NCBI GenBank assembly: GCA_016710265.1
Contig: JADJJL010000001.1
Span: 859,553-923,552 of the forward strand
Length of the DNA stretch: 64,000 nucleotides
Direction: 5' to 3'
From: Saprospiraceae bacterium
GTDB taxonomy: Bacteria > Bacteroidota > Bacteroidia > Chitinophagales > Saprospiraceae
Part shown: piece by piece, positions 1-64,000 of the stretch
Numbering within the stretch: the stretch's first letter is position 1
How the letters are laid out: the number at the start of each line of letters is the position of its first letter
The notes under the pieces: generated by a model
Seen by the model: only the letters and a program-made list of their open reading frames with translations
What the model was told of the DNA's origin: nothing
Databases searched by the model: none
Position numbers and translations under genes: made by a program

Positions 1-2
1 TG

Positions 3-1412
3 CTTAAAAAAGGTTTTACTGAAATTTGGAATCCACTAGACATTGCTAAAATTCAAAAGGAAGATACTTACTTACAAAGGCTTTTTAATGAAATTTCTGG
101 AATTTGTGGAATTCTGGCCATAGACCGTCTAAAAAAATGTGTACATCTTATCACAGATCCATTAGGCATGTGGCCAGTTTATATATACAATTCAGCTGAG
201 AAAATTGCTGTGAGCACACAGTTGAAGCATTTTATACATCAAGCTTATCCATTGCAATGGGATATGGAAGCCATTCAAAAATTTGTTGAGAATGGATATT
301 TTGACAATCATAGCTGTTGGTGGAAAGAAGTCAAAAAATTAAAAGCTGCCTGTGTATATACTTATGATGGTAAAAGTTTAAATTACCGCAGATATCAAAG
401 TTGGAATGATTTAAAGCCAGTTGTAAAAACTACACAAGAGTTTTGCTTGGAGTCAAAACAAATATTGCACAATCACATATCGCAATTTGATACAAAGAAC
501 AAAACTTGCATCATCGCATTGAGTGGAGGACGCGACAGCAGATGGATCAATTGGGTGTCGACACAGTATCATTCCACAGAATCATTTTCATTTGGCGAAC
601 CAAATTGCGCAGATCTTCGTATCGCTAAAAGCATTTCTGATGCACTTAAGCAAAAACACAAAGAATACCATTTAAATTATTCTAATTGGTATGAAGATCG
701 TCTGGATGAATTTATAAGTTGCGGAGGAATGCTGAGCCTCGAACATTTTCATGAAGGAAAATTAAATGATGAAATCAAAAAACATTCCAGTCAAGTATTA
801 ACTGGTTTCATGGGTGGCTTTGCTCCATCCAATGGGTACAAAAAGAATAAAAGAAAACATTTATATAAAAATTATTCCAAAGAGGATCTTGAATTCTATG
901 GTCAGCGTAGCTTGCATCCCTTACTCATAGATCAAAAGATGCGTAATTTAGCTGCACATCATTTGTATTTTCTTTCCAGGTATTATATTCTGGCCACCCC
1001 CTTCTATCATATGCCCTGGTTAAAACATTTTTATAGTGCGCATAAATCATTCTTCCAAGAACAATACCGCTATTCTAAAACCATTTATTTGGATTTGAAT
1101 AAAAAATTATCGGACATTCCATGGCAAAAAACCGGATTACCTATTTCTTTTGTTTTTTTGAATACTGTTATTCAATATACCAAGTTAGATGTTCTGTTTA
1201 GAAAGCTAAAATTATGGCTTGGAAATAAAATCGATTTTTACAACTACGCTAAAATCGAACCACAAATCCACGAACAAATTACCAAACATTTATCAAAGCT
1301 AAAACCTCTACTTCCTTTACGACCTACAAAAAATAAATCTTATCTCTTAAGGTATTTATCTTTACTCAGTTGGCAGCAATATGTATCTAATTTGCAAAAT
1401 CAAGCTGAATGA
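3..1412 (+). CDS. Asparagine synthase (AsnB)-family amidotransferase, 5' end outside window
   Basis: The frame is open from nt 3 through the listed ATG at 168 with no stop, so the N-terminus lies outside the window. It carries the PP-loop motif SGGRDS (ALSGGRDSRW) of AsnB-type synthetase domains. In-frame upstream residues LAIDRLKKCVHLITDPLGMWPVY resemble the end of the glutaminase domain. The stop overlaps the next gene start (ATGA at 1409-1412). Confidence 0.7.
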   Translation, partial: LKKGFTEIWNPLDIAKIQKEDTYLQRLFNEISGICGILAIDRLKKCVHLITDPLGMWPVYIYNSAEKIAVSTQLKHFIHQAYPLQWDMEAIQKFVENGYFDNHSCWWKEVKKLKAACVYTYDGKSLNYRRYQSWNDLKPVVKTTQEFCLESKQILHNHISQFDTKNKTCIIALSGGRDSRWINWVSTQYHSTESFSFGEPNCADLRIAKSISDALKQKHKEYHLNYSNWYEDRLDEFISCGGMLSLEHFHEGKLNDEIKKHSSQVLTGFMGGFAPSNGYKKNKRKHLYKNYSKEDLEFYGQRSLHPLLIDQKMRNLAAHHLYFLSRYYILATPFYHMPWLKHFYSAHKSFFQEQYRYSKTIYLDLNKKLSDIPWQKTGLPISFVFLNTVIQYTKLDVLFRKLKLWLGNKIDFYNYAKIEPQIHEQITKHLSKLKPLLPLRPTKNKSYLLRYLSLLSWQQYVSNLQNQAE

Positions 1413-2539
1413 AGGTCCTTCACATCTTGGATTATTACTTGCCGGTGACGATGAATTGGATCGCTCGATTAATCGAAAGTACAGAGGACGAAGCTACACA
1501 CTACATCAGCTCTAAATATTATAGTCCTGAACAAGCCAAACTTGATAACCGATTTAAAAGTTTCGGAATCGCTTCTTCCTATCCTGTTAAAACTTCCAAA
1601 AAATTAATTCATTTATTCTTCAAACGAGCATTCGAACAACAAATTGAAAAATTCATCCAACATGAAAATATTGAAATCCTTCATTTTCACTTTGGCAACA
1701 TAGCCATAGAAAACATTCGACTCATCAGAAAATTTGGTGATCGATCCATTGTCTCTCTTTACGGCTATGATTATGAATATTTGTACCATCTAAAAACATC
1801 CACAAAAAAATATTATCAAGAAATGGTATCCTACGGAGTACAATTTGTGGTAGAGGGTAGTTATAGTAAAAGCTGGCTTGAATCCATTCAAATTCCATCG
1901 GCAAATATAAAGATGGTTCATATGCTATTTCCAAAAGAATTAAAAAAAGAAAAGCACTTTACCAATTCCAAAATTCTGCTCTCCCAACCAGCGACTTATA
2001 CAGAAAAGAAAGGGCAGGATAGTTTTCTGTATGCTTTGGCTTCTTCTAAGAATAAAGATCGCTTTTTGGTCCAAATGCATGGAGAAATAGCCGATTCCTA
2101 TTATTACAAAGAATTACAGAAAATAATCAAATTGGGAAATTTAAAGCAAGTGACCTTGGGTACTAAAATTTCATTTGAGGAGTACGGAAAACTATTGCAA
2201 AAATCCAATTTCATCGTTAATCTTAGTCAAAGAAGCAAAAACAATGATACTGAAGGAGGTGTGCCAATGATTTTAAAAGACGCACTCGCTTCCGGAACAC
2301 CTGTTTTAACAACTATCCATTGTGATATTCCGGATTGGATTTCTCATGGATACAATGGATTTATAAACCATGAAAGGGATATCTCCGGTATCACAGATTC
2401 ATTGCAATACATTGCACAACTTTCTCAATCTGATTATCAGCGATTATGTTTTTCTGCAATTGAAACAGTTCGACTGAAATTAAAAGCGCAAATCACTAAA
2501 AATGAATTGATAGATCTTTACCATGGTAGAATCCACTAA
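1409..2539 (+). CDS. Glycosyltransferase, GT-B fold (family 4/group 1-like)
   Basis: C-terminal region TEGGVPMILKDALASGTPVLTTIHCDIPDWISHGYNGF matches the retaining GT4 E-x7-E neighbourhood. There is an ATGA overlap with the upstream gene and a 17-nt overlap with the downstream gene. Confidence 0.75.
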   Translation: MKVLHILDYYLPVTMNWIARLIESTEDEATHYISSKYYSPEQAKLDNRFKSFGIASSYPVKTSKKLIHLFFKRAFEQQIEKFIQHENIEILHFHFGNIAIENIRLIRKFGDRSIVSLYGYDYEYLYHLKTSTKKYYQEMVSYGVQFVVEGSYSKSWLESIQIPSANIKMVHMLFPKELKKEKHFTNSKILLSQPATYTEKKGQDSFLYALASSKNKDRFLVQMHGEIADSYYYKELQKIIKLGNLKQVTLGTKISFEEYGKLLQKSNFIVNLSQRSKNNDTEGGVPMILKDALASGTPVLTTIHCDIPDWISHGYNGFINHERDISGITDSLQYIAQLSQSDYQRLCFSAIETVRLKLKAQITKNELIDLYHGRIH

Positions 2540-3674
2540 AATTGTATTGATCAGTCCAATAGGCAGTTCTAAGAGAAATCCCAGATCGATTAGAATTAAT
2601 AATATATACCAATGTCTAAAAAGTGAATGTGAAACTATATGGCTTCATGAAACGAAAGTACAATCAAAAAGATCAGATCCTAAGATTTTTAAATTTCTTC
2701 AATCCAATAAAGCATTTAGAACGACCCTTGCCTTTTTTAAATTATTTGTATTTCCAGATCGTTTTGCTATTCAGAATTTATTCTTGATGCTTAAAATCTG
2801 GACTAATTATAGAAAAGAAGCCTGTGTTTTTATTAGTTTTTCTCCTCCATTTAGTACACATTGGTTGTTCTATTTGATTAAAAAACAGATGCCAAAAGCT
2901 ATTTGGATTACAGATATTGGAGATCCATTCCACCAAAATCCTAGCAATCGTTTTTATAATTTCCTGGAAAAAACCGCTTTCCGTTTAGAAAATAAAGTTC
3001 TACAATCAGTCAATAAAATAGTGGTGAATTCATTGTCTATTAAGGAACTTTTTATTCAAAAATACAAAATTCACCCTGATAAAATTAGCATCATTTACAA
3101 TGGGCCATCCATTGATTTTAAAAATATTGCATCTATTCCATCAGATGAAATTATATTCCTTTATGCCGGCAATACTTATACTCCCATCAGAGAAGGAATT
3201 CAGGAAACTCAAATTATTCTTGATATCATCCATCAATTAAAAAAACTAAATTACATCGCCAAATTTATTTTAATAGGTCATCAGCACGAATCTTTAAAGA
3301 GAAAATTCAAAGGCCACAAAGAAATTAATTTTATAAATCATTCTTCAGAAAAAGATCTTATACATTGGTATCAAAAAACAAGTTTTCTGGTGAATTTGGC
3401 GAATTTAAACTATCCGGGTGTACCCAGTAAACTTTCCGAATACAGGGCAACAGGATTACCTATACTCTGTTTTGAGTATGATAACAACATAGCCATAAAA
3501 ACCTATCTGGAAAATTATACTAAAATATATCATATTCAGATAACAGAACCACGAGTAGAATATTTACTTGATTTCATTTTAAAAAATAAAGATGCAAACA
3601 TTGAACCCAATATGGATGAAATTGAAACCATTAAGAAAAAATGGATCAGCTTAATTAATACCATTAAAAAATAA
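2523..3674 (+). CDS. Probable glycosyltransferase (GT-B-like), weakly supported
   Basis: Size and C-terminal pattern (VPSKLSEYRATGLPILCFEY) resemble GT-B enzymes. It is translationally coupled to the preceding glycosyltransferase. No stronger motif was recognised. Confidence 0.5.
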   Translation: MVESTKIVLISPIGSSKRNPRSIRINNIYQCLKSECETIWLHETKVQSKRSDPKIFKFLQSNKAFRTTLAFFKLFVFPDRFAIQNLFLMLKIWTNYRKEACVFISFSPPFSTHWLFYLIKKQMPKAIWITDIGDPFHQNPSNRFYNFLEKTAFRLENKVLQSVNKIVVNSLSIKELFIQKYKIHPDKISIIYNGPSIDFKNIASIPSDEIIFLYAGNTYTPIREGIQETQIILDIIHQLKKLNYIAKFILIGHQHESLKRKFKGHKEINFINHSSEKDLIHWYQKTSFLVNLANLNYPGVPSKLSEYRATGLPILCFEYDNNIAIKTYLENYTKIYHIQITEPRVEYLLDFILKNKDANIEPNMDEIETIKKKWISLINTIKK

Positions 3675-3731
3675 CCAAACGAAAATAGATAAATAGAACC
3701 TAAATTTGAGATTAATTTAATAGAACATAAG

Positions 3732-4883
3732 ATGAATATTGTTTCAAAATTACCTGCTGTTAAGGAATCCGTTTTTGCCAGAATGACTGCATTGGCCAAT
3801 CAACGTCAAGCCATTAATCTTGCACAGGGATTTCCTGATTTTAATCCACCAAAAGAATTGATTGAAAATTTATACAATGCGGCATCCTCAAATTTTAATC
3901 AATATGCTCCAATGCCCGGAGTTTTGAATTTGCGCAATGAAATTTGCAATCGCTTGTTGAATAGATATCATTTTAAAGCCAATCCAGAGACCGATATTGT
4001 AGTCACTGCAGGTGCCACCCAGGCTCTATTTACCATCATCAGCGCTTTCATTTCTAAAAATGACAAAGTGCTCATCATAGAACCAGCTTATGATTCATAC
4101 GTCCCTGCTGTCATTTCGAATGGCGGTGAACCGATATATATATCGCTTAAAGCACCCGATTTTAAATTTCCTTTAGAGGAATTAAAAAACATGCTTGAGC
4201 GTCATACCATTAAGATGATCATGATCAACAACCCTCATAATCCTTGCGGGTCCATACTCAGTAAAGATGAAATGGAATCTTTAAGAATAATTCTTTCTGA
4301 TTACCAGGGTATCATTGTTTGGGATGAGGTCTATGACTATTTAGTGTTTGACGATTTACAGCATCAAAGCGCATTATTGTACGAAGATCTGATGACGAAA
4401 AGTGTGGTGGTTTATTCCATGGGAAAAACACTTCACAACACTGGATGGAAAGTGGGCTATACCGTTTCAAATGCTGATATTGCAAAAGAAATTAAAAAAT
4501 TACATCAGTTCACGGTGTTCTCTGTGAATACACCTGCACAACAAGCCATTGCAGAGTTTATGTCGGCTAATCCAACATTTTTTAATGCGCTTCCAAAATT
4601 TTATCAAGATAAAAGAGATTTTTTTCTGAAGTGCATGGAAGGATTGTCACTCAATTTTTACACTCCTCAAGGAAGCTATTTTGCCTTGGCAGATTTTAAG
4701 TCTTGGTTTCAAGGGAATGATGAGGAAGCCGCTGTAAAATTGGTTTCTGAATGCGGTGTTGCTGCAATCCCACTTTCACCTTTTTATCATGATTCCTATG
4801 ATCCAGGAATGCTCAGATTCTGCTTTGCCAAAAAAGAAGAAACGATTCTACGGGCCGCAGAAAAGTTGCATCAATTGTTATAA
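3732..4883 (+). CDS. PLP-dependent aminotransferase class I/II (YbdL/kynurenine-type, methionine aminotransferase-like)
   Basis: Motifs AINLAQGFPDF and NNPHNPCG, plus the PLP-lysine region YSMGKTLHNTGWKVGY. Confidence 0.85.
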   Translation: MNIVSKLPAVKESVFARMTALANQRQAINLAQGFPDFNPPKELIENLYNAASSNFNQYAPMPGVLNLRNEICNRLLNRYHFKANPETDIVVTAGATQALFTIISAFISKNDKVLIIEPAYDSYVPAVISNGGEPIYISLKAPDFKFPLEELKNMLERHTIKMIMINNPHNPCGSILSKDEMESLRIILSDYQGIIVWDEVYDYLVFDDLQHQSALLYEDLMTKSVVVYSMGKTLHNTGWKVGYTVSNADIAKEIKKLHQFTVFSVNTPAQQAIAEFMSANPTFFNALPKFYQDKRDFFLKCMEGLSLNFYTPQGSYFALADFKSWFQGNDEEAAVKLVSECGVAAIPLSPFYHDSYDPGMLRFCFAKKEETILRAAEKLHQLL

Positions 4884-4913
4884 TCCAAAAATGCTGTTTA
4901 AAGAAAACAAATT

Positions 4914-5666
4914 TCAAAAATTCTTTTGGATGAGGTGTGATTGACTGGCGTAAGTAGTTGTTATATTTTCTTTTGTGAATACATCAGAGGTATTGCCAAT
5001 GGCAATTAATCGTTGGTTAATTAAAATAACCCTGTCAAAATAATTTTGCACAGAATCAAGATCATGGTGCACCACCAAAATCGTTTTTCCTTTGGCAGCC
5101 AATGATTTTAAAGTTTGAATGATTTTGGCTTCCGTTTGCACATCCACTCCCACAAAGGGTTCATCCATCAAATAAATTTCTGCATTCTGACACAAGGCCC
5201 TGGCTAAAAAACACCTTTGCTGTTGACCGCCCGAAAGCTCTCCAATTTGCCTATTTTTAAATTTAAGGATATTTAATTCAGCCATGGCAGACTCAGCCAT
5301 TTTTTTATCTTCTTCAGTCACACGTTGAAACCATTTTAAATGTGCAAATCTTCCCATTAGGACGATGTCTTCCACCGTCGCAGGAAACTGCCAATCCACA
5401 TGGTCTTTTTGAGGTACGTAGGCAATGCTTGTGATAGAAGATTGTAAATCATTTTTAAGAATGCGAATGGTACCTGCATTGGGCTCAATTTGGCCCAACA
5501 AACATTTGAACAAGGTTGATTTTCCTGCACCATTGGGACCAATTAGGCCATAAATATGTCCCTTTGATATTTTGAGAAAAATATTGGAAAGCACTCTTTT
5601 GTTTCCATAGGCCACATTTAGGCCATTGATTTCTATAGAAGGATTATCGTCTAAATTTTGTGACAT
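4914..5666 (-). CDS. Metal (Mn/Zn/Fe) ABC transporter ATP-binding protein
   Basis: Walker A GPNGAGKST, ABC signature LSGGQQQR, Walker B IYLMDEPF. It lies directly downstream of a ZnuA/TroA-type binding protein. Confidence 0.85.
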   Translation of the reverse strand: MSQNLDDNPSIEINGLNVAYGNKRVLSNIFLKISKGHIYGLIGPNGAGKSTLFKCLLGQIEPNAGTIRILKNDLQSSITSIAYVPQKDHVDWQFPATVEDIVLMGRFAHLKWFQRVTEEDKKMAESAMAELNILKFKNRQIGELSGGQQQRCFLARALCQNAEIYLMDEPFVGVDVQTEAKIIQTLKSLAAKGKTILVVHHDLDSVQNYFDRVILINQRLIAIGNTSDVFTKENITTTYASQSHLIQKNF

Positions 5667-6653
5667 TTATTTTCGGTTTACTAAAAATAACAAAGTCAAA
5701 GTAATTAAATAAAAAAGGAAAATTCCCAGATAAATGAATGTTTTTGATTCTTGCTCATTTTCATTCATCTTATTTTTTACAGTGATCAATCCCTCTGCAA
5801 TAATTCTTGCATTGTGTTTCATCATGCCAATATAAGTTCCTGCTTCTACTTTTGGATCACCCAATGAGTCTGCATAGAGTTTACCTCCAATTTGAATATT
5901 GTTTTCTTGTCGGATTTGTTGAATTAATTTTGGATTGATTGTACTTTCTGCAAAAATTGAATTTATTTGATGCTTGCGAATAATTTGATTTACTTTGACA
6001 ATCGTAGCAGACTGTACATCACTTTCAGTGGAAGTGCCTTGCAAAGGTTGCAATTGTAATCCATAGGCTTTTCCGAAATACTGAAATCCGTCATGACTTG
6101 TAATTAGAATTCTTTTATGATTAGGAATTTTTTCTATTTCTAATAAAATGAATTGATGCAAAGCATCCAATTCTTTGAGGTACAAATCTAAATTAAAACG
6201 ATATTCTTCGGTGTGCAAAGGATCTAAATCTGAAAGACTTTTAAAAATATTCAAACAATATTTTTTTACGTTCATCACGTCCATCCAAGCATGTGGATCC
6301 GTAGCATTCTGATGCTCTGTATTGGTGATGGGATTAATTCCTTCAGTGAGCAATATACTTTTTGCCTGACCGCTTGCATTTTTAATTAATTTTGAAAGCC
6401 AACCCTCAAAAGTTAATCCATTGATTAAAATAATATCTGCCTTTGAGACTTTCAATAAATCTGAAGGAGTAGGCTCATACAAATGTGGATCAGATCCTAC
6501 CGGAACGATATAATCCAAATCAATCATTTCTCCTCCAATAACAGCGGCCATGTCTGCCCATATCGAACAAGTGGCCAACACTTTTGGCTTTGCAGCTTGT
6601 GCATAAACAATACAGGAAAAGAAAATTAAAATTTGAGTGATTATAATTTTCAT
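5667..6653 (-). CDS. Metal ABC transporter substrate-binding protein (ZnuA/TroA, cluster A-I) with extra C-terminal TM segment
   Basis: N-terminal signal peptide. Metal-ligand regions SDPHLYEPTP, DPHAWMD and ITSHDGFQYF. After the binding domain there is an extra tail ending in the hydrophobic stretch FIYLGIFLFYLITLTLLFLV (nt 5679-5738). Confidence 0.85.
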   Translation of the reverse strand: MKIIITQILIFFSCIVYAQAAKPKVLATCSIWADMAAVIGGEMIDLDYIVPVGSDPHLYEPTPSDLLKVSKADIILINGLTFEGWLSKLIKNASGQAKSILLTEGINPITNTEHQNATDPHAWMDVMNVKKYCLNIFKSLSDLDPLHTEEYRFNLDLYLKELDALHQFILLEIEKIPNHKRILITSHDGFQYFGKAYGLQLQPLQGTSTESDVQSATIVKVNQIIRKHQINSIFAESTINPKLIQQIRQENNIQIGGKLYADSLGDPKVEAGTYIGMMKHNARIIAEGLITVKNKMNENEQESKTFIYLGIFLFYLITLTLLFLVNRK

Positions 6654-7324
6654 AAGGCATTTTCTTTTACTAAAATGTCTTTGGTCACATCAAATCCTAA
6701 GGTCATGGTTTTGTTTTGATCATTGACCAAGGTCAAGGACTTATTAAAATGGGTGTAGTCTATGACTTTAAGAATGGTTCCAGGTCGTATATCCATGGTA
6801 TCCAGAAATTTTAAAAACTCCTGATCTGAATTTTTTACACCGAGGATAGATACTAATATGTCCTTGTTCTTAATATTGGATAAAGGCGTTTGGGCACGAT
6901 AGGTAAAACTACCGGATTGGTTAGGTATAGGATCACCATGAGGATCAAATTTTGGGTGCCCTAGAAAAACTTCAAGACGATTTATAAGTTCATCAGATTG
7001 CACATGTTCAAGTTGTTCGGCCATGTCATGAATTTCATCCCATTTAAAATGCAGAGAGTCATGGAGGAACACTTCCCATATTCTGTGTTTCCGAATTAAT
7101 TGCAATGCATTTTTTAGACCCTCTTTGGTGAGGCTAACACCATAATATTTTTCATAATGAATCAAATTCTTGTCTGCCAATTTACGAAGCATGTCACTCA
7201 CCGATGCCGCAGACGTTCCAATCTCAAGGGCAATCGCATTGGTCGAACTATTTTGATCTCCCGATCGTTCTGAGATTTTATATATCGCTTTCAGGTAATT
7301 TTCTTCAGTGGAAGTGAGTCCCAT
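6650..7324 (-). CDS. DtxR/MntR-family metal-dependent transcriptional regulator with C-terminal FeoA/SH3-like domain
   Basis: N-terminus TEENYLKAIYKI is typical of DtxR-family winged HTH proteins. A dimerisation/metal domain (HRIWEVFL...HDMAEQLEH) follows, then a FeoA-like tail. The stop overlaps the binding-protein start by 4 nt. Confidence 0.85.
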   Translation of the reverse strand: MGLTSTEENYLKAIYKISERSGDQNSSTNAIALEIGTSAASVSDMLRKLADKNLIHYEKYYGVSLTKEGLKNALQLIRKHRIWEVFLHDSLHFKWDEIHDMAEQLEHVQSDELINRLEVFLGHPKFDPHGDPIPNQSGSFTYRAQTPLSNIKNKDILVSILGVKNSDQEFLKFLDTMDIRPGTILKVIDYTHFNKSLTLVNDQNKTMTLGFDVTKDILVKENAL

Positions 7325-7371
7325 AAATATAATTTAGGCAAAGTTAAAAAAATATTTAAACTACTTAAAAA

Positions 7372-7947
7372 ATGAATACAAATTTTGAAATAATCAGCCA
7401 AATAATACGTCATCGTAGATCGGTTTATCCTCATCAATTTAAACCAGGCTTAATAGCTGAAACATTGATAGACAAGATCTTAGAAAATGGCATTTGGGCC
7501 CCAAATCATAAAATGACTCAACCTTGGAGATATATTAGAATTCAAGGAAAAGCATTACTAGAATTATCTAATTTCTTGGCCGACTGGTATAAATCCAATA
7601 CTCCAGCTGATCAATTTTCCGAAATGAAATGGAAAAAAGCGGGAGAGCGGCCGCTTCAAAGTGCCTATGTTTTGGCCATCTGCATTTCAAGAAGCCCGGT
7701 TTCGGTTGTACCTGAATGGGAGGAAACGTCAGCTTTGGCCATGTCTGTGCAAAATATTTGGTTAAGTTGTGCAGCTTTAAATATTGGAGCATATTGGAGC
7801 ACCCCGGGAGCTATAAAAGGAATTGGTTCCTTATTAAATCTGACTGGACAAGAGGAATGTTTGGGTTTATTTTACATGGGATGGGCCCCGGACCTGATTC
7901 CTGATTCCACACGAATTCCTGTAGATAAAATATCCAGGTATCTATGA
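7372..7947 (+). CDS. Nitroreductase-family protein
   Basis: RRSVYPHQF and APNHKMTQPWRY motifs typical of FMN nitroreductase-fold proteins; length about 190 aa. Confidence 0.8.
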   Translation: MNTNFEIISQIIRHRRSVYPHQFKPGLIAETLIDKILENGIWAPNHKMTQPWRYIRIQGKALLELSNFLADWYKSNTPADQFSEMKWKKAGERPLQSAYVLAICISRSPVSVVPEWEETSALAMSVQNIWLSCAALNIGAYWSTPGAIKGIGSLLNLTGQEECLGLFYMGWAPDLIPDSTRIPVDKISRYL

Positions 7948-7959
7948 TTTTATAAAAAA

Positions 7960-7992
7960 ATAGTGCCCATTGCCAAAAGCGACGGACACTAT
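7960..7992. terminator. Possible bidirectional hairpin between convergent genes
   Basis: ATAGTGCC (7960-7967) pairs with GGACACTAT (7984-7992), with one bulge and a 16-nt loop. It sits between the stop at 7947 (+) and the stop at 8012 (-). A/T runs flank it. Confidence 0.35.
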
Positions 7993-8011
7993 TTAATAGT
8001 TCATGAAACGT

Positions 8012-8422
8012 TTATTTTCTTCCGAGCCACCATCCGACGACTCCTCCAATTACACCGCCCATCACTATGACAAGCGCTATATCAAGGAATGCTCCATTTA
8101 AAGTAAAAATTTTGGTCGTAGCATAAGAAATCATATCCCAACCCACACTCATAAAAAGTCCAATGACGGCACCTGCTCTAAGTCCAGTCATAAAAGTGCT
8201 AATAGAAGTCCAGGTTGCATAAATATAGGCAGTGAACATCCCCATGGATAAATTTCCTAAAATTAATGCCCACCAGATCATGTCTGCATCTGCCCTCATA
8301 ATTCCGGGCATTCCTGCTAATTCATTGGTCATATCTCTAAATAAAATCCCATAAAGAAGAAATCCCAATAAATAACTGGTAACTCCTCCGATTAATCCTG
8401 CGATCAGTGTTTTTGTTGACAT
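8012..8422 (-). CDS. Small integral membrane protein (about 4 TM helices), function unknown
   Basis: 136 aa, Gly/Ile/Leu-rich hydrophobic segments throughout. No catalytic motif recognised. Confidence 0.6.
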   Translation of the reverse strand: MSTKTLIAGLIGGVTSYLLGFLLYGILFRDMTNELAGMPGIMRADADMIWWALILGNLSMGMFTAYIYATWTSISTFMTGLRAGAVIGLFMSVGWDMISYATTKIFTLNGAFLDIALVIVMGGVIGGVVGWWLGRK

Positions 8423-8581
8423 AAAATTTGATTTTGTTGGTTAAAAAATAATTTGTTTGAGGTATAAAAATACAAAATATTAACTAGATCATATGAAGAA
8501 TTAATAAAATTTAATCTTAGTCTTCAAAAATAATTCTCGAAATCACCAATTTGCCTATTTTTGTAGATAACATGAATTGAG

Positions 8582-10141
8582 ATGATACTCTTTAAAACAT
8601 ATTCAGCAGCTGTATATGGCGTGGATGCTAAAACCATCACTGTAGAGGTGAACGCCGGTGGAATTGTCGTAGCCGGCAAAAGCAATTACTTTTTGGTTGG
8701 ACTTCCTGACAATGCCGTTAAGGAAGGACATCAAAGGATTGAAGCCGCCATTAAAAACATTGGATTTCAATTTCCAAGGGTAAAATTGGTGATCAATCTT
8801 GCTCCGGCAGATTTAAGAAAGGAAGGCTCTGCCTATGATTTGCCCATTGCTCTGGCTATTTTGGCAGCCACTAAACAAATCCAAGGTGATCTTTTAGATC
8901 GCTATATGATTTTGGGCGAACTGTCCCTCGACGGAGGACTACGACCCATTAAAGGCGCTTTGCCCATTGCCATTCAAGCCAGAAAAGAAGAATACAAGGG
9001 AATTATCATTCCAGAACAAAATGCTAGAGAAGCGGCCATCGTCAATCAATTGGAAGTAATTGGAATCAATAACTTATCTGAAGCGGTAGAATTTATCAAT
9101 GGCACAAAAAAAATAAGCCCAACCAGTTTTGATACCCGAGAAGAGTTTGCCTATCATCAAAACCAGTTTAGTAAAGATTTTTCTGATGTCAAAGGTCAAC
9201 AGAATATCAAAAGATCATTGGAGATCGCTGCAGCTGGAGGCCACAACGTCATCCTGATTGGTCCACCCGGAGCTGGCAAAACCATGTTGGCTCAGAGGAT
9301 GCCATCCATCTTGCCTCCCTTAAGTTTGTATGAAGCTTTAGAGACTACAAAAATTCATTCTGTTGCTGGAGTTCTACCTGGAAGATCAGGATTAGTGTCG
9401 GTTCGTCCTTTTCGCGCCCCACACCATACCATTAGCGATGTGGCATTGGTGGGAGGTGGAAGTCACCCTTCCCCAGGAGAAATTTCGTTGGCCCACAATG
9501 GTGTTCTTTTTTTGGATGAGCTTCCGGAATTTAAGCGAACTGTTTTGGAGGTTTTACGTCAACCCATGGAAGAAAGGAAAGTGACGATCAGCAGAGCCAA
9601 AGTCAGTCTAGATTACCCTGCCAGTTTTATGCTCATCGCTTCTATGAATCCCTGTCCATGTGGATTTTACAATCACCCTGAAAAGGAATGTGTTTGCGGG
9701 CCCGGAGTCGTCAAAAAATACTTATCCCGCATCAGCGGCCCTTTGCTGGATCGAATTGATATTCATGTGGAGGTAACTCCGGTCTCGAGTACCGAATTAA
9801 TGGAAACTCCCAAAAGTTCTGAAGACTCATCCATGATTAGAGAAAGGGTTATCAAAGCCAGAGAAAAACAAGAAATCAGATTTAAAAAATGGGAGGGTTT
9901 ACATTCCAATTCCATGATGAGCGCCAAGATGGTGGATGAAATTTGTCAGATCAATCCAGCCGGAATAAATCTATTAAAAACCGCGATGCAAAAACTTCAA
10001 CTTTCTGCAAGAGCCTATGATCGTATTCTAAAAGTTTCCCGAACCATCGCAGATCTTGACAGCAGCGAAGATATTAAAATAGAGCATCTGGCAGAGGCCA
10101 TCCATTTTAGGAGCTTGGATCGCGAGGGTTGGGCTGGGTAA
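8582..10141 (+). CDS. comM: YifB/ComM-family Mg-chelatase-like AAA+ ATPase
   Basis: Lon-protease-like N-terminal domain (YSAAVYGVDAKTITVEV), Walker A GPPGAGKTM, Walker B LFLDELPEF, Cys cluster CPCGFYNHPEKECVCG. Length 519 aa. Confidence 0.9.
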   Translation: MILFKTYSAAVYGVDAKTITVEVNAGGIVVAGKSNYFLVGLPDNAVKEGHQRIEAAIKNIGFQFPRVKLVINLAPADLRKEGSAYDLPIALAILAATKQIQGDLLDRYMILGELSLDGGLRPIKGALPIAIQARKEEYKGIIIPEQNAREAAIVNQLEVIGINNLSEAVEFINGTKKISPTSFDTREEFAYHQNQFSKDFSDVKGQQNIKRSLEIAAAGGHNVILIGPPGAGKTMLAQRMPSILPPLSLYEALETTKIHSVAGVLPGRSGLVSVRPFRAPHHTISDVALVGGGSHPSPGEISLAHNGVLFLDELPEFKRTVLEVLRQPMEERKVTISRAKVSLDYPASFMLIASMNPCPCGFYNHPEKECVCGPGVVKKYLSRISGPLLDRIDIHVEVTPVSSTELMETPKSSEDSSMIRERVIKAREKQEIRFKKWEGLHSNSMMSAKMVDEICQINPAGINLLKTAMQKLQLSARAYDRILKVSRTIADLDSSEDIKIEHLAEAIHFRSLDREGWAG

Positions 10142-10186
10142 ATATATATGAGAATTTTATAAACTACATTTCCGAATAAATCAATT

Positions 10187-10906
10187 TCAATACCCCATGG
10201 CTATGGTAGCCATGCGGATAGATGCAGGCTCTGCTCTTTGAATTTCGAGGGCACAAGATTCTAAAGTGGCACCGGTGGTCAGGACATCGTCTACCAGTAG
10301 GATATGCCTTTTGTTAAAAACTTGTGGATTTACCAATTGGAAAACACCTTGAATATTTTGTATTCTTTGTTGACGATCTTTAGAGGTTTGGCTGTGGGTG
10401 TGACTGGTTCTAATCATATTCTGGGCTTGAAGGTCGATGCCCATGCTTTCGCTGAGGCCTTTTGCAAAAAACTCACTTTGGTTGTAACCCCGCTCTTTCA
10501 ATCTCAATGGGTGTAAAGGAACAGGGACTATTAATTCACAATCATGAAAATGAATGGAATCCTTTAATTTGAGTCCATAATTAATACCCAATTGAAAGGC
10601 CAAATCTTTGCGGTCCCTGTATTTAATCAGTTCAATCATAGAAGCTGTAATTCCACCACTAACATAGTAATAAAGTGCAGCTCCAGCAGCTATATTCACC
10701 CTCCCATCAAAGTGTCTGGTAAATTCATTCTTGTCATAATGATGTAAATCGGTTGGAGTGGTCATCAACCTGCATTTTAAGCAGAACAGATCTTGGTCTG
10801 AGTCGGTCTTAAGTCCGCAAGAAGGGCACAAATTGGGATACATAAAATCCAAAATGGCCTCAAGTTGATATTTTAAAAAATGCTGAAAGGGTTTTACAAA
10901 TTTCAT
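10187..10906 (-). CDS. comF: ComF-family phosphoribosyltransferase-like protein
   Basis: N-terminal zinc-finger CPSCG...CLKC and PRTase motif LLVDDVLTTGAT. I moved the start to the ATG at 10906, because the longer track ORF (to 10951) runs through the htrA terminator hairpin. Confidence 0.8.
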   Translation of the reverse strand: MKFVKPFQHFLKYQLEAILDFMYPNLCPSCGLKTDSDQDLFCLKCRLMTTPTDLHHYDKNEFTRHFDGRVNIAAGAALYYYVSGGITASMIELIKYRDRKDLAFQLGINYGLKLKDSIHFHDCELIVPVPLHPLRLKERGYNQSEFFAKGLSESMGIDLQAQNMIRTSHTHSQTSKDRQQRIQNIQGVFQLVNPQVFNKRHILLVDDVLTTGATLESCALEIQRAEPASIRMATIAMGY

Positions 10907-10914
10907 AGGGCCTG

Positions 10915-10945
10915 ATAAAAAAAATCCTCCCCAAGTGGGGAGGAT
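10915..10945 (-). terminator. Rho-independent terminator of the HtrA-like gene
   Basis: Perfect 9-bp stem ATCCTCCCC/GGGGAGGAT (10924-10932 and 10937-10945) with a 4-nt loop. Read on the minus strand it is followed by a T8 run (plus-strand A-run 10917-10923). It lies 51 nt downstream of the stop at 10996. Confidence 0.8.
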
Positions 10946-10995
10946 CTTCAAACAAAACGAAAAACCAACTTTATAGAAAGCTACAAAAACCTTGT

Positions 10996-12207
10996 TTATA
11001 GACCTTTCCGCATTTTAACGGAAAAATCTTTTTGACTTCCGTCACGAAGAATCTTTACTTGAATCGTTTCTCCCACCTTGGTCAGGCCTATCTCTTTGAT
11101 GAGATCGTCATAATTTTTAACCGATTTACCGTTAATGCCGACGATGACATCTTTGGGGCGTAAACCTGCATATTTAGCGGAGCTGTTATCCTCAAGTTCT
11201 TCTATCACAACACCCTCTTTTGAAGAAAGGTTTAATTCTTTTAAATAATTTTCATCAATTTCTGCAACAACAACGCCCAGGCGTCCTCGTTCAAAGCTCC
11301 CATTGGCAATCAGTTCTTTTACAATCTTGTTCATTAGGTTTACCGGAATGGCAAAAGAATAGCCGTTAAAATATCCGGTTTTAGTAGCGATGGCAGAGTT
11401 AATTCCAACTAGCCTTCCCATCCCATCTACTAAAGCACCACCGCTGTTTCCAGGGTTTATGGCTGCATCGGTTTGGATAAACTCTTCAATACCTTTTTGT
11501 GCACTGTTATAGCTGTTACCAAATCTATTATAAGGATCTCTGTTTTCATCAATAATATTTAGATCTCTACCTTTTGCAGAAACAATACCGGCAGTTACCG
11601 TAGATGTTAAATAACCAAATGGATTACCCACAGCCAACACCCATTCTCCCACTTTAATAAGGTCTGAATTGGCCATTGGTAAGACCGGCAAACCAGTTTC
11701 TTCAATCTTAAGAACTGCAAGATCAGTCCTCGGATCATTTCCTATCTTTTCTGCTTTAAACTTTTTCCCGCTTTTTAAAATAACCTCTATTTCATCTGCA
11801 AATTCCACCACATGATTGTTGGTTACTATATAACCATCTGTAGAAATTATAACCCCACTTCCGCTTCCTTTTTGAGGTTGGAATCCAAAAAATTCTCTAA
11901 ACATCGGATGATTAAAAAAGGGATCACTTCCATAATACTGCTGCTCCTTTTCTTTCATTTTTTTCTGACTTTCCTGCGCATTTATTTGAACAACAACTTC
12001 CAAAGCTTTACTCGCTGACAAAGTAAAATCAGGACCGGTATTAAAAACAGGTAGTTTATTTACATTTGATTCGTCATTTGCAAATGTCGCATAATTTGTA
12101 TCAACTGCTTGTGTTGTAAAAAAATGTGGATTAAAATAATAAAAAAGACCAACTACCAAAAGCCCGCCAAAAGTACCAGCCATTAAATTTGATAATAGAT
12201 TTTTCAT
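10996..12207 (-). CDS. HtrA/DegP-family serine protease with one PDZ domain
   Basis: Catalytic triad contexts TNNHVV (His), DLAVLKI (Asp) and GNSGGALV (Ser). N-terminal hydrophobic anchor and a C-terminal PDZ-like region. Confidence 0.85.
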   Translation of the reverse strand: MKNLLSNLMAGTFGGLLVVGLFYYFNPHFFTTQAVDTNYATFANDESNVNKLPVFNTGPDFTLSASKALEVVVQINAQESQKKMKEKEQQYYGSDPFFNHPMFREFFGFQPQKGSGSGVIISTDGYIVTNNHVVEFADEIEVILKSGKKFKAEKIGNDPRTDLAVLKIEETGLPVLPMANSDLIKVGEWVLAVGNPFGYLTSTVTAGIVSAKGRDLNIIDENRDPYNRFGNSYNSAQKGIEEFIQTDAAINPGNSGGALVDGMGRLVGINSAIATKTGYFNGYSFAIPVNLMNKIVKELIANGSFERGRLGVVVAEIDENYLKELNLSSKEGVVIEELEDNSSAKYAGLRPKDVIVGINGKSVKNYDDLIKEIGLTKVGETIQVKILRDGSQKDFSVKMRKGL

Positions 12208-12331
12208 TTTAGTGTTTTATTTTCTTGATTAAAGACAAAAATAACGTTGCGACATTTTACGGAGTTGTTTCACAAAATCACTTTAACATAGTATTAACCC
12301 GAATAAAAATACCGTGCACTAAAGCCAATAA

Positions 12332-15300
12332 TTATCTTATCAAGCTGATGTCTCCCTGTAGTTCAACGGACACACCGTCTAGCCTTTTTGCCTTAAGATA
12401 AAATACAAATACCCCTGGACTGAGAAGGGTACTATTGAATCGACCATCCCAGCCGGATTGGTCATCATTGACTGGAAAATTAGAGTTTTCAAATACCAAT
12501 TCTCCCCATCTGGAATAAATTCTAAAAATATCAATCGTGGTGAAAGCCTGTGAACCCCAAACTGTTATTCGATCATTGATTTGATCTCCATTGGGACTGA
12601 AAACATTCGGCACAAAAATATCTCCCACTAAGTTGACTTTAAATTTTACTTCCAATATTATTTCACAACCATTTTCATCCAACAAACGCAATTTATAATT
12701 GGTATCTTGAATCGGATTAGCCTCAGGATTTAAGCAGTTGGTACAACTGAGCCCCTCTGCTGGACTCCATTCAATCAAACTTGGGGTAAAATTGATATCG
12801 GGTTTAAGTGTGATCTTTTCACCAAGAGATATAATTATTTCCGGGTTAAGTGAGGTCAATGGAATAAATGGATTCGGCAGATCCAATGTAAAAGACTTTA
12901 TACAATCCAAAGAATCCCTTACAAAAACCAGATATCTTCCGGGGGCTAAATTTTCAAATTTATTGATTTGAATCCAATTGTTTTGATCGTGTAAAGAATA
13001 CTCAAAAGGTGGAACTCCTGACAAGGGGTTTAATAGGATCATTCCATCGTGTATGCCATAACATAGAGATGGAACAATGATTGAAGCTGCATCAACGGTG
13101 TCCTTTCGTAAAAATGAGAGAATGATACTGTCGCAGCCAAATTGGTTTACAACAGTGTCTACATAACTTCCAGGTAGATCATAAGTATTGGTCCCAACCG
13201 TAATGCTTTGTTCTTCACAAATCAGGTAATTCTGGTTTTCAATTGAAGTTGGAAATATTTGTAAGTTTGTAGTTATGACACTATCACAACCTAACGCGGT
13301 AGTGAGCGTGTCCAGATAGTTACCTGAAACTAGGTATCTTTTTGCCCCTACTTCAAGATATTGCCCATTGCATAATTCTACATTTTGATGCATTGCTGCA
13401 GGAGGATTAAATTTTAAACTTGTACTTACAATGCTATCGCATCCTTGAAAACCGTTTAGTGTGTCTAAATACGTTCCTTCTAAATTATAAATGTTCCCAT
13501 TAAATGTAAATGACTGTCCACTGCACAATACAATATTTTGCTGGCTATTAATTTCTGCTTGGACATCCAAAATACTGACCACGAGACTATCACAACAATT
13601 GATGTTTTTGAAAAAATCAAAATAAGTACCTGAATTAAAATATACATTCCCATTGAAATAAAAACTATCTCGAGCACAAATGGATATTTGTTGGGTTACA
13701 GTATCTTGAAATCGTTGGTCTAAAATATTAAAACTCAAAGTATCAGAAGCGCAACCAAATTCATCTCTTGCAATAAGCTGATGAAGGCCTGGTGATAAAT
13801 TGTAAAAACCACTTTCACTAACCCATCTTTGTCCATCCAAACTATAATAATAAAAAGGGAAAGTGCCGGAAGCAGTAATGTGAATATAATTAGAGGGATC
13901 ACAGCAATTCATGGTCAATTTAGAAGAATCAATGTTTAATCCAAGTTTCCTTTTAAATTCTGAAATTTCAACATCTCTGAATACTTCGCATCCTAGCTCA
14001 TCTTTGGTGTAAATTCTATAAATGCCAGCTTGTAAATTATTAAAAATTCCATCCACATTCCAATTTAACTGATCCAAACTGTATTGGTAATTTGGTTTAC
14101 CACCAATCCCACTCATTACAATTATACCTAAATCCTTACAAGTAACAGATTGGGTAAAAATCAAACTATCCTTCAATGGAATTCTGACATCCCTTAGATC
14201 AATAATTCGGGGGGTAATGCAATTACCCAATTTGGCATAAATGGTTACACTTTGTCTGGCTCCAATTTCAAATTTAGATTGATAGCTAAACTGGATTCCA
14301 TCCAAAGAATACTCAGCACCCGGAAAATCCTGTGGATTAAGCACCTCCAATAAAATTACATCCAATGCTGCACAAGAGTCCAATAAACTGGCTTTCACCT
14401 TAAGATCGGCCTGTTTGACTTCTATGGTTACAGTATCCTGATAAACCAAACCACATTGGTCATTCATTTTAAGAATATAAGTGGTAGTTTGATCGGGTGT
14501 GAAAATTGGATTTCGAATGGTTGGATTAGAAATACCGGTTACTGGAGTCCAATCATATTTACTAAATACAGAGGGTGCTGAAAGTTGGATGGATTCTCCC
14601 TGACAAATAATTTGATCCGGGATATTATTAATTCCTGTGATGTAATTTAAGCACACCTGATGCACATTGACTGCTCCACCAGTAGCAGAAGTAAAACCAA
14701 AAAATACATTGGGATCATTTAAAAAAATATCTTTCACCAGATCTACCCTCAAGCTCAATCTTCTATTGCAATCGACAAATACTTCAACAATTTTATTGGT
14801 CGCATCCCATCGGATGAGACCCTTGTGGAACATGCAATCTTCTGCATTTGCCAAAGTAGGAAAAATCCCTACAGGGCCTGCCAGGTTATCAGCTGTATTG
14901 TGTCCGACTGTTCCATTTCGCATGATGGCGAGGTGATCGTAAAATGGATCGTTATTCTCATTGTTGTCCCAGGTATCAAATTCAATTGCAAGACTTGGTT
15001 GGATTCCTTGGTATCCTATTCCTCCTCCAAAAACACCAATGGAAGTTGAAATAGGTTGCAACACAAATGCCAAACCATCTGCACCATTCCTGTCAATACA
15101 GCCTAAATTAAAATCAAAAAAAACATCAAAGCTGTTGTTAAAATCTACTTTATCTTCATACCACATGGAACCTGCTTGATTGTTAAGTGCCTGTGTCAAT
15201 CTGTAACAATCACCTCCTGTATTAATTGCATCATTGTTGAGTATAAAATTTTTATTGGTGGTAGATTTACAACTGTCCGGAACAAAAACACTGATGGTAT

Positions 15301-16828
15301 CGCTACAACCATTTTGATCCGTCACTGTGACCGTATATTTTCCAGCTGTCAGCAATTGGAAATATGGATCATTTTGGGCAAAACTTCTATTGGAAATATT
15401 ATAAATATATGGTTCTGTTCCAAATTCGGATCTCAATGTAATGGTTCCATCGCTTCTACAATTGGTTGCAGTTATATTTAAAACCTGAACGTCCGGTTTT
15501 GGAAAATTACTAAAATTAAGAATCATCTCATTGTTTTGCAAATAAAGATCATCCGTAGGGTTGGGGAGCGCTACACGCACTTTTATTTGGTGTATTCCAA
15601 AAGGCAAATAGAGACAACTAAGAAAAATAGTATCACTTTGTCCAGCCAATAATAATCCTGTCCAACTTATATTTTGTTCCGGCTGTCCATTGACAGAATA
15701 GAAAAAATTTAATTGGTTAATACTTCTGATTCCTAAATTTTTGAACACAATTTTTGGACATAGGGTATCCTTACAAAAATCTCCTTCAATTTCTAAATTT
15801 TGAATAGCAGCGTCAAATTCCCCAACAATTAAACAACCATCGGAACTAATCAGACCACTTCTCGAAATTTCCAACGCAGCAATCATTCTGTTTTTCTGAC
15901 CATTGGTAAAATGTGCGGGTCTACAGTTTGAGTAATCCATAAAATTGTCATTGTCATCCACTAAATCCGGCAGATCTGTAGCGCATGAATTGGTATTGCA
16001 AGCTGAAAAGGAAGCAGAATTGTCTGGAGGTGTATCGCAAACTAAATCTCCATCTAACATGCAGTCATTATTTTGACAGCCTCCATTAAAAGTATGGTGA
16101 AGTCCTAAATAATGACCTAGCTCATGGGCTGTCACTACCGTGCCACCAATGGTATTCCAATATCTGGCTTCTTGTACGATCCCATCCACGGAACATGGAG
16201 CCCCTGGAAAATATGCATATCCAGCTAAACCACATCCAAACGTACCATTAAAAAGATCGGTCACCAACCATATGTTTATATACTTTTTGCAATCCCATGA
16301 TACAATTTGCTTGATTTGTCCATCCGAATTAGAATTGGTTCCGGGTTGGCACATTGGGTCATTGGTCAGTGCACTTTCATGTCTTGTAATTCCGTTGGTC
16401 GGTCGTCCCTGAGGATCTCTTTTCGCAAGACAAAACTGAATTCCAGCGTCAACACCTTTGGCAGAAATAAAGGGTCCAGAATTTGAAAATGCCTGATTCA
16501 AAAATTCAAGTCCGATCTCCACTTGTTGGTCTGTAATATTATTCCCACTACCAATCAAAGTTCCTGGTGGACTTACAATATGGATCACTACTGGTAAAAC
16601 ATACATTGCTGAAAATGCCTTTGATTCTTGCAATGCCAATTGTGATCTTTGATAAATTTGTTGATTCAAATTCAGTACGCTTTGCCGATAAATTGGATCC
16701 TTTAAAAGAAGATTTTGATGCAAATAATCAAAGCCACAGTTCCCTTGAGCATATAATTTTTCAAGGTGAATACAATCTAATCCCACAAATATCAATGTAA
16801 TAATTAATATCTTCATCCTATCTATCAT
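12332..16828 (-). CDS. Large T9SS-secreted multidomain protein: M43 (pappalysin-like) zinc metalloprotease, Ig-like repeats, L-type-lectin-like domain, Cys-repeat modules and a type B (gliding-motility-associated) C-terminal domain
   Basis: Signal peptide. Zinc motif HELGHYLGLHH (nt 16094-16126) followed by CDTPPD, as in peptidase M43. The region at 14642-15250 resembles legume/L-type lectin domains (GSMWYEDKVDF...ADGLAFVLQP...LAIEFDTWDN...FGFTSATG). Four 51-aa Cys modules. The C-terminal VPNVFSPNGDQINDR...GVFVFYL tail (12335-12613) is typical of T9SS type B CTDs. Confidence 0.85.
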   Translation of the reverse strand: MIDRMKILIITLIFVGLDCIHLEKLYAQGNCGFDYLHQNLLLKDPIYRQSVLNLNQQIYQRSQLALQESKAFSAMYVLPVVIHIVSPPGTLIGSGNNITDQQVEIGLEFLNQAFSNSGPFISAKGVDAGIQFCLAKRDPQGRPTNGITRHESALTNDPMCQPGTNSNSDGQIKQIVSWDCKKYINIWLVTDLFNGTFGCGLAGYAYFPGAPCSVDGIVQEARYWNTIGGTVVTAHELGHYLGLHHTFNGGCQNNDCMLDGDLVCDTPPDNSASFSACNTNSCATDLPDLVDDNDNFMDYSNCRPAHFTNGQKNRMIAALEISRSGLISSDGCLIVGEFDAAIQNLEIEGDFCKDTLCPKIVFKNLGIRSINQLNFFYSVNGQPEQNISWTGLLLAGQSDTIFLSCLYLPFGIHQIKVRVALPNPTDDLYLQNNEMILNFSNFPKPDVQVLNITATNCRSDGTITLRSEFGTEPYIYNISNRSFAQNDPYFQLLTAGKYTVTVTDQNGCSDTISVFVPDSCKSTTNKNFILNNDAINTGGDCYRLTQALNNQAGSMWYEDKVDFNNSFDVFFDFNLGCIDRNGADGLAFVLQPISTSIGVFGGGIGYQGIQPSLAIEFDTWDNNENNDPFYDHLAIMRNGTVGHNTADNLAGPVGIFPTLANAEDCMFHKGLIRWDATNKIVEVFVDCNRRLSLRVDLVKDIFLNDPNVFFGFTSATGGAVNVHQVCLNYITGINNIPDQIICQGESIQLSAPSVFSKYDWTPVTGISNPTIRNPIFTPDQTTTYILKMNDQCGLVYQDTVTIEVKQADLKVKASLLDSCAALDVILLEVLNPQDFPGAEYSLDGIQFSYQSKFEIGARQSVTIYAKLGNCITPRIIDLRDVRIPLKDSLIFTQSVTCKDLGIIVMSGIGGKPNYQYSLDQLNWNVDGIFNNLQAGIYRIYTKDELGCEVFRDVEISEFKRKLGLNIDSSKLTMNCCDPSNYIHITASGTFPFYYYSLDGQRWVSESGFYNLSPGLHQLIARDEFGCASDTLSFNILDQRFQDTVTQQISICARDSFYFNGNVYFNSGTYFDFFKNINCCDSLVVSILDVQAEINSQQNIVLCSGQSFTFNGNIYNLEGTYLDTLNGFQGCDSIVSTSLKFNPPAAMHQNVELCNGQYLEVGAKRYLVSGNYLDTLTTALGCDSVITTNLQIFPTSIENQNYLICEEQSITVGTNTYDLPGSYVDTVVNQFGCDSIILSFLRKDTVDAASIIVPSLCYGIHDGMILLNPLSGVPPFEYSLHDQNNWIQINKFENLAPGRYLVFVRDSLDCIKSFTLDLPNPFIPLTSLNPEIIISLGEKITLKPDINFTPSLIEWSPAEGLSCTNCLNPEANPIQDTNYKLRLLDENGCEIILEVKFKVNLVGDIFVPNVFSPNGDQINDRITVWGSQAFTTIDIFRIYSRWGELVFENSNFPVNDDQSGWDGRFNSTLLSPGVFVFYLKAKRLDGVSVELQGDISLIR
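13103..13684 (-). repeat. Four tandem 51-aa (153-nt) Cys-containing modules inside the 1498-aa gene
   Basis: Consensus C-x-G-Q-x5-G/N-x2-Y-x3-G-x-Y-x-D-T-x5-G-C-D-S-x6-L. The first Cys of each copy is at nt 13676-78, 13523-25, 13370-72 and 13217-19, an exact 153-nt period. The copies are diverged at DNA level. Confidence 0.8.
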
Positions 16829-17002
16829 AAAACAAAATTACGAAAAATTGATGATTTATAAGGAAATATTATCATATAAGCTAAGAGTTTGAAAGTGGTG
16901 CATTAATCAAATCTTTTTAAACCAAAACAACATTAATATCAAAATTATTCTATTCTAATATTTTTAAACAATTTCGATTTAAATAGTTGATCAAATAATA
17001 AT

Positions 17003-17010
17003 TATATTTG
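17003..17010 (+). promoter_or_regulatory. Candidate Bacteroidota -7 promoter box (TATATTTG) for the kinase-like/cyclase gene
   Basis: Matches the TAnnTTTG -7 consensus described for Bacteroides/Flavobacterium primary-sigma promoters. It lies 45 nt upstream of the ATG at 17056. No convincing -33 TTTG at canonical spacing. Confidence 0.3.
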
Positions 17011-17055
17011 CATGAAATAGGTTTGTTCCCATGCACAAATTAGTATAATTACAAT

Positions 17056-20000
17056 ATGTATCAAGCATTATCAGAGAGTGTTCGATCTAAAGTCTACCTT
17101 CACCATGAAGGAGAAAACCAGGAATCTGTGCTGGTTAAGACTTCTGCGCCTTCAAGACTTTCAAAAACAGAACTTAAAAATGAATTTGAGGTAACAAAAA
17201 AATTAAATCTTTCAGGTATCAGGAAACCTGTAAGAGAAAGTATCTTTCAAAACAGAGATGGCTACTATTATGAATATATTGATGGAATAGGTTTAAATGA
17301 ATTTATATTAAAAAATAGGATTGAACTAAAAACCTTTATTAAAATAGCAAAAGAAATCTCTAAAACACTTTCCGAAATTCATGAAAAAGGTTTTATACAT
17401 TTAAGAATCAACAGTCACAATATAATCATTCATCCACCAGATCTAAATATACATGTCATTGATTTTAGCTTAGCTAGTTCGATAAAAGAAAATAAAACCA
17501 TCAATTTTGCAGAATGGGGATTAGAATTAAGTTATATCGCACCTGAACAAACCGGACATCTCAATAAAAAAGTAGATCAACGTACAGATTTGTATTCTTT
17601 AGGGATTGTTTTATATGAATTGTGGAGTGGATTTCCACCTTTTAGAAATGAAAATGCGGCTGATACCATTCATGATCATCTTGTAAAACTACCGACATCG
17701 TTGGACCGTATTAGACCCGAAACTCCTCCATTTATCAACCTAATAGTTGAAAAACTACTAAGTAAAAATCCTGATACCAGGTACCAAAGTGCCAAGGGGT
17801 TACTGGCTGACATTTTAGAATGTGAGGAAATAATTAATTCAGGTTTGTCATTTGTCCAATTTAAACCAGGTAAAGTTGATTTACCTACCACTTTAAATAT
17901 TTCCACAGGTTTCTATGGAAGAAAAAAAGAATTTAAAAAGCTATCTAATTTATTTGACGAAGTCCATACAAGACATAAAAACAATGCTATAATTCTCATC
18001 ACAGGGCAAAATGGAATTGGAAAATCAAGACTTGCAATTGAATTTTCAAAATATTGTACAGAAAATTCCGCTATTTTTTTATCCAGCAAATTAAACCAGC
18101 ATGGTGTCCAACTGCCCAACCAGGTAGTCATCGATGCTTTAAAAAATTTGGCAATTTACATTCTTTCTCAAACCGATGAATCATTGGCAGAATGGAAAAA
18201 GATTATTCAAAATTCTGTAGCAGAAATTGGACAACTCTTAATAGACTTAGTGCCAGAATTTGCTTGGATTTTAGAAGCTCAGCCCAAACTCCCAAGTTTG
18301 AATGTCAATCAAGCAGAGAGTCGCTTAAATTTTCTCTTTTACAAAATCATAGAAGGGGTGGCCAATGAAAATCACCCTGTGGTACTGTTTGTAGACGATA
18401 TGCAATGGATGGACAATGCTTCTTGGAAAAATCTTGAAATACTACTAAATGGTAAAGGGCTCTCTAATTTTATTCTTTTAGGTGCTTATTGGCAAGAACC
18501 ATCGTCAGACCATCATGAATTTATAGAAAATTCTACCAGACTCATCAACAAAAATTTACAAACTGAACAAATACAACTTCAAAATTTAAGTCAGGAAGAA
18601 ATTGCAGAGTATTTATCTGATTCATTTGAAATGGAAAATTTAAATACTTTGATACAATTGGCTTATCGAAGGACCGGTGGAAATCCATTCTATCTGCAGA
18701 AATATCTGGACAGCTTGTACGTCCAAAAACATTTAGAATTTAATACTGGGTCTCAAAAATGGATCATACACTCTGAAGAAATCATTGAAATAGAATGGGC
18801 TGAAAATGTGATCAGTTATCTAAATGAACAAGTTAAACTGTTGCCAACAGATTGTATGAGAATATTTGGCATAGCGTCATGCCTTGGTTATCATTTTAAC
18901 AAAACTGATCTTTTAGAAATATCGGAAATATCTATCAATGAATTAAACAGAATATTAAAAATATTGGTGGACAACAATTTACTAAATGACAAATCCAATG
19001 AGGAGTACCATTTTGAACATGAAACATTGCACAGTACTGCATTACAATTATTGGATTCTTCTAAAAAGGAATTGATTCATCATAAAATTGCAAATAAATA
19101 TTTATCCATACTTAATAATAAAGAGACAGGGTCATTACTTTATTATGTAACTGATCAATTTAATAAAAGCAAGAGTTGTATAACTACCGCAGAAAGATTG
19201 GAAGTGGTTCAACTAAATTACCAGACCGCATTAAGTGCAAAAAATGCAACCGATTATGAACTTGCTTTCAAGCATTATACCACGGCCATTTCGATGCTTG
19301 AAAAAACTGATTGGAACAAACACTATGCATTAATTCTAAATTTGCACAATGAAGCCGCAGAATGTGGAATGAAAATAGGTCAATACATTGTAGCAAATAA
19401 TTTCCTTGAAATCTCTCTACAAAATGCAAAAGATTCATTTGACCGAATACTTGCCCATGAAATAAAATTGCTACACTTAATCGAGACCCATCAATTTTCA
19501 TCTTCTATAGAATACTTATTAAAAGTACTAGATGAGATTGGATACAACGTTAAAAGAAATCCAAGTAAATTGGAAATTCTAAAAGAATTTCTAAAAGTAA
19601 AATTTATGTTTATTGGCAAAAAACCACAAGATATCAGTCACTTACCAGAAATGACTGCTCAAGCGCCTTTGGCATTTATTAAACTCACTACCATAGCAAC
19701 GGTTGCCATTTTTGGAAATGCTCCTGATATCTTACCCATAATTAATTTTAAGCAGGTATACCTTTCCTTGAAATATGGCAAATCCACATACCTGCCCTAT
19801 GCAATAGCAGCGCATGGCTTCGCTATTACTGCATTTATGGGAGATTTAGACAAAGGTCATGATCTTGCCAAATCAGCTTTACAAATGACAGAAGAAGAAG
19901 ATTTACCATTAATCAAAGCAAAGGTTATGGTGATCTATTATGGGTTTCTATCCTATTGGAAAAATTCCATTGTCGAAAGTAAAGCTCCGCTCAAACTTGC

Positions 20001-22107
20001 ATATTCCATTGGGAGGCAAACAGGTGATTTGTTGTATGCAACTTTTGCATTGTCTTTTCACAATGAAATAAGATTTTATACCGGAGATAATCTCACAGAG
20101 TTACTTACAGATACGACCAATGATTGTTTAACCATTAAAAATCTAAAACAAAATTTAGTTTACATCATTTCAGAGTACCAAAGGCAAATGATTATTAATT
20201 TGGTGCAAGCAAATGAAAATCCATGGATTTTTAAAAATGAGGGATTTGATGAATTATACGCCATCCAGGAATTAAGCAATCTGGGTGATAAAGCAAGCAC
20301 ATTTGGTCTTTATCATAATAAAATGCTTATTGCTTGCTTATTTAATCAATATGAAATAGGTGAAGAATACCACAGACAAGCATCAACCTACGAAGATGAA
20401 TCCACTGCCCGTCAAATAAATTATTCAGCTTATTTATTCTATTCTACAATTACACAGATTAAAACAATTTCTTCAAATGAGTCTAAAATAAGAAATGAAA
20501 TACTAAAAAGTATCCAGAAAAAAATAAAAAAACTGCAATCTCATTCTCACTTCGCTCCTCAAAATTTCATGAACAAATATTTACTTTTGCTTGCCTTGTT
20601 AGATGAATATGAGGGAAGAATGAACCAAGCAATGGGACGTTTTTTAGAATCCATTAAATACGCCAAAGAAGCCGGCTTTATTTGTGAAGAAGCCATTGGT
20701 CGAGAATTGTTTTCCCAATTCTTATTGAAAGCGGGTGAAAAAGAATATGGTGAAATGATGTTGAATGTAGCCTACCAATGCTATAATAGTTGGGGCGCAA
20801 TTAATAAATGCCAACAGTTGGTTAAATTATTTCCACAAATTTTGGGAAATCAAGCAGATTTTGGTAAAGAAAGTACTATCGCTTCCTTTCAAAATATTTT
20901 TGATCTAAACACTATTATAAAATCCAATAAAATACTTTCTTCTGAAAATAATTTGGACAGTCTTCTTACCAAAATGTTAGAGCTTGTCATGACCAACGCA
21001 AGCTGCAGTAAAGCCATTATAATTATTAAAGATTCAAAAGGGCAATTGGTTCCTTACGCATTGGGATTACAAGAAGAAATAAGTATTCTCAAAAATGAAA
21101 TTCATCCATTGACCATTCTTGTTCCCCAATCATTGATTTTGTATGTGTCTCATTCTAAAACTGAATATGTAAGTCCCAATTTAAGTTTGGATAAACAATA
21201 CAATTTGGACACTTATGTAAAAGCGACCAATCCAATCTCTGTTTGTTGCATACCTATTATAACCAATCAGGCCCTATTGGGAATTATTTATCTTGAAAAT
21301 AATCTTGCGGAAAATGCATTTGATAAAAAAAGAGTGGAATTCTTTAAAACCATTACCTCTCAACTGGCAATTTCTATGGAAAATGTAGCACTCTATTCTG
21401 AAATGGAGATCAAAGTGACTGAAAGAACCTCCCAGTTACAACAAAAAAATCAAGAATTAACCGTAGAAAAAAATAAATCCGATGAATTACTATTAAATAT
21501 TCTTCCGGAAGAAATAGCCACAGAATTAAAGGAAAATGGTAAATCTATTGCAAAGAAATATGAACAGGTGACCATACTTTTTTCTGACATTAAAGATTTT
21601 ACTTTAATTTCTGAACTTATGGAAGCAGAAGAATTGGTTTCCGAGTTGGATACATGTTTTAAAAAGTTTGATGAAATTATAATAGAATTTGGACTGGAGA
21701 AAATAAAAACTGTAGGTGACGCATATCTTGCAGTTGGTGGTTTACCGGACAACAATAAAGCCACAGCATTAGATGTTGTTACAGCTGCATTCAAAATGGT
21801 TGAATTTACTTCACAAAGAGTAAACGATCGAAAAAAACAAAACAAACCTGGTTTTGAAATTCGTGTTGGTATCAATACCGGTTCCGTCGTATCAGGAATT
21901 GTAGGTATTAAAAAATTCCAATTTGACATTTGGGGAAATGCAGTCAACCTGGCAGCAAGATTAGAACAAAGTTCAGAACCAGGTCGAATAAATATTTCTT
22001 CCTCTACTTATGAACTAATTAAAAAGACTTTCAGCTGCGAGTATCGTGGAAGAATTCCAGCCAAAGGGATTGGAGATATTGATATGTATTTTGTGAATGA
22101 TCAATAA
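17056..22107 (+). CDS. Multidomain signalling protein: protein-kinase-like (probably inactive) domain, AAA/STAND ATPase, helical-repeat region, GAF domain and class III adenylate/guanylate cyclase
   Basis: Kinase-like fold with VLVK (beta3 Lys), NEFEV (alphaC Glu), SYIAPEQ and DLYSLGIVLYE. Walker A GQNGIGKS (18004-18027) and Walker B VVLFVDDMQW. GAF-like segment ending GIIYLENN. Cyclase domain (about 21568-22095) with FSDIKDF, KTVGDAYLAVGG and FDIWGNAVNLAARLE. Confidence 0.85.
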   Translation: MYQALSESVRSKVYLHHEGENQESVLVKTSAPSRLSKTELKNEFEVTKKLNLSGIRKPVRESIFQNRDGYYYEYIDGIGLNEFILKNRIELKTFIKIAKEISKTLSEIHEKGFIHLRINSHNIIIHPPDLNIHVIDFSLASSIKENKTINFAEWGLELSYIAPEQTGHLNKKVDQRTDLYSLGIVLYELWSGFPPFRNENAADTIHDHLVKLPTSLDRIRPETPPFINLIVEKLLSKNPDTRYQSAKGLLADILECEEIINSGLSFVQFKPGKVDLPTTLNISTGFYGRKKEFKKLSNLFDEVHTRHKNNAIILITGQNGIGKSRLAIEFSKYCTENSAIFLSSKLNQHGVQLPNQVVIDALKNLAIYILSQTDESLAEWKKIIQNSVAEIGQLLIDLVPEFAWILEAQPKLPSLNVNQAESRLNFLFYKIIEGVANENHPVVLFVDDMQWMDNASWKNLEILLNGKGLSNFILLGAYWQEPSSDHHEFIENSTRLINKNLQTEQIQLQNLSQEEIAEYLSDSFEMENLNTLIQLAYRRTGGNPFYLQKYLDSLYVQKHLEFNTGSQKWIIHSEEIIEIEWAENVISYLNEQVKLLPTDCMRIFGIASCLGYHFNKTDLLEISEISINELNRILKILVDNNLLNDKSNEEYHFEHETLHSTALQLLDSSKKELIHHKIANKYLSILNNKETGSLLYYVTDQFNKSKSCITTAERLEVVQLNYQTALSAKNATDYELAFKHYTTAISMLEKTDWNKHYALILNLHNEAAECGMKIGQYIVANNFLEISLQNAKDSFDRILAHEIKLLHLIETHQFSSSIEYLLKVLDEIGYNVKRNPSKLEILKEFLKVKFMFIGKKPQDISHLPEMTAQAPLAFIKLTTIATVAIFGNAPDILPIINFKQVYLSLKYGKSTYLPYAIAAHGFAITAFMGDLDKGHDLAKSALQMTEEEDLPLIKAKVMVIYYGFLSYWKNSIVESKAPLKLAYSIGRQTGDLLYATFALSFHNEIRFYTGDNLTELLTDTTNDCLTIKNLKQNLVYIISEYQRQMIINLVQANENPWIFKNEGFDELYAIQELSNLGDKASTFGLYHNKMLIACLFNQYEIGEEYHRQASTYEDESTARQINYSAYLFYSTITQIKTISSNESKIRNEILKSIQKKIKKLQSHSHFAPQNFMNKYLLLLALLDEYEGRMNQAMGRFLESIKYAKEAGFICEEAIGRELFSQFLLKAGEKEYGEMMLNVAYQCYNSWGAINKCQQLVKLFPQILGNQADFGKESTIASFQNIFDLNTIIKSNKILSSENNLDSLLTKMLELVMTNASCSKAIIIIKDSKGQLVPYALGLQEEISILKNEIHPLTILVPQSLILYVSHSKTEYVSPNLSLDKQYNLDTYVKATNPISVCCIPIITNQALLGIIYLENNLAENAFDKKRVEFFKTITSQLAISMENVALYSEMEIKVTERTSQLQQKNQELTVEKNKSDELLLNILPEEIATELKENGKSIAKKYEQVTILFSDIKDFTLISELMEAEELVSELDTCFKKFDEIIIEFGLEKIKTVGDAYLAVGGLPDNNKATALDVVTAAFKMVEFTSQRVNDRKKQNKPGFEIRVGINTGSVVSGIVGIKKFQFDIWGNAVNLAARLEQSSEPGRINISSSTYELIKKTFSCEYRGRIPAKGIGDIDMYFVNDQ

Positions 22108-22146
22108 TATCTTTTTAATTTAAAGGATTCCTTTTATTTACAAATG

Positions 22147-23595
22147 TTATTTAACATTGGTCAATCCCCATATGAAATCTGCATTGTAACCATAGCCCCT
22201 CGTGGTAGTATCGCTGGTCAGAAATCTTGCATTGCTATGACAACCCATACAACTGGAGTTCTTTTGTTCAAAAGTTTCTAGGACTGTATTTGCCATAATA
22301 TTAGGTGTATATCCTTCTCCCGAAGTAAACAAAGTAGGAAGAAAGGGCCATTGTGTCCCAACCAATTGATAATACTGCCAAACGGAGTTGGAGTCAACCA
22401 TTCTTATTTTTTGTCGATAGCGATCATTTATTGCATTTGTGCTCTGGGCGATTGGATTAATTCTAACAATTTGATGAGGTTGATTCCACAATTCCTTGTT
22501 TTGAGTCTTCTTCGGATTTGGTTTGTTAATTCGATTCGTATCTATATTCTCCGGATTAAAATAACTATATTTGACATTAGGATCAATATCAGGTAATCCG
22601 TCGGAGTTTAGGCCCGGTGCATTGTCAATATGCTCAAAACTACTCCATATCCATTGGGTAGCCTCTGAAACTTTCTGCACAATGTGCAAACCTACCAATC
22701 CCATTTCAACCGTTTGATTTGAATCATTCAGAACATTGCGTATATAATATCTTGATTTGTCATCTTTATCAGTCATGATTCTCCAAGCAGATTTAATGAT
22801 GGAGGAGTTTGGATTTTTAAGAAAATAATAATCACCACCCATTAGTTTAAAGCTTGAGTCTACTGTATTACCGATTGAAAAATAGGCTCTCCTATATCGT
22901 TCTACTATATTTACTTGGGTATCATTTTCAATCACCTTAAGTCCTCTTGTAACTGAAGGCCAATTTTTTACAAATTCTTTTTGACCTTCTAAATTATATA
23001 GTTTTGCGTTCGTGACGTATTCGTATGCTTCACGATTGTAAAATAATTGATATAGGGTTGTATTTCTATTTTGGTCAATTAAAATATGATGATCCGCTTC
23101 CGTTTTTTCTAAAGTATTTAATTTTGGAATGGTTCTCAATTCTGAAGCAATATAAGTGAGTAAAGAATTTCCTGTCACTTGTATGTGTTGATCCCAGCTC
23201 TCAGGAATTTTACCATCCTTGGTATAAAGTTTATGACTTGGCATCCAATATTCAAATACCACATGGTTGGATTTAAGTGCAAAACTTGAATTGGTATCCG
23301 GTGTACCATCCAAATTGGCTGGCCAACATGTAGCTATGAAAGTGCGCCAGGAAAAATCATCCGCGTTGTTTTGCAAATACAACACTAGGCTGTCCTTATT
23401 CTGGAAATTTGGAACATTTTGTATCAAAGGTAAATTCAAATCTGAGGGTATATTATAAAGCCCATAAAATGGATTTCTAATACCCATCAAGTTTGGACTA
23501 TTAAAATTTGTATTCATTTTGCATTGTCCAAGCAAAAGTATGGCAAGTACAATAGCGATCATCATGTGTGGAATGGCTTTAAAGTTTGATTTCAT
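22147..23595 (-). CDS. Secreted or lipoprotein-like protein of unknown function with a C-terminal CxxCH motif
   Basis: N-terminal signal sequence (MMIAIVLAILLLGQC). Single CMGCH motif at nt 22237-22251. Only 12 nt downstream of the preceding gene. No family recognised with confidence. Confidence 0.6.
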   Translation of the reverse strand: MKSNFKAIPHMMIAIVLAILLLGQCKMNTNFNSPNLMGIRNPFYGLYNIPSDLNLPLIQNVPNFQNKDSLVLYLQNNADDFSWRTFIATCWPANLDGTPDTNSSFALKSNHVVFEYWMPSHKLYTKDGKIPESWDQHIQVTGNSLLTYIASELRTIPKLNTLEKTEADHHILIDQNRNTTLYQLFYNREAYEYVTNAKLYNLEGQKEFVKNWPSVTRGLKVIENDTQVNIVERYRRAYFSIGNTVDSSFKLMGGDYYFLKNPNSSIIKSAWRIMTDKDDKSRYYIRNVLNDSNQTVEMGLVGLHIVQKVSEATQWIWSSFEHIDNAPGLNSDGLPDIDPNVKYSYFNPENIDTNRINKPNPKKTQNKELWNQPHQIVRINPIAQSTNAINDRYRQKIRMVDSNSVWQYYQLVGTQWPFLPTLFTSGEGYTPNIMANTVLETFEQKNSSCMGCHSNARFLTSDTTTRGYGYNADFIWGLTNVK

Positions 23596-23607
23596 TTTCT
23601 ACAATAT

Positions 23608-24636
23608 TTATTGTTTTTTAAATCCAAGATAGGCTTTCAATTTAGGCGGAAAGTTCGGTAGATAAGTGACTTTAAAATGGCTAAACCAAATTTTAAAATC
23701 ATTTGAAACATGATGTTGATTTAAGAAATAAGAGTGGACCAAATTGCTTGAAAATTCATTTTGACAATTAAACAAGTCTTGAAACTGATTGAAAAAATGA
23801 ATGGCTCTTAGAGGATCATCAAAATAACATTCAATACCAATTTTATCAAGTATCTCTTCTCGAATGTCTATGTCCAAATCCACTTGGCTTGCAAATTGTG
23901 CTGAAAGTGAAAGAATATTCATCAAAGTGCCATCCTGAACATATTTGTATCCTATTGATTGCAGAAATAAAGGAATATTATTAGGACCTAATTTCTGAAT
24001 AAATAAACGCAAGCCAGATTCGCCCCTTGCATGCATCATTCCAATTTGAGATATGACGGCTTGTTCTCCTAATATTTTATAACATTCTAATAATTTTTTT
24101 AAACTATCTGACTGAATACTTTGATTTGTAACCGTTTCAAATATTTCTTTCGTCGCTAATACAATTTCTAGTTTGTTGGCTTTCAAATTCGGTCCATAAA
24201 AAAAACTGAATGCAGGGTTGTTTGTTTGAATATCATTCTTATCAAATTCAAGCCAAATATTTTGAATGGTCGATTTCCATTTGATTTCCCAGTTAGTTTG
24301 AAATTTTATAAGAGAATCCAATGATTGGATATTTTTTGGATGCTTCCAGATTTTATTTTGAAAAGGAAATAAGAAATTTCTAAATTGTATAGGAGAATGA
24401 AAACAAATTAAAAAATCGGGTTCCAATTTAGTTTCTTGAAGATGAAACTCATATCCAAAATAATCACTAACAGAAAGAGGTACCCCTTCTAATAAGGATA
24501 TTACTTCATTAAAATAATCTTCATTAATATGTTTAAAAGGTCCAAAATTTTTAAATTTTTCTAAAACATGGACCAAGCATAAACCTACAAAAGCAGGATT
24601 ATCTTCCTTTTTTGTAATATCAGGTAGCGACACCAC
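23608..24636 (-). CDS. Hypothetical cytoplasmic protein (342 aa), possible five-repeat alpha-beta-beta-alpha barrel
   Basis: GTG start (no in-frame ATG for about 200 codons), 39 nt downstream of the small peptide gene. No signal peptide, TM segment or nucleotide-binding motif. Five pairs of beta-strand-like segments occur at a spacing of about 58-68 aa. Confidence 0.6.
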   Translation of the reverse strand: MVSLPDITKKEDNPAFVGLCLVHVLEKFKNFGPFKHINEDYFNEVISLLEGVPLSVSDYFGYEFHLQETKLEPDFLICFHSPIQFRNFLFPFQNKIWKHPKNIQSLDSLIKFQTNWEIKWKSTIQNIWLEFDKNDIQTNNPAFSFFYGPNLKANKLEIVLATKEIFETVTNQSIQSDSLKKLLECYKILGEQAVISQIGMMHARGESGLRLFIQKLGPNNIPLFLQSIGYKYVQDGTLMNILSLSAQFASQVDLDIDIREEILDKIGIECYFDDPLRAIHFFNQFQDLFNCQNEFSSNLVHSYFLNQHHVSNDFKIWFSHFKVTYLPNFPPKLKAYLGFKKQ

Positions 24637-24675
24637 TCTATTCCAGAATTGACAGGAATGGAGTAATAATTATGA

Positions 24676-24945
24676 TTATGTGGTGGTATTCCAGTAGGCC
24701 TGATTTTGATCTGGCGTAGTATTCCAATAAGCCGAGTTTGTATCAGGTGAATGATTTGCCATATATGCATTGTAAATGGCATTGATGTCTTCTATATCCG
24801 ACCCAGATAGATCAGAAGTTGGGGGCATATCATATTTTGCAATATTGATAGCTTCTTCAAGCGAAACAGCCAATACCTCAGATGGATACTGTGATTTCAT
24901 GTCTGCTGGCAATACATCGCCAATTGTTAAATCTGATTTTTCCAT
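24676..24945 (-). CDS. Small acidic protein (89 aa) with duplicated C-terminal AYWNTT motif; candidate modified-peptide precursor
   Basis: ATG preceded by an A-rich leader and a TATATTTG box. No signal peptide. It has many Asp/Glu and few Lys/Arg. The C-terminus is ...NSAYWNTTPDQNQAYWNTTT, and the two motif copies use different synonymous codons. Confidence 0.55.
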   Translation of the reverse strand: MEKSDLTIGDVLPADMKSQYPSEVLAVSLEEAINIAKYDMPPTSDLSGSDIEDINAIYNAYMANHSPDTNSAYWNTTPDQNQAYWNTTT

Positions 24946-24965
24946 GGTTTTTTGTTTTGTGTATG

Positions 24966-24973
24966 CAAATATA
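24966..24973 (-). promoter_or_regulatory. Candidate -7 promoter box (TATATTTG on minus strand) for the three-gene operon
   Basis: Plus-strand CAAATATA is TATATTTG on the minus strand, matching TAnnTTTG. It lies about 20 nt upstream of the ATG at 24945. No clear -33 element. Confidence 0.3.
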
Positions 24974-25117
24974 CTTTATAAACTTATAAATCTATTTGAA
25001 TAAATTATTATGGTGTTAATCTATTGATATTCAATTGATAAAATAATTTATTAAGTCATTTATATTGGAATAACCGGAATCCATTGGAAAATAAAAGTAA
25101 ATCTTATGAAAGAAGAG

Positions 25118-25191
25118 TAGCGTGGGGGAGGCTTGAACTCCCGACCTTGCGATTATGAATCGCACGCTCTGACCAGCTGAGCTACCACGCC
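25118..25191 (-). tRNA. tRNA with CAU anticodon (elongator Met or lysidine-modified Ile2)
   Basis: The reverse complement folds as a 74-nt cloverleaf: GGCGTGG-TA-GCTC-AGCTGGTCA-GAGC-G-TGCGA-TTCATAA-TCGCA-AGGTC-GGGAG-TTCAAGC-CTCCC-CCACGCT-A. The 1:72 pair is G:U. The anticodon stem lacks the three G:C pairs of initiator tRNA. CCA is not encoded. Confidence 0.9.
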
Positions 25192-25415
25192 ATCTAAAGA
25201 ACTGATAATGAACTTCTTAATTAAGTTATAGTTCAAAATGGATGGCAAAGATAGGAATTGTTTTGGATAAGATTGGCAATGGAAAAGAATTTATTGATGG
25301 TCTTGAATCAATTTCTATTCTCCATTTTTAGTAGCTCAGTATTTAAGCTTATTTTAACCTCATAGAAATATACCTAATCAAGTTTTTCTCGTCCAAGTAT
25401 CAAATTCATGCTATT

Positions 25416-25820
25416 ATGAAAAAGCGATTTAATCTTTCTATTGGATACTTGCAAGCTGTAGTTTTAGGAATAACCCTCAGTTTGTTTCTGACTTCTTGTC
25501 TTAGACAAACCAAAAATAATGATGTTCTTAAAATTAGTACCCAATCTAAAAAGCAAAGTTCCAAAAAAATAAGTCAGGTTTCAAAGAAAGCTTTATCCAA
25601 GAAAAACAATATCAATATTGCAAAAAATGATACTGTATTAATAATAAATGAAGAAATAGAAGTCGCGAATCAAGTAGAACAAGAAAGTCAAATGACTTCA
25701 GATTCTTCTATCGTGAATAATATTGATTATTCAGATAGTATAGAACTTGAAAACTATTTTGCCGAACTAGAAAAAGTAGAAGTGGACAGTTCAGATTTTG
25801 TTTTAATCAAAGATTATTAA
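25416..25820 (+). CDS. Hypothetical lipoprotein
   Basis: Signal peptide with lipobox-like LFLTSC. Low-complexity Ser/Lys/Asn/Glu-rich mature part. The 3' end overlaps the convergent bamA stop by 4 nt. Confidence 0.5.
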   Translation: MKKRFNLSIGYLQAVVLGITLSLFLTSCLRQTKNNDVLKISTQSKKQSSKKISQVSKKALSKKNNINIAKNDTVLIINEEIEVANQVEQESQMTSDSSIVNNIDYSDSIELENYFAELEKVEVDSSDFVLIKDY

Positions 25821-28312
25821 TCTGGTTCAAATCCAAGGATAAAGTTAAATTGGGCGTAACTTTTAATGGGCGCTCCTTGATCAGACAACCATGGTTTATC
25901 AAAACCCCAGCCATAATCAAAACCCAACAATCCAAACATCGGAAGAAATACCCTTGCTCCTATACCCGCAGCTCTTCGCAGATCAAATGGATTGTATTCT
26001 TTAAATGAATACCAAGAGTTACCCGCTTGATAAAAGGTGGTTATAAAAATAGTAGCACTTGGATTTAATGAAAGTGGATATCTAAGTTCTGCTGTAAATT
26101 TGTTAAATATGGTTGCAAAACCTTTGTCTACTCTATTGTTGTAGTCATTGGTGGTTCTATAAGTGATATCATCTACATCGTAGCCCCTCATTGAAACAAT
26201 ATCACGTCCAAGTAGACCGAAAGCCTGATTGTTTAGTCCATTCCCTCCCATTTGTACTCTTTCAAAAGGTGGCGCACCCAATTTCTTATTGTAATATCCA
26301 AGAAAACTCATTTTTGCGTTAAAGCTAAAAACCAACTTGTCTATTATATTGTAATACCATTCTCCATCAAATCTCCATTTATGATATTCGACCCATTTAT
26401 ACCTTTCTTCGGATGATATGCTATCATAATTAATAGATCTTCCCAATAGTGAATAAGGCAATGTCAATTGTCCGGATAAACTTAAACGGGAGCCAGTACG
26501 TGGATAAAGTGGTTCGTTGACCGTACTTCTTGTAATGGTGTGTTTTAAAGAAAAATTATAAAAAGTTCCATTGGCCACCCCAAACTGCGGGTTGTCCACC
26601 AAATTGATTCTCTCAAGATTCATGGTGGTGGATCTTATAAAATTATCATCCGGCCATCTCAATTGTGAGCCAAGAGCTGAGGACAATCTCATGCTGGTAA
26701 ACTTTCCACCTTGAATAGTAGTCTGATCAAAAGATGAATAACTGGCTGCCACGGTAAAAGAATTGGGTTTTTTCCCTCCCAACCAAGGTTCTGTAAATGA
26801 GAAGTTGTAAGTTTGAAAAAACTTACCATTGCTTTGCGCCCTTAAGGATAATTTTTGACCATCACCTTGAGGAAGCGGATTCCAAGAAGACTTTTTAAAA
26901 ATATTGCGTGTTGAAAAATTATTGAAAACCACCCCTAGAGTCCCAATGAGCCCAAAAGCACTAAACCCTGCTGACAATTCCAATTGATCCGATGGCCTTT
27001 CTTCTACTTGATATTCTACATCTACAGTTCCACGCCTTGGGTTCACAGGAGTATTGATACCCATGGATTCAGGGTTAAAAAATCCAAGTGCCATGATGGC
27101 TCTTTGTGATCGAATAATATCAGAGCGGCTGAATTTTTGTCCCGGTCTCGTCCTTACTTCTCTTCGAACTACATGCTCATGGGTGCGGTCATTTCCTTTG
27201 ACGATGACCCGATCGATGGTCGCTGGAGGGCCCTCAGTGATTCTTATCTCAATATCTACTGAATCACCAATAATACCACTTTCTACAGGTTCAGCTCTGA
27301 AAAATAAATATCCTTCATCCATATAAAGACTACTTACATCTCTTCCATCCTGACTAAAACTCAATCTTTTACTTAGTAAATCCTGATCATACACATCACC
27401 TTTTTGGATAGATAAGACATTTTGAATCTGATCTTCCGTATAAAGAGAATTTCCTTTTATGACAATATTGCGAAAATAATATCTGCGTCCTTCATCCAGG
27501 ACAATGTGAATTCTTAGCCTTTTTTGGCTTTTGCGCCAAACACTGTCTCTGATGATTTGCGCGTCTCTATAACCTTTAATGTGATAATAATCGATCAATT
27601 TTTGCTTATCGTCTCTATAGAGATCTTCTTTGTATTTTGATTTGGAGATCACCTGCCAGACACGTTTGGTCTCTTTCATTTTCTTACGAAGCTTCCAGGA
27701 TTTGATTTTTTCATTTCCCTCAAAAGTGATATTGGAAATTTTAAGTCTAGGGCCTTTATCGACGTCAATTAAAAGTCTAACCGAATTCTCTTTTTTCTCA
27801 TCATTAAATTCAAAAATATTGACGCGGCAATCCCAAAATCCCTTGTCTATATAATGATTTTTAATGCGGTATACGATGTTTTCTTTTACATCATCTGTCA
27901 CAATACTGTTTTTGGACAGTTGACTATTTACCAGCTCATTTAACTCTTCATGGGCTCCTTTTTTAACGCCTTTAAATGAATGCTTGGAATATCTTGGTTT
28001 TTCTGTTACAAGAATTTCAATGGTGGCAGCATCTCCATAAATCTTGCTAAATGAAATTTCTACATTGCTAAAAAGTTTCTGCTTATAAACTGCTCGAATG
28101 GCTTGGGGAATCTCAGATCCGGGGACCGTCACTTTTTGGCCTGTCCTTAAACCTGAGATTGCAATAATGGCTTTTTCATCCGTAAACTTATTACCTGTGA
28201 CTGTAATTCCAGTTATTTCGTAGGTTTTCTTGGTGTATTCCAGAAATTTATTTTCCTGGGCAAAGCTTGCAAAACTTGCAAGAAAAGCAATGGTCAAAAA
28301 GATACTTCTCAT
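25817..28312 (-). CDS. bamA: Outer membrane protein assembly factor BamA (POTRA repeats plus Omp85 barrel)
   Basis: Signal peptide MRSIFLTIAFLASFASFAQ, repeated POTRA-like segments, and a C-terminal beta-barrel ending in the aromatic-rich NFILGFEPD. The start is set to the ATG at 28312; the track ORF begins at an upstream TTG at 28345. Confidence 0.9.
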   Translation of the reverse strand: MRSIFLTIAFLASFASFAQENKFLEYTKKTYEITGITVTGNKFTDEKAIIAISGLRTGQKVTVPGSEIPQAIRAVYKQKLFSNVEISFSKIYGDAATIEILVTEKPRYSKHSFKGVKKGAHEELNELVNSQLSKNSIVTDDVKENIVYRIKNHYIDKGFWDCRVNIFEFNDEKKENSVRLLIDVDKGPRLKISNITFEGNEKIKSWKLRKKMKETKRVWQVISKSKYKEDLYRDDKQKLIDYYHIKGYRDAQIIRDSVWRKSQKRLRIHIVLDEGRRYYFRNIVIKGNSLYTEDQIQNVLSIQKGDVYDQDLLSKRLSFSQDGRDVSSLYMDEGYLFFRAEPVESGIIGDSVDIEIRITEGPPATIDRVIVKGNDRTHEHVVRREVRTRPGQKFSRSDIIRSQRAIMALGFFNPESMGINTPVNPRRGTVDVEYQVEERPSDQLELSAGFSAFGLIGTLGVVFNNFSTRNIFKKSSWNPLPQGDGQKLSLRAQSNGKFFQTYNFSFTEPWLGGKKPNSFTVAASYSSFDQTTIQGGKFTSMRLSSALGSQLRWPDDNFIRSTTMNLERINLVDNPQFGVANGTFYNFSLKHTITRSTVNEPLYPRTGSRLSLSGQLTLPYSLLGRSINYDSISSEERYKWVEYHKWRFDGEWYYNIIDKLVFSFNAKMSFLGYYNKKLGAPPFERVQMGGNGLNNQAFGLLGRDIVSMRGYDVDDITYRTTNDYNNRVDKGFATIFNKFTAELRYPLSLNPSATIFITTFYQAGNSWYSFKEYNPFDLRRAAGIGARVFLPMFGLLGFDYGWGFDKPWLSDQGAPIKSYAQFNFILGFEPD

Positions 28313-28551
28313 GTATTTTCTATTAAAGCAAGGACTATAACGCAAAATCAGATATTTGATTATTGCGCAAAGGTATCAATAAAGATCATGAAAGTGGCAA
28401 AATGTTGCGAAGCTGATCATATTGATTATCAGAACAATGCGTTAATTAACGCTATTTTTTATTGGTTTTTTATTTAGATTTCAATCATTTTGAATTAGGT
28501 TTGGCTTTAAGCTCATTTTATTAACTCAAGTATCTTTACTTTTGCAAAAAT

Positions 28552-29220
28552 TTGTATTTGAAGATTCTTGCAAAAATAATATCGATTCTATTTCATCCTT
28601 TGTTTGGATTTCCTTACACTTTTTTAATGCTGTTATGTCTTAAACCACATTGGTTTAGTATCAGACATTTTAGCGAAGCAGGAATGCTTTTAATATTGGT
28701 AGTTATATACACCTGTATCATACCTATGATTGCGATTGGAATGATGAAGTTTGTTGGTTTGATTAAAAGTTTTGAATTATCAGAAAAAACGGAAAGAATA
28801 TTGCCTTTGATAGTCTGTCTAATATTTTATCTTTGGATGTATATTAACATGAAACAAGATACCTCTCTACCACCTGCTTTTCTGGCATTGTTGTTATCTT
28901 GTATCATTGCAATAAGTTTGGCATTTGTCATTAACAACTGGATTAAAATCAGTTTACATGCTCTGGTAATGGGAGCTATACTAGCGTTTTGGTTGAAGAT
29001 TAGATTTGGAGATTCAACTTCAACCGATCATTATTTTAGATTTACGGAAGATGTGGTCAGTTCATTTCATTTGAATCATTGGCTTTCTATCTGGTTATTT
29101 CTCTGCGGATTGGTGATGAGTTCAAGGTTGATTTTATCAGCCCACAATCGCACTGAAATTTATTTAGGTTTTGTTACTGGAATCGTTGCAATTTTGCTGG
29201 GATTTTCACATTGGAATTGA
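28552..29220 (+). CDS. Integral membrane protein, possibly a degenerate PAP2-superfamily phosphatase
   Basis: About 6 hydrophobic helices. The C-terminal SSRLILSAHNRTE resembles the PAP2 SRx5Hx3D motif with D replaced by E. TTG start is uncertain, because a TACTTTTG box ends only 8 nt upstream. Confidence 0.45.
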   Translation: MYLKILAKIISILFHPLFGFPYTFLMLLCLKPHWFSIRHFSEAGMLLILVVIYTCIIPMIAIGMMKFVGLIKSFELSEKTERILPLIVCLIFYLWMYINMKQDTSLPPAFLALLLSCIIAISLAFVINNWIKISLHALVMGAILAFWLKIRFGDSTSTDHYFRFTEDVVSSFHLNHWLSIWLFLCGLVMSSRLILSAHNRTEIYLGFVTGIVAILLGFSHWN

Positions 29221-29221
29221 T

Positions 29222-30040
29222 ATGAATGAATTAAAAAATAAAATAGAACAAATCTGGGATAACAGAGAATTGCTCAACCAGAATGAAAGCAAAGAATTGG
29301 TCCGCCATGTCATTGCTGAATTGGACAATGGGCATATTCGTGTGGCGGAACAAATCAGTCAAGGCGAGTGGAAAGTGAATGATTGGATTAAGAAAGCAAT
29401 TCTGATGTATTTTCCAATTTCAGAAAATAAAACAATCCATGCCGGAGATTTGAAATTTTTTGATAAAATTCCCACTAAAACTGAATTTGAAAAAATAGGT
29501 GTGAGGGCCGTTCCTCATGCCATAGCCAGATATGGATCATTTATTGAAAAGGGGGCCATTCTAATGCCTTCTTATGTCAATATAGGAGCGTATGTGGGGA
29601 GTGGAAGTATGGTCGATACCTGGGCCACAGTAGGTTCTTGCGCTCAGATTGGAAAAAATGTGCATTTGGCTGGTGGTGTAGGAATTGGAGGAGTATTGGA
29701 ACCACCCCAAGCGCAACCCAATATCATAGAAGACGATTGTTTTATTGGATCTAGATGTATCGTTGTAGAAGGTACTATTATAGAAAAAGAATCTGTATTG
29801 GGAGCGAATGTAGTGATCACTGCTTCCACACATATCATTGATGTAACAGGTTCTGAGCCAGTGTATTTTAAGGGAAGAGTTCCTTCCAGGTCTGTCGTAA
29901 TTCCTGGTAGCTATACGAAAGAATATCCTGCTGGCAAGTATCAAGTACCATGCGCGTTGATCATTGGAAAACGTAAGGAAAGTACTGATAAGAAAGTTTC
30001 ACTCAACGATGCTTTGCGTGATTATGGAATTGGACAATAA
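29222..30040 (+). CDS. dapD: 2,3,4,5-tetrahydropyridine-2,6-dicarboxylate N-succinyltransferase
   Basis: Hexapeptide-repeat left-handed beta-helix region (GAYVGSGSMVDTWATVGSCAQIGKNVHLAGGVGIGGVLEP) with a DapD-type N-terminal helical domain. The start is set to ATG 29222 (272 aa); the track ORF starts upstream inside the previous gene. Confidence 0.9.
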   Translation: MNELKNKIEQIWDNRELLNQNESKELVRHVIAELDNGHIRVAEQISQGEWKVNDWIKKAILMYFPISENKTIHAGDLKFFDKIPTKTEFEKIGVRAVPHAIARYGSFIEKGAILMPSYVNIGAYVGSGSMVDTWATVGSCAQIGKNVHLAGGVGIGGVLEPPQAQPNIIEDDCFIGSRCIVVEGTIIEKESVLGANVVITASTHIIDVTGSEPVYFKGRVPSRSVVIPGSYTKEYPAGKYQVPCALIIGKRKESTDKKVSLNDALRDYGIGQ

Positions 30041-30051
30041 AAAATTTTAAA

Positions 30052-30396
30052 ATGTCACTAAAATCAGAATTTGATGATTATAGATCCAGAATGAATGAGT
30101 TAATTCTGGCACAAGACAATCTACCACTTAAGCGATTTTTTTCTTTGGACCATCAAATGTATCAAGAAGGTGCGCTTGATGTTAAAACCAAAGAACTCTT
30201 GGGACTGGTAGCTTCTATGGTACTAAGATGTGATGATTGTATCAAATACCATCTTGAAAAAGCACAAGAAGTTGGAGTCAATACCAAAGAAATTTATGAA
30301 GTATTTGCAATTGCAAATATGGTGGGAGGTTCTATCTGTATCCCACATACCCGTAGAGCAGCAGAATTTTGGGAAGAGATTAGCTCTAATTCCTGA
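30052..30396 (+). CDS. Carboxymuconolactone decarboxylase (AhpD-like) family protein
   Basis: 114 aa with the CxxC-containing motif RCDDCIKYH, typical of the AhpD/CMD fold. Confidence 0.8.
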   Translation: MSLKSEFDDYRSRMNELILAQDNLPLKRFFSLDHQMYQEGALDVKTKELLGLVASMVLRCDDCIKYHLEKAQEVGVNTKEIYEVFAIANMVGGSICIPHTRRAAEFWEEISSNS

Positions 30397-30923
30397 TGTA
30401 ACTCTGAATTGCTTTCTAAATTTTATTCAATAAGAATGCCACGGAAAATAAGGGCAAAAAAAAAGCCCAAATTTGCACGGCGCAAATTCAGGCTCTTTCG
30501 ACTAAGGTCTCAAAATAAGAAAACTACGATCTTTAACCCTTCCTTTTAGAGAAAGTGGCTATATATTTTGACTACGGTTTGATCCGGTAGTTATTTTAAT
30601 AAATGCTCAATAAATCAAATTAAATCGGGGGTGGTGTCGGTTACATCTAAAGACACTATTCTGGGATTTGGTGTAAAGGTATGTCGGTGTTTTGAAATAT
30701 GCAAACTTTTGGCGTAAAATATTTAAAAAAAAATTATATATAAAGAATTGATATGTTGCCTTTATTAGAAAACGAAAAAGAATAATGTATATAACTAATT
30801 AAATATCAACATAATATCCAATTTTATTGATAATACTAAAGAAAATATGGCCAATCCAAGAGCAGGCTTGATTTTTATTAGGGGATATCTCCAAATCCTA
30901 TAACTTTGCGTTTTTCTATGCCT

Positions 30924-31005
30924 ACCCGGGTGGTGGAATTGGTAGACACGTACGTTTGAGGGGCGTATGCCGAAAGGCGTGACGGTTCAAGTCCTGTTCC
31001 GGGTA
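30924..31005 (+). tRNA. tRNA-Leu (GAG anticodon), class II with long variable arm; non-canonical T-stem
   Basis: 82 nt: ACCCGGG-TG-GTG-GAATTGGTAGA-CAC-G-TACGT-TTGAGGG-GCGTA-TGCCGAAAGGCGT-GACGG-TTCAAGT-CCTGT-TCCGGGT-A. The acceptor, D and anticodon arms pair well. The T-stem GACGG/CCTGT gives only two Watson-Crick pairs unless one T is bulged. Confidence 0.8.
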
Positions 31006-31115
31006 CTCATTCCAAATTTAGGATTTTTTTAAAACTTTAAGCACAATAGGTCTTTAAACCAAAATCAGATCCATTAAGTCTATTACTATATTCAATCAAA
31101 CGAAAAGCAATATTT

Positions 31116-32291
31116 ATGAGGAGTTTTATTCCATTTCTTATCCTGATGTTACTAATATCAGCTTGTTCATCTGCCCACAAACTTATTGAAACAGGCTATT
31201 ATGACCAAGCCATCCAAAAACTAAGTCGTAAGCTTGCAGGCAGCAAAAACAAAAGTAGGGAAGATGTCGTCGATTTGGAATTTGCTTTTAAAAAAGCACA
31301 GGAAAGAGATCTTGCAAACGAAGCAGATCTACTTCAGGATGATGACGAAATGAAATGGGAAAAAATATACCACATACACACCTTAATAGAAGAAAGACAA
31401 CGCAAGGTTGAATCCCTGGTCCCATTAGTTTCAAAAGATGGCTATAAAGCCAGTTTTCAATTTATCAATACAAGTGAAAGAAAAAAAGAATCAAAATCCA
31501 ATTCGGCAGAATATTTTTACAAATCTGCAGTGAGGCTTTTGGAAGAAAGTAAAAATACAAATGACAAATCTAAAGCAAGGGAAGCTTACGATTTTACAAT
31601 TAAAATACAAAATCTATATTCCAACTACAAAGATGTGAGCAGTATCAAAAAGCAAGCCCTAGAATTAGGTACCATTTATTATTTGGTCAGAATGCTAAAC
31701 AATACTCAAACCATTATGCCTATTCAAATGGAAAATGCATTGCTCAGTATTTCCGTTTCTGAACTAAATAAAAACTGGAAAAAATACGACATGCGTCCAG
31801 ACCCTAACATCGATTATGATTACCATATTGTGATGAATCTTACCAATCTTGACTTTAGTCCTGAAAGGGAAAAAATAAGGATGGTGGAAGATGTCTTCGA
31901 AACGGAAGAGTCTGAACTGATCAAGGATAAAAAAGGAAATCCAATTCTGGATAGCCTTGGCAAAAAACAATATGAAAAAGTTAAGGTGAAATATCCATAT
32001 GCTGTTGAAGAAATTACCCAACTTAAATCAGCAATCATCGGTGGCAGACTGGAGTGGATTCAAGTAGATAATAAGAATATCGAATTTACTAGACCATTGA
32101 ATGTCGAAGGTATTTTTGACAATAAGTTTGGGAGACTTGTGAGAGGTTACAAAGATAAAATGCATGAAGATGTACAAAAATTATTACGTGGAAGAGCCTT
32201 ACCATTTCCAAGCAACGAAAATATGATCCTGGATGCAGGTGAAAAATTGAAACTTATAGTGAAGGACTATATTTACGAAAGAGAAAGGTAG
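31116..32291 (+). CDS. Hypothetical lipoprotein
   Basis: Signal peptide with lipobox LLISAC. The mature protein is charged and Lys/Glu-rich. No motif recognised. Confidence 0.6.
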   Translation: MRSFIPFLILMLLISACSSAHKLIETGYYDQAIQKLSRKLAGSKNKSREDVVDLEFAFKKAQERDLANEADLLQDDDEMKWEKIYHIHTLIEERQRKVESLVPLVSKDGYKASFQFINTSERKKESKSNSAEYFYKSAVRLLEESKNTNDKSKAREAYDFTIKIQNLYSNYKDVSSIKKQALELGTIYYLVRMLNNTQTIMPIQMENALLSISVSELNKNWKKYDMRPDPNIDYDYHIVMNLTNLDFSPEREKIRMVEDVFETEESELIKDKKGNPILDSLGKKQYEKVKVKYPYAVEEITQLKSAIIGGRLEWIQVDNKNIEFTRPLNVEGIFDNKFGRLVRGYKDKMHEDVQKLLRGRALPFPSNENMILDAGEKLKLIVKDYIYERER

Positions 32292-32308
32292 TTTTTATAA
32301 ATTACCTT

Positions 32309-35300
32309 ATGAAATCTAGAGAAGAACGTATATTTAATTTTGAACAAGAATATTCAAAATTAAACCCAGCTCAAAGGAAAGCGGTAGATTGTACTGAGGG
32401 TCCAGTCATGGTGATTGCTGGTCCCGGGACAGGTAAAACACAAATACTCGCCACGAGGATTGCAAATTTACTTTTAAAAAATCCTATTCTACCTTCCAAT
32501 ATTTTATGTCTTACCTATACAGACGCCGGGGTAATCGCTATGAAAAAAAGGCTTTCAGAAATGATAGGCCCTGAGTCTTATGACATTGGAATTTTTACAT
32601 ATCACGCTTTTTGTAACAAAGTGATATCAGATCATGCCCAGGAATTTAATTTATTTGGAGAACATGCTTTAGCAGATGATTTAGATATTATAGAAATACT
32701 TTTGGATATTCTAACAAAACTTCCTTCTACCAATCCATTATTTTCCCTTCGTGAATATTATTCTCAAGTAATTCGAAATTTAAAAAAATTATTTCAAGAC
32801 ATCAAAAAAGAAAATTGGGATGTTGTGGAATTACAAAATGCGATAAAGCATACTTTGGACCATTTACACCTTGATCCTACTTTAGTTTATTTAAGAAATT
32901 CTAAAGAAAATAAAAAAGGTGATCTCAATCAAAGAAAATACAAAGAAGCCAAACTAAAATATGAAAAATCTCTGGCAGCCATCCAAGTATTTTCCAAGTA
33001 TCAGGAAGTACTGAATCAAAAAAACCTCTACGATTATGATGATCTTATCAATTGGGTAATTGATAAATTTAAAATGGATGAAGATTTTTTAGCAGCTTAT
33101 CAGGAAAAGTATCAATATATACTTGTAGATGAATATCAAGATACGAATGGTTCACAAATGGAAATCATTCGCCTGCTTTGCTCTTATTGGGATTCGCCAA
33201 ATATATTTGCAGTAGGTGATGATGATCAGGCTATCTATCGTTTTCAGGGTGCCAATCTTTCCAACATGTCTGATTTTATACAAAGATACCATCCTGAACT
33301 AATCTTACTTCAAGAAAACTATAGGTCCACCCAAGCCATTCTAGATGCATCTTCTTCCACCATTAATTACAATCAAGATAGATTGGTGCATGTTATTGAT
33401 GGTTTGTCCAAAGAATTAATGGCTGCTGGTAAAAATAAAATATATAATTCACTTCCTGCCATCATCCAATATTCTGATGCTTACTCAGAAGTTCAACTTA
33501 CTTGTCAAAAAATAAATGATTTAATTAAGCATCAATCTATTTCTCCAAGTTCGATAGCTGTATTGTTTAGAAAAAATGATGAAGCTGAGAGTTATGCAAG
33601 GGTTTTATCCCACCTTGGAATTCCATTTAAACAAAGTAAAACTGCTGATGTACTTGCGGAACCACTCATTGTAGCCATCTTAAATATACTGCAGTACTTA
33701 CATATAGAAAGTAAAAATCCATTCGGAGGTGATGAAAGCTTAAGTCATATTTTACATCAACCGTTTATAGGTTTAGATACCATTGACCTTGCTAAAGTTT
33801 TTTGGCACTTTAATTTATTGAAAGAAAATTTATATGCCACCAACCAATTTTCTTCCAAACCATTTAGTTTAAGATTATTGATTGGGGATTCTACATTTTT
33901 AGAAAATGCTGGAATAAATTCTAAGGAAACATTTATAGAATTTTCAAAAAGTATAGAAAATATTATTGCTGAAAAGGAGTTGTACACAATTCAGATTCTT
34001 ATAGAAAAATTATTCTATTCATTTAATATTATCGAGTATATTCTTAAGTCAGTTGACAAAGCAAACCAACTTCAAATTCTTCATTCCTTCTTCAATTATA
34101 TTAAAGATTTATCTGTCAAGAAACCTGAGATCAAGCTTGACGAGTTGTTACAGATTTTTCCAAAATTAAAAGAGTACAACATCCCTATTCCCGTACTTAA
34201 ATATTCAGGAATAGCAGAAGGAGTCTTATTGAGTACGATGCACAGTTCCAAAGGGCTTGAGTTTGATACAGTGTTTATCGTCAATCAAACAGAATCGAGT
34301 TGGAAAAGAAAACAAGACAGCCAGTACCTTTTACCTGATCCATACATTGGCACTTCAAACCATTCTGATGAAGATGACAGAAGACTGTTTTATGTAGCCA
34401 TGACCAGAGCTGAAAGACAGTTGTATGTTTCTTATCCAAAAATCATCTCTGCAAAAAAATTACAAAACCCATGTCGATTTGTCAATGAGTTAACGGGTTC
34501 CGGAGGAGTTTCATTTAATGAAGAGATTTTATCTGAAGATCAATTTAATGATCATCTTACCATGAATTTAAGTTTCTATCGGAGAAATTTTGATCAATTG
34601 GATCATGATTACCTTATACGTTTTTTGGAAAAATTTGAAATGTCAGCCACCTCCCTCCAAAAATACCTTAAATGTCCACTCACATTTTACCATGAAATTG
34701 TACTAAGAATTCCTGGTGCAAGGACTGCTTATATGGGTTTTGGAAATGCGATTCACTATGCCCTTGAGAAATATATTTCTGCAAATTTTTCAAGTGAAGA
34801 ACTTGATCTTGAATTGTTAAAATTCAATTTCATGACTGGGATGCGAAGATATAAATCTCATTTTACAGAAACGGAATATAACAGATACTCCGACGAAGGT
34901 TTGCGGCACTTACAAGGATTCTTAAAGAGTCATTCTGATGATTGGAAATCTGCCATCCAAATAAAAACAGAAGTTCCTTTCAAAAATAAAAGATATCAAT
35001 CTGTTCCTATTTCTGGTAAAATAGACCGTATAGATATTTATCCTACCGGCATAAGAGTGATTGATTACAAAACTGGAAATCCTAACAGAGCGAAAGAAAA
35101 AACGAAAGCACCAGACGAGAAACAACCTCATGGTGGTGAATACTGGCTACAAATGGCATTCTACAGAATTCTTACAAACACGGATTCCATTTTATATCCT
35201 TCGTTTTTAGGTGGCTGTTTCTACTACATTGTACCCGATAATCATGGGCAATATCACAGTTCTTATATGGAACCGGCATTGGAAGATGTGGAAAAAGTCG

Positions 35301-35446
35301 GAAAGATGATTACAGAGAGTTATGAAAAAATTAAAAAAGGGATTTTTACTCCAGGTTGCGGTGAAGAAGATTGCATTTGGTGCAATTATTACCAACAGAA
35401 AAAATTAGCTTCTATTTCGGAGGAAGATGAAATTGAAGAAGATTAA
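32309..35446 (+). CDS. UvrD/AddA-type superfamily 1 helicase fused to a PD-(D/E)XK nuclease domain with a Cys cluster
   Basis: Helicase motifs AGPGTGKT, LVDEYQDTN, NYRST, TMHSSKGLEFD and YVAMTRAERQL. The C-terminal nuclease-like GKIDRIDIY...VIDYKTG sits with CPLTFYHE and CGEEDCIWC (C..C-x5-C-x2-C), as in AddB/Cas4-type Fe-S nucleases. Confidence 0.85.
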   Translation: MKSREERIFNFEQEYSKLNPAQRKAVDCTEGPVMVIAGPGTGKTQILATRIANLLLKNPILPSNILCLTYTDAGVIAMKKRLSEMIGPESYDIGIFTYHAFCNKVISDHAQEFNLFGEHALADDLDIIEILLDILTKLPSTNPLFSLREYYSQVIRNLKKLFQDIKKENWDVVELQNAIKHTLDHLHLDPTLVYLRNSKENKKGDLNQRKYKEAKLKYEKSLAAIQVFSKYQEVLNQKNLYDYDDLINWVIDKFKMDEDFLAAYQEKYQYILVDEYQDTNGSQMEIIRLLCSYWDSPNIFAVGDDDQAIYRFQGANLSNMSDFIQRYHPELILLQENYRSTQAILDASSSTINYNQDRLVHVIDGLSKELMAAGKNKIYNSLPAIIQYSDAYSEVQLTCQKINDLIKHQSISPSSIAVLFRKNDEAESYARVLSHLGIPFKQSKTADVLAEPLIVAILNILQYLHIESKNPFGGDESLSHILHQPFIGLDTIDLAKVFWHFNLLKENLYATNQFSSKPFSLRLLIGDSTFLENAGINSKETFIEFSKSIENIIAEKELYTIQILIEKLFYSFNIIEYILKSVDKANQLQILHSFFNYIKDLSVKKPEIKLDELLQIFPKLKEYNIPIPVLKYSGIAEGVLLSTMHSSKGLEFDTVFIVNQTESSWKRKQDSQYLLPDPYIGTSNHSDEDDRRLFYVAMTRAERQLYVSYPKIISAKKLQNPCRFVNELTGSGGVSFNEEILSEDQFNDHLTMNLSFYRRNFDQLDHDYLIRFLEKFEMSATSLQKYLKCPLTFYHEIVLRIPGARTAYMGFGNAIHYALEKYISANFSSEELDLELLKFNFMTGMRRYKSHFTETEYNRYSDEGLRHLQGFLKSHSDDWKSAIQIKTEVPFKNKRYQSVPISGKIDRIDIYPTGIRVIDYKTGNPNRAKEKTKAPDEKQPHGGEYWLQMAFYRILTNTDSILYPSFLGGCFYYIVPDNHGQYHSSYMEPALEDVEKVGKMITESYEKIKKGIFTPGCGEEDCIWCNYYQQKKLASISEEDEIEED

Positions 35447-36657
35447 ATAATGGAGGTAAGCAGCAATTCTAAATTCGTATATTTAATTCCAAATCTTCTG
35501 CTCAAATATTCATTGGTCAGACATCCTTTATAAGTATAAATTCCATTTCGAAGACCTCTGTACTGATACAATATTTCTTCGATGCTGCCTGCATCTCCTG
35601 CTCTTTGCAAAATAGGTGTCATAATATTACTTATAGCGATAGATGCAGTCCGAGATACCTTGGATGCTATATTTGGTACACCATAATGAATGACTCCATG
35701 GACTACTCGTGTGGGTTGTTCGTGTGTGGTCAATTGGCTGGTTTCAAAACAACCTCCTTGGTCGATCGAAACATCAATGATCACAGATCCTGGCTTCATT
35801 TGCAAAACCATTTCTTCCGAAACGACGATGGGAGTTCTTCCAATTTTCGAATGGATGGCACCAATGACTACATCTGCAGAAACCAATTGCTGCAATAACG
35901 ACACCGGATTGAGTGAGGAGGTATAGAGAGGAATTCCTACTCTGCTTTGTATTCTGGTGAGTTTGTGTATTTCATCATCAAATATTCTGACCGAAGCTCC
36001 TAATGCAAGAGCTGCTCTGGTTGCAAACTGAGCAACAACTCCAGCACCCAATATTAGTACCTTAGCTGGAGGAACTCCACTGACTCCTCCCAATAATACA
36101 CCTCTTCCTTTGTTGGTGTTGGTTAATAATTCAGCAGCTGTGTGAATCACAGCAAGTCCGGCAATTTCACTCATGACTCTCACCAAAGGAAAGCTATTGT
36201 CTTCTGCTTGCATGTATTCCATGGCCAACGATGTCACTCTCTTTTGGCGCAAGGTCTGTATATATTCAGGTTCAATCACTGGAAGTTGAAGAGGAGAAAT
36301 TAAAAGTTGATTGGTCTTAAATAAACCCAATTCTTCCAAAGAAGGTGGCGAAACCTTTAGAATTACATTGGCTTCAAAGACTTGATCTCTTGAATAACAA
36401 ATTTGAGCACCTGCTTCTGAATAATTGTGATCCGAAAAATTTGATTTTTCTCCGGCTCCTGATTCTACCAAAACTTGATGACCTCTGGCCACCAAATTGT
36501 GTACAGAATGAGGAACAAGCCCAACCCTATTCTCATGGTAAAAACTTTCCTTGGGTATTCCTATACTGATTGAATTCTTTGCTTTCAGGAAGTCTTTCAT
36601 TTCAACCTGAGTCTGTGTAAAATTTTTCTCTATCGGAATATAAACAGGGTGGCTCAT
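35443..36657 (-). CDS. Alanine dehydrogenase / PNT-family NAD(H)-dependent dehydrogenase
   Basis: IGIPKESFYHENRVGLVPHSV...GHQVLVESGAG is typical of the AlaDH/PntA N-terminal domain, with Rossmann motif LILGAGVVAQ. 4-nt overlap with tsaE upstream, and its 3' end overlaps the convergent helicase by 4 nt. Confidence 0.75.
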   Translation of the reverse strand: MSHPVYIPIEKNFTQTQVEMKDFLKAKNSISIGIPKESFYHENRVGLVPHSVHNLVARGHQVLVESGAGEKSNFSDHNYSEAGAQICYSRDQVFEANVILKVSPPSLEELGLFKTNQLLISPLQLPVIEPEYIQTLRQKRVTSLAMEYMQAEDNSFPLVRVMSEIAGLAVIHTAAELLTNTNKGRGVLLGGVSGVPPAKVLILGAGVVAQFATRAALALGASVRIFDDEIHKLTRIQSRVGIPLYTSSLNPVSLLQQLVSADVVIGAIHSKIGRTPIVVSEEMVLQMKPGSVIIDVSIDQGGCFETSQLTTHEQPTRVVHGVIHYGVPNIASKVSRTASIAISNIMTPILQRAGDAGSIEEILYQYRGLRNGIYTYKGCLTNEYLSRRFGIKYTNLELLLTSII

Positions 36658-37091
36658 GTCTTCAACTTTAAAGTGTATTTTCTTAAATCATTTGACAATG
36701 TATCTATTTTAATCCAGGCATATGGCATTTCATTTAACAAAGGAAGAATCAATTCCGGCCATTCTATTATAAAATAAGCATCCTGGTATAAATAATCAAT
36801 GACTCCGGCATCATGTACTTCATTCAAAGTGTTAAGCCTGTAAAGATCTGCGTGATAAATTTGATTTAATCCAAAGGAAGTATTGATACATTCATATTGA
36901 TTGATGATAGAGAAAGTTGGACTGCTTACTTCCTTTTCAAAACCCAATAATCGTCCAAATTGCCTTACCAGATGGGTTTTTCCTCCACCAAGATTTGATT
37001 CAAGACACCATATTTTAAAAGGAAACATCCGTTTAATCCAATCAAGCAAGACAGCGTCAGGAATTTCCGGACCTGATTCAAATTCGTACAT
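36654..37091 (-). CDS. tsaE: tRNA threonylcarbamoyladenosine (t6A) biosynthesis ATPase TsaE
   Basis: 145 aa with P-loop LGGGKTHLV, SPTFSIINQY and HADLYRL motifs characteristic of TsaE/YjeE. Confidence 0.8.
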   Translation of the reverse strand: MYEFESGPEIPDAVLLDWIKRMFPFKIWCLESNLGGGKTHLVRQFGRLLGFEKEVSSPTFSIINQYECINTSFGLNQIYHADLYRLNTLNEVHDAGVIDYLYQDAYFIIEWPELILPLLNEMPYAWIKIDTLSNDLRKYTLKLKT

Positions 37092-37145
37092 CTTTGCAAA
37101 GGTACAAACTTAAGTTTATTGCTTCTAATGGATTTAGATAGAACT

Positions 37146-39176
37146 TTATAAAGCGATCAACTTGTAAACAGATTTCTTGCTTTTATTCTTGACTACGGCT
37201 AGGATAATTTTGCCCGACTCCATTTGTAAATTGGTTTGCACAAAATTAATACCTGAATTCAAAAGATAATCTTTGGTTTCAAAAAGCAATTTTCCTTCAA
37301 GATTGACCAAGCTTATATCACAGACCTGAAGATTTTGCGATTGGAGCATTAGACCAAAATTTTCATTGCTGTTTATCCAAACTTTTAGGTCATTTTCAAA
37401 AGCGAGATCATTTTGATCATTGGTGGCCAAATCGGTCACAATGGTCATGACAGAATATCTTCCAAGTGAAACATTCGATTCATTGTTTTGGATGACAGGA
37501 ATGCTGTTGCTCCAATAATTATTTTCTGAGGAAGTATAAGCGGTTTGGTTTATTAAATTTACTGGCCAACGAATATTTATATTTTGATTGCTAGAGCTAG
37601 AATTGACCAACACGGTGACAAGGGTCCTGTTTTTTTCATTCAAATAACTTGAAGCATAAAGTCCTGTGGCACCTGTTAATGAAGAAGTTAATAGTTTTGC
37701 ACCAGGTCTTATATATTTAAAGAAATGTTTGGCTGCTACATATTTTGGAGAATTTTGTCTTAGTGTTGGGCTGGTTAGTCCTTGGTCTGATACAAGACCA
37801 TTTGCATCTACATCCGAAAAGGTCCAATATATCCAGGCACTTTCAACTCCTGTGGTAAGGGCTTGATGGATTTTAACGGCTATACTAAAACCTCCTTGAC
37901 CCGGAAATCCGGATTTAGGAAAGATCCAATCTGGGTGTTCCCCGGAAGTTTCGGTCATCCAACTTTTCTTTCCATAACTACTAAATCCTTTAATGTTGGA
38001 AGGAAGACCTTGAGCTGGGCTATTGGTCCAACCATTAACCCACCATTGCCAGGTCCGAGGATCTGAACCTGCAGAGCTGACACCGTCTGGTGCATATCCA
38101 TGGATACAAAAGAAATCAATCGCTTTTTTAGCATCTGCATCTCGGTCTATGTTGTGAAGGTATTGCAGATTTTTATGCACAGGACCTCCATACTCCCACA
38201 ATCCATAGGCATCTCCTCCCAAAAGATCTTCTGGTCCCATAATTTTGATGTCTTTTAATTCCGGATATTTATCAAACTCAGCTCTCACGATTTTTAAAGC
38301 TGTGATGTACTGAGAAGAAAGTGGGTAAGTTGCGCTGTTGTAAAACTGTTCAAAATTCAATTCATTTTGGATACTGATGGCATAAAATTTTATTTTATGA
38401 AATCTTTGGTATCCCGCGATATAAGCTGCTGTACTTCTGGCAAACTGAGTCAAAGCGCTGGTTGGACCAGATCCTCCCATGGATTGATCATTAAAAACTT
38501 GTAAGGGCGTATTGGAAACATCTAATCTACCTCCGGCAAAATTTCCTCCCCAAACAAAAGGCCACGGCGTATTTTGTACAGGTCCCGGCCACCAATTTTG
38601 ATTGTATCTATTGCCAGAAGAAACTTTTACCCATGGCAATGGAGACCATATGGAAGCGGTCATTGTCCTTTCTATACCTGCGATTTGATCTGCTGATATT
38701 TTTTGAAGAGCTTGATTGGTTTGATATCTAAATACAAGAATATTTCTTTCTATATCTGGTCCCATCACAGCGATCGGTGCAGATCTGCCTCCAAAAGTCC
38801 TGCCGTAATCCTGTGCATTGGTATAAGTTCTGACTCTATTTCCTTCAGGACCATTTGGATTGGCGGGATCTTCCAAGTTAAAAACCGAACGCGTCTGAGA
38901 TCCCATAAACCAAGGAGAATAATAACTGAGATCGGAATAAGGCGATACGAGTACAGGTGTGAGATCTACCCTAAAAATACTGCAATCCATGTCTTCGAAA
39001 AACAGTTGATTCCACCAGGATTGATTGAGCACATCTCCACTTTGATGGGCTCCAAATCCATCGATGGTGTGCAGGGGTTTATCCAACTCAATGTTTAAAG
39101 TATTGGTTTGAGAATTGAGTTTTATTGTACTAATAATCACAACGATCGTCAACAAATGGAAAGTATAAGTTTTCAT
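37146..39176 (-). CDS. Secreted glycoside hydrolase (GH30-like, clan GH-A) with T9SS type A C-terminal domain
   Basis: IDGFGAH near the N-terminus. ISIQNELNFEQ (candidate acid/base Glu) and SWMTETSGE (candidate nucleophile Glu) are in GH30-like order. A beta-rich C-terminal tail of about 80 aa ends in KSVYKLIAL. Confidence 0.7.
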   Translation of the reverse strand: MKTYTFHLLTIVVIISTIKLNSQTNTLNIELDKPLHTIDGFGAHQSGDVLNQSWWNQLFFEDMDCSIFRVDLTPVLVSPYSDLSYYSPWFMGSQTRSVFNLEDPANPNGPEGNRVRTYTNAQDYGRTFGGRSAPIAVMGPDIERNILVFRYQTNQALQKISADQIAGIERTMTASIWSPLPWVKVSSGNRYNQNWWPGPVQNTPWPFVWGGNFAGGRLDVSNTPLQVFNDQSMGGSGPTSALTQFARSTAAYIAGYQRFHKIKFYAISIQNELNFEQFYNSATYPLSSQYITALKIVRAEFDKYPELKDIKIMGPEDLLGGDAYGLWEYGGPVHKNLQYLHNIDRDADAKKAIDFFCIHGYAPDGVSSAGSDPRTWQWWVNGWTNSPAQGLPSNIKGFSSYGKKSWMTETSGEHPDWIFPKSGFPGQGGFSIAVKIHQALTTGVESAWIYWTFSDVDANGLVSDQGLTSPTLRQNSPKYVAAKHFFKYIRPGAKLLTSSLTGATGLYASSYLNEKNRTLVTVLVNSSSSNQNINIRWPVNLINQTAYTSSENNYWSNSIPVIQNNESNVSLGRYSVMTIVTDLATNDQNDLAFENDLKVWINSNENFGLMLQSQNLQVCDISLVNLEGKLLFETKDYLLNSGINFVQTNLQMESGKIILAVVKNKSKKSVYKLIAL

Positions 39177-39523
39177 AAAGATGGTATTGAATGAATAAGA
39201 CTATTATGAGATAGTTTATGTTGCAAAGAAAAGAAAAATTATTTAATGGACTTGGTAAACTACCAATCACCAACGGTCAGGTATTTAAAATAAGTTCTGA
39301 ATTTTGTCCATTACTGTTAAGTGCAAAATTTAGTGATTCTAACTTATCGAACTGTTTTTTGGTATTAAATAATTTGTTTGAAATTTTGAAATAAATTAAT
39401 ATTTCAAGTTTAATAATTGTAAAAATAAATTCTTTTTAATTTTCAAAATAATCCTATTTATCTTTGAGATTAACAATTGGACTAATTACAATCCAAAAAT
39501 TTAATAAATAAAAAAGAATTTCA

Positions 39524-41197
39524 ATGAATAAAATGTCCATGGTTTTGCCTTCGAAAGGAGATTTATTTGGAGGGATTACTGCTGGAATTGTAGCCTTACC
39601 TTTGGCATTGGCATTTGGTGTTCAATCTGGATTGGGTCCGGCTGCTGGTTTGTATGGCGCGATGATATTGGGGTTTTTTGCAGCATGGCTGGGTGGCACA
39701 AACACCCAAATCAGTGGTCCCACAGGACCAATGACCGTTATAACTGCAGCGACGGTTGGTTCAATGTCTGCTGCCATGGGAAGTATTGAAGTTGCATTAC
39801 CAGCAATCATTGTTTGTTTTATTCTTGCCGGAATTATTCAAATTGGAATGGGATTGGTCAAACTAGGTGGATACATCAAGTATATTCCTTATCCTGTCAT
39901 ATCTGGTTTTATGAGTGGTATTGGTATGATCATCATTTTATTACAAATATTTCCCGCATTTGGTTTGGATTCACCCAAAACCACCATAGATGTAATTAAA
40001 AGTTTACCATCCCTTTTTCAAGGTATGAATGTATGGGCTACTTTTTACACCATTATGACCATTGTAATTATTTACTTATTTCCTAAAATTAAAACAGGAA
40101 TTCCTAGTAGCCTTGTAGGGTTGATTGTAATTTCAATTCTCGCTACTGTATTAGCTTATGAAGTCCCCATCATTGGAGATGTACCAAAAGGATTACCGGT
40201 CCCACAGATCAATGGTTGGTTGACAATTCCGCAAGATGTTTGGCTTCTCATTCTTAATTCGGCGGCAACTTTGGCAGCATTGGGTGCTATAGATTCTTTG
40301 CTTACGTCAGTCGTAGCTGATAATTTAACACGAACGCGACATGATAGCAATAAAGAATTAATTGGACAAGGAATTGGTAATGCAATATCAGGATTGTTTG
40401 GCGGTATTCCGGGAGCTGGTGCTACGATGCGTACCTTGGTCAATGTGAGATCCGGTGGTAAAACAAAAGCATCAGGGATGATTCATGGTTTGGTGCTGTT
40501 GGTCATCTTGGTTGGAGTTGGGCAATATGCTGCGTTAATTCCTAAATCTGTTTTAGCAGGAATATTATTGACGGTGGGCTTATCCATATTGGATTATAAA
40601 GGAGTAAGACATGTTTTTAAAGTGCCCAAACACGATGCCATCATTATGATCATCGTTTTTCTGGTGACCGTATTTCTTGATTTATTGGTAGCTGTAGGTA
40701 TCGGAATGGTGATGGCCAGTATTTTATTTATGATCCAACTTGGTAAATTAATGGAAGATAGGACGACCTTAAAATCCATTGAAAATGCGCATCCAGATGA
40801 TCAAAAATTGGTTATAAAAGAAATTCCTAAACAACATCATCATAATATATTAATCGACTCTCTCGATGGTCCGTTATTCTTTGGATATGCCAGTGCTTTT
40901 CAAAAAAAATTCTCCAAAGTTCCAGAGGTAAGATTTATCATTTTAAACATGAAAAAGGTTCCTTTTGTGGACCAATCTGGTTTGTATGCCATGGAAGAAG
41001 TCATCTTAGACACGGAAACAAAAGAAGTAGATATACTTCTAGTGGGGTTACAGAAACAACCTAAAGCCAGATTTATGTCTATCAATGTGATTCCGGATCT
41101 TATTAATGAAGAGCATATTTTCGAAGATATGGAAAGTTGTATTTTCTTTATAAAAAATTATTATCTAGAAAAAGACAAACTCAATCCGGAATTGTAA
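39524..41197 (+). CDS. SulP-family inorganic anion (sulfate/bicarbonate) transporter with C-terminal STAS domain
   Basis: The polytopic N-terminal region starts with GDLFGGITAGIVALPLALAFG, typical of SulP. The C-terminal region of about 120 aa resembles STAS (LDGPLFFGYASAF). Confidence 0.9.
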   Translation: MNKMSMVLPSKGDLFGGITAGIVALPLALAFGVQSGLGPAAGLYGAMILGFFAAWLGGTNTQISGPTGPMTVITAATVGSMSAAMGSIEVALPAIIVCFILAGIIQIGMGLVKLGGYIKYIPYPVISGFMSGIGMIIILLQIFPAFGLDSPKTTIDVIKSLPSLFQGMNVWATFYTIMTIVIIYLFPKIKTGIPSSLVGLIVISILATVLAYEVPIIGDVPKGLPVPQINGWLTIPQDVWLLILNSAATLAALGAIDSLLTSVVADNLTRTRHDSNKELIGQGIGNAISGLFGGIPGAGATMRTLVNVRSGGKTKASGMIHGLVLLVILVGVGQYAALIPKSVLAGILLTVGLSILDYKGVRHVFKVPKHDAIIMIIVFLVTVFLDLLVAVGIGMVMASILFMIQLGKLMEDRTTLKSIENAHPDDQKLVIKEIPKQHHHNILIDSLDGPLFFGYASAFQKKFSKVPEVRFIILNMKKVPFVDQSGLYAMEEVILDTETKEVDILLVGLQKQPKARFMSINVIPDLINEEHIFEDMESCIFFIKNYYLEKDKLNPEL

Positions 41198-41330
41198 ACA
41201 ATGTTATTAAATCCATAGTGACATCAATTCTCAAAAACTATTTGAAATAAATTATTAAATAATTTAACCCAAGGTAGTTTTTAAAAAATCAACAGTTCAA
41301 CTTAAATATTTATGAATGCTTTAGAAAGAT

Positions 41331-43268
<1,938 letters not shown>

Positions 43269-43403
43269 TTACCTATTTTAAAAATGTGTGCAAAGATACT
43301 AAACTTTACGCTCATATTTTAATATAAAAGCCATAAAAAGAAGCCATAAAATATAAAGAAAAGATAACAGGCTTAAGCCTTAAAAACGAGATCCAATGCT
43401 AAA

Positions 43404-44423
43404 TTATGTGGCATTGGTTTGAGTGTATTGCTTCGCATAAAGATCAATCAATAAGATAAGTGAGGAAATCAATATAGGTCCGAAAATTAAGCCTAAAAAT
43501 CCAAATAACTTTATTCCAATAATGACTCCAAAAATGGTAATCAGAGGATGGGTATTTCCGATTTTATCTTGAAGCCAAAATCTGAAAACATTGTCTACAG
43601 ATCCAACCAAAATAAAACAATATAAAAATAAAAAGACACCATAACTTTCATTGCCATTGTAAAGCAATACGATCGACAGAGGTAAATAAATGATCATAGA
43701 TCCAATGATGGGAATGAAAGAAGCAATAAATGTCATAAATGTCCATAAAAATGGTTCTGAAACACCAGCTATAAGATAACCTGCCATAGCAACCAAACTT
43801 TGAACAAGTGCAACCAAAGGAACGCCAACTGCATTACTGAAAACCATGGAATTTAAATGTTTTTTCAACTGTTCACTGACTTTTTGATCCAATGGCAACA
43901 GACCTGTTAATCTCCTTTCAATGGTCTTACTGTTCATCATCAGATAATACAATAAGAAATACATAATTAGCAAAATGGCGATGCTGTTGAGTGTGGCAGA
44001 CAAAAAACTTCCACCTTCCTGTACCAACCAATCTCTTCCCATGACGATTGAATCATCTGAAATTACATCAAAACCCAATTTGCGCTCCAAATCTTTTGAA
44101 AATTGCTCTAAATAGGAAAAGATTTCTTTCGAACTTTGGAGATATGCTTGAATCCGACTACTGATAACCTTCACTATTGCCCATGCAGGTATGACTAATA
44201 CGATTAGTGTGATCATTATCATACTCATCGTGGACCATATCGGTGACCATTTTCTCTTGACAGTTAAGTAAAAATGGGGTTTTCTTAAAAGTATGTAAAG
44301 GGTATAAGCGCCTAAAAACGAAGGTAAAAAAATTTTTAGTTCCCAAAATATAATGGAGATTAATAATAGGATTATTACTATGAGTACAAATTGTCGAATA
44401 AATTGGCTGGATATTGCTTGCAT
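43404..44423 (-). CDS. AI-2E (PerM/UPF0118) family transporter
   Basis: 339 aa, about 8 TM helices, with the conserved Gly/Pro-rich C-terminal helix region FGFLGLIFGPILIS. Confidence 0.8.
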   Translation of the reverse strand: MQAISSQFIRQFVLIVIILLLISIIFWELKIFLPSFLGAYTLYILLRKPHFYLTVKRKWSPIWSTMSMIMITLIVLVIPAWAIVKVISSRIQAYLQSSKEIFSYLEQFSKDLERKLGFDVISDDSIVMGRDWLVQEGGSFLSATLNSIAILLIMYFLLYYLMMNSKTIERRLTGLLPLDQKVSEQLKKHLNSMVFSNAVGVPLVALVQSLVAMAGYLIAGVSEPFLWTFMTFIASFIPIIGSMIIYLPLSIVLLYNGNESYGVFLFLYCFILVGSVDNVFRFWLQDKIGNTHPLITIFGVIIGIKLFGFLGLIFGPILISSLILLIDLYAKQYTQTNAT

Positions 44424-44603
44424 TTATGATGTCAATTAGCTACAAAATTAGAGGTTAAAATTTAATACATCCAAATTATTTAATTCAATTTAAACATCAG
44501 GTAAAATCTAGCATATTGGTATGTTCGTTGTAACAATATTTGATTTTATTACACCCCATGAAATTTTATAATGTTGAATTTTTAAATTTTGGGTCGCAAA
44601 AAA

Positions 44604-46361
44604 TTAATAAGAATTTACGATCATTTTTTTGGTTAAAAATGGCTTTCCATTTATTTTTAAAGTGTAAAAATATTGCCCTTCCAGTTGAATCCAGGCACCA
44701 ATGTCAAGTAGAATTTCATTGACTCCCAAAACCAATTGGAGAGACTTTGTTTTTAATAAGCGCCCTTGCACATCTGTTATTTCAAGACTAGAGGAAGAAA
44801 CATCAGAGAGATCATGTACTAAAATTGGAATCAAAGTATATTCATCAAAAGGGTTTGGTTTATTCTGCAACAATTCAATTCCCTTTTTCAAGTTTTCATT
44901 TTCTGTTCCAGTGGTTACTCTGGCTGGATATTCTGAGCCAAACATTGAATACCAACCATCATTGTCTATGCCCGCTGCAGTCACATAATAGAGTGTGGGA
45001 TTAAGACCCTCAATAGAAATTTGAGTTTGATCTGAAATGATCACTGTATCAAAAAATGCTGAACTCAAATTCCGAATACCAAATATAAATTTTTTTAGTC
45101 CCTGCGGGTTTTCAATTTCAATCTGAATTTTTTTAGGACCTGGAACCACTTTCAACAATAAGGGCGAAATATTTGTAGAAGCTGCATGTAACAACGTCCA
45201 AGCATTGACTAAAGAATTTTTCCTCAGGTAATTAAAATCAACATAAAGGCTATCCAATTTTCCGTCGCCATCAAGGTCTTTTCCCAGTACATCTCTGGTA
45301 GAATGTTGCCTGTCGTGGTAGTTGGCTTGGCTTGGATTACCATCTCCATGTTCATAAGAAGAAGTAAACCGGATGCTGGTATATCCTTGTTCTCTAAATG
45401 GAATGTGATCTCCTCCTCTTCCTGTTCGATCTTCAGCAAACATGACGTCTATCAAAGGAACCCTCATTGCTTCATTTCTTAGCGTATGATCTGTGATCAG
45501 CTTGCTTAAACGTGCTTGATTTTTTGACATACTATTGGTGGTGCCGGAGGAAAAAATTCTAAAGCGAAGGCTGTCCAGAAGTCCTGGTCCCGGGCATCCG
45601 GGGGCTGAAGAAGTATTCCCACATTCAATCCCTCCAACGACATCATTGTTAAAAACTGCTTTTATTTTAATGCCATTTTGTTTGCAATACAAAGCAAAAG
45701 CCCTGGCACCTCCAAGTCCTTGCTCCTCACCTGTCGTCCAAAGTATAACCAGTGTTCTATTTAATTCCAATCTACTTAAAACTCTGGCCAATTCCATGAT
45801 TAATGCAGATCCGGAACCATTGTCATCTGCTCCCTCTGCCCGGCATGCAGTATCACATAAAGCTTCACATCGACTATCGAGATGTGCTTCCAATATCACC
45901 ATTTCATCTCGGATTTCTGAGTTGCCCGGAATGATGGTTAAAAGTTGGCTATGTCTGGTTTTGCCACACATGGTATAATCAAATTCAAACTCACATGGAA
46001 ACATCAGAGACCCTGCTCTTTGACTCCAGTTATTTAATTTTGAATGGATCCATTTTCTAGCACCCCTAATACCATAATCTGGTAATTCAGGATAATCAGC
46101 AATTGTATTACGATTATAAAAAGAGGTAATCCCATTTAAATGTTCTTTCAGTGAATCAGCATTGAGTTGCTCATTCAACCACCATTTTGTATCATTTAAT
46201 ACTTTGATTTTGCCAACAGTAAAACTGTCTCGCGGAAAGTTGCCTCTAAGTAGTTGTTCACAAAAAGGATCGGATATACTAAAATTACTTTGTGCTGAAA
46301 TTTGGACTACTAAAATCCAATGTATCCATAAACTGAAAAAAATGTAATTTTTCATAAGCAC
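44604..46361 (-). CDS. Secreted M28-family aminopeptidase with T9SS type A C-terminal domain
   Basis: Zinc-ligand contexts EAHLDS, GADDNGSGSA and TGEEQGLGGA. C-terminal QNKPNPFDEYTLIPI...YFYTLKINGKPF is typical of Por/T9SS sorting domains. Confidence 0.8.
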   Translation of the reverse strand: MLMKNYIFFSLWIHWILVVQISAQSNFSISDPFCEQLLRGNFPRDSFTVGKIKVLNDTKWWLNEQLNADSLKEHLNGITSFYNRNTIADYPELPDYGIRGARKWIHSKLNNWSQRAGSLMFPCEFEFDYTMCGKTRHSQLLTIIPGNSEIRDEMVILEAHLDSRCEALCDTACRAEGADDNGSGSALIMELARVLSRLELNRTLVILWTTGEEQGLGGARAFALYCKQNGIKIKAVFNNDVVGGIECGNTSSAPGCPGPGLLDSLRFRIFSSGTTNSMSKNQARLSKLITDHTLRNEAMRVPLIDVMFAEDRTGRGGDHIPFREQGYTSIRFTSSYEHGDGNPSQANYHDRQHSTRDVLGKDLDGDGKLDSLYVDFNYLRKNSLVNAWTLLHAASTNISPLLLKVVPGPKKIQIEIENPQGLKKFIFGIRNLSSAFFDTVIISDQTQISIEGLNPTLYYVTAAGIDNDGWYSMFGSEYPARVTTGTENENLKKGIELLQNKPNPFDEYTLIPILVHDLSDVSSSSLEITDVQGRLLKTKSLQLVLGVNEILLDIGAWIQLEGQYFYTLKINGKPFLTKKMIVNSY

Positions 46362-46619
46362 TTTTTTGATTTATGGGGTAAATATAGTCTAAATCATCTA
46401 GAATATAAAGCCCAACGTATTACGTTGATCATATTTGATTGGATCTACAATAAATTATATAAAAAGTAAGCTTAGCAATCTATCCAAAAAAATCAAGTTT
46501 AGAATGATTATTTGCCACTCATTAAGATCACTTCTTAAAGCAAAAAATAAATAAGATAAATAAATATTAGGTATTCGATGAATAATTAAGTTTGAGACAA
46601 AGAATTTCCTCTAATGCTG

Positions 46620-48395
46620 TTATTCCTTTTCAAAATTTCGACCCTCTTTCTGTTCAGAAGCCAGATCTATGCGGAGAGGTCTGCCATTATAAACAGCATT
46701 TTTCATTTTTTTCATTTGTTCTGCAGAGTCTGCATCAGTAACAAAAAATGAATAAACACCTTTCATTTCTATATCTCTCACAGCTCTTCCGCTGACACGG
46801 GTATGTTTAAAGATTAATTCCCTGATTTCGTCATATTTCATCCCGTCTTTCTTTCCGACGTTGATAAAAAGTCTATGCATTTTATCATTACCCTGAGAGG
46901 TTCTGCCTCCTCGATCGGATCGATCGGATCTTCCTGATCTGTCGGATCTATCGGATCTTCCTGATCTATCGGATCTATCGGATCTTCCAGTTCTAGCACT
47001 TGAACCTGACCTTTTACTATCCCATTTATCATTTCTTCCTCCATCAGATCTGCTTTGTCTTGCAGTCTCATCCACATTGATGTCTGGCGAATCCGTATAG
47101 TTAATTCCCATTCTTAGAAGTTCGGCTCCAATTAATTTTTGGACCAATTCTTCTTTCTCCATTTCCATCAACGGCCAAATCCATTCATTTTTAAACTTAG
47201 GAACTAAATTTGCATCATTCTCTTGTGATTTAAACAAATCAATGAATGATTTTAGACGTGCATGAACTACTTGTTCCCCATTGGGAATTAAATATCTTTC
47301 AAATTTAACACCTGCCAGTTTTTCAATATGATGGAGTTTGTAGGCTTCTCTGATGTGTAACAATGCGATAGAAATTCCTTTTTGTCCAGCTCTGGCAGTA
47401 CGTCCACTACGATGGGTATAATTTTCAATATCATCCGGTAAATGATAATGAATAATATGGGTGATATTTTTTACATCAATTCCTCTCGCAGCTACGTCTG
47501 TGGCCAACAATGCTTTGATGGCTTTGTGACGAAACCGATGCATGACCTTGTCGCGCTGGGCTTGAGCCAAATCACCATGCAAACAATCTGCAGAGTAACC
47601 ATCTCTAACCAGATGGTCTGATAGTTCCTGAGTTTCAGCTTTGGTTGTGCAGAAAACGATCCCATAAAAATCCTCGTGAAAATCAATGATACGTTTTAAA
47701 GCAGTGTATTTATCGCGCGCTTGTACCACGGCATATTGATGGCTAATATTTTGTTGGGCTGTATTTTTCTTACCAATGGTTACCTCTGTAGGGTTATTGA
47801 GATAAGTAGCTGCTATTTTACGAATCTCGGGTGACATGGTCGCAGAAAATAAACCCGTAATTTTTTCATCCGGCGTTTCTGCAAGAATGGTTTCCATGTC
47901 TTCTCTAAATCCCATGTTTAACATCTCATCGGCCTCATCCAACACAACCGTATTGATATCCTGCAATTTGATGACTTTCCTTTCGATTAAATCAATCAAC
48001 CTACCTGGTGTGGCTACTATAATCTGGGCTGATTTACGAATGTCTTTAATTTGCATGGTGATGCTACTTCCTCCATATACGGCTACAATGCTGATGGAAG
48101 GTAAATGTTTAGCATATTTTTTGAGATCAGAAGCAATCTGCATACACAACTCGCGTGTTGGAGATATGATTAAGGCTTGGGTTCCTTTATTTTCTGTTTG
48201 TATATTTTGTAGAATGGGAAGACCAAACGCGGCTGTTTTACCGGTACCGGTTTGGGCAAGTGCAATTAAATCGGAGGATTGAGATAAAAAAATTGGAATG
48301 GCTTTTAATTGGATATCCGTTGGATTCTCAAAGCCAAGTTCTTCAATTGCTTTACAAATACGAGGCTCAACGCCTAATTCTAAAAATGGATTCAT
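46620..48395 (-). CDS. DEAD-box ATP-dependent RNA helicase with Arg/Ser/Asp repeat linker and DbpA-like C-terminal RNA-binding domain
   Basis: Q-motif region, then AQTGTGKT, PTRELC, VLDEADEM, SAT and HRSGRTARAG. The C-terminal LFINVGKKDG...GRPLRIDLA resembles the DbpA/DeaD RBD. Confidence 0.9.
   Translation of the reverse strand: MNPFLELGVEPRICKAIEELGFENPTDIQLKAIPIFLSQSSDLIALAQTGTGKTAAFGLPILQNIQTENKGTQALIISPTRELCMQIASDLKKYAKHLPSISIVAVYGGSSITMQIKDIRKSAQIIVATPGRLIDLIERKVIKLQDINTVVLDEADEMLNMGFREDMETILAETPDEKITGLFSATMSPEIRKIAATYLNNPTEVTIGKKNTAQQNISHQYAVVQARDKYTALKRIIDFHEDFYGIVFCTTKAETQELSDHLVRDGYSADCLHGDLAQAQRDKVMHRFRHKAIKALLATDVAARGIDVKNITHIIHYHLPDDIENYTHRSGRTARAGQKGISIALLHIREAYKLHHIEKLAGVKFERYLIPNGEQVVHARLKSFIDLFKSQENDANLVPKFKNEWIWPLMEMEKEELVQKLIGAELLRMGINYTDSPDINVDETARQSRSDGGRNDKWDSKRSGSSARTGRSDRSDRSGRSDRSDRSGRSDRSDRGGRTSQGNDKMHRLFINVGKKDGMKYDEIRELIFKHTRVSGRAVRDIEMKGVYSFFVTDADSAEQMKKMKNAVYNGRPLRIDLASEQKEGRNFEKE
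46908..46988 (-). repeat. 27-nt tandem repeat (about 2.4 copies plus degenerate 9-nt units) encoding (SDR/SGR)n in the helicase linker
   Basis: ATCGGATCTTCCTGATCTGTCGGATCT (46923-46949), ATCGGATCTTCCTGATCTATCGGATCT (46950-46976, one mismatch) and the partial ATCGGATCTTCC (46977-46988). It encodes GRSDRSDRSGRSDRSDRSGRSDRSDRGGR. Confidence 0.85.
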
Positions 48396-48502
48396 TGTTG
48401 ATTAAATTTGATCAGTTTATAAAAAAATTATCACTGATCAGCACCCACAAAATGAATCAGTCTTAAAGACTATATTTGCTGAAAAGCGACATTCCAGAGT
48501 TG

Positions 48503-48544
48503 ATAAAAAAATAAAGACCTGCCGCCTCTGGACGGCAGGCCTTT
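48503..48544 (-). terminator. Rho-independent terminator of the RRM protein gene
   Basis: 12-bp stem with one mismatch (AAAGACCTGCCG 48513-48524 / CGGCAGGCCTTT 48533-48544) and an 8-nt loop. Read on the minus strand it is followed by TTTATTTTTTTAT. It separates the RRM gene from the helicase gene start at 48395. Confidence 0.75.
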
Positions 48545-48654
48545 CATTTTATAAATCTTTTAATTCTATTCTTAGATTTCTTTCCGAACATCTTATAACA
48601 AAAGGCAGGAGAAAAAACGAAAGATGTGACCTAAAGATTTATAGCGGGAGGCAA

Positions 48655-48975
48655 TTAGTCTCTTCTAAACCTGTTGCCGCCGCCTCCACCGCCGCCATGA
48701 TTGGAAGGTCTAAATGGCCTTCTTTCTCTCTGCTCTGGTGGTTTCGCTTCGGAGACAGAGATGTTGCGATCTCTGAGTGAAGCTTGGTTCAGATTGTTAA
48801 TGGCAGCATTTGCTTCTTCGTCATTTGGCATTTCGACAAAAGCAAAACCTTTGGAACGACCAGTCATTTTGTCTGTGATGACTTTAACTGATGATACCTC
48901 ACCATACTCTGAAAAGAGGTCGGAAATTTGTTGTTCCCTGACTGAATAATCAAGGTTACCTACGTAAAGATTCAT
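48655..48975 (-). CDS. RRM-type RNA-binding protein with Gly/Arg-rich tail
   Basis: RNP-2 NLYVGNL and RNP-1 KGFAFVEM, with a C-terminal GGGGGGGNRFRRD tail. Confidence 0.9.
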   Translation of the reverse strand: MNLYVGNLDYSVREQQISDLFSEYGEVSSVKVITDKMTGRSKGFAFVEMPNDEEANAAINNLNQASLRDRNISVSEAKPPEQRERRPFRPSNHGGGGGGGNRFRRD

Positions 48976-49327
48976 GATAAAAAATATTAGAAATAAAATA
49001 AATTACAATGTGATGAAATGTGTACAGGGTTTATAAATTCTCAAGGTAAAACAATACTTTTTTATATATAGTTCCACAAAGGTAATATATAATGACAAAA
49101 ATGCAAATATTTTTTCATTTTCTTTATGTATTTGCAAAATTAAATGCCCGTGATGGTATCCTTTTACCCTCAATTAAGATTACTTATTTAAACATCATAC
49201 CACCAGGAATTAATTGACTAAAAGATTTACAACAAGATACACATTTAATTAAGAATTATATATCATATCTACCTTTATTTTATACCTTGTCGATTAATTT
49301 TGTCCCTTCTTACCAAAATTACGTTTT

Positions 49328-51193
49328 ATGGAAATTTCCCAGTTACAAAAAAGTAAATACTTTTATCCATTACTCTTCTTAAGCTTTAGTTTGCTCCTTT
49401 ATTTTCAAAGCATAGGGTACGGCTATATCTTGGATGACACCATTGTATTGGATGAGAATAAATTTGTAGCTAAAGGCTTTTCGGGAATTTGGGATATTTT
49501 GTCCAAAGAGAGTTTTAGCGGTTATTTTGGAGAACAACAACAATTGGTTGCCGGAGCCCGATATAGACCCTTGTCCATTGTCAGTTTTGCCATAGAGCAA
49601 GGAGTGGTGGGTAAATTGCCATGGTTGAGTCATTTAATCAATTTACTGTTGTATGGATTTTGTGCATGGCTTGTCTTCAGACTGGTTCAACTTCTTAGGT
49701 TTAGGGAAGAACCAAAAGATATACCATGGATGGCTTTATTGGCTGGAATTTTTTTTCTCGCACACCCAATTCATACTGAAGCGGTAGCAAATATAAAAGG
49801 TAGAGATGAAATCATGTGTTTGATGTTTTCTCTTTTAAGCATCATCTATCTTATACGAGATGAGAAAAATAGCAATACCAAAGACAAAGTGTTGGCTTCC
49901 ATCTGGTTTTTCCTTGCTTTAATGTCTAAGGAAAATGCAATCACATATTTGGTGGTTGCGCCTTTAGTCTTTTACTTTTTCAAAAACAAATCTTTTGGTG
50001 AATCAATCCGTCTTTGTTTTTGGCTTATCTTTCCAGCGATCTTGTTTTTAATTATTCGATCTTCTGTCATTGGTTTTTTCTTTGACAACGGCCAAAAGAT
50101 AACAGACCTGATGAATAATCCTTTCGTTGGAATGAACAGCGGACAAAAAATGGCTACCATCATTTATTGCCTAGCCTGGTATCTTAAGCTTTTAGTAATC
50201 CCTCACCCTTTGACCCATGATTATTATCCCTATCATGTTCCTAAAATGAATCCACTTGATATACTAACTATAATATCATTTGTTGTTTTACTTGGGATCA
50301 GTTATTTTGCTTTTCGACTAAAAAATAAACATAAAATTGTTTGGTTTTCGGTTTTATATTTTTGGGTCACAATTTCGATAGTTAGCAATATTGTTTTTCC
50401 AGTGGGCACATTTATGAATGAAAGATTTTTATTTATGCCATCTCTTGCATTTATTTTAACCTTGGTCTATTTTATGCACAGATATATATTTGATTCTTCT
50501 GCGATGGTTCGCAAAATTGCCATTACTTTTTCTGCATTATTGTTGATGTTTTATGTGGGCAAGACGATGACACGGGTCCCTGATTGGAAAGATTCTATGA
50601 CACTCAACCTTGCTGGGGTCAAAGTATCAAAAAATAGTGCTAGAATCAATTTATTTACGGGTGTCAGTTATTTCCAACTCTATCAAAAAGAAACAGATCC
50701 TGTCTTGAAAAGAAAAAATCTAGATTTGGCTTTACGTTACATTGATAGATCCTTATTTATTTTTCCAAATTATGGACAGGGATTGAATATGAAGGCAGGA
50801 ATCTTGGCAGAATTTCACAAAATGGATAAGAACCTGGATTTGTTTCTTGAAAATATTAAAGAGGTCATCTTAAAAAGACCTGATTTGGCATTCATCCAAG
50901 AATACTTTAGGTTTTTGATGAAGGACAATGCAAATAGAATGGTTTTAAGCCTTTTTTGTAGAGACATAGGATATCAAACTTTCTTCAAGGCACAAAGAAG
51001 ATATGACATGGGTGTGCTTTATATGTCCATGGCCAAGGAATTGAGACCTTATAATCAAGAATATGCTGAAGAGCTTGCTGAAATTTATGATGGCTGGGCA
51101 AAGAAAAGCAATATATCAGTCCAGCAACGTGAGGAATTTATTAAAAAAGCCGAAGTGCTTAGAAACCCACTCTTAAACATTGATGTAAAATAA
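49328..51193 (+). CDS. Polytopic membrane protein with C-terminal TPR-like region (TMTC/PMT-like GT-C glycosyltransferase candidate)
   Basis: About 10-11 TM helices. An acidic DD motif in the first loop (GYILDDTIVLDEN) and a following ARYRPLS segment resemble TMTC/DUF1736-type proteins. The helical-repeat C-terminal third follows. Confidence 0.55.
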   Translation: MEISQLQKSKYFYPLLFLSFSLLLYFQSIGYGYILDDTIVLDENKFVAKGFSGIWDILSKESFSGYFGEQQQLVAGARYRPLSIVSFAIEQGVVGKLPWLSHLINLLLYGFCAWLVFRLVQLLRFREEPKDIPWMALLAGIFFLAHPIHTEAVANIKGRDEIMCLMFSLLSIIYLIRDEKNSNTKDKVLASIWFFLALMSKENAITYLVVAPLVFYFFKNKSFGESIRLCFWLIFPAILFLIIRSSVIGFFFDNGQKITDLMNNPFVGMNSGQKMATIIYCLAWYLKLLVIPHPLTHDYYPYHVPKMNPLDILTIISFVVLLGISYFAFRLKNKHKIVWFSVLYFWVTISIVSNIVFPVGTFMNERFLFMPSLAFILTLVYFMHRYIFDSSAMVRKIAITFSALLLMFYVGKTMTRVPDWKDSMTLNLAGVKVSKNSARINLFTGVSYFQLYQKETDPVLKRKNLDLALRYIDRSLFIFPNYGQGLNMKAGILAEFHKMDKNLDLFLENIKEVILKRPDLAFIQEYFRFLMKDNANRMVLSLFCRDIGYQTFFKAQRRYDMGVLYMSMAKELRPYNQEYAEELAEIYDGWAKKSNISVQQREEFIKKAEVLRNPLLNIDVK

Positions 51194-52297
51194 ATGGAGG
51201 AAAAGCTCTATCAGATTGCCCTTCATCAGGCCGATATGGTCGGTCCCGTGATTGCAAAATCTTTAGTGGCTTACTGTGGAGAAGCTTCAAAAATTTTTAG
51301 TACTCCTATCAATAAACTGCGCAAAATTCCCAATATCGGTGAGTTGACGGCCCATGCTATAAAAAATTTTAATGCTTGGGATAGAGTTGAAAAGGAACTT
51401 AAATTTATTGAAGACCATCAAATAAAGTTGTTGTTTTACACCGATCCGGAGTATCCATCCAGATTAAGAAATATCAATGATAGTCCTCTTCTTTTATATT
51501 ATAAAGGCAATGCCGATCTCAATGCCATAAGAACAGTAGGTATTGTAGGGACCAGAATGGTTACTGAATATGGTAAGTTACTTACTGAAAATTTAGTCTC
51601 TTTCTTAAGTGACTTTCAGGTATGTGTTTTAAGTGGCCTGGCTTATGGAGTAGACACTGTTGCCCATAAAAGTTCAGTGGGTCTAACCATTCCCACCATT
51701 GGAATATTGGGACATGGATTGGACAGAATATACCCTTCGCAAAATACTTCTTTGGCCAAAAAAATGTGTGAGCATGGAGGCCTTTTGACTGAATTTAATA
51801 TAAATACTAGACCTGATAAGCAAAACTTTCCAATGAGAAATCGTATTGTAGCTGGAATGTCAGATGCGGTAGTAGTGGTTGAAACTAAAAAGGAAGGTGG
51901 GAGCTTGATAACGGCCCAACTTGCCAACGACTATAACAAAGATGTATTTGCTTTCCCGGGAAGAATTGATGATGAATTTTCGGCAGGTTGCCATTCCTTA
52001 ATCAAAGATCATAAAGCACACCTCATCGAATCTGGTGCTGATCTTGTGGCTTTGATGAATTGGGACCGATCAGAAGATTTAAATTTATCAACCAACCAAC
52101 CATTGCTTTTCCATGATTTAAGCCCGGATGAGCAAAATCTATTGGAAACATTAAAAACAAAACAGAAAGTTCATATTGACCTGCTTCATCAATCACTTAC
52201 CTTTACACCGGGCACGCTTGCTGGACTTTTACTAGGTTTGCAATTAAAAGGCCTCATAAAAGAAATGCCAGGTAAAATGTACAGTCTTAGTTCATAA
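51194..52297 (+). CDS. dprA: DNA-processing protein DprA (Smf)
   Basis: Rossmann-like core GLAYGVDTVAH...FPMRNRIVAGM...GGSLITA with a C-terminal winged-helix-like tail. It starts immediately after the upstream stop. Confidence 0.9.
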   Translation: MEEKLYQIALHQADMVGPVIAKSLVAYCGEASKIFSTPINKLRKIPNIGELTAHAIKNFNAWDRVEKELKFIEDHQIKLLFYTDPEYPSRLRNINDSPLLLYYKGNADLNAIRTVGIVGTRMVTEYGKLLTENLVSFLSDFQVCVLSGLAYGVDTVAHKSSVGLTIPTIGILGHGLDRIYPSQNTSLAKKMCEHGGLLTEFNINTRPDKQNFPMRNRIVAGMSDAVVVVETKKEGGSLITAQLANDYNKDVFAFPGRIDDEFSAGCHSLIKDHKAHLIESGADLVALMNWDRSEDLNLSTNQPLLFHDLSPDEQNLLETLKTKQKVHIDLLHQSLTFTPGTLAGLLLGLQLKGLIKEMPGKMYSLSS

Positions 52298-52309
52298 TTA
52301 ATAAATGCT

Positions 52310-53440
52310 ATGTCTATTCGAATTATAGTTTCTTCTATATACATTTTTTTACTTTTTGATGGGTGTATTCCAACTAAAATAACCAATGCTGTATTACTAG
52401 ATCCAATACATGGTATTGATTCTAACAAAGTAGCTAAAAATATTATTCTACTGATTGGAGATGGAATGGGTATTAGCCAAATCAGTGCTGCAATGTACAT
52501 GAGCAATCAAAAATTACATTTGGAACGATTTAAAGAAATAGGAATTCACAAACCCCAAGCCATCGATAATTTAATCATTGATTCTGCATCTGGAGCAACT
52601 GCTTTCAGCATAGGAAGGAAAACAAATAATGGATACATCGGAATAGATGAAAATCATGAAAAATATGAAACCATCTTGGAAGAAGCCTCAAAAAAAGGAT
52701 ATATGACTGGCATGGTTGTTACTTCTACCATTGTACATGCTACTCCAGCAGCATTTGCAGCACATCAAACGAGTAGAAATTCATATGAAGCGATCGCATT
52801 GGATATATGTAATTCCTCATGTAATTTATTGATTGGAGGTGGTAAAAAATATTTTGACAGGAGAACCACTGACAGTTTGAATTTATCGCAACTTCTAATT
52901 TCTAAAGGCTATGTGGTGACTGATTATTTTGAAAATGATATGAGGCAATATCAGTTTCCTGAAGTTGATAAATTATGTTATTTTACTGCAGATGGAGATC
53001 CTTTACCATTTAATCAAGGAAGAGATCAATTGGCAAAAGTCAGTGCCCAAAGCATAGAATTTCTTCACAGGATCAAACCATCGAATGGATTTTTCTTAAT
53101 GATAGAAGGTTCACAAATTGATTGGGGCGGTCATGCCAATGAAACTGATTATGTGGTTTCAGAGATGCTTGACTTTGACAAAGCGATTGGGGCTGCTTTG
53201 GATTTTGCAGAAAAGGATAAAAATACTTTAGTCATCGTAACGGGAGATCACGAGACTGGCGGTTTGGCCATTAACCCTGGATCAAGAATGGGATCTTTGC
53301 TTACAAGTTATAGTTCAAAAGATCATTCTGCAGATCTAATACCTGTTTTTGCATACGGTCCCGGCGCAGAAAATTTTAAAGGTATCTATGAAAATACCGC
53401 TATTTACTATAAAATGAGAAAATTTTTGTTCGGAGAATAA
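52310..53440 (+). CDS. Alkaline phosphatase (PhoA family)
   Basis: Active-site serine motif DSASGATAF and metal-ligand contexts DWGGHAN and TGDHETGG. N-terminal signal or lipoprotein sequence. Confidence 0.85.
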   Translation: MSIRIIVSSIYIFLLFDGCIPTKITNAVLLDPIHGIDSNKVAKNIILLIGDGMGISQISAAMYMSNQKLHLERFKEIGIHKPQAIDNLIIDSASGATAFSIGRKTNNGYIGIDENHEKYETILEEASKKGYMTGMVVTSTIVHATPAAFAAHQTSRNSYEAIALDICNSSCNLLIGGGKKYFDRRTTDSLNLSQLLISKGYVVTDYFENDMRQYQFPEVDKLCYFTADGDPLPFNQGRDQLAKVSAQSIEFLHRIKPSNGFFLMIEGSQIDWGGHANETDYVVSEMLDFDKAIGAALDFAEKDKNTLVIVTGDHETGGLAINPGSRMGSLLTSYSSKDHSADLIPVFAYGPGAENFKGIYENTAIYYKMRKFLFGE

Positions 53441-53449
53441 ATCCCGAAT

Positions 53450-54838
53450 TTATACTTTAACCAATTTCCACTTACCTAAATTGAAAAAATACCAAGCCAT
53501 AAAGGCAACAATGCTTTCGGCAATTGGGATTGCCATAAAAGCACCAATGGGTCCTAAATCCATTTGCACAGCCAATATCCAAGCCAGTGGAATTTGAATG
53601 AGCCAAAAACCAATAAAATTAATCCAAGTAGGAGTCTTAGTATCCCCCGCGCCATTTAATGCTTGAATCATGACCATCCCTATTCCATAAAAAATATATC
53701 CTGATCCAATGATCCTTAAGGATTGAACCGCATATTTAACCACTTCAGCTTGGTCTGTAAATATACTTACAATAGGATCTGCAAACAAAAGAAATAAAAG
53801 CATGACAAAGGCCATGAAAAAAGAGTTGTACCAGGTGGTGATCACCACACATTTTTGTGCTCTTTCTGGTTGTGCTGCACCCAGATTCTGTCCGACCAAA
53901 GTGGCGGCCGCATTCGACAATCCCCATGCAGGTAAAATAAAAAATACAATATTTCGAATTGCAATCTGGTATCCAGCTGAAGCATCTGTACTGCCCGTTA
54001 CAGAAACGAGGTAAGCCATAAAAATCCATGATCCACTTTGTATAAAGAATTGCAAAGTAGCTGGCCATGACAATTGAATTAAATCATAACTGAGTTGTTT
54101 ATTCCATTTAAAGTGAGATGCTTTCAAATTCAATTGGGCTGAACCTTTTTTAAGACAATATAATTGGTATATGACTCCTGCTGATCTTCCAATCGTAGTG
54201 GCAATGGCTGCTCCAACAAGGCCAAAGTCCAAAACAAATATGAAAATTGGGCATAAAATGATATTTAGTATACTGGCCAACCATAAGCTTTTCATCGCTA
54301 TCAAAGGATTTCCTGCGCCTCTGAAAATTCCGTTGATCATAAAGAGCAATATGATTAAAATGCTACTGCCCATCATGATTCTTGTAAAATTAGTGCCTTG
54401 TTCAATTACTTCAGGTCTTGCTCCCATCATTCCCAAAAGATGTGGGGAAAAGAGAACCCCAAGAATAGAAAGAACGATGGCAATAATCATGGTCACTAAA
54501 ACTGCCTGAGCTGCTGAATGAGAGGCTCCTTCTATATCCTTTTCTCCAGTCCGACGTGCTACTATGGCAGTAGCTCCAGTACTTAGTCCAATCCCGATGG
54601 TATAAACCAGAGTTAAAATAGATTCTGTAAGTCCCACTGTGGCAATGGCAATGTGGCTGTTCTCTAGTTTACTCACAAAATACATATCTACAATTGCAAA
54701 AACGGATTCCAGACATAATTCTAAAATCATAGGGATGGAAAGCAATACAATGGAAATCTTAATATTGCCTTGAGTATAATCGTAATCCTCGCCCTTTAAG
54801 GACCTACGAATTAACTGTATATACTGATTAAGTTGCAA
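53450..54838 (-). CDS. MATE-family efflux transporter
   Basis: 462 aa, 12 predicted TM helices, N-terminal LLSIPMILE typical of MATE. The only start upstream of that segment is TTG at 54838. Confidence 0.85.
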   Translation of the reverse strand: MQLNQYIQLIRRSLKGEDYDYTQGNIKISIVLLSIPMILELCLESVFAIVDMYFVSKLENSHIAIATVGLTESILTLVYTIGIGLSTGATAIVARRTGEKDIEGASHSAAQAVLVTMIIAIVLSILGVLFSPHLLGMMGARPEVIEQGTNFTRIMMGSSILIILLFMINGIFRGAGNPLIAMKSLWLASILNIILCPIFIFVLDFGLVGAAIATTIGRSAGVIYQLYCLKKGSAQLNLKASHFKWNKQLSYDLIQLSWPATLQFFIQSGSWIFMAYLVSVTGSTDASAGYQIAIRNIVFFILPAWGLSNAAATLVGQNLGAAQPERAQKCVVITTWYNSFFMAFVMLLFLLFADPIVSIFTDQAEVVKYAVQSLRIIGSGYIFYGIGMVMIQALNGAGDTKTPTWINFIGFWLIQIPLAWILAVQMDLGPIGAFMAIPIAESIVAFMAWYFFNLGKWKLVKV

Positions 54839-54914
54839 ATTGCCTAAATATAGAAAAGATAAATGATGTTACTTTTAGAACTGCGAAAATGATTTCAATA
54901 AATTAAAATCTTCC

Positions 54915-56306
54915 CTATTCTTTAATGGTTTCATCAGGATCTGATGAAACTATATCATTTGGTTCCTGATGTTCTGGAAAAGATTCAGTGGATTGGACTT
55001 CAGGTTCAGACTCTGCAGGACCGGGAATACCATCCGGAGATTGCTCAGATGATTGATCCAAATCAGACTGAGTTTCAGAGCTCTTACTTGCTTTCTTGCC
55101 CTCTTTAATTTCCTCGGCTGCTCTCATTAATTTTTCCTCAGAATCAGCCAATTCTTCCTGATGGTGCTGGATTTCTTGACTTATTTTTTCTTTGATTTTC
55201 TTCTCCTCAATTTTAATTTTCTTCTTGACTTCAAGTTTTTCCTTGTCTTTTTCCTCTCTTACTTGGAGTTTTTCTTGCTTCTTTTCTAATCCGTCTCTTA
55301 CTTTCAATAATTCGTCTAGCTTTTCTTGCTTTTGTCGCATTCTCTCTTCTATCATTTTGATTTTAGCGACCCTAATTTGGGCTTCAAGTTGCCCATTGGT
55401 CGTGGCAATTCGCTTATTTTCAAAATCGATGTCTTTTTGATCCAACTTTAATGAATGCTCAATCCTTTGAATGGCTTGTGCAATTCCTTCCATCCTTTGG
55501 TTGACATGCTCTTTCCAATTATTATTACCAGCATTTGCTGTCTTAGACTCTCGTTTGGACTTAATGGCTTGAAAAACCTGATCTAATTTTGACTTCAGTT
55601 TTCTGACATGTCCTCTGTCTAAAAAATCAATTGATTTTAATTCATTTTGAATCTTCACCAATTCATCAAAGATGCTCTTTATAACTCCGCCTGAATTTAA
55701 TCTGTCTGCCAGCTCTTGAATTTTGTTTATGAATTGATCCAAAATTTCTTTGGATTTCTCAAGAGATTCGTTTTTTTGGCTTTCTCTTAATTTCTTCAAC
55801 TCTTCAAAAATAGAATCAGATTTTTTGCGAAGGCTATCAATGTGATCCCTAAACAAATTTTTGTCCATGATTTGCTTTTGGACATTGGACCAAAGGTTCC
55901 TCATTTCCTCCCAAACTTCATGGTCAAAAAATTCCAATCTCTTTACCTTGTCAGAGATCTCTTCCATGTCATTTTTAAAATTTCTATACAATTTGGAGGT
56001 CAGCACTGCAAAATGCCATTCCATTTGTGCTCTTGAGATAATGTCTGTACGTTCAACTTTAAGATCATCCGGCAAAATACTATCCGCCATGGTGAGTTCC
56101 CTGATCAAATGTTTTTTATTGTTAGGAAATTCTACTTCTCTGCCCTCTCTCCAATCAGACATCATTAAATTGTAAAATTCTTCTGTGCAATCGCGATCAG
56201 ATATAGACCAAATGTGAATCTTATTCTCATCAGCGTCCAATTCAATGGCTAAAAGCACTTTATTGTCTTCTACATCGGCTCCCCAAACTACAATCCTATT
56301 TCGCAT
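54915..56306 (-). CDS. Hypothetical coiled-coil protein (Lys/Glu-rich) with acidic tail
   Basis: The start is set to the ATG at 56306. A globular N-terminal region of about 120 aa is followed by long heptad-like K/E-rich helices and an acidic Ser/Glu/Pro tail. No motif recognised. Confidence 0.6.
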   Translation of the reverse strand: MRNRIVVWGADVEDNKVLLAIELDADENKIHIWSISDRDCTEEFYNLMMSDWREGREVEFPNNKKHLIRELTMADSILPDDLKVERTDIISRAQMEWHFAVLTSKLYRNFKNDMEEISDKVKRLEFFDHEVWEEMRNLWSNVQKQIMDKNLFRDHIDSLRKKSDSIFEELKKLRESQKNESLEKSKEILDQFINKIQELADRLNSGGVIKSIFDELVKIQNELKSIDFLDRGHVRKLKSKLDQVFQAIKSKRESKTANAGNNNWKEHVNQRMEGIAQAIQRIEHSLKLDQKDIDFENKRIATTNGQLEAQIRVAKIKMIEERMRQKQEKLDELLKVRDGLEKKQEKLQVREEKDKEKLEVKKKIKIEEKKIKEKISQEIQHHQEELADSEEKLMRAAEEIKEGKKASKSSETQSDLDQSSEQSPDGIPGPAESEPEVQSTESFPEHQEPNDIVSSDPDETIKE

Positions 56307-56494
56307 TTTTAAAACTTCATATGAATAGATCCCATTTAACAACAAATTTAATCAAAAAATGAAAAAGACCTTTTTTCTTTTTGATCCGGTTTTTGGTAAA
56401 AGGGATGCAAAAATCCGATCATTTCTTCAATTTTCAATCTATTTAAGGACAAAAAATAATAATATTCGAAAATAAATATTTAATCAATGCCTAA

Positions 56495-57499
56495 TCAAGA
56501 TTTTACATATGATTTTTTAATTAAATAGTCTGCGATTTGCACTGCATTGGTTGCTGCCCCTTTTCTTAAATTGTCTGCGGTGACCCATAAATTCAAGGTA
56601 TTTTCTTGTGATTCATCCAATCTGACCCTACCCACAAAAACCTCATTTCTCCCTTTTGCTTGCAAAGGTGTCGGATATTGGGACTTTTGAGGATTGTCCA
56701 ATAAAACAAGTCCGCTTGAGTTGGAAAGTAATGAATTGACTTTACTTAAATCTACCTGTTTTTTAAAACTGACATTGATGGATTCAGAGTGTCCACCATG
56801 CACTGGTACTCTTACCGCGGTAGAAGTTATCCTCAATTGAGGAGCATTTAATATTTTCTTAGTTTCATGGACTAATTTCATCTCTTCCTTGGTATATAAA
56901 TTATCCAGGAATACATCACATTGAGGAATGCAGTTTTCAAATATAGGATGAGGATAGGCTTTCGGTTCATCAGGTATTTTGCCCAATTTTTCAGATTCAT
57001 ATTGTCTAACGGCTATCATACCGGTTCCTGTAAAAGATTGGTAGGTAGAAACCACAATACGATCTATCTCAAATTCCTTGTGCAATGGATATAAAGCCAT
57101 CACCATTTGAATGGTGCTGCAATTTGGATTGGCAATGATATAGTGGTCTCTCTGAATAGAATCAGAATTTATTTCAGGCACAACCAATGGACAATTTGGA
57201 TCCATTCTCCAGGCAGAACTATTGTCTATTACAAAACATGAAATAGCAGCAAATAATGGAGCATACTCTAATGAAGTTGCTCCACCTGCAGAAAAAATTG
57301 CAATGTCCGGTTTGAGATCCAGAGCTTCCTTAATACCTATCAATTTATAAGACTTCCCTCTAAAATCCATCATTTTTCCTACCGATTTTTCTGAAGCACT
57401 TAAAATTAAATCGAAAGGATTAATTCCCGATTCATCCAAAACCTTTAACATTTCCTGACCAACCATTCCTGTCGCTCCAACGATGACTATCTTAGGCAT
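56495..57499 (-). CDS. asd: Aspartate-semialdehyde dehydrogenase
   Basis: NAD(P) motif VGATGMVGQ, catalytic Cys context IANPNCSTI and His context VPVHGGHS. Length 334 aa. Confidence 0.92.
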   Translation of the reverse strand: MPKIVIVGATGMVGQEMLKVLDESGINPFDLILSASEKSVGKMMDFRGKSYKLIGIKEALDLKPDIAIFSAGGATSLEYAPLFAAISCFVIDNSSAWRMDPNCPLVVPEINSDSIQRDHYIIANPNCSTIQMVMALYPLHKEFEIDRIVVSTYQSFTGTGMIAVRQYESEKLGKIPDEPKAYPHPIFENCIPQCDVFLDNLYTKEEMKLVHETKKILNAPQLRITSTAVRVPVHGGHSESINVSFKKQVDLSKVNSLLSNSSGLVLLDNPQKSQYPTPLQAKGRNEVFVGRVRLDESQENTLNLWVTADNLRKGAATNAVQIADYLIKKSYVKS

Positions 57500-57660
57500 T
57501 ATTTGTAATTTTACGCAAAAATAGTCCGCTTGCTTGGCTTGATTGATAAATTAACAAAGGCTTTATAAAACAAACTTATCTTTGGGTGATGAGATTCTTA
57601 AAATTCTAAGGTTTATTTGACTTATCAATGATGACAAAGTAGCATGTAATATCAGAATGT

Positions 57661-60282
57661 ATGAAATTTCTAAATCAAAGTTGTTTATCAATTGTAGTTT
57701 ATTTATTTTGGACCTGTGGTTTTTTTTCTATTTCTTTAAATGCACAATGGATTGAAAACTTTGATCATGATTTAAGTTATTGGAAGGGTGATACTTCACA
57801 TTTTAATATAACTGTGGATCACCAACTTATGTTAAATGCAAATGCAGCGGGTACAAGCTTTATTTTTCGTCCATTTGAATACCAATCCGTAGATCAGGTT
57901 TGGACCATTTTTTTAAGAATGAATTTTAGTCCTTCTTCAACCAATAAATTCAGATGGTGGCTTGCAATGGATCAGACTGATCTTCAACTCGCAAACGGTT
58001 ATTATTTGGACATTGGAGAAAATGGGAATGAAGACAATTGGAAACTTTTTGCAAAAAGTGGAAATAAAATCAATTTAATAGCAGAAGGAATCAAATCATC
58101 CTTAAGTACAGACCCAGCCGTCTGTAGATTGAAATTGATTAGGGATTCTAATTTTAATTGGATTATTGAATCTGACTATTCTGGAAATGAAAATTTTATT
58201 CAAGAAGGCCAATTTATAGATACCGTAAAAATTGATATTCAACAATCTTTTATGGGATTGCATTGTACTTATACTGATACCAGAAAAGACAAATTTATAC
58301 TGGATGATATATCAATATCAAGTCCTGCAAAAGACACCTTAGCTCCAGAAATTATAAATGCAATTGTAACTAAAAATCGAATTTTACAAATAGAATTTAA
58401 TGAAGAGGTAGTTCAAAACAATGCCCTGGATACAATGCATTATTGGGTAGCTGATTTGGGCCATCCGCAATCAGTCTCCAAAGATTCAATTGTATCTAGA
58501 TTATTCCATTTACAATTTAAAAGCGATTTTGAAAGATCAAAAACTTATTCTCTTGCTTATCGCAATCAAGAAGATTTACTAGGTAACAAACTAACTTTGG
58601 ATAATTACATTTCATTTAAGTCAGAACTGTATAATGAACCGCAGCCTGGTGATTTATTAATCAACGAATTTCTTGCTGATCCGGTACCAAGCGTTGGAAT
58701 ACCTGAATTTGAATTTATAGAAATTTGGAATACCAGTGATCAATATTTTGATTTAAAGAATTATAAAATACTAGATGGTACAAGCGAATCATCTGGATTT
58801 AGTCCAATCGTTATTGAACCCAACGAATATCTTATTTTATGTAATGTATCTGACACGACTGCTTTTATAACTTATGGAAAAACGTTGGGCATAAGATCAT
58901 TGCCGACAATTAACAACACAGCTGATGTGCTTCGTCTCGTTAATTCGCAAGGTGAAATTTTACACGAAGTCATATTTGATCTTAGCTTGTTAGGAAGTTC
59001 TTCCAAAAAAGACGGAGGATTTACGGTGGAGTTACAAAAACCAAATCAATATTGTAAGGGATTAGCAAGTTGGGGATTTAGTGAAAGTCCAGTAGGTGGA
59101 ACTCCGGGTAAAATTAATTCATTCATTGACCGCACGATTGATCAATCTGGACCTGTGTTGTTGGATTTAATTCCACTGAGTAAATGGGAAATTAAAATAG
59201 TGTTGGATGAGCCTCTTCATAACGCTCAGCAAGGAAACATGCAATTATTTGAAATTGACAATGGGGTTACCATTGCAACTGCAGACCCTATAGCAGGGAT
59301 GCCACAATCTATCATTTTGGTTTTGAATCAAGCTTTACTTGAATCTGTCAATTATACATTTCGATTGTCTGGTGCAAAAGATTGCCTTGGTAATGAATCA
59401 TTGGAACAAACCATTTCATTTCAATTACCAACCACTGCACAACCTGGTGATCTGTTGTGGAATGAAGTAATGTTTAACCCAAGAACTGGTGGATCCGATT
59501 TTGTGGAATTGTACAATCGAAGCACAAAAAAAATCCTGATCAAAGAACTTTTTATCTCGAATCCACAATCATCTCCTAATCCACTCAGAATTAATCTTGA
59601 CATAATAATGTCAGCAGGTGATTATCTAGTACTTACTCCAGACCGAAAAAATATAATTGAATATTATCCTATTGCGGATAGTAATAAAATCTTTGAGTTT
59701 AACATTCCTTCATTAGATGATAAAAGTGGTAGCTTAGTTTTAAGTAGGCCGGTCGGAAATACACATCAAATCATTGATTCATTTAGTTATAGCAGTGATT
59801 GGCATAGCCCATTGATTAAGGATGAAAACGGGGTGAGTCTTGAAAAAATAAGACCTGATCTAAATTCTTACATAAAAAATCATTGGCAATCTGCATCTAG
59901 TCAGGTCAATTATGGAAGTCCCGGACTCAGAAACAGCCAATTTTTGGATAGTATGGACCATTCAAAATCAAAACCCTATCAGATCATTGATAAAATCATT
60001 AGTCCTAATAATGATGGATATAGAGATTTTCTCAGTATATTATTTGACCTGGATCAGGCAGGTTATAAAATTAGAGCAGAAATATTTAATCCTTCAGGTT
60101 ATCTGGTAAGGACATTGTCTCAGGAGACCATAGGTCCTGAAAATCTTTTGATTTGGTCGGGTGATGATGACCAGGGCAATATCATCACTTCTGGAAATTA
60201 TTTATTGCAATTATTACTCACCCACCCTGATGGAAAAAGATTAAAATTTACTGAGCTTTTAGTGGTAGATCGTGGTCCATAA
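57661..60282 (+). CDS. Secreted protein with two lamin-tail-like (LTD) domains and a FlgD-Ig/T9SS-like C-terminal domain
   Basis: Signal peptide. Two LLINEF/LLWNEV...FIEI/FVEL(W/Y)N segments are typical of LTD domains. C-terminal ISPNNDGYRDFLSI...GNYLLQL resembles FlgD-Ig-like sorting domains. Confidence 0.7.
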   Translation: MKFLNQSCLSIVVYLFWTCGFFSISLNAQWIENFDHDLSYWKGDTSHFNITVDHQLMLNANAAGTSFIFRPFEYQSVDQVWTIFLRMNFSPSSTNKFRWWLAMDQTDLQLANGYYLDIGENGNEDNWKLFAKSGNKINLIAEGIKSSLSTDPAVCRLKLIRDSNFNWIIESDYSGNENFIQEGQFIDTVKIDIQQSFMGLHCTYTDTRKDKFILDDISISSPAKDTLAPEIINAIVTKNRILQIEFNEEVVQNNALDTMHYWVADLGHPQSVSKDSIVSRLFHLQFKSDFERSKTYSLAYRNQEDLLGNKLTLDNYISFKSELYNEPQPGDLLINEFLADPVPSVGIPEFEFIEIWNTSDQYFDLKNYKILDGTSESSGFSPIVIEPNEYLILCNVSDTTAFITYGKTLGIRSLPTINNTADVLRLVNSQGEILHEVIFDLSLLGSSSKKDGGFTVELQKPNQYCKGLASWGFSESPVGGTPGKINSFIDRTIDQSGPVLLDLIPLSKWEIKIVLDEPLHNAQQGNMQLFEIDNGVTIATADPIAGMPQSIILVLNQALLESVNYTFRLSGAKDCLGNESLEQTISFQLPTTAQPGDLLWNEVMFNPRTGGSDFVELYNRSTKKILIKELFISNPQSSPNPLRINLDIIMSAGDYLVLTPDRKNIIEYYPIADSNKIFEFNIPSLDDKSGSLVLSRPVGNTHQIIDSFSYSSDWHSPLIKDENGVSLEKIRPDLNSYIKNHWQSASSQVNYGSPGLRNSQFLDSMDHSKSKPYQIIDKIISPNNDGYRDFLSILFDLDQAGYKIRAEIFNPSGYLVRTLSQETIGPENLLIWSGDDDQGNIITSGNYLLQLLLTHPDGKRLKFTELLVVDRGP

Positions 60283-61285
60283 TGTAGTGAAAAAAGACAA
60301 AATAGATCCAGTGAAACTCGGACCCCTTCATATCTCAATAATTAATAGATTTTTAATGCATCCAATGGTTCATTGGTTGACCATTTTTTTTCTAATTACA
60401 TTTAGTATTTTACTATTGATTCCACCTGATATTTTACTCTTTAAGCAGCTCACCAAGTATGCTACGCACTGGATGTTTTTATGCATTGGCTTCGGACTCA
60501 TATTTATGTTGTTAGATATTAACAGTCTGCTGTTTGTGTCTTTCGCCTGTGCTGCCACCATTGCATTGTTTTTGCATAGTTCATTTAACTCTGCTATTCT
60601 TCTTGCAGGGGATAATAAAGATGAATCTACTTTTTCTGTGTTGTATGTAAATCCAAACCTAAGTAAAGAACCACTTCCAAGAACTATAAAATCTTTATTA
60701 AAACATCAAGCTGATCTGATCATTGTTGATGATTATCATCCAATGGTTCATGCTGCATCGCTTCAATTGGATGATATCTACCCTTACCGAAGAAATATAA
60801 TATTAGAAAATGGATTGGGTAAAGGCATGTTTTGCAAAACCTCTGTTGCACTTTCAGATACATTGCACTTTCTCTTCACTCCATCATTATTTGTGGAGTT
60901 AAATATTAATGACAGCATTCGATTGACGGTTGGGTCTTGTAGTCATTTACTACCAGAAAATTTGCACGATTACCATTATTTAAGTCAGGTTCTTCAAAAA
61001 TTGTCAGCTAAGTTAGTTAACATCAAAGATCCTACGATCTTGGCAGTCAATTTCAATATTGAACCATGGAGTCAGGAATTAAGAGATTTTAAAGATATGG
61101 CACATCTGAGTTCAAGCAGAAGAGAAAATAATGAAGGGGTTCATAACAAATCTATATTGAGTGCACTAACTGTTCCCGGTGGAGAAATTCTTATCAACCA
61201 AAAAGTAGAATGTTCTCATTTTTCGATTGTTTCAGATGAACAGAATATTCCAATTGGCTTATTTGGAAAGTATAAAATTAGATAA
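60272..61285 (+). CDS. Membrane protein with C-terminal endonuclease/exonuclease/phosphatase (EEP)-like domain, apparently degenerate
   Basis: GTG start overlaps the upstream stop by 11 nt; the start is uncertain. Three N-terminal TM helices. Downstream segments sit in EEP-like order (VLYVNPN, DLIIVDDY, LAVNFNIEPWS, IVSDEQNIP), but acidic/His catalytic positions appear substituted. Confidence 0.45.
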   Translation: MVHNVVKKDKIDPVKLGPLHISIINRFLMHPMVHWLTIFFLITFSILLLIPPDILLFKQLTKYATHWMFLCIGFGLIFMLLDINSLLFVSFACAATIALFLHSSFNSAILLAGDNKDESTFSVLYVNPNLSKEPLPRTIKSLLKHQADLIIVDDYHPMVHAASLQLDDIYPYRRNIILENGLGKGMFCKTSVALSDTLHFLFTPSLFVELNINDSIRLTVGSCSHLLPENLHDYHYLSQVLQKLSAKLVNIKDPTILAVNFNIEPWSQELRDFKDMAHLSSSRRENNEGVHNKSILSALTVPGGEILINQKVECSHFSIVSDEQNIPIGLFGKYKIR

Positions 61286-61414
61286 GCCAAGCTAGTTGCC
61301 CACTCTATAAATTGTATTTTAACTATAAAACCAATTTTTAAAACCTAAAAGGTATTTTAATTTGTTTTATTTGTATCTTTACACTCATACCATTACTAAA
61401 ATAAATCTAATAAA

Positions 61415-62140
61415 ATGAATCAATCTGGCCATGTAGATGACGATTATTTAATCTGCAGAGAATACGAGGAGCAGATGACTCAAAAATCAGATAATTATCC
61501 TGATTTTATCAGTTTTCAACATACCAATGGCAAGTATTATTTTGCTTGGGTCAATAAGGATTACCAAATTATCATGAGAGGAGAGGGTTATTCAGATACC
61601 TCTGACCGCGATCATGGCATAAATTCGGTAATTGAAAACAGAGAACTAAAGGAAAGATACAAATTGATTGAAAGTCATGGGGCCTTTTTTCTGACCCTTC
61701 GGGATACAAATCATCAAGAAATTGGAAGATCTTGTCCAAAAAATGATGAAGCCTCCTTATGGTCACTCATTCCTTTTTTCAATATAGAAGAAATAGAGAA
61801 TACAAATAAAAAGGATGATTCTGAAAATTTTTCTAAATTTGGAAATAGTTCTGATTTAAAAACGGATCCTTTGGCTCCCGCTTTTGGACCTCCTCCTATT
61901 GTCATACATTCTGATGGATCCTCGGAAGATAGCTCTCCAAATAAAGGCTTCAGTGCCTGGTGGTTGATTTTAGTGATACTTTTTATTTTGATTTTGTGGC
62001 GGTGGAAATCTTGCAATCAATCTGATGCTGCAAAATTACCTTCGACAGAACAACCTTCTATTTCTGAACCCAGCACGCCTCAACCAGCAGCTCCACCCCC
62101 AATCGATGTTAAATCAGTAAGAGATTCTGTAGCAAAATAA
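61415..62140 (+). CDS. YegP/DUF1508-like repeat protein with a TM segment and Pro-rich tail
   Basis: GKYYFAWVNKDYQIIMRGEGYSDTSDRDHGINSV and GAFFLTLRDTNHQEIGRS resemble the two DUF1508 half-repeats. These are followed by hydrophobic WWLILVILFILILW and a PSTEQPSISEPSTPQPAAPPP tail. Confidence 0.55.
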   Translation: MNQSGHVDDDYLICREYEEQMTQKSDNYPDFISFQHTNGKYYFAWVNKDYQIIMRGEGYSDTSDRDHGINSVIENRELKERYKLIESHGAFFLTLRDTNHQEIGRSCPKNDEASLWSLIPFFNIEEIENTNKKDDSENFSKFGNSSDLKTDPLAPAFGPPPIVIHSDGSSEDSSPNKGFSAWWLILVILFILILWRWKSCNQSDAAKLPSTEQPSISEPSTPQPAAPPPIDVKSVRDSVAK

Positions 62141-62202
62141 TTTACTGATTCTTTATAACTTTGATTTGGTATACGAATCTATAAAAGCCTTAGCTTACTT
62201 TG

Positions 62203-63357
62203 CTATACTTTGATCATGCGGTCCTTCCATTCTAATTGAAAGGGCAACCATGATAATATTCCCAAAATAAAAAGGTAAAAGAAATACAAAATTTCCATGG
62301 GTAAAAAATACCACATGAGTTTCCTTTTATGGAAAAAACCGGAGGCTTTATATAAAATGGTAAAATCTAATCCCATTTGTAAAGTTAACAAAGCAAGACT
62401 GGAATAAAACAGGATTTGATTACCTAAAAAGAATAAAAAAATAGGAGCCACAAAACTTAAAATCTTAGCCCACCAAACAAAAGCAGATGAAAGCATAAGA
62501 CTTGGGCTGCCAGCCTTTTTTAATTTAGAGGCCCAACGAAGTCTTTGAGAAAATAAATCAGAAATGCTTTTAACCGCTATAGTCTGAACAATGGTAGCAG
62601 GAGATTTTACAGCCAAAGTAGTTCCCTTGTATTGTTGATTAATTTTTTTAATGAGGAACATATCGTCTCCAGACGCTATTTGCATATTGTCATCATAAGG
62701 ATCTGTTTCTAAAAATACCTTTCTTTCAAATGCAAGGTTGGCCGCACTACCCAATTGGAAAAAACCTGCATCGTGGGCCGATTTTTGAATAAAAAATGTA
62801 CTCATAGAATCCAGACTTTGGAAGATTCCTAAGGTAGATTGATCTCCAATAATTTCAACAGGGAGGATCATTAACGTGCATGATTGCTTTTCATAGGCAG
62901 CCACGATAGTGCTGATCCATGTAGGTCCAACTTTACAATCCGCATCAGTAGTAATGATCAAATCACCAGTGGCATGGCTCACTCCGTATGCAATGGCTTT
63001 CTTTTTAGATCCTTGAATGGTGGTGCGCTTGTAGACGCCAAGCCTCATCATTTTTATGCGTGGGTCCTTTATTTCTTCGACAATATCTGGCGTATAATCT
63101 TCAGATTGATCATCGACCACTAAAACCTCAAACATAGAGGATGGATAATCTTGTGCCAAGATTAACTCAAGGCATTGCTTAATATTTTTTTCTTCATTGC
63201 GTGCGGCAATGAGTACACTAACTTTTGTTTTATAATTGGAACTTTGAAATTGCTGAGCATTGTTCTGATCCTTATTCCATTTATGGATCAGCCATAAAAC
63301 CATCAACAGATATGCCAATCCGAATAAAGCAACAATTATGAATAAAAGGATCGACAA
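62203..63357 (-). CDS. Membrane-bound family 2 glycosyltransferase
   Basis: VVDDQSED (DxD-like), TTDADC and SQRLRWA (Q-x-x-R-W) motifs with flanking TM helices. TTG start at 63357, 10 nt after the upstream gene. Confidence 0.8.
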   Translation of the reverse strand: MSILLFIIVALFGLAYLLMVLWLIHKWNKDQNNAQQFQSSNYKTKVSVLIAARNEEKNIKQCLELILAQDYPSSMFEVLVVDDQSEDYTPDIVEEIKDPRIKMMRLGVYKRTTIQGSKKKAIAYGVSHATGDLIITTDADCKVGPTWISTIVAAYEKQSCTLMILPVEIIGDQSTLGIFQSLDSMSTFFIQKSAHDAGFFQLGSAANLAFERKVFLETDPYDDNMQIASGDDMFLIKKINQQYKGTTLAVKSPATIVQTIAVKSISDLFSQRLRWASKLKKAGSPSLMLSSAFVWWAKILSFVAPIFLFFLGNQILFYSSLALLTLQMGLDFTILYKASGFFHKRKLMWYFLPMEILYFFYLFILGILSWLPFQLEWKDRMIKV

Positions 63358-63366
63358 TGCAATGGC

Positions 63367-63846
63367 TTATTCAAATAAATCATCGTAAGTGGATAAAAGT
63401 TTTTCACTTTCCTTACGGCGCATTTCGGTTTTATTGGGTGTTTCAACATTCATCCCGCCAACTTCTTCATATTGACTGTATTGATTTTCTTGCGCTTGAT
63501 TGGCCTCTTCTTGCAAATTTCCAAATTTCCTATAAGCCCAAGCTTTAAAAATCAAACCAATGGCCACCATGGGCAAAGCAATCACTTGCAAACCCAGGGT
63601 CAATAATCCTCCAAACAAACTGGCTTGAAAAGTTCTTTGAATTACCTTCAAATGATGTAAAATTACTTTGGGGTAAAGTATTACTGCAATTAACAGAAAC
63701 ACCGGACTCAATAAATAAAGCAATTTGTAAATCTGAAAAAACAGATAGAAGACCAGGGCAACAATGGTCAGGAGCGCTAAAGAGCCCAATATCCTTTGGA
63801 AGACATTCCTTCCGGAGTTCATTACGTAGATTTTATGCTGGATCAT
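63367..63846 (-). CDS. Hypothetical membrane protein
   Basis: 159 aa with 3-4 hydrophobic helices and a charged C-terminus. Probably co-transcribed with the downstream GT2 gene. Confidence 0.5.
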   Translation of the reverse strand: MIQHKIYVMNSGRNVFQRILGSLALLTIVALVFYLFFQIYKLLYLLSPVFLLIAVILYPKVILHHLKVIQRTFQASLFGGLLTLGLQVIALPMVAIGLIFKAWAYRKFGNLQEEANQAQENQYSQYEEVGGMNVETPNKTEMRRKESEKLLSTYDDLFE

Positions 63847-64000
63847 GTTCAGAGGAGCAAATTTACAACAAAATTATATATTATACAAATTAATAATGTG
63901 TTAATGTTCTGTCCAATGGATAAATCATCGGGTCGATCACCGCCGAAATCCAAAAGGATTTTACACAAACACTATTTTGCTTGAGCTAACTGAAAATGGG

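Follow-up and report, generated by a model that had tools for sequence, protein, structure and literature searches.

Which process is served by three closely spaced minus-strand genes in the genome of a Saprospiraceae bacterium that encode a small peptide, a cytoplasmic protein and an exported protein with a CxxCH motif, and do these genes act on their own? Within the window, i.e., the whole stretch of 64,000 nucleotides analyzed, the predicted genes for 89, 342 and 482 aa were reproduced at their coordinates (Table 1), with spacers of 39 nt between genes 1 and 2 and of 12 nt between genes 2 and 3; gene 2 starts with GTG, and a second GTG follows one codon downstream. Searching the three products against Pfam and NCBIfam at E ≤ 1 gave nothing but one non-significant match to DUF1996. 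With a probability of roughly 55%, the locus is read here as part of a conserved four-gene module of Bacteroidota which makes a peptide prenylated on tryptophan, in functional coupling with a cytoplasmic sensor.

Table 1. Features of the locus, with positions counted from the first nucleotide of the window.
Feature	Position	Strand	Basis
Gene 1, 89-aa precursor-like peptide	24676–24945	minus	ORF reading
Gene 2, 342-aa cytoplasmic enzyme, predicted ABBA (PT-barrel) fold	23608–24636	minus	ORF and AlphaFold2/Foldseek
Gene 3, 482-aa exported lipoprotein-like protein with one C-terminal haem-c motif	22147–23595	minus	ORF and homologues
Gene 4, 1683-aa pseudokinase – AAA_16 (STAND) – about 800 aa unannotated – GAF – class III nucleotide cyclase	17056–22107	plus	Pfam
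Candidate Bacteroidota-type -7 promoter box TATATTTG	24966–24973	minus	read from sequence
Gene 1 core repeat 1, AYWNTT, residues 72–77, proposed acceptor Trp74	24715–24732	minus	
Gene 1 core repeat 2, AYWNTT, residues 83–88, proposed acceptor Trp85	24682–24699	minus	
Gene 3 signal sequence, ending LLGQC (Cys25, lipobox-like)	23521–23595	minus	hydropathy
Gene 3 CMGCH, residues 449–453, putative covalent haem-c attachment site	22237–22251	minus	
39-nt convergent intergenic region between genes 4 and 3	22108–22146	none	
tRNA-Met	25117–25191	minus	

The proposed promoter box TATATTTG is present, its 3' end lying 20 nt ahead of the ATG of gene 1. Since TAnnTTTG is common in the window (124 occurrences versus 91 expected), this single match is weak evidence; the motif likewise precedes the peptide ATG by 27–35 nt in five of nine orthologous loci. 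The tRNA-Met gene, which points its 3' end towards the operon as it is encoded on the minus strand, had been regarded as a boundary of the operon. This proved incidental: apart from L002 and L003, the closest relatives, the loci lack the tRNA gene beside the module, and the outer flanks differ in L001, L004, L006 and L007. At the opposite end, the stop codons of the convergent genes 4 and 3 are separated by 39 nt, and scanning this region for terminator-like sites did not reveal any. The base composition around the locus is not unusual in a scan of the window.

Genes 1–3 are real genes, with orthologues of each at 26–99% identity in 10 other distinct loci, and the syntenic operon expected from the original prediction was recovered well beyond the window. 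Its view of a self-contained trio merely bounded by a convergent gene has to be abandoned, as gene 4 adjoins the trio in all 11 distinct loci (the window, L001–L004, L006, L007, L013, L014, L028 and L108), in convergent (six), divergent (four) or co-directional (one) orientation. Hence, the module consists of four genes, not three, and gene 4 is its conserved fourth component. The products of genes 1, 2, 3 and 4 co-diverge, from 99, 80, 90 and 89% identity down to about 33, 28, 34 and 33%, respectively. Genes 2 and 3 are tightly coupled, with a gap of 2–12 nt or an overlap of 4 nt in the nine gene-called or read loci. In related Saprospiraceae, the module is syntenic and stable on the chromosome. 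A conserved protease, exporter/transporter, radical-SAM, YcaO or LanM gene was not found with the module in its loci, in agreement with what had been noted for the window, and genes for a PatA/PatG-type protease or a macrocyclase are absent from all 11 loci.

Directly upstream of the gene 2 orthologue, a peptide ORF of 87–96 aa is present in all 11 loci, sharing 33–99% identity with gene 1 in the eight loci alignable by BLASTP (L013 and L014 unscored). Its N-terminal domain of about 65 aa is conserved (LTIGDVLP..Y..VL.V..EA..I....PPtS.L) and is followed by a C-terminal tail bearing two A-(Y/F/I)-W sites. In a seven-sequence alignment (A3), S71, A72, Y73, W74, A83 and W85 are invariant; of the first repeat, the more distant L013, L014 and L108 keep Trp alone. 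Trp is preceded by Y, F or I, with F found in L006 and repeat 1 of L108 and I in repeat 2 of L108. Trp is the sole core residue retained in every locus. The DNA of the two AYWNTT repeats differs at four of 18 positions, all synonymous, which argues for maintenance of the repeat at the protein level. Neither a signal peptide nor a transmembrane segment is evident from hydropathy, and the alignment shows no GG/GA cleavage motif or conserved double-glycine site. A small precursor-like peptide with conserved putative leader and core thus stands beside the predicted modifying enzyme, as in RiPP systems, while genes for leader removal and export are not among the conserved module genes; an unlinked protease may act instead, as for ComX. 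Assignment of gene 1 to the NHLP/Nif11 leaders was rejected, as NCBIfam including TIGR03793 and TIGR03798 gave no match at E ≤ 1, hhalign reached a probability of 12% for five NHLP/Nif11 precursors and a conserved GG is missing.

The AlphaFold2 model of gene 2 (pLDDT 86, pTM 0.85) shows ten strands in a repeated beta-beta-alpha-alpha arrangement, and the top 50 Foldseek matches in the PDB are all aromatic prenyltransferases (probability 1.00, E-values from 1e-7 to 4.5e-5), including the Trp-specific 5-DMATS, CymD, IptA, PriB and DMATS1. The matches are modest, with query-normalized TM-scores of 0.42–0.62 and 7–13% identity. Invariant residues are distributed over all ten strands, mostly in i/i+2 spacing, and the acidic, basic and aromatic residues E63, E130, D132, R204, R210, E269, Y271, H320, K322, K334 and Y336 among them are located on barrel strands of the model. 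In this superfamily, the prenyl diphosphate is bound by basic and aromatic side chains of the barrel lining, and an acidic residue serves in catalysis or Mg binding; the positions listed are candidates for such roles. At the sequence level, a link to any characterized prenyltransferase was not obtained from Pfam, NCBIfam or the PDB: gene 2 and 10 family representatives gave no match in Pfam or NCBIfam at E ≤ 1, and its profile hit only a putative secreted glycosylhydrolase among all PDB sequences, at a non-significant E-value of 1.8, and no PagF-type chain. By its modeled fold, gene 2 falls within the ABBA (PT-barrel) superfamily of aromatic prenyltransferases. An exhaustive HMMER search places it in a wider unannotated family of 2,919 representative clusters, members of which adjoin bona fide Nif11/NHLP precursors (TIGR03798, TIGR03793). 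Four out of six of these precursor cores end in Trp (L015 with two precursors, L018 and L019), while the NHLP precursors next to the family member of L023 are devoid of Trp. Further members are encoded beside a LanM gene and within a YcaO/radical-SAM cluster. The original prediction had left all three products without a family, which holds for Pfam and NCBIfam but not for the 342-aa protein, considering its predicted fold and the RiPP association of its family elsewhere. Its further proposals fared well: modeling supports the cytoplasmic barrel, hydropathy and an invariant motif speak for an exported CxxCH protein, and the conserved synteny of peptide and enzyme genes supports a candidate peptide-modification module.

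Among characterized enzymes of this fold, MppC from the mpp lanthipeptide cluster of Moorena, an ABBA prenyltransferase, depends on a leader and geranylates Trp of its precursor, whose leader is long and structured (PMC12715784). Gene 2 would resemble MppC and NctPC in being a soluble alpha-beta-beta-alpha barrel acting on Trp of a long-leader precursor (PMC12715784, PMC13290415). In contrast to the MppC and NctPC systems, the module lacks a lanthionine synthetase or other macrocyclase and its leader is not detectably of the Nif11/NHLP type. The cyanobactin enzymes PagF, KgpF, LynF and LimF (IPR031037) likewise have an ABBA-type barrel and accept peptide substrates including Trp, but they are leader-independent, act on macrocyclized cores and belong to clusters with PatA/PatG proteases, none of which applies to the module. 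Membership of gene 2 in this F-family was rejected, as sequence matches and a PatA/PatG or macrocyclase context are missing. The genomic company of the gene 2 family in lanthipeptide and YcaO clusters, together with the known bioactivity of prenylated RiPPs such as cyanobactins and prenylated lanthipeptides (PMC13290415, PMC12715784), would also suit a secreted antimicrobial or otherwise bioactive product, with gene 4 only regulating production and the haem protein serving as tailoring oxidase or immunity factor. This is quite unlikely in view of a module which is chromosomal, co-diverges with its host lineages and has no exporter, immunity or protease gene. Moreover, antimicrobial cores are usually hypervariable, whereas AYWNTT is short and polar and remains strongly conserved from one family of Bacteroidota to another.

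For gene 3, 225 homologues were found, and no variation at C449, C452 or H453 was seen among 71 sequences of the family. Hydropathy peaks at 2.13 over residues 7–25, and most family members possess an N-terminal hydrophobic stretch ending in Cys. The protein thus unites the CxxCH motif and the predicted export signal expected of a c-type cytochrome, but a recognizable cytochrome c domain or fold was not detected: Pfam cytochrome domains are absent from the family, with sub-threshold P460 matches in six of 71 members (best E-value 0.0015), PDB sequences gave no significant match but weak matches to multihaem chains at CxxCH, and the confident AlphaFold2 model (pLDDT 88.5, pTM 0.87) matched no PDB fold (best E-value 0.18). 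Distant relatives constitute the first gene (CYT) of operons continuing with a PF12318 small subunit and a GMC oxidoreductase (36 and 28 of 79 metagenome loci), i.e., they usually occupy the position of the cytochrome subunit in three-subunit flavoprotein dehydrogenases of the FAD-sorbitol dehydrogenase or glucoside 3-dehydrogenase type. Unlike these systems, the gene 3 family combines a single CxxCH with a large non-haem domain lacking a solved analogue, and the flavoprotein partners are replaced in the module by the peptide and prenyltransferase genes; neither the GMC oxidoreductase nor the PF12318 small subunit is encoded in the window or in any module locus. As the relatives mostly have GMC flavoprotein dehydrogenase partners and show no link to a peptide, any role of gene 3 within the module is guesswork.

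The occurrence of these relatives in dehydrogenase operons and the adjacent aromatic residues of A-Y-W beside an exported haem protein could also be reconciled with formation of a peptide-derived redox cofactor, as with MauG in TTQ formation or in PQQ-type pathways, where the haem enzyme would oxidize or cross-link Tyr and Trp and the barrel would be a chaperone or scaffold. However, the Tyr residue required for this is replaced in some loci, the peptide has no export signal, a target dehydrogenase is not encoded within the window and the barrel retains its full set of invariant charged and aromatic strand residues, making this a very improbable explanation.

Gene 4 is characterized by Pfam matches to AAA_16 (E-value 1e-25) and Guanylate_cyc (E-value 1e-52). 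The pseudokinase–AAA_16–GAF input is constant, while the output varies by locus between cyclase, HisKA_3 and HisKA, the histidine kinase outputs of L013, L014 and L108 being attached to the same soluble architecture. Inspection by eye suggests that the cyclase domain retains its Lys/Asp pair, of the adenine type, and its Asn/Arg pair. Comparison with a PknB reference sequence shows that the HRD Asp is lost in nine of nine aligned orthologues (HLR, HFR, HHR, HQC or HNS instead) and that the glycine loop is degenerate in all nine, with the VAIK Lys, the DFG Asp and the APE motif retained. Consequently, an active Hanks-type Ser/Thr kinase at the N-terminus was rejected. In its AAA_16 core, long sensor arm and output, the protein resembles STAND ATPases with kinase-like N-termini (PknK-/MalT-like proteins and AAA_16 adenylate cyclases), from which it differs in lacking the HRD Asp and the glycine loop and in being dedicated to a peptide, prenyltransferase and haem protein operon. 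Hydropathy gives no indication of a transmembrane segment, so that an external peptide cannot be sensed directly, unlike in the case of ComP and PalP. Anti-phage defense built around a STAND NTPase with nucleotide cyclase is hardly credible: gene 4 does match PD-T4-6, PycC and MkoA of PADLOC, but only via its generic kinase and cyclase domains, the former catalytically degenerate, the other three proteins have no PADLOC match, and both the stable position of the locus and its ordinary base composition speak against it.

ComQXPA of Bacillus and PalPXQ of Paenibacillus alvei comprise a precursor, a Trp prenyltransferase and a sensor kinase, with no protease or exporter clustered (PMC10853753). 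A small precursor with a conserved Trp as modification site (proposed for the module), an adjacent gene for a prenyltransferase (predicted for the module) and a sensor within the cluster are shared with the module (PMC10853753, PMC13290415), whose best reading is functional analogy to these systems with non-homologous parts. In contrast to the ABBA barrel predicted for gene 2, ComQ and PalQ resemble trans-isoprenyl-diphosphate synthases, and assignment of gene 2 to this enzyme type was rejected, as the model shows an ABBA and not an isoprenoid-synthase fold. While ComP and PalP are histidine kinases of the membrane, a soluble pseudokinase–STAND–GAF protein with cyclase output (histidine kinase in some lineages) is predicted for gene 4. 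The module also differs in adding a tightly coupled exported haem protein, in offering two internal acceptor sites instead of one and in its Gram-negative hosts of the Bacteroidota.

The N-terminal 65 aa of gene 1 surpass the enzyme in conservation (mean column identity of 70 versus 54%), which would also fit a small folded protein escaping cleavage altogether. The 89-aa product would then remain intact and be held at the inner membrane by its Trp-prenylated C-terminal tail, reminiscent of eukaryotic CaaX prenylation. There it would serve as regulator or scaffold of the STAND sensor and perhaps, across the membrane, of the haem lipoprotein. Such an anchor would account for the absence of a cleavage motif, protease or exporter from any locus, for the two acceptor sites at the extreme C-terminus and for the cytoplasmic location of the sensor. 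Yet an exported haem protein encoded in translational coupling with the prenyltransferase gene is left without a role; besides, NHLP and Nif11 leaders are likewise long and well conserved, and elsewhere the gene 2 family adjoins classical leader/core RiPP precursors. Overall, permanent anchoring is considered unlikely.

Formation of a prenyl-Trp peptide is favored, because the four components co-diverge and stay syntenic despite differing flanks and three orientations of gene 4, and because the predicted fold of gene 2, the proximity of its family to RiPP precursors and the retention of Trp in every locus agree. The constant input of gene 4 with its varying output speaks for this reading as well, and MppC, PalPXQ and ComQXPA serve as precedents. 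Most likely, the module is RiPP-like, prenylating Trp under guidance of a leader, and a candidate peptide-signal system. Gene 1 would provide a precursor of 87–96 aa, in which the conserved N-terminal domain may act as recognition (leader) element and the tail presents two x-A-(Y/F/I)-W-(N/S/D/A) sites. Gene 2 would bind this precursor and prenylate the indole of one Trp or of both, with DMAPP, GPP or FPP as donor, as the fold and the genomic company of its family suggest; we infer prenyl donor, acceptor atom and acceptor residue alike. The lipidated peptide, either whole or after cleavage by an unlinked protease as for ComX, would get to the envelope, where the co-translated haem-c lipoprotein may oxidize, bind or inactivate it. 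This is the weakest step, pointed to by gene coupling and location. The originally proposed succession of cytoplasmic modification and an extracytoplasmic step is plausible. Gene 4 would sense the product or the precursor pool and respond with cAMP here and with a phosphorelay where the output is a histidine kinase, as suggested by its adjacency throughout rearrangements and the swapping of output domains. Release and export of the signal are left weak in this prenyl-signal reading, since a conserved protease or exporter and a double-glycine site are missing. More tentatively, and rather doubtful in its entirety, the module might be a Gram-negative counterpart of ComX, in which a doubly Trp-prenylated peptide signal is matured, recycled or quenched by a periplasmic haem-c lipoprotein of new fold and perceived by a cytoplasmic pseudokinase–STAND–GAF receptor feeding into cAMP or, in sister lineages, a phosphorelay.

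Prenylation of peptides is known from cyanobactins, few lanthipeptides and the ComX/PalX pheromones of Firmicutes, and a comparable system in Bacteroidota was not described in the literature searched. As a concrete system of four genes, the locus is amenable to testing in E. coli, and it opens access to a family with predicted prenyltransferase fold that comprises about 2,900 sequence clusters and has no Pfam or NCBIfam model. A first functional context is gained for a family of exported CxxCH proteins with a confident model and no solved structural analogue. To our knowledge, ligands of giant pseudokinase–STAND–cyclase architectures are rarely known, and here such a protein is linked to a candidate ligand. 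If the module were the full ComX counterpart outlined above, it would represent a new class of cell–cell or envelope-to-cytoplasm signaling and give a first function to two large unannotated protein families. If the signaling reading is true, a lipidated peptide would be connected to cAMP by a new route in Gram-negative bacteria.

The three co-directional minus-strand ORFs of the original prediction, coding for an 89-aa peptide (gene 1), a 342-aa protein (gene 2) and a 482-aa CxxCH protein (gene 3), are present exactly where they had been placed, as are the spacers of 39 nt (genes 1/2) and 12 nt (genes 2/3) and the upstream box, and base composition around them is unremarkable. The proposed synteny check was run on contigs retrieved through homologues of the two larger proteins (342 and 482 aa), supplemented by one scan each of genomes and metagenomes, and shows a gene neighborhood conserved across 11 distinct loci. 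When all fetched loci were scanned with HMMs for the peptide, 342-aa and 482-aa genes, the trio was found complete in L001, L002, L003, L004, L006, L007, L028 and L108 (L004 being identical to L012, with L005 a partial copy, and L006 to L011), while the Cytophagales loci L013 and L014 hold the same gene set with divergent peptides. In 11 of 11 distinct loci, the immediate neighbor is an orthologue of the 1683-aa gene (gene 4), located convergently downstream in six, divergently upstream in four (L007, L014, L028 and L108) and co-directionally downstream in one (L013). Hence, this convergent gene, previously regarded as the boundary, is a fourth member, and the module consists of four genes, not three. 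Chance adjacency is excluded by this synteny. All four proteins diverge together, with identities to the window proteins falling from 99/80/90/89% in L002 to about 33/28/34/33% in L108, and the coupling of genes 2 and 3 is tight, with a gap of 2–12 nt or a 4-nt overlap in nine loci, either read directly or gene-called. Hosts are Saprospiraceae, Cytophagales and other Bacteroidia MAGs.

Features of the four-gene locus in the window and domain layout of the gene 4 product
Feature	Position	Strand	Basis or remark
Gene 1, 89-aa peptide	24676-24945	minus	ORF reading
Gene 2, 342-aa protein, GTG start	23608-24636	minus	ORF reading
Gene 3, 482-aa protein	22147-23595	minus	ORF reading
Gene 4, 1683-aa ORF, convergent with genes 1 to 3	17056-22107	plus	ORF reading
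Candidate promoter box TATATTTG	24966-24973	minus	3' end 20 nt ahead of gene 1 ATG
tRNA-Met	25117-25191	minus	
Pkinase	gene 4 residues 11-245		Pfam
AAA_16	gene 4 residues 286-473		Pfam
Unannotated stretch, about 800 aa	gene 4, between AAA_16 and GAF		
GAF	gene 4 residues 1299-1440		Pfam
HNOBA-type linker	gene 4, between GAF and Guanylate_cyc		Pfam
Guanylate_cyc	gene 4 residues 1499-1681		Pfam

The outer flanks vary: BamA and tRNA-Met adjoin the module in the window and in L002 and L003 alone, and are replaced elsewhere by an MS channel, a C14 peptidase, an amino-acid permease or a Na/H antiporter, so the tRNA-Met is incidental. As an integration site it was likewise rejected, the module being found without it in L001, L004, L006, L007, L013, L014, L028 and L108. 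Adjoining gene 4 is a 1498-aa ORF (12332-16828, minus strand) with orthologues in L002 and L003 that bear Peptidase_M43, L-type lectin and CHU_C domains; it was left out of the module because the remaining module loci lack it. A 134-aa ORF (25416-25820, plus strand), located between tRNA-Met and the gene for the BamA-like protein (25817-28345), has a lipoprotein-like N-terminus and no recorded Pfam hit; its conservation is confined to L002 and L003. The candidate promoter of the trio was called from an 8-mer that is common in itself: the Bacteroidota -7 motif TAnnTTTG occurs 124 times in the window compared with 91 ± 9 expected from shuffles, and its position upstream of the peptide ATG is shared by five of nine loci. 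Matches to the same motif at 17003-17010 and 17018-17025, just 5' of the gene 4 ATG (17056), are consistent with a promoter of its own for this gene. Scans of the operon for terminators and for sigma-70 promoters, the consensus of which is not appropriate for Bacteroidota, gave nothing informative.

The proteins of genes 1, 2 and 3, none of which could be assigned to a characterized family in the original prediction, match neither Pfam nor NCBIfam at E ≤ 1 and have no PDB sequence match, and a PDB profile search with the gene 2 family alignment gave nothing significant. The confident AlphaFold2 model of gene 2 (pLDDT 86, pTM 0.85), built on eight family members, has ten strands, arranged as repeats of a beta-beta-alpha-alpha pattern. 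Foldseek against the PDB returned 89 hits at E ≤ 1e-3, the best 50 of which are without exception ABBA aromatic prenyltransferases at probability 1.00, with FunA, EpzP, NphB/Orf2, 5-DMATS, TleC, AmbP1/3, PriB, CymD, IptA, CdpNPT, AtaPT and DMATS1 among the named matches, at moderate query-normalized TM scores of 0.42–0.62 and identities of 7–13%. Residues invariant in the family (E63, D74, N126, W128, E130, D132, Q197, R204, R210, D255, D257, E269, Y271, H320, K322, K334 and Y336) are situated on the ten strands, mostly with i/i+2 spacing, a pattern that a putative active site lining the barrel would produce.

A word-indexed search had retrieved only three and then seven relatives of gene 2, suggesting a tiny family, a view overturned by exhaustive HMMER searching, which yielded 2,919 representative clusters at E ≤ 1e-3 and 333 at E ≤ 1e-30; sampled members have no Pfam or NCBIfam model and no informative name. 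In Pseudanabaena sp. FACHB-1998 (L015, 4053-9157), the prenyltransferase carries a 2OG-Fe(II) oxygenase fused to its C-terminus and lies downstream of two Nif11 precursors ending in ...IPPIKW and ...NYNVKW; similar fusions are the family members P0175 and P0195. NHLP precursors ending in ...PRTPW and ...AGRRW occur in L018 and L019, and two NHLP precursors without Trp in the Nostoc locus L023. A distant family member (P0127) is found within a RiPP-like cluster (L008/L009, 1-11627) encoding an amine oxidase, a B12-radical-SAM enzyme, a second radical-SAM enzyme and a YcaO protein with a winged-helix domain, downstream of which lies a 54-aa hydrophobic ORF. Another member, P0160, shares an operon (L110, 146-8361; L111) with a class II lanthipeptide synthetase, LanM (DUF4135 and LANC_like), a metallo-beta-lactamase-fold protein and an unknown 625-aa protein, and no precursor was found on these short contigs. 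Where context is available, in a small and anecdotal sample, the family is thus RiPP-associated. This context matches published cases as they are described, namely MppC, a leader-dependent ABBA prenyltransferase that geranylates C5 of Trp in a lanthipeptide precursor whose Nif11 leader is long and structured (PMC12715784), and NctPC, the ABBA-type domain of which geranylgeranylates Trp (PMC13290415).

The putative substrate, the gene 1 peptide, carries two C-terminal AYWNTT repeats, and as all 4 of the 18 DNA positions differing between them are synonymous, the repeat is kept at the protein level. Seven aligned orthologues show a mean column identity of 70%, exceeding the conservation of the neighboring enzyme gene 2. 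About 65 conserved N-terminal residues (LTIGDVLP..Y..VL.V..EA..I....PPtS.L......IY..Y) are followed by the sites SAYW(N/S) and (Q/D/E)A(Y/F)W(N/S/D), which become SAFWNQ and QAIWAQ in L108, VRWMT and EYWTT in L014 and GKWNPGV in L013; since even these distant loci keep it, Trp is the sole constant of the sites. That gene 2 is an enzyme of prenyltransferase fold with the gene 1 peptide as its substrate is considered probable. Neither a signal sequence nor a conserved GG-type cleavage site was found in the peptide. Assignment of its leader to NHLP or Nif11 was rejected (no NCBIfam match; hhalign probability 12%). Residues 23-55 (window 24781-24879; V.V..EE..I....PP.S..LS) resemble the C-terminal part of NHLP leaders in this non-significant alignment, which is weak yet suggestive, so that a strongly diverged domain of NHLP type may make up the leader. 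The high conservation of the N-terminal domain, together with the lack of a protease or exporter, would also fit a small protein that is never cleaved and is anchored by its prenyl group, an alternative we consider unlikely.

The gene 3 product has a hydrophobic export signal ending in LLGQC and a CMGCH motif at residues 449-453, and the family alignment shows C449, C452 and H453 to be invariant along with K268, W271, W317, F320, N325, Y409 and Q415. Because of the export signal and the invariant CxxCH, the protein is predicted to bind haem. Its AlphaFold2 model (pLDDT 88.5, pTM 0.87) has no analogue in the PDB according to Foldseek (best E 0.18, TM <0.1), so no function can be deduced from the fold; a PDB profile search was not significant, and hits to cytochrome P460 were sub-threshold and limited to 6 of 71 family members. 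A peptide-derived cross-link or cofactor made by this haem enzyme is improbable, the idea being weakened by the replacement of the Tyr at the peptide sites by F or I in some loci. Homologues of gene 3 number 225 in the indexed database, with at least 555 metagenome hits, and only the closest subclade, at least roughly 35% identical to the window protein, plus the Cytophagales representatives in L013 and L014 (about 29–31%), is tied to the peptide and the prenyltransferase, the latter being absent from 79 of 80 metagenome loci of gene 3 relatives. There, the relative usually opens an operon that continues with a small subunit (PF12318, FAD-SLDH; 28 metagenome loci) and a GMC oxidoreductase (36), and thus occupies the slot of the cytochrome subunit in three-subunit flavoprotein dehydrogenases. 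Examples are L043 (6791-10443), L036 (6995-10794), L074 (6869-10814) and about 30 other metagenome loci. Judged by gene content, these operons look like an undescribed flavocytochrome dehydrogenase variant having a mono-haem subunit without a solved fold analogue. Partners of the GMC or PF12318 type were not found in the window. In L078, an AAA_16-TPR protein is encoded directly upstream of a distant gene 3 relative, and L109 (3270-12712) holds a relative of 28% identity that runs into the start of a 1132-aa protein and is divergent from a Pkinase-AAA_16-TPR protein. The 1132-aa protein bears a beta-eliminating lyase domain (tryptophanase/tyrosine phenol-lyase family) at its C-terminus. Therefore, the link between the gene 3 family and STAND proteins may reach beyond this module.

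Gene 4 encodes a pseudokinase-STAND-GAF protein in which no transmembrane segment was found. In nine of nine aligned orthologues, the kinase domain has a degenerate glycine loop and has lost the HRD aspartate (HLR, HFR, HHR, HQC or HNS instead) but retains the Lys of VAIK, the Asp of DFG and the APE motif, which points to a conserved pseudokinase in the N-terminal 260 aa; motifs were compared with a PknB reference sequence. The C-terminal output is swapped between loci: a cyclase in the window, L001, L007, L028, L002–L004 and L006, HisKA_3 plus HATPase in L013 (12670-17583) and L014 (2174-7204), and HisKA plus HATPase in L108 (1336-6609). By eye, the cyclase appears to retain the Lys/Asp pair typical of adenylate cyclases. 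Constant input combined with interchangeable outputs is, at the level of domain architecture, the signature of a sensor. That gene 4 merely regulates formation of a secreted bioactive RiPP appears rather improbable, and a defence system is very improbable, PADLOC hits being to generic domains only.

The best-supported reading, held at a probability of roughly 0.55, is that of a RiPP-like module in which Trp is prenylated under guidance of the leader and which is coupled to a sensor in the cytoplasm. Gene 2 would prenylate W74 and/or W85, the Trp residues of the two repeats, with a prenyl donor of inferred chain length; the leader may be removed and the product exported, gene 3 may act on the product and gene 4 may sense it. 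That the product serves as the signal read by gene 4 is a tentative proposal, held at somewhat less than even odds. The architecture parallels that of ComQXPA and PalPXQ, which combine a conserved-Trp precursor, a prenyltransferase and a sensor kinase without a clustered protease or exporter (PMC10853753); unlike in these systems, however, the sensor is soluble, and every part of the module is non-homologous to theirs. In the literature searched, no description of the four-gene module was found. As Trp prenylation of ribosomal peptides and the pairing of such prenylation with a sensor are already known, the module is not categorically new. Its unusual features are a haem lipoprotein for which no fold analogue has been solved, the partnership with a pseudokinase-STAND-cyclase protein, its occurrence in Bacteroidota and the large size of the prenyltransferase family, which lacks annotation.

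Follow-up and report, generated by a model that had tools for sequence, protein, structure and literature searches.

The small acidic protein and its Trp cassettes

The window (the whole 64-kb stretch of DNA analysed here) contains a compact module of four genes. The first, on the reverse strand at positions 24676 to 24945, begins with ATG and encodes an acidic protein of 89 amino acids, a putative RiPP-type precursor or substrate. It is followed on the same strand, after a gap of 39 nt, by the gene for a cytoplasmic enzyme of 342 amino acids (positions 23608 to 24636) and, after a further 12 nt, by that for an exported protein of 482 amino acids (positions 22147 to 23595). The fourth gene, on the forward strand (positions 17056 to 22107) and convergent with this operon (39 nt stop to stop), encodes a kinase/cyclase of 1683 amino acids. 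The preliminary description of this DNA had spoken of a tight three-gene operon of unknowns; the tightness stands, but the module comprises four genes and the neighbours can be partly identified.

The 89-aa protein has 14 Asp and Glu residues against 3 Lys and Arg residues. No hydrophobic 19-mer was found in it at a Kyte-Doolittle value of ≥1.6; it therefore carries no signal peptide or TM segment, as had been described, and neither Pfam nor NCBIfam yielded a match at an E value of ≤1. Homologues of the ORF formed 13 clusters of proteins of 88 to 91 aa with identities of 50 to 99%. Their synonymous sites were saturated (pS, 0.67 to 1.06), and dN/dS was 0.16 to 0.17 in the computable comparisons of the window with distant homologues and 0.03 in the closest pair. 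These values indicate strong purifying selection on a genuine, conserved gene. TAnnTTTG is the −7 promoter consensus of Bacteroidota, and a candidate motif of this type, TATATTTG, is located 21 nt 5′ of the ATG (positions 24966 to 24973, reverse strand); it is repeated at equal distance in L003, a close relative of the window, and is not kept in remoter loci. The shortness of the gene and its lack of a database family could suggest a chance ORF or an annotation artefact, the probability of which we regard as negligible: it is refuted by the homologue clusters, the conserved alignment and dN/dS values of at most 0.17 at saturated synonymous change, and synteny in 12 loci (see below) and the promoter-like motif speak against it as well.

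The protein ends in NSAYWNTTPDQNQAYWNTTT, with two copies of AYWNTT. Cassette 1 (residues 72 to 77; positions 24715 to 24732, reverse strand) is encoded by GCT TAT TGG AAT ACT ACG and cassette 2 (residues 83 to 88; positions 24682 to 24699, reverse strand) by GCC TAC TGG AAT ACC ACC. Their Trp residues, W74 and W85, lie near the C terminus of the 89-residue peptide and are the proposed acceptors. The duplication in different synonymous codons was found exactly as first described, 4 of the 18 positions differing and all 4 differences being synonymous. A degenerate pattern, GCNTAYTGGAAY, matched only the two cassette sites in the 64-kb window (expected count, 0.16); in none of 100 shuffles did it match twice or more. 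In an alignment of 14 sequences, S71, A72, Y73, and W74 as well as A83, Y84, and W85 were invariant throughout, and the spacer between the cassettes was conserved. Every homologue carried two cassettes of the form (S/N)AYW(N/D/S), never more or fewer; whether the number varies had been put forward as a check in the preliminary description. These Trp-containing cassettes make the C-terminal repeat the most conserved portion of the small protein; yet conservation extends over all 89 aa and is not confined to a leader. The N-T-T sequon varies (NKS, DKN, or NKG in homologues), and glycosylation, one of the modifications suggested earlier, is therefore unsupported.

L46-x4-I51 lies in an acidic stretch that follows a Pro-rich one (MPPTSDLSGSDIEDI; positions 24793 to 24810, reverse strand); Leu at position 46 is invariant, and position 51 holds Ile or Val, in 14 of 14 aligned sequences. 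A similar leader motif, L(X)4L, is present in NHLP and Nif11 precursors, and its role is described in PMC12715784. The peptide did not match the leader models PF07862, TIGR03798, TIGR03793, and PF02979 at an E value of ≤1, and hhalign comparison of the peptide family with NHLP precursors and MppE was not significant. The best local region in that comparison was the L46-x4-I51 stretch, with the L(X)4L regions in register, at a probability below 1%, and it was not accepted as a sign of homology to NHLP precursors or MppE; the preliminary description had likewise not recognised the leader as Nif11 or NHLP. A G-G pair was present in 8 of the 14 sequences, about 9 residues before cassette 1 in the non-Saprospiraceae homologues, and was absent from the window's clade.

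Conservation of the four-gene module

The order of the small ORF, the 342-like gene, and the 482-like gene was kept in 12 of 12 distinct Bacteroidota loci, including MAGs labelled Saprospiraceae, Owenweeksia, Ilyomonas, and Chitinophagaceae, and the 342-like and 482-like genes overlapped by 4 nt in two of them (L001 and L002). The exported CxxCH protein and the kinase/cyclase were also encoded in all 12 loci, the kinase/cyclase orthologue adjoining the module in one of two arrangements, and the flanks outside the four genes varied from locus to locus except in L003. No protease, peptidase, ABC/PCAT exporter, or transporter was conserved across the 12 distinct loci. A small gene 5′ of a putative tailoring enzyme is thus found in every case. 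Existence of homologues, conservation of the C-terminal repeat, and linkage with the 342-aa and 482-aa neighbours, the three points on which the preliminary description had made its RiPP-precursor interpretation depend, were all computed, and the outcomes, together with the RiPP-cluster context of the enzyme family described below, favour that interpretation as far as sequence comparison can.

The small protein has elements of a leader/core layout, namely, L-x4-I/V in an acidic stretch and G-G in some homologues. Conservation of the whole protein and the lack of a conserved leader protease or exporter are atypical for a leader/core precursor and speak against the substrate model set out below. 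The two tandem cassettes with a spacer between them, and the G-G pair before cassette 1 in non-Saprospiraceae homologues, might be taken to indicate a classical secreted multi-core antimicrobial RiPP, in which cleavage of the leader would set free two short YWNTT-type peptides for export. We consider this very unlikely, as the cassette number is invariable and the spacer conserved, the 12 loci have no peptidase or ABC/PCAT exporter in common, G-G is missing in the window's own clade, and core conservation is far above that usual for antimicrobial RiPPs. The constant number of cassettes and the lack of a conserved protease or exporter therefore leave the earlier proposal of a multi-core precursor releasing several peptides unsupported. 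Instead, the small protein could fold and serve the kinase/cyclase as an adaptor or regulator (binding, for example, the STAND repeats with its AYW tail), and the enzyme would then prenylate a small molecule; conservation beyond the tail, cassettes fixed at two, the lack of a conserved protease or exporter, and adjacency of the kinase/cyclase in 12 of 12 loci would all suit such a role. This alternative also seems unlikely to us, because in the wider enzyme family a Trp-terminated RiPP precursor is encoded directly 5′ of the enzyme in the same orientation, conservation in the small protein is highest in the two Trp cassettes, and long structured leaders are normal for the MppC-type enzyme family (PMC12715784).

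The 482-aa protein starts with a lipoprotein-type signal (LLGQC; hydrophobic segment at residues 3 to 29) and carries near its C terminus a CxxCH haem-c attachment motif, CMGCH (residues 449 to 453; positions 22237 to 22251, reverse strand). In the family alignment, CxxCH was invariant in 79 of 79 members, with one motif per protein, and the N termini were generally signal or lipoprotein like. CxxCH and an export signal would make this a putative mono-haem c-type cytochrome. No Pfam, NCBIfam, or PDB match was obtained for the protein, so it can be assigned to no described cytochrome family, and its AF2 model had a pLDDT of 31. The 482-like family is broad and spans many phyla, and only this Bacteroidota enzyme subfamily has a CxxCH protein as an obligatory partner. 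Export of the 482-aa partner and the lack of an export signal in the peptide speak against the substrate model set out below. According to Pfam, the 1683-aa protein is a cytoplasmic Ser/Thr kinase–AAA_16 (STAND)–GAF–HNOBA–adenylate/guanylate cyclase, in which no credible TM segment was found. Since the CxxCH protein and the kinase/cyclase are always present and a protease or transporter is never conserved, the composition of the module hints at signalling rather than at an antibiotic.

The 342-aa enzyme and its wider family

Searches of Pfam, NCBIfam, and PDB sequences with the 342-aa protein and 130 family members gave no match, including none to cyanobactin, Orf2, or DMATS prenyltransferase models or solved structures, and for the operon proteins PDB profile searches with alignments of 7, 4, and 130 sequences gave no credible match. 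A word-indexed homology search with the 342-aa protein returned only 3 matches, and a fused 342+482 profile retrieved just 4 sequences, all of them close relatives of the 482-aa protein; the alignments available for structure prediction were shallow for this reason. The metagenome scan was done with the 7-sequence alignment. The enzyme domain nevertheless belongs to a large family, of at least 717 representative clusters (50% identity) at an E value of ≤1e-3, which is invisible to Pfam and NCBIfam. The labels of 20 family clusters that were checked read "hypothetical protein" or gave the name of a fused domain. With no model in these databases and such uninformative labels, clusters of this kind would be missed by genome-mining tools.

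Eight residues (E63, D74, D132, E269, H320, K322, K334, and Y336), a largely charged set of the kind seen in enzymes, were invariant over 130 family sequences. An AF2 model built from a 4-sequence alignment (pLDDT, 46) showed five beta-hairpins alternating with helix pairs, and at this pLDDT all invariant charged residues were placed on predicted beta-strands with i/i+2 spacing. Foldseek with the same model returned only noise (TM, about 0.1 to 0.17). Given this pLDDT and the Foldseek result, the barrel fold is put forward as a hypothesis only. The residues that would face the lumen are unusually acidic for an aromatic prenyltransferase.

Some members carry the domain in a fusion, either with an MstE-like terpene cyclase or with a 2-oxoglutarate (2OG) oxygenase. 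In P0146 (Nostoc) and P0113 it is N-terminal to a class II terpene cyclase, and residues 386 to 706 of P0146 match MstE (E, 1.4e-69). The family of the window's protein aligned with residues 28 to 352 of P0146 by hhalign (probability, 99.3%; E, 8.7e-21; 290 columns), HMMER connected the two at an E value of 4.7e-15, and the invariant residues are common to both fusions. The 342-aa enzyme is, by these sequence comparisons, a homologue of the N-terminal domain of a prenyltransferase-cyclase fusion, the P domain joined to an MstE-like cyclase. NctPC is such a fusion (Hubrich et al., Chem 2024, summarised in PMC13290415), and its P domain is reported to be an alpha-beta-beta-alpha Trp prenyltransferase unlike the cyanobactin enzymes. 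P0146 has the architecture reported for NctPC, a P domain and an MstE-like C domain, and is equated with it from architecture alone. The 342-aa protein would thereby be linked to NctPC through full-length homology with the N-terminal domain of P0146, with which it shares the invariant residues; unlike P0146, it consists of the P domain by itself and has no cyclase gene in its vicinity.

Distant members of the family are encoded directly 3′ of, and in the same orientation as, NHLP/double-glycine precursors with a ...QL(D/E)xVAGG site and cores ending in Trp. At five distant loci these long-leader precursors have Trp at or near the C terminus, with the ends ...GNGNW (L086), ...GRSW (L091 and L092), ...RRGW (L089), and ...NEYCWSE (L093). 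The NHLP model matched the L093 precursor with 62.7 bits (cutoff, 50.9) and those of L086 and L092 with E values of 1e-11 to 1e-12. A PoyD epimerase gene lies beside a distant member (360 bits; cutoff, 325), and YcaO, TfuA, Trp-halogenase-like, and FAD enzymes are further neighbours, as in proteusin-type clusters.

Proposed modification of the AYW cassettes

The small protein adjoins a relative of peptide Trp prenyltransferases and is for that reason most likely a prenylation substrate. We hold, with somewhat better than even confidence, that the 89-aa protein is a RiPP-type substrate whose Trp is prenylated by the 342-aa enzyme encoded 39 nt 3′, a chemistry that we infer. Prenylation, like glycosylation, was among the modifications suggested at the outset, and the homology of the enzyme lends support to the former. 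The conserved first two-thirds of the peptide, with the acidic L46-x4-I51 in it, would be the docking site for the enzyme, which would bind a prenyl diphosphate via Mg2+ and the invariant barrel-lining acidic and basic residues E63, D74, E130, D132, E269, R204, R210, H320, K322, K334, and Y336. The indole of W74, of W85, or of both would then be alkylated within the AYW cassettes.

Alternatively, the 342-aa enzyme might modify the cassettes by non-prenyl chemistry, with another electrophile or in a metal-dependent Tyr-Trp reaction, in which case the haem protein would complete a Tyr-Trp oxidation or cross-link. In keeping with this, Asp and Glu abound among the barrel-lining invariants (E63, D74, E130, D132, D255, D257, and E269), Tyr is invariant beside Trp in this subfamily only, the CxxCH partner is obligatory, and the barrel fold is that of the pLDDT 46 model with its null Foldseek result. 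The invariant residues are, however, common to the P0146 and P0113 prenyltransferase-cyclase fusions, so that a changed chemistry would need the same catalytic set, and acidic ligands are also needed by cyanobactin-type prenyltransferases, which are reported to hold one or two Mg2+ ions (PMC13290415). We judge non-prenyl chemistry improbable. Several other chemistries were weighed and set aside: radical-SAM three-residue cyclophane or darobactin-type chemistry and P450 biaryl cross-linking, as the module has neither an rSAM nor a P450 gene; PalQ/ComQ-type prenylation, as there is no polyprenyl-synthase domain; and Crocagin-type (IYW core) chemistry, as the PDB sequence searches matched none of the solved proteins.

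Prenylation is best compared with MppC, a leader-dependent alpha-beta-beta-alpha Trp C5-geranyltransferase of more than 340 aa from the mpp cluster of Moorena producens, which geranylates the Trp of ...ACWRWSG and requires the leader (PMC12715784, PMC11791876). In similarity networks MppC is unlinked to PagF and co-localises with Nif11 and NHLP precursors, and the mpp cluster also encodes a terpene synthase, an oxygenase, and a Trp brominase (PMC12715784, PMC11791876). The 342-aa enzyme is likewise soluble and of similar size; as in MppE, the acceptor Trp proposed here lies a few residues from the C terminus, and a motif resembling the leader's L(X)4L lies in an acidic stretch. Terpene cyclase, oxygenase, and Trp halogenase, the partners in MppC-type clusters, recur among the relatives of the 342-aa enzyme, as fused domains or as neighbouring genes, which parallels the fusions found in its family and the L086 cluster. 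In contrast to MppE, neither a Nif11 nor an NHLP domain can be recognised in the window peptide, and in its clade the Gly-Gly site is lacking. The window module also differs in having two acceptor cassettes, in having an exported CxxCH protein and a kinase/cyclase as partners, and in lacking a lanthionine synthetase, so that no macrocycle would be formed before prenylation. Likened through matching architecture rather than direct alignment, the 342-aa enzyme is a putative leader-dependent alpha-beta-beta-alpha Trp prenyltransferase of the MppC/NctPC family, a recently recognised group of soluble enzymes that share little sequence with the cyanobactin prenyltransferases and modify Trp close to the C terminus of long-leader precursors.

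In the srp proteusin system, the C-terminal Trp of an NHLP precursor is brominated by SrpI (PMC10858898). The distant member L086 lies in a cluster of this type, where a Trp-halogenase-like gene, YcaO, and TfuA accompany an NHLP precursor with a terminal Trp; those genes and an NHLP leader are all absent from the window module. The cyanobactin prenyltransferases PagF, TruF, and KgpF prenylate peptide Trp or Tyr in excised cores, with no leader. The fold class proposed for the 342-aa enzyme from its model (alpha-beta-beta-alpha barrel, Mg2+) is the same as theirs, whereas its sequence matched nothing in Pfam, NCBIfam, or PDB.

If the substrate model is true, leader-dependent barrel prenyltransferases, described in 2024 and 2025, extend to a phylum and a type of precursor that are both new for them. 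The similarity network of MppC covers mainly cyanobacteria, myxobacteria, and proteobacteria, and the window module is from Bacteroidota; its precursor has no Nif11 or NHLP domain and two fixed acceptor cassettes. The coupling within the module would further point to a physiological or signalling role of peptide prenylation in environmental Bacteroidota, not to antibiosis.

The ComQXPA system of Bacillus uses ComX, a pheromone with a prenylated Trp, the prenyltransferase ComQ, and the sensor kinase ComP. ComQ is trans-IDS like, and ComP is a membrane histidine kinase. The window resembles this system in genetic logic only, in that the genes for a small precursor with a proposed acceptor Trp, for a putative prenyltransferase, and for a signalling kinase lie side by side. 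The window enzyme is a putative barrel prenyltransferase, not trans-IDS like, and the kinase is a cytoplasmic Ser/Thr kinase-STAND-GAF-cyclase with no conserved response regulator; Pfam gave no polyprenyl-synthase match, and a membrane histidine kinase was not found. It is conceivable, though doubtful, that the four genes form a lipidation-based signalling circuit, in which the peptide, prenylated on one Trp or on both, is not set free as an antibiotic but serves, whole or as a fragment matured by the haem protein, as the ligand of the kinase/cyclase, its membrane tether, or its substrate. RiPP-type chemistry would then be coupled directly to cyclic-nucleotide signalling, and the circuit would correspond in function to the ComQXPA or RRNPP systems while its components are unrelated to theirs.

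Within the favoured prenylation model, the cytoplasmic kinase/STAND/GAF/cyclase might regulate the module or might sense or act on its product, and the translationally coupled 482-aa CxxCH protein may perform or support a later oxidative step outside the cytoplasm. All-against-all clustering of the neighbours of the broad 482-like family was dominated by spurious high-GC ORFs; the neighbours seen in spot checks were only a GMC oxidoreductase, in Pseudomonas, and, at one Saprospiraceae locus, genes of the MntP and GSDH-like kinds.

A small protein with two fixed cassettes

The 89-aa product of the small ORF (24676-24945, minus strand) ends in NSAYWNTTPDQNQAYWNTTT, in which two AYWNTT cassettes were read from the sequence at 24732-24715 and 24699-24682 (minus strand). 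As the preliminary description had it, the copies are written in different codons, with four synonymous positions differing, and the protein is acidic (D+E = 14, K+R = 3) and devoid of a hydrophobic segment, signal peptide or transmembrane (TM) helix. A degenerate A-Y-W-N pattern was found at two sites only in the whole window, both of them the cassettes (0.16 expected; at least two matches in 0 of 100 shuffles). The ATG is preceded, at 21 nt, by a TAnnTTTG motif of the Bacteroidota type, which recurs at an equal distance in the closest relative, locus L003. A tRNA-Met (CAT) gene (25117-25191, minus strand) is located directly upstream of this promoter region.

Homology searches for conserved counterparts returned 13 clusters of 88 to 91 aa (50 to 99% identity). 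In the resulting alignment of 14 sequences, S71-A72-Y73-W74 and A83-Y84-W85 were invariant within the consensus SAYWN(K/T)(S/T)xDxNQAYW(N/D)(K/T). Cassette number, which might have varied, was exactly two in every homologue, and the N-T-T sequon noted in each cassette proved not to be conserved, homologues reading NKS, DKN or NKG. The N-terminal two-thirds of the protein is well conserved too (LTIGDvLP, VLnVsLxEAxnIA and MPPTSDLSxxD(I/V)), the repeat being the most constrained part. In codon alignments of seven loci, synonymous change was saturated, with dN/dS of 0.03 for the closest pair and 0.16 to 0.17 for those window-versus-distant pairs that were computable. The gene is real, a chance ORF being refuted by the 13 clusters, the saturated synonymous change and the dN/dS range of 0.03 to 0.17.

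No Pfam or NCBIfam model matched the small protein, in line with the earlier remark that its leader is not recognizable as Nif11 or NHLP. A Pro-rich stretch is followed, in the acidic region, by L46-x4-(I/V)51 (MPPTSDLSGSDIEDI), kept in 14/14 homologues. This stretch was the best local hhalign match both to NHLP precursors and to the L(X)4L region of MppE, the precursor modified by the Trp prenyltransferase MppC, with probabilities below 1%, and the likeness to these leaders is one of layout only. In 8 of the 14 homologues, carried by non-Saprospiraceae peptides (L001, L002, L005, L007, L085 and L098), the first AYW cassette is preceded at about 9 residues by a G-G pair (alignment columns about 64 to 72), which is absent from the window's clade, where ANH(S/D)P takes its place. 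The pair may represent a double-glycine site, either vestigial or alternative.

A four-gene module at twelve loci

The order small gene, 325- to 354-aa gene, 481- to 534-aa gene was found at twelve distinct loci (the window, L001=L006, L002=L004, L003, L005, L007, L008, L084, L085, L095=L096, L097 and L098=L099), so that the proposed linkage of the small ORF to its 342-aa (23608-24636, minus strand) and 482-aa (22147-23595, minus strand) neighbours held in 12/12. The intergenic gaps in the window are 39 nt and 12 nt, respectively, and in some loci the 342-like and 482-like genes overlap by 4 nt. Spacing and order agree with the tight three-gene operon first described, but the unit has four genes, since an orthologue of the 1,683-aa kinase/cyclase gene (17056-22107, plus strand) adjoins in 12/12 loci. 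This orthologue is convergent and downstream in the window, L003, L084, L095 and L097 and divergent and upstream in L001, L002, L005, L007, L008, L085 and L098 (detected by tblastn at truncated contig edges in L005 and L007). The 1,683-aa protein carries Pkinase, AAA_16, GAF, HNOBA and Guanylate_cyc domains and no credible TM segment.

Carriers of the module were Bacteroidota MAGs labelled Saprospiraceae, Owenweeksia, Ilyomonas, Chitinophagaceae and Bacteroidia. In the Chitinophagaceae MAG (L008, 3194-11369), frameshifts break up the kinase gene and both the 342-like and the 482-like gene, leaving 2 to 4 ORFs for each; these frameshifts reflect either long-read assembly errors or module decay. 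Flanking genes vary by locus (MreB/PBP2, GH3/MscS, peptidase S8, Rho and transposase among them), except between the window and L003, which have BamA-like and succinyltransferase-like genes in common on one side. In the window, these are an 842-aa BamA-like outer-membrane protein gene (25817-28345, minus strand; the L003 counterpart has POTRA matches) and a tetrahydrodipicolinate succinyltransferase-like gene (29171-30040, plus strand), called from the Pfam matches of its L003 counterpart. No conserved protease or exporter was found near the module at the 12 distinct loci, and a classical multi-core antimicrobial, cleaved and exported, is very improbable. A terminator-like hairpin (24584-24597, minus strand) lies inside the beginning of the 342-aa coding region and was not significant (1 found versus 1.8 expected by chance); were it real, attenuation of transcription at this site could raise the precursor:enzyme ratio.

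The 342-aa enzyme and candidate Trp prenylation

An exhaustive HMMER search placed the 342-aa protein in a family of 717 representative clusters at E ≤ 1e-3 (249 at E ≤ 1e-10), for which not even a 130-sequence profile matched a known family or a PDB sequence. Among 130 diverse members, E63, D74, D132, E269, H320, K322, K334 and Y336 were invariant and W128, E130, R204 and R210 nearly so. A poor AF2 model (pLDDT 46), with which Foldseek was uninformative, has five beta-hairpins alternating with helix pairs and places all invariant residues on predicted strands with i/i+2 spacing, as would be expected of residues lining a barrel.

Distant members (metagenome loci, 23 to 26% identity) lie in RiPP clusters. 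In L086, L091, L092 and L093, a same-strand small ORF with a nitrile-hydratase-like leader directly precedes the 342-like gene (NCBIfam NHLP model: L093, 62.7 bits against a cutoff of 50.9; L086, E = 5e-11; L092, E = 1e-12). Precursors of L086, L091 and L092 have an ...ELSD(E/D)QL(D/E)xVAGG site followed by a core that is rich in Gly, Ala, Val and Thr and has Trp as its last residue (...GNGNW, ...GRSW and ...GRSW, respectively); that of L093 ends in ...NEYCWSE. In L089, a precursor fragment (...EEQLENIAGG/FVSS...RRGW) comes first, followed by a radical-SAM epimerase of the PoyD type (360 bits against a cutoff of 325) and then by the 342-like enzyme. The L086 cluster also holds Trp-halogenase-like, YcaO, TfuA and FAD enzyme genes. 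At 3482-5745 of L093, just upstream of the precursor and its 342-like gene, are genes for a papain-family cysteine protease and a chagasin-type inhibitor; the protease is possibly a leader protease accompanied by its own inhibitor.

The 342-like domain was also found fused to a C-terminal 2OG-Fe(II) oxygenase in three proteins (P0058, P0122 and P0125, the last with Leptolyngbya proteins in its cluster) and, in P0146 (Nostoc) and P0113 (Cerasicoccus), to a class II terpene cyclase at the same end. Residues 386-706 of P0146 matched the solved cyclase MstE (E = 1.4e-69), and residues 28-352 matched the window's subfamily (hhalign probability 99.3%, E = 8.7e-21). Public names of P0125/P0173/P0174 (Leptolyngbya, 586 aa), P0113 and P0146 (2OG-Fe(II) oxygenase, or prenyltransferase/squalene oxidase repeat) reflect the C-terminal domain only, the 342-like domain being unannotated; stand-alone members are named "hypothetical protein."

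The architecture of P0146 is that of NctPC, described as a prenyltransferase domain fused to an MstE-like cyclase domain, which geranylgeranylates Trp before the prenyl chain is cyclized (PMC13290415). MppC of Moorena producens, a soluble alpha-beta-beta-alpha prenyltransferase of >340 aa, C5-geranylates Trp82 of MppE (...EEELSDSELEAVAGG/ACWRWSG) and is active only with the long Nif11-like leader attached, whose L(X)4L motif is required; its relatives colocalize with Nif11 (87), LanM (76) and NHLP (9) genes, and PagF falls outside its similarity network (PMC12715784). Genes for a terpene synthase, a Trp brominase and an oxygenase are further members of the mpp cluster (PMC11791876). The MppC/NctPC partners (cyclase, oxygenase, halogenase and long-leader precursor with a near-C-terminal Trp) are the same set that is fused or adjacent to the 342-aa relatives. 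From architecture and partners, as opposed to MppC/NctPC sequence, we strongly infer that the 342-aa protein belongs to this family. The stretch W317-F-S-H320-F321-K322 of the 342-aa protein (23671-23688, minus strand) has the W-x3-F spacing of MppC Trp336/Phe340, reported to engage the leader, which may be coincidence.

The best-supported reading, which we consider probable, is that the small protein and the 342-aa enzyme form a RiPP-type substrate-enzyme pair in which Trp of the AYW cassettes is prenylated. The barrel enzyme would bind the 89-aa protein through its conserved body and prenylate Trp within the cassettes, Trp being the likely acceptor because it is what precursors throughout the family have in common. 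The invariant cassette Tyr is specific to the window's subfamily and may contribute to recognition or to a subsequent step involving the heme-motif protein. That the two are paired for some other chemistry is unlikely, as is the reading of the small protein as an adaptor and not a substrate. A ribosomal peptide with a leader-dependent barrel prenyltransferase is known as a kind; new in the module, which comes from a different phylum, are a precursor with two fixed cassettes and without a recognizable leader family, the lack of a macrocyclase, protease or exporter, and an obligate exported CxxCH protein with a cytoplasmic kinase/STAND/GAF/cyclase, not reported for such clusters.

The exported CxxCH protein

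The 482-aa protein has an N-terminal hydrophobic segment with a lipobox-like LLGQC and a CMGCH motif close to the C terminus; it had no relatives in Pfam, NCBIfam or PDB sequences, and its AF2 model failed (pLDDT 31). A GTDB scan returned 138 relatives, the best 80 of which were kept; these included proteins of 25 to 30% identity from Pseudomonas, Lysobacter, Bradyrhizobium, Rhizobium, Acidobacteriota, Verrucomicrobiota and Planctomycetota, and at their loci no small gene, 342-like gene or kinase adjoined a 482-like gene outside Bacteroidota. Because CxxCH is single and invariant in 79 members and N termini are mostly signal- or lipoprotein-like, we read the protein as an exported, putative monoheme c-type protein; these members also share a number of invariant Trp, His, Glu and Lys residues. 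Strict linkage suggests roles for this protein and the kinase/cyclase in the module. A lipidated-peptide signaling circuit feeding cyclic-nucleotide signaling is a tentative and rather doubtful proposal.

In Pseudomonas salmasensis (L016), a 780-aa GMC/FAD oxidoreductase gene (11570-13912, plus strand) follows a stand-alone 482-like gene, which is compatible with a redox role and hints at a redox partnership for the CxxCH family. Three Bradyrhizobium loci (L059, L060 and L076) carry a weaker second 482-like CxxCH paralogue (about 6540-7920), ∼2 kb upstream of the main gene.
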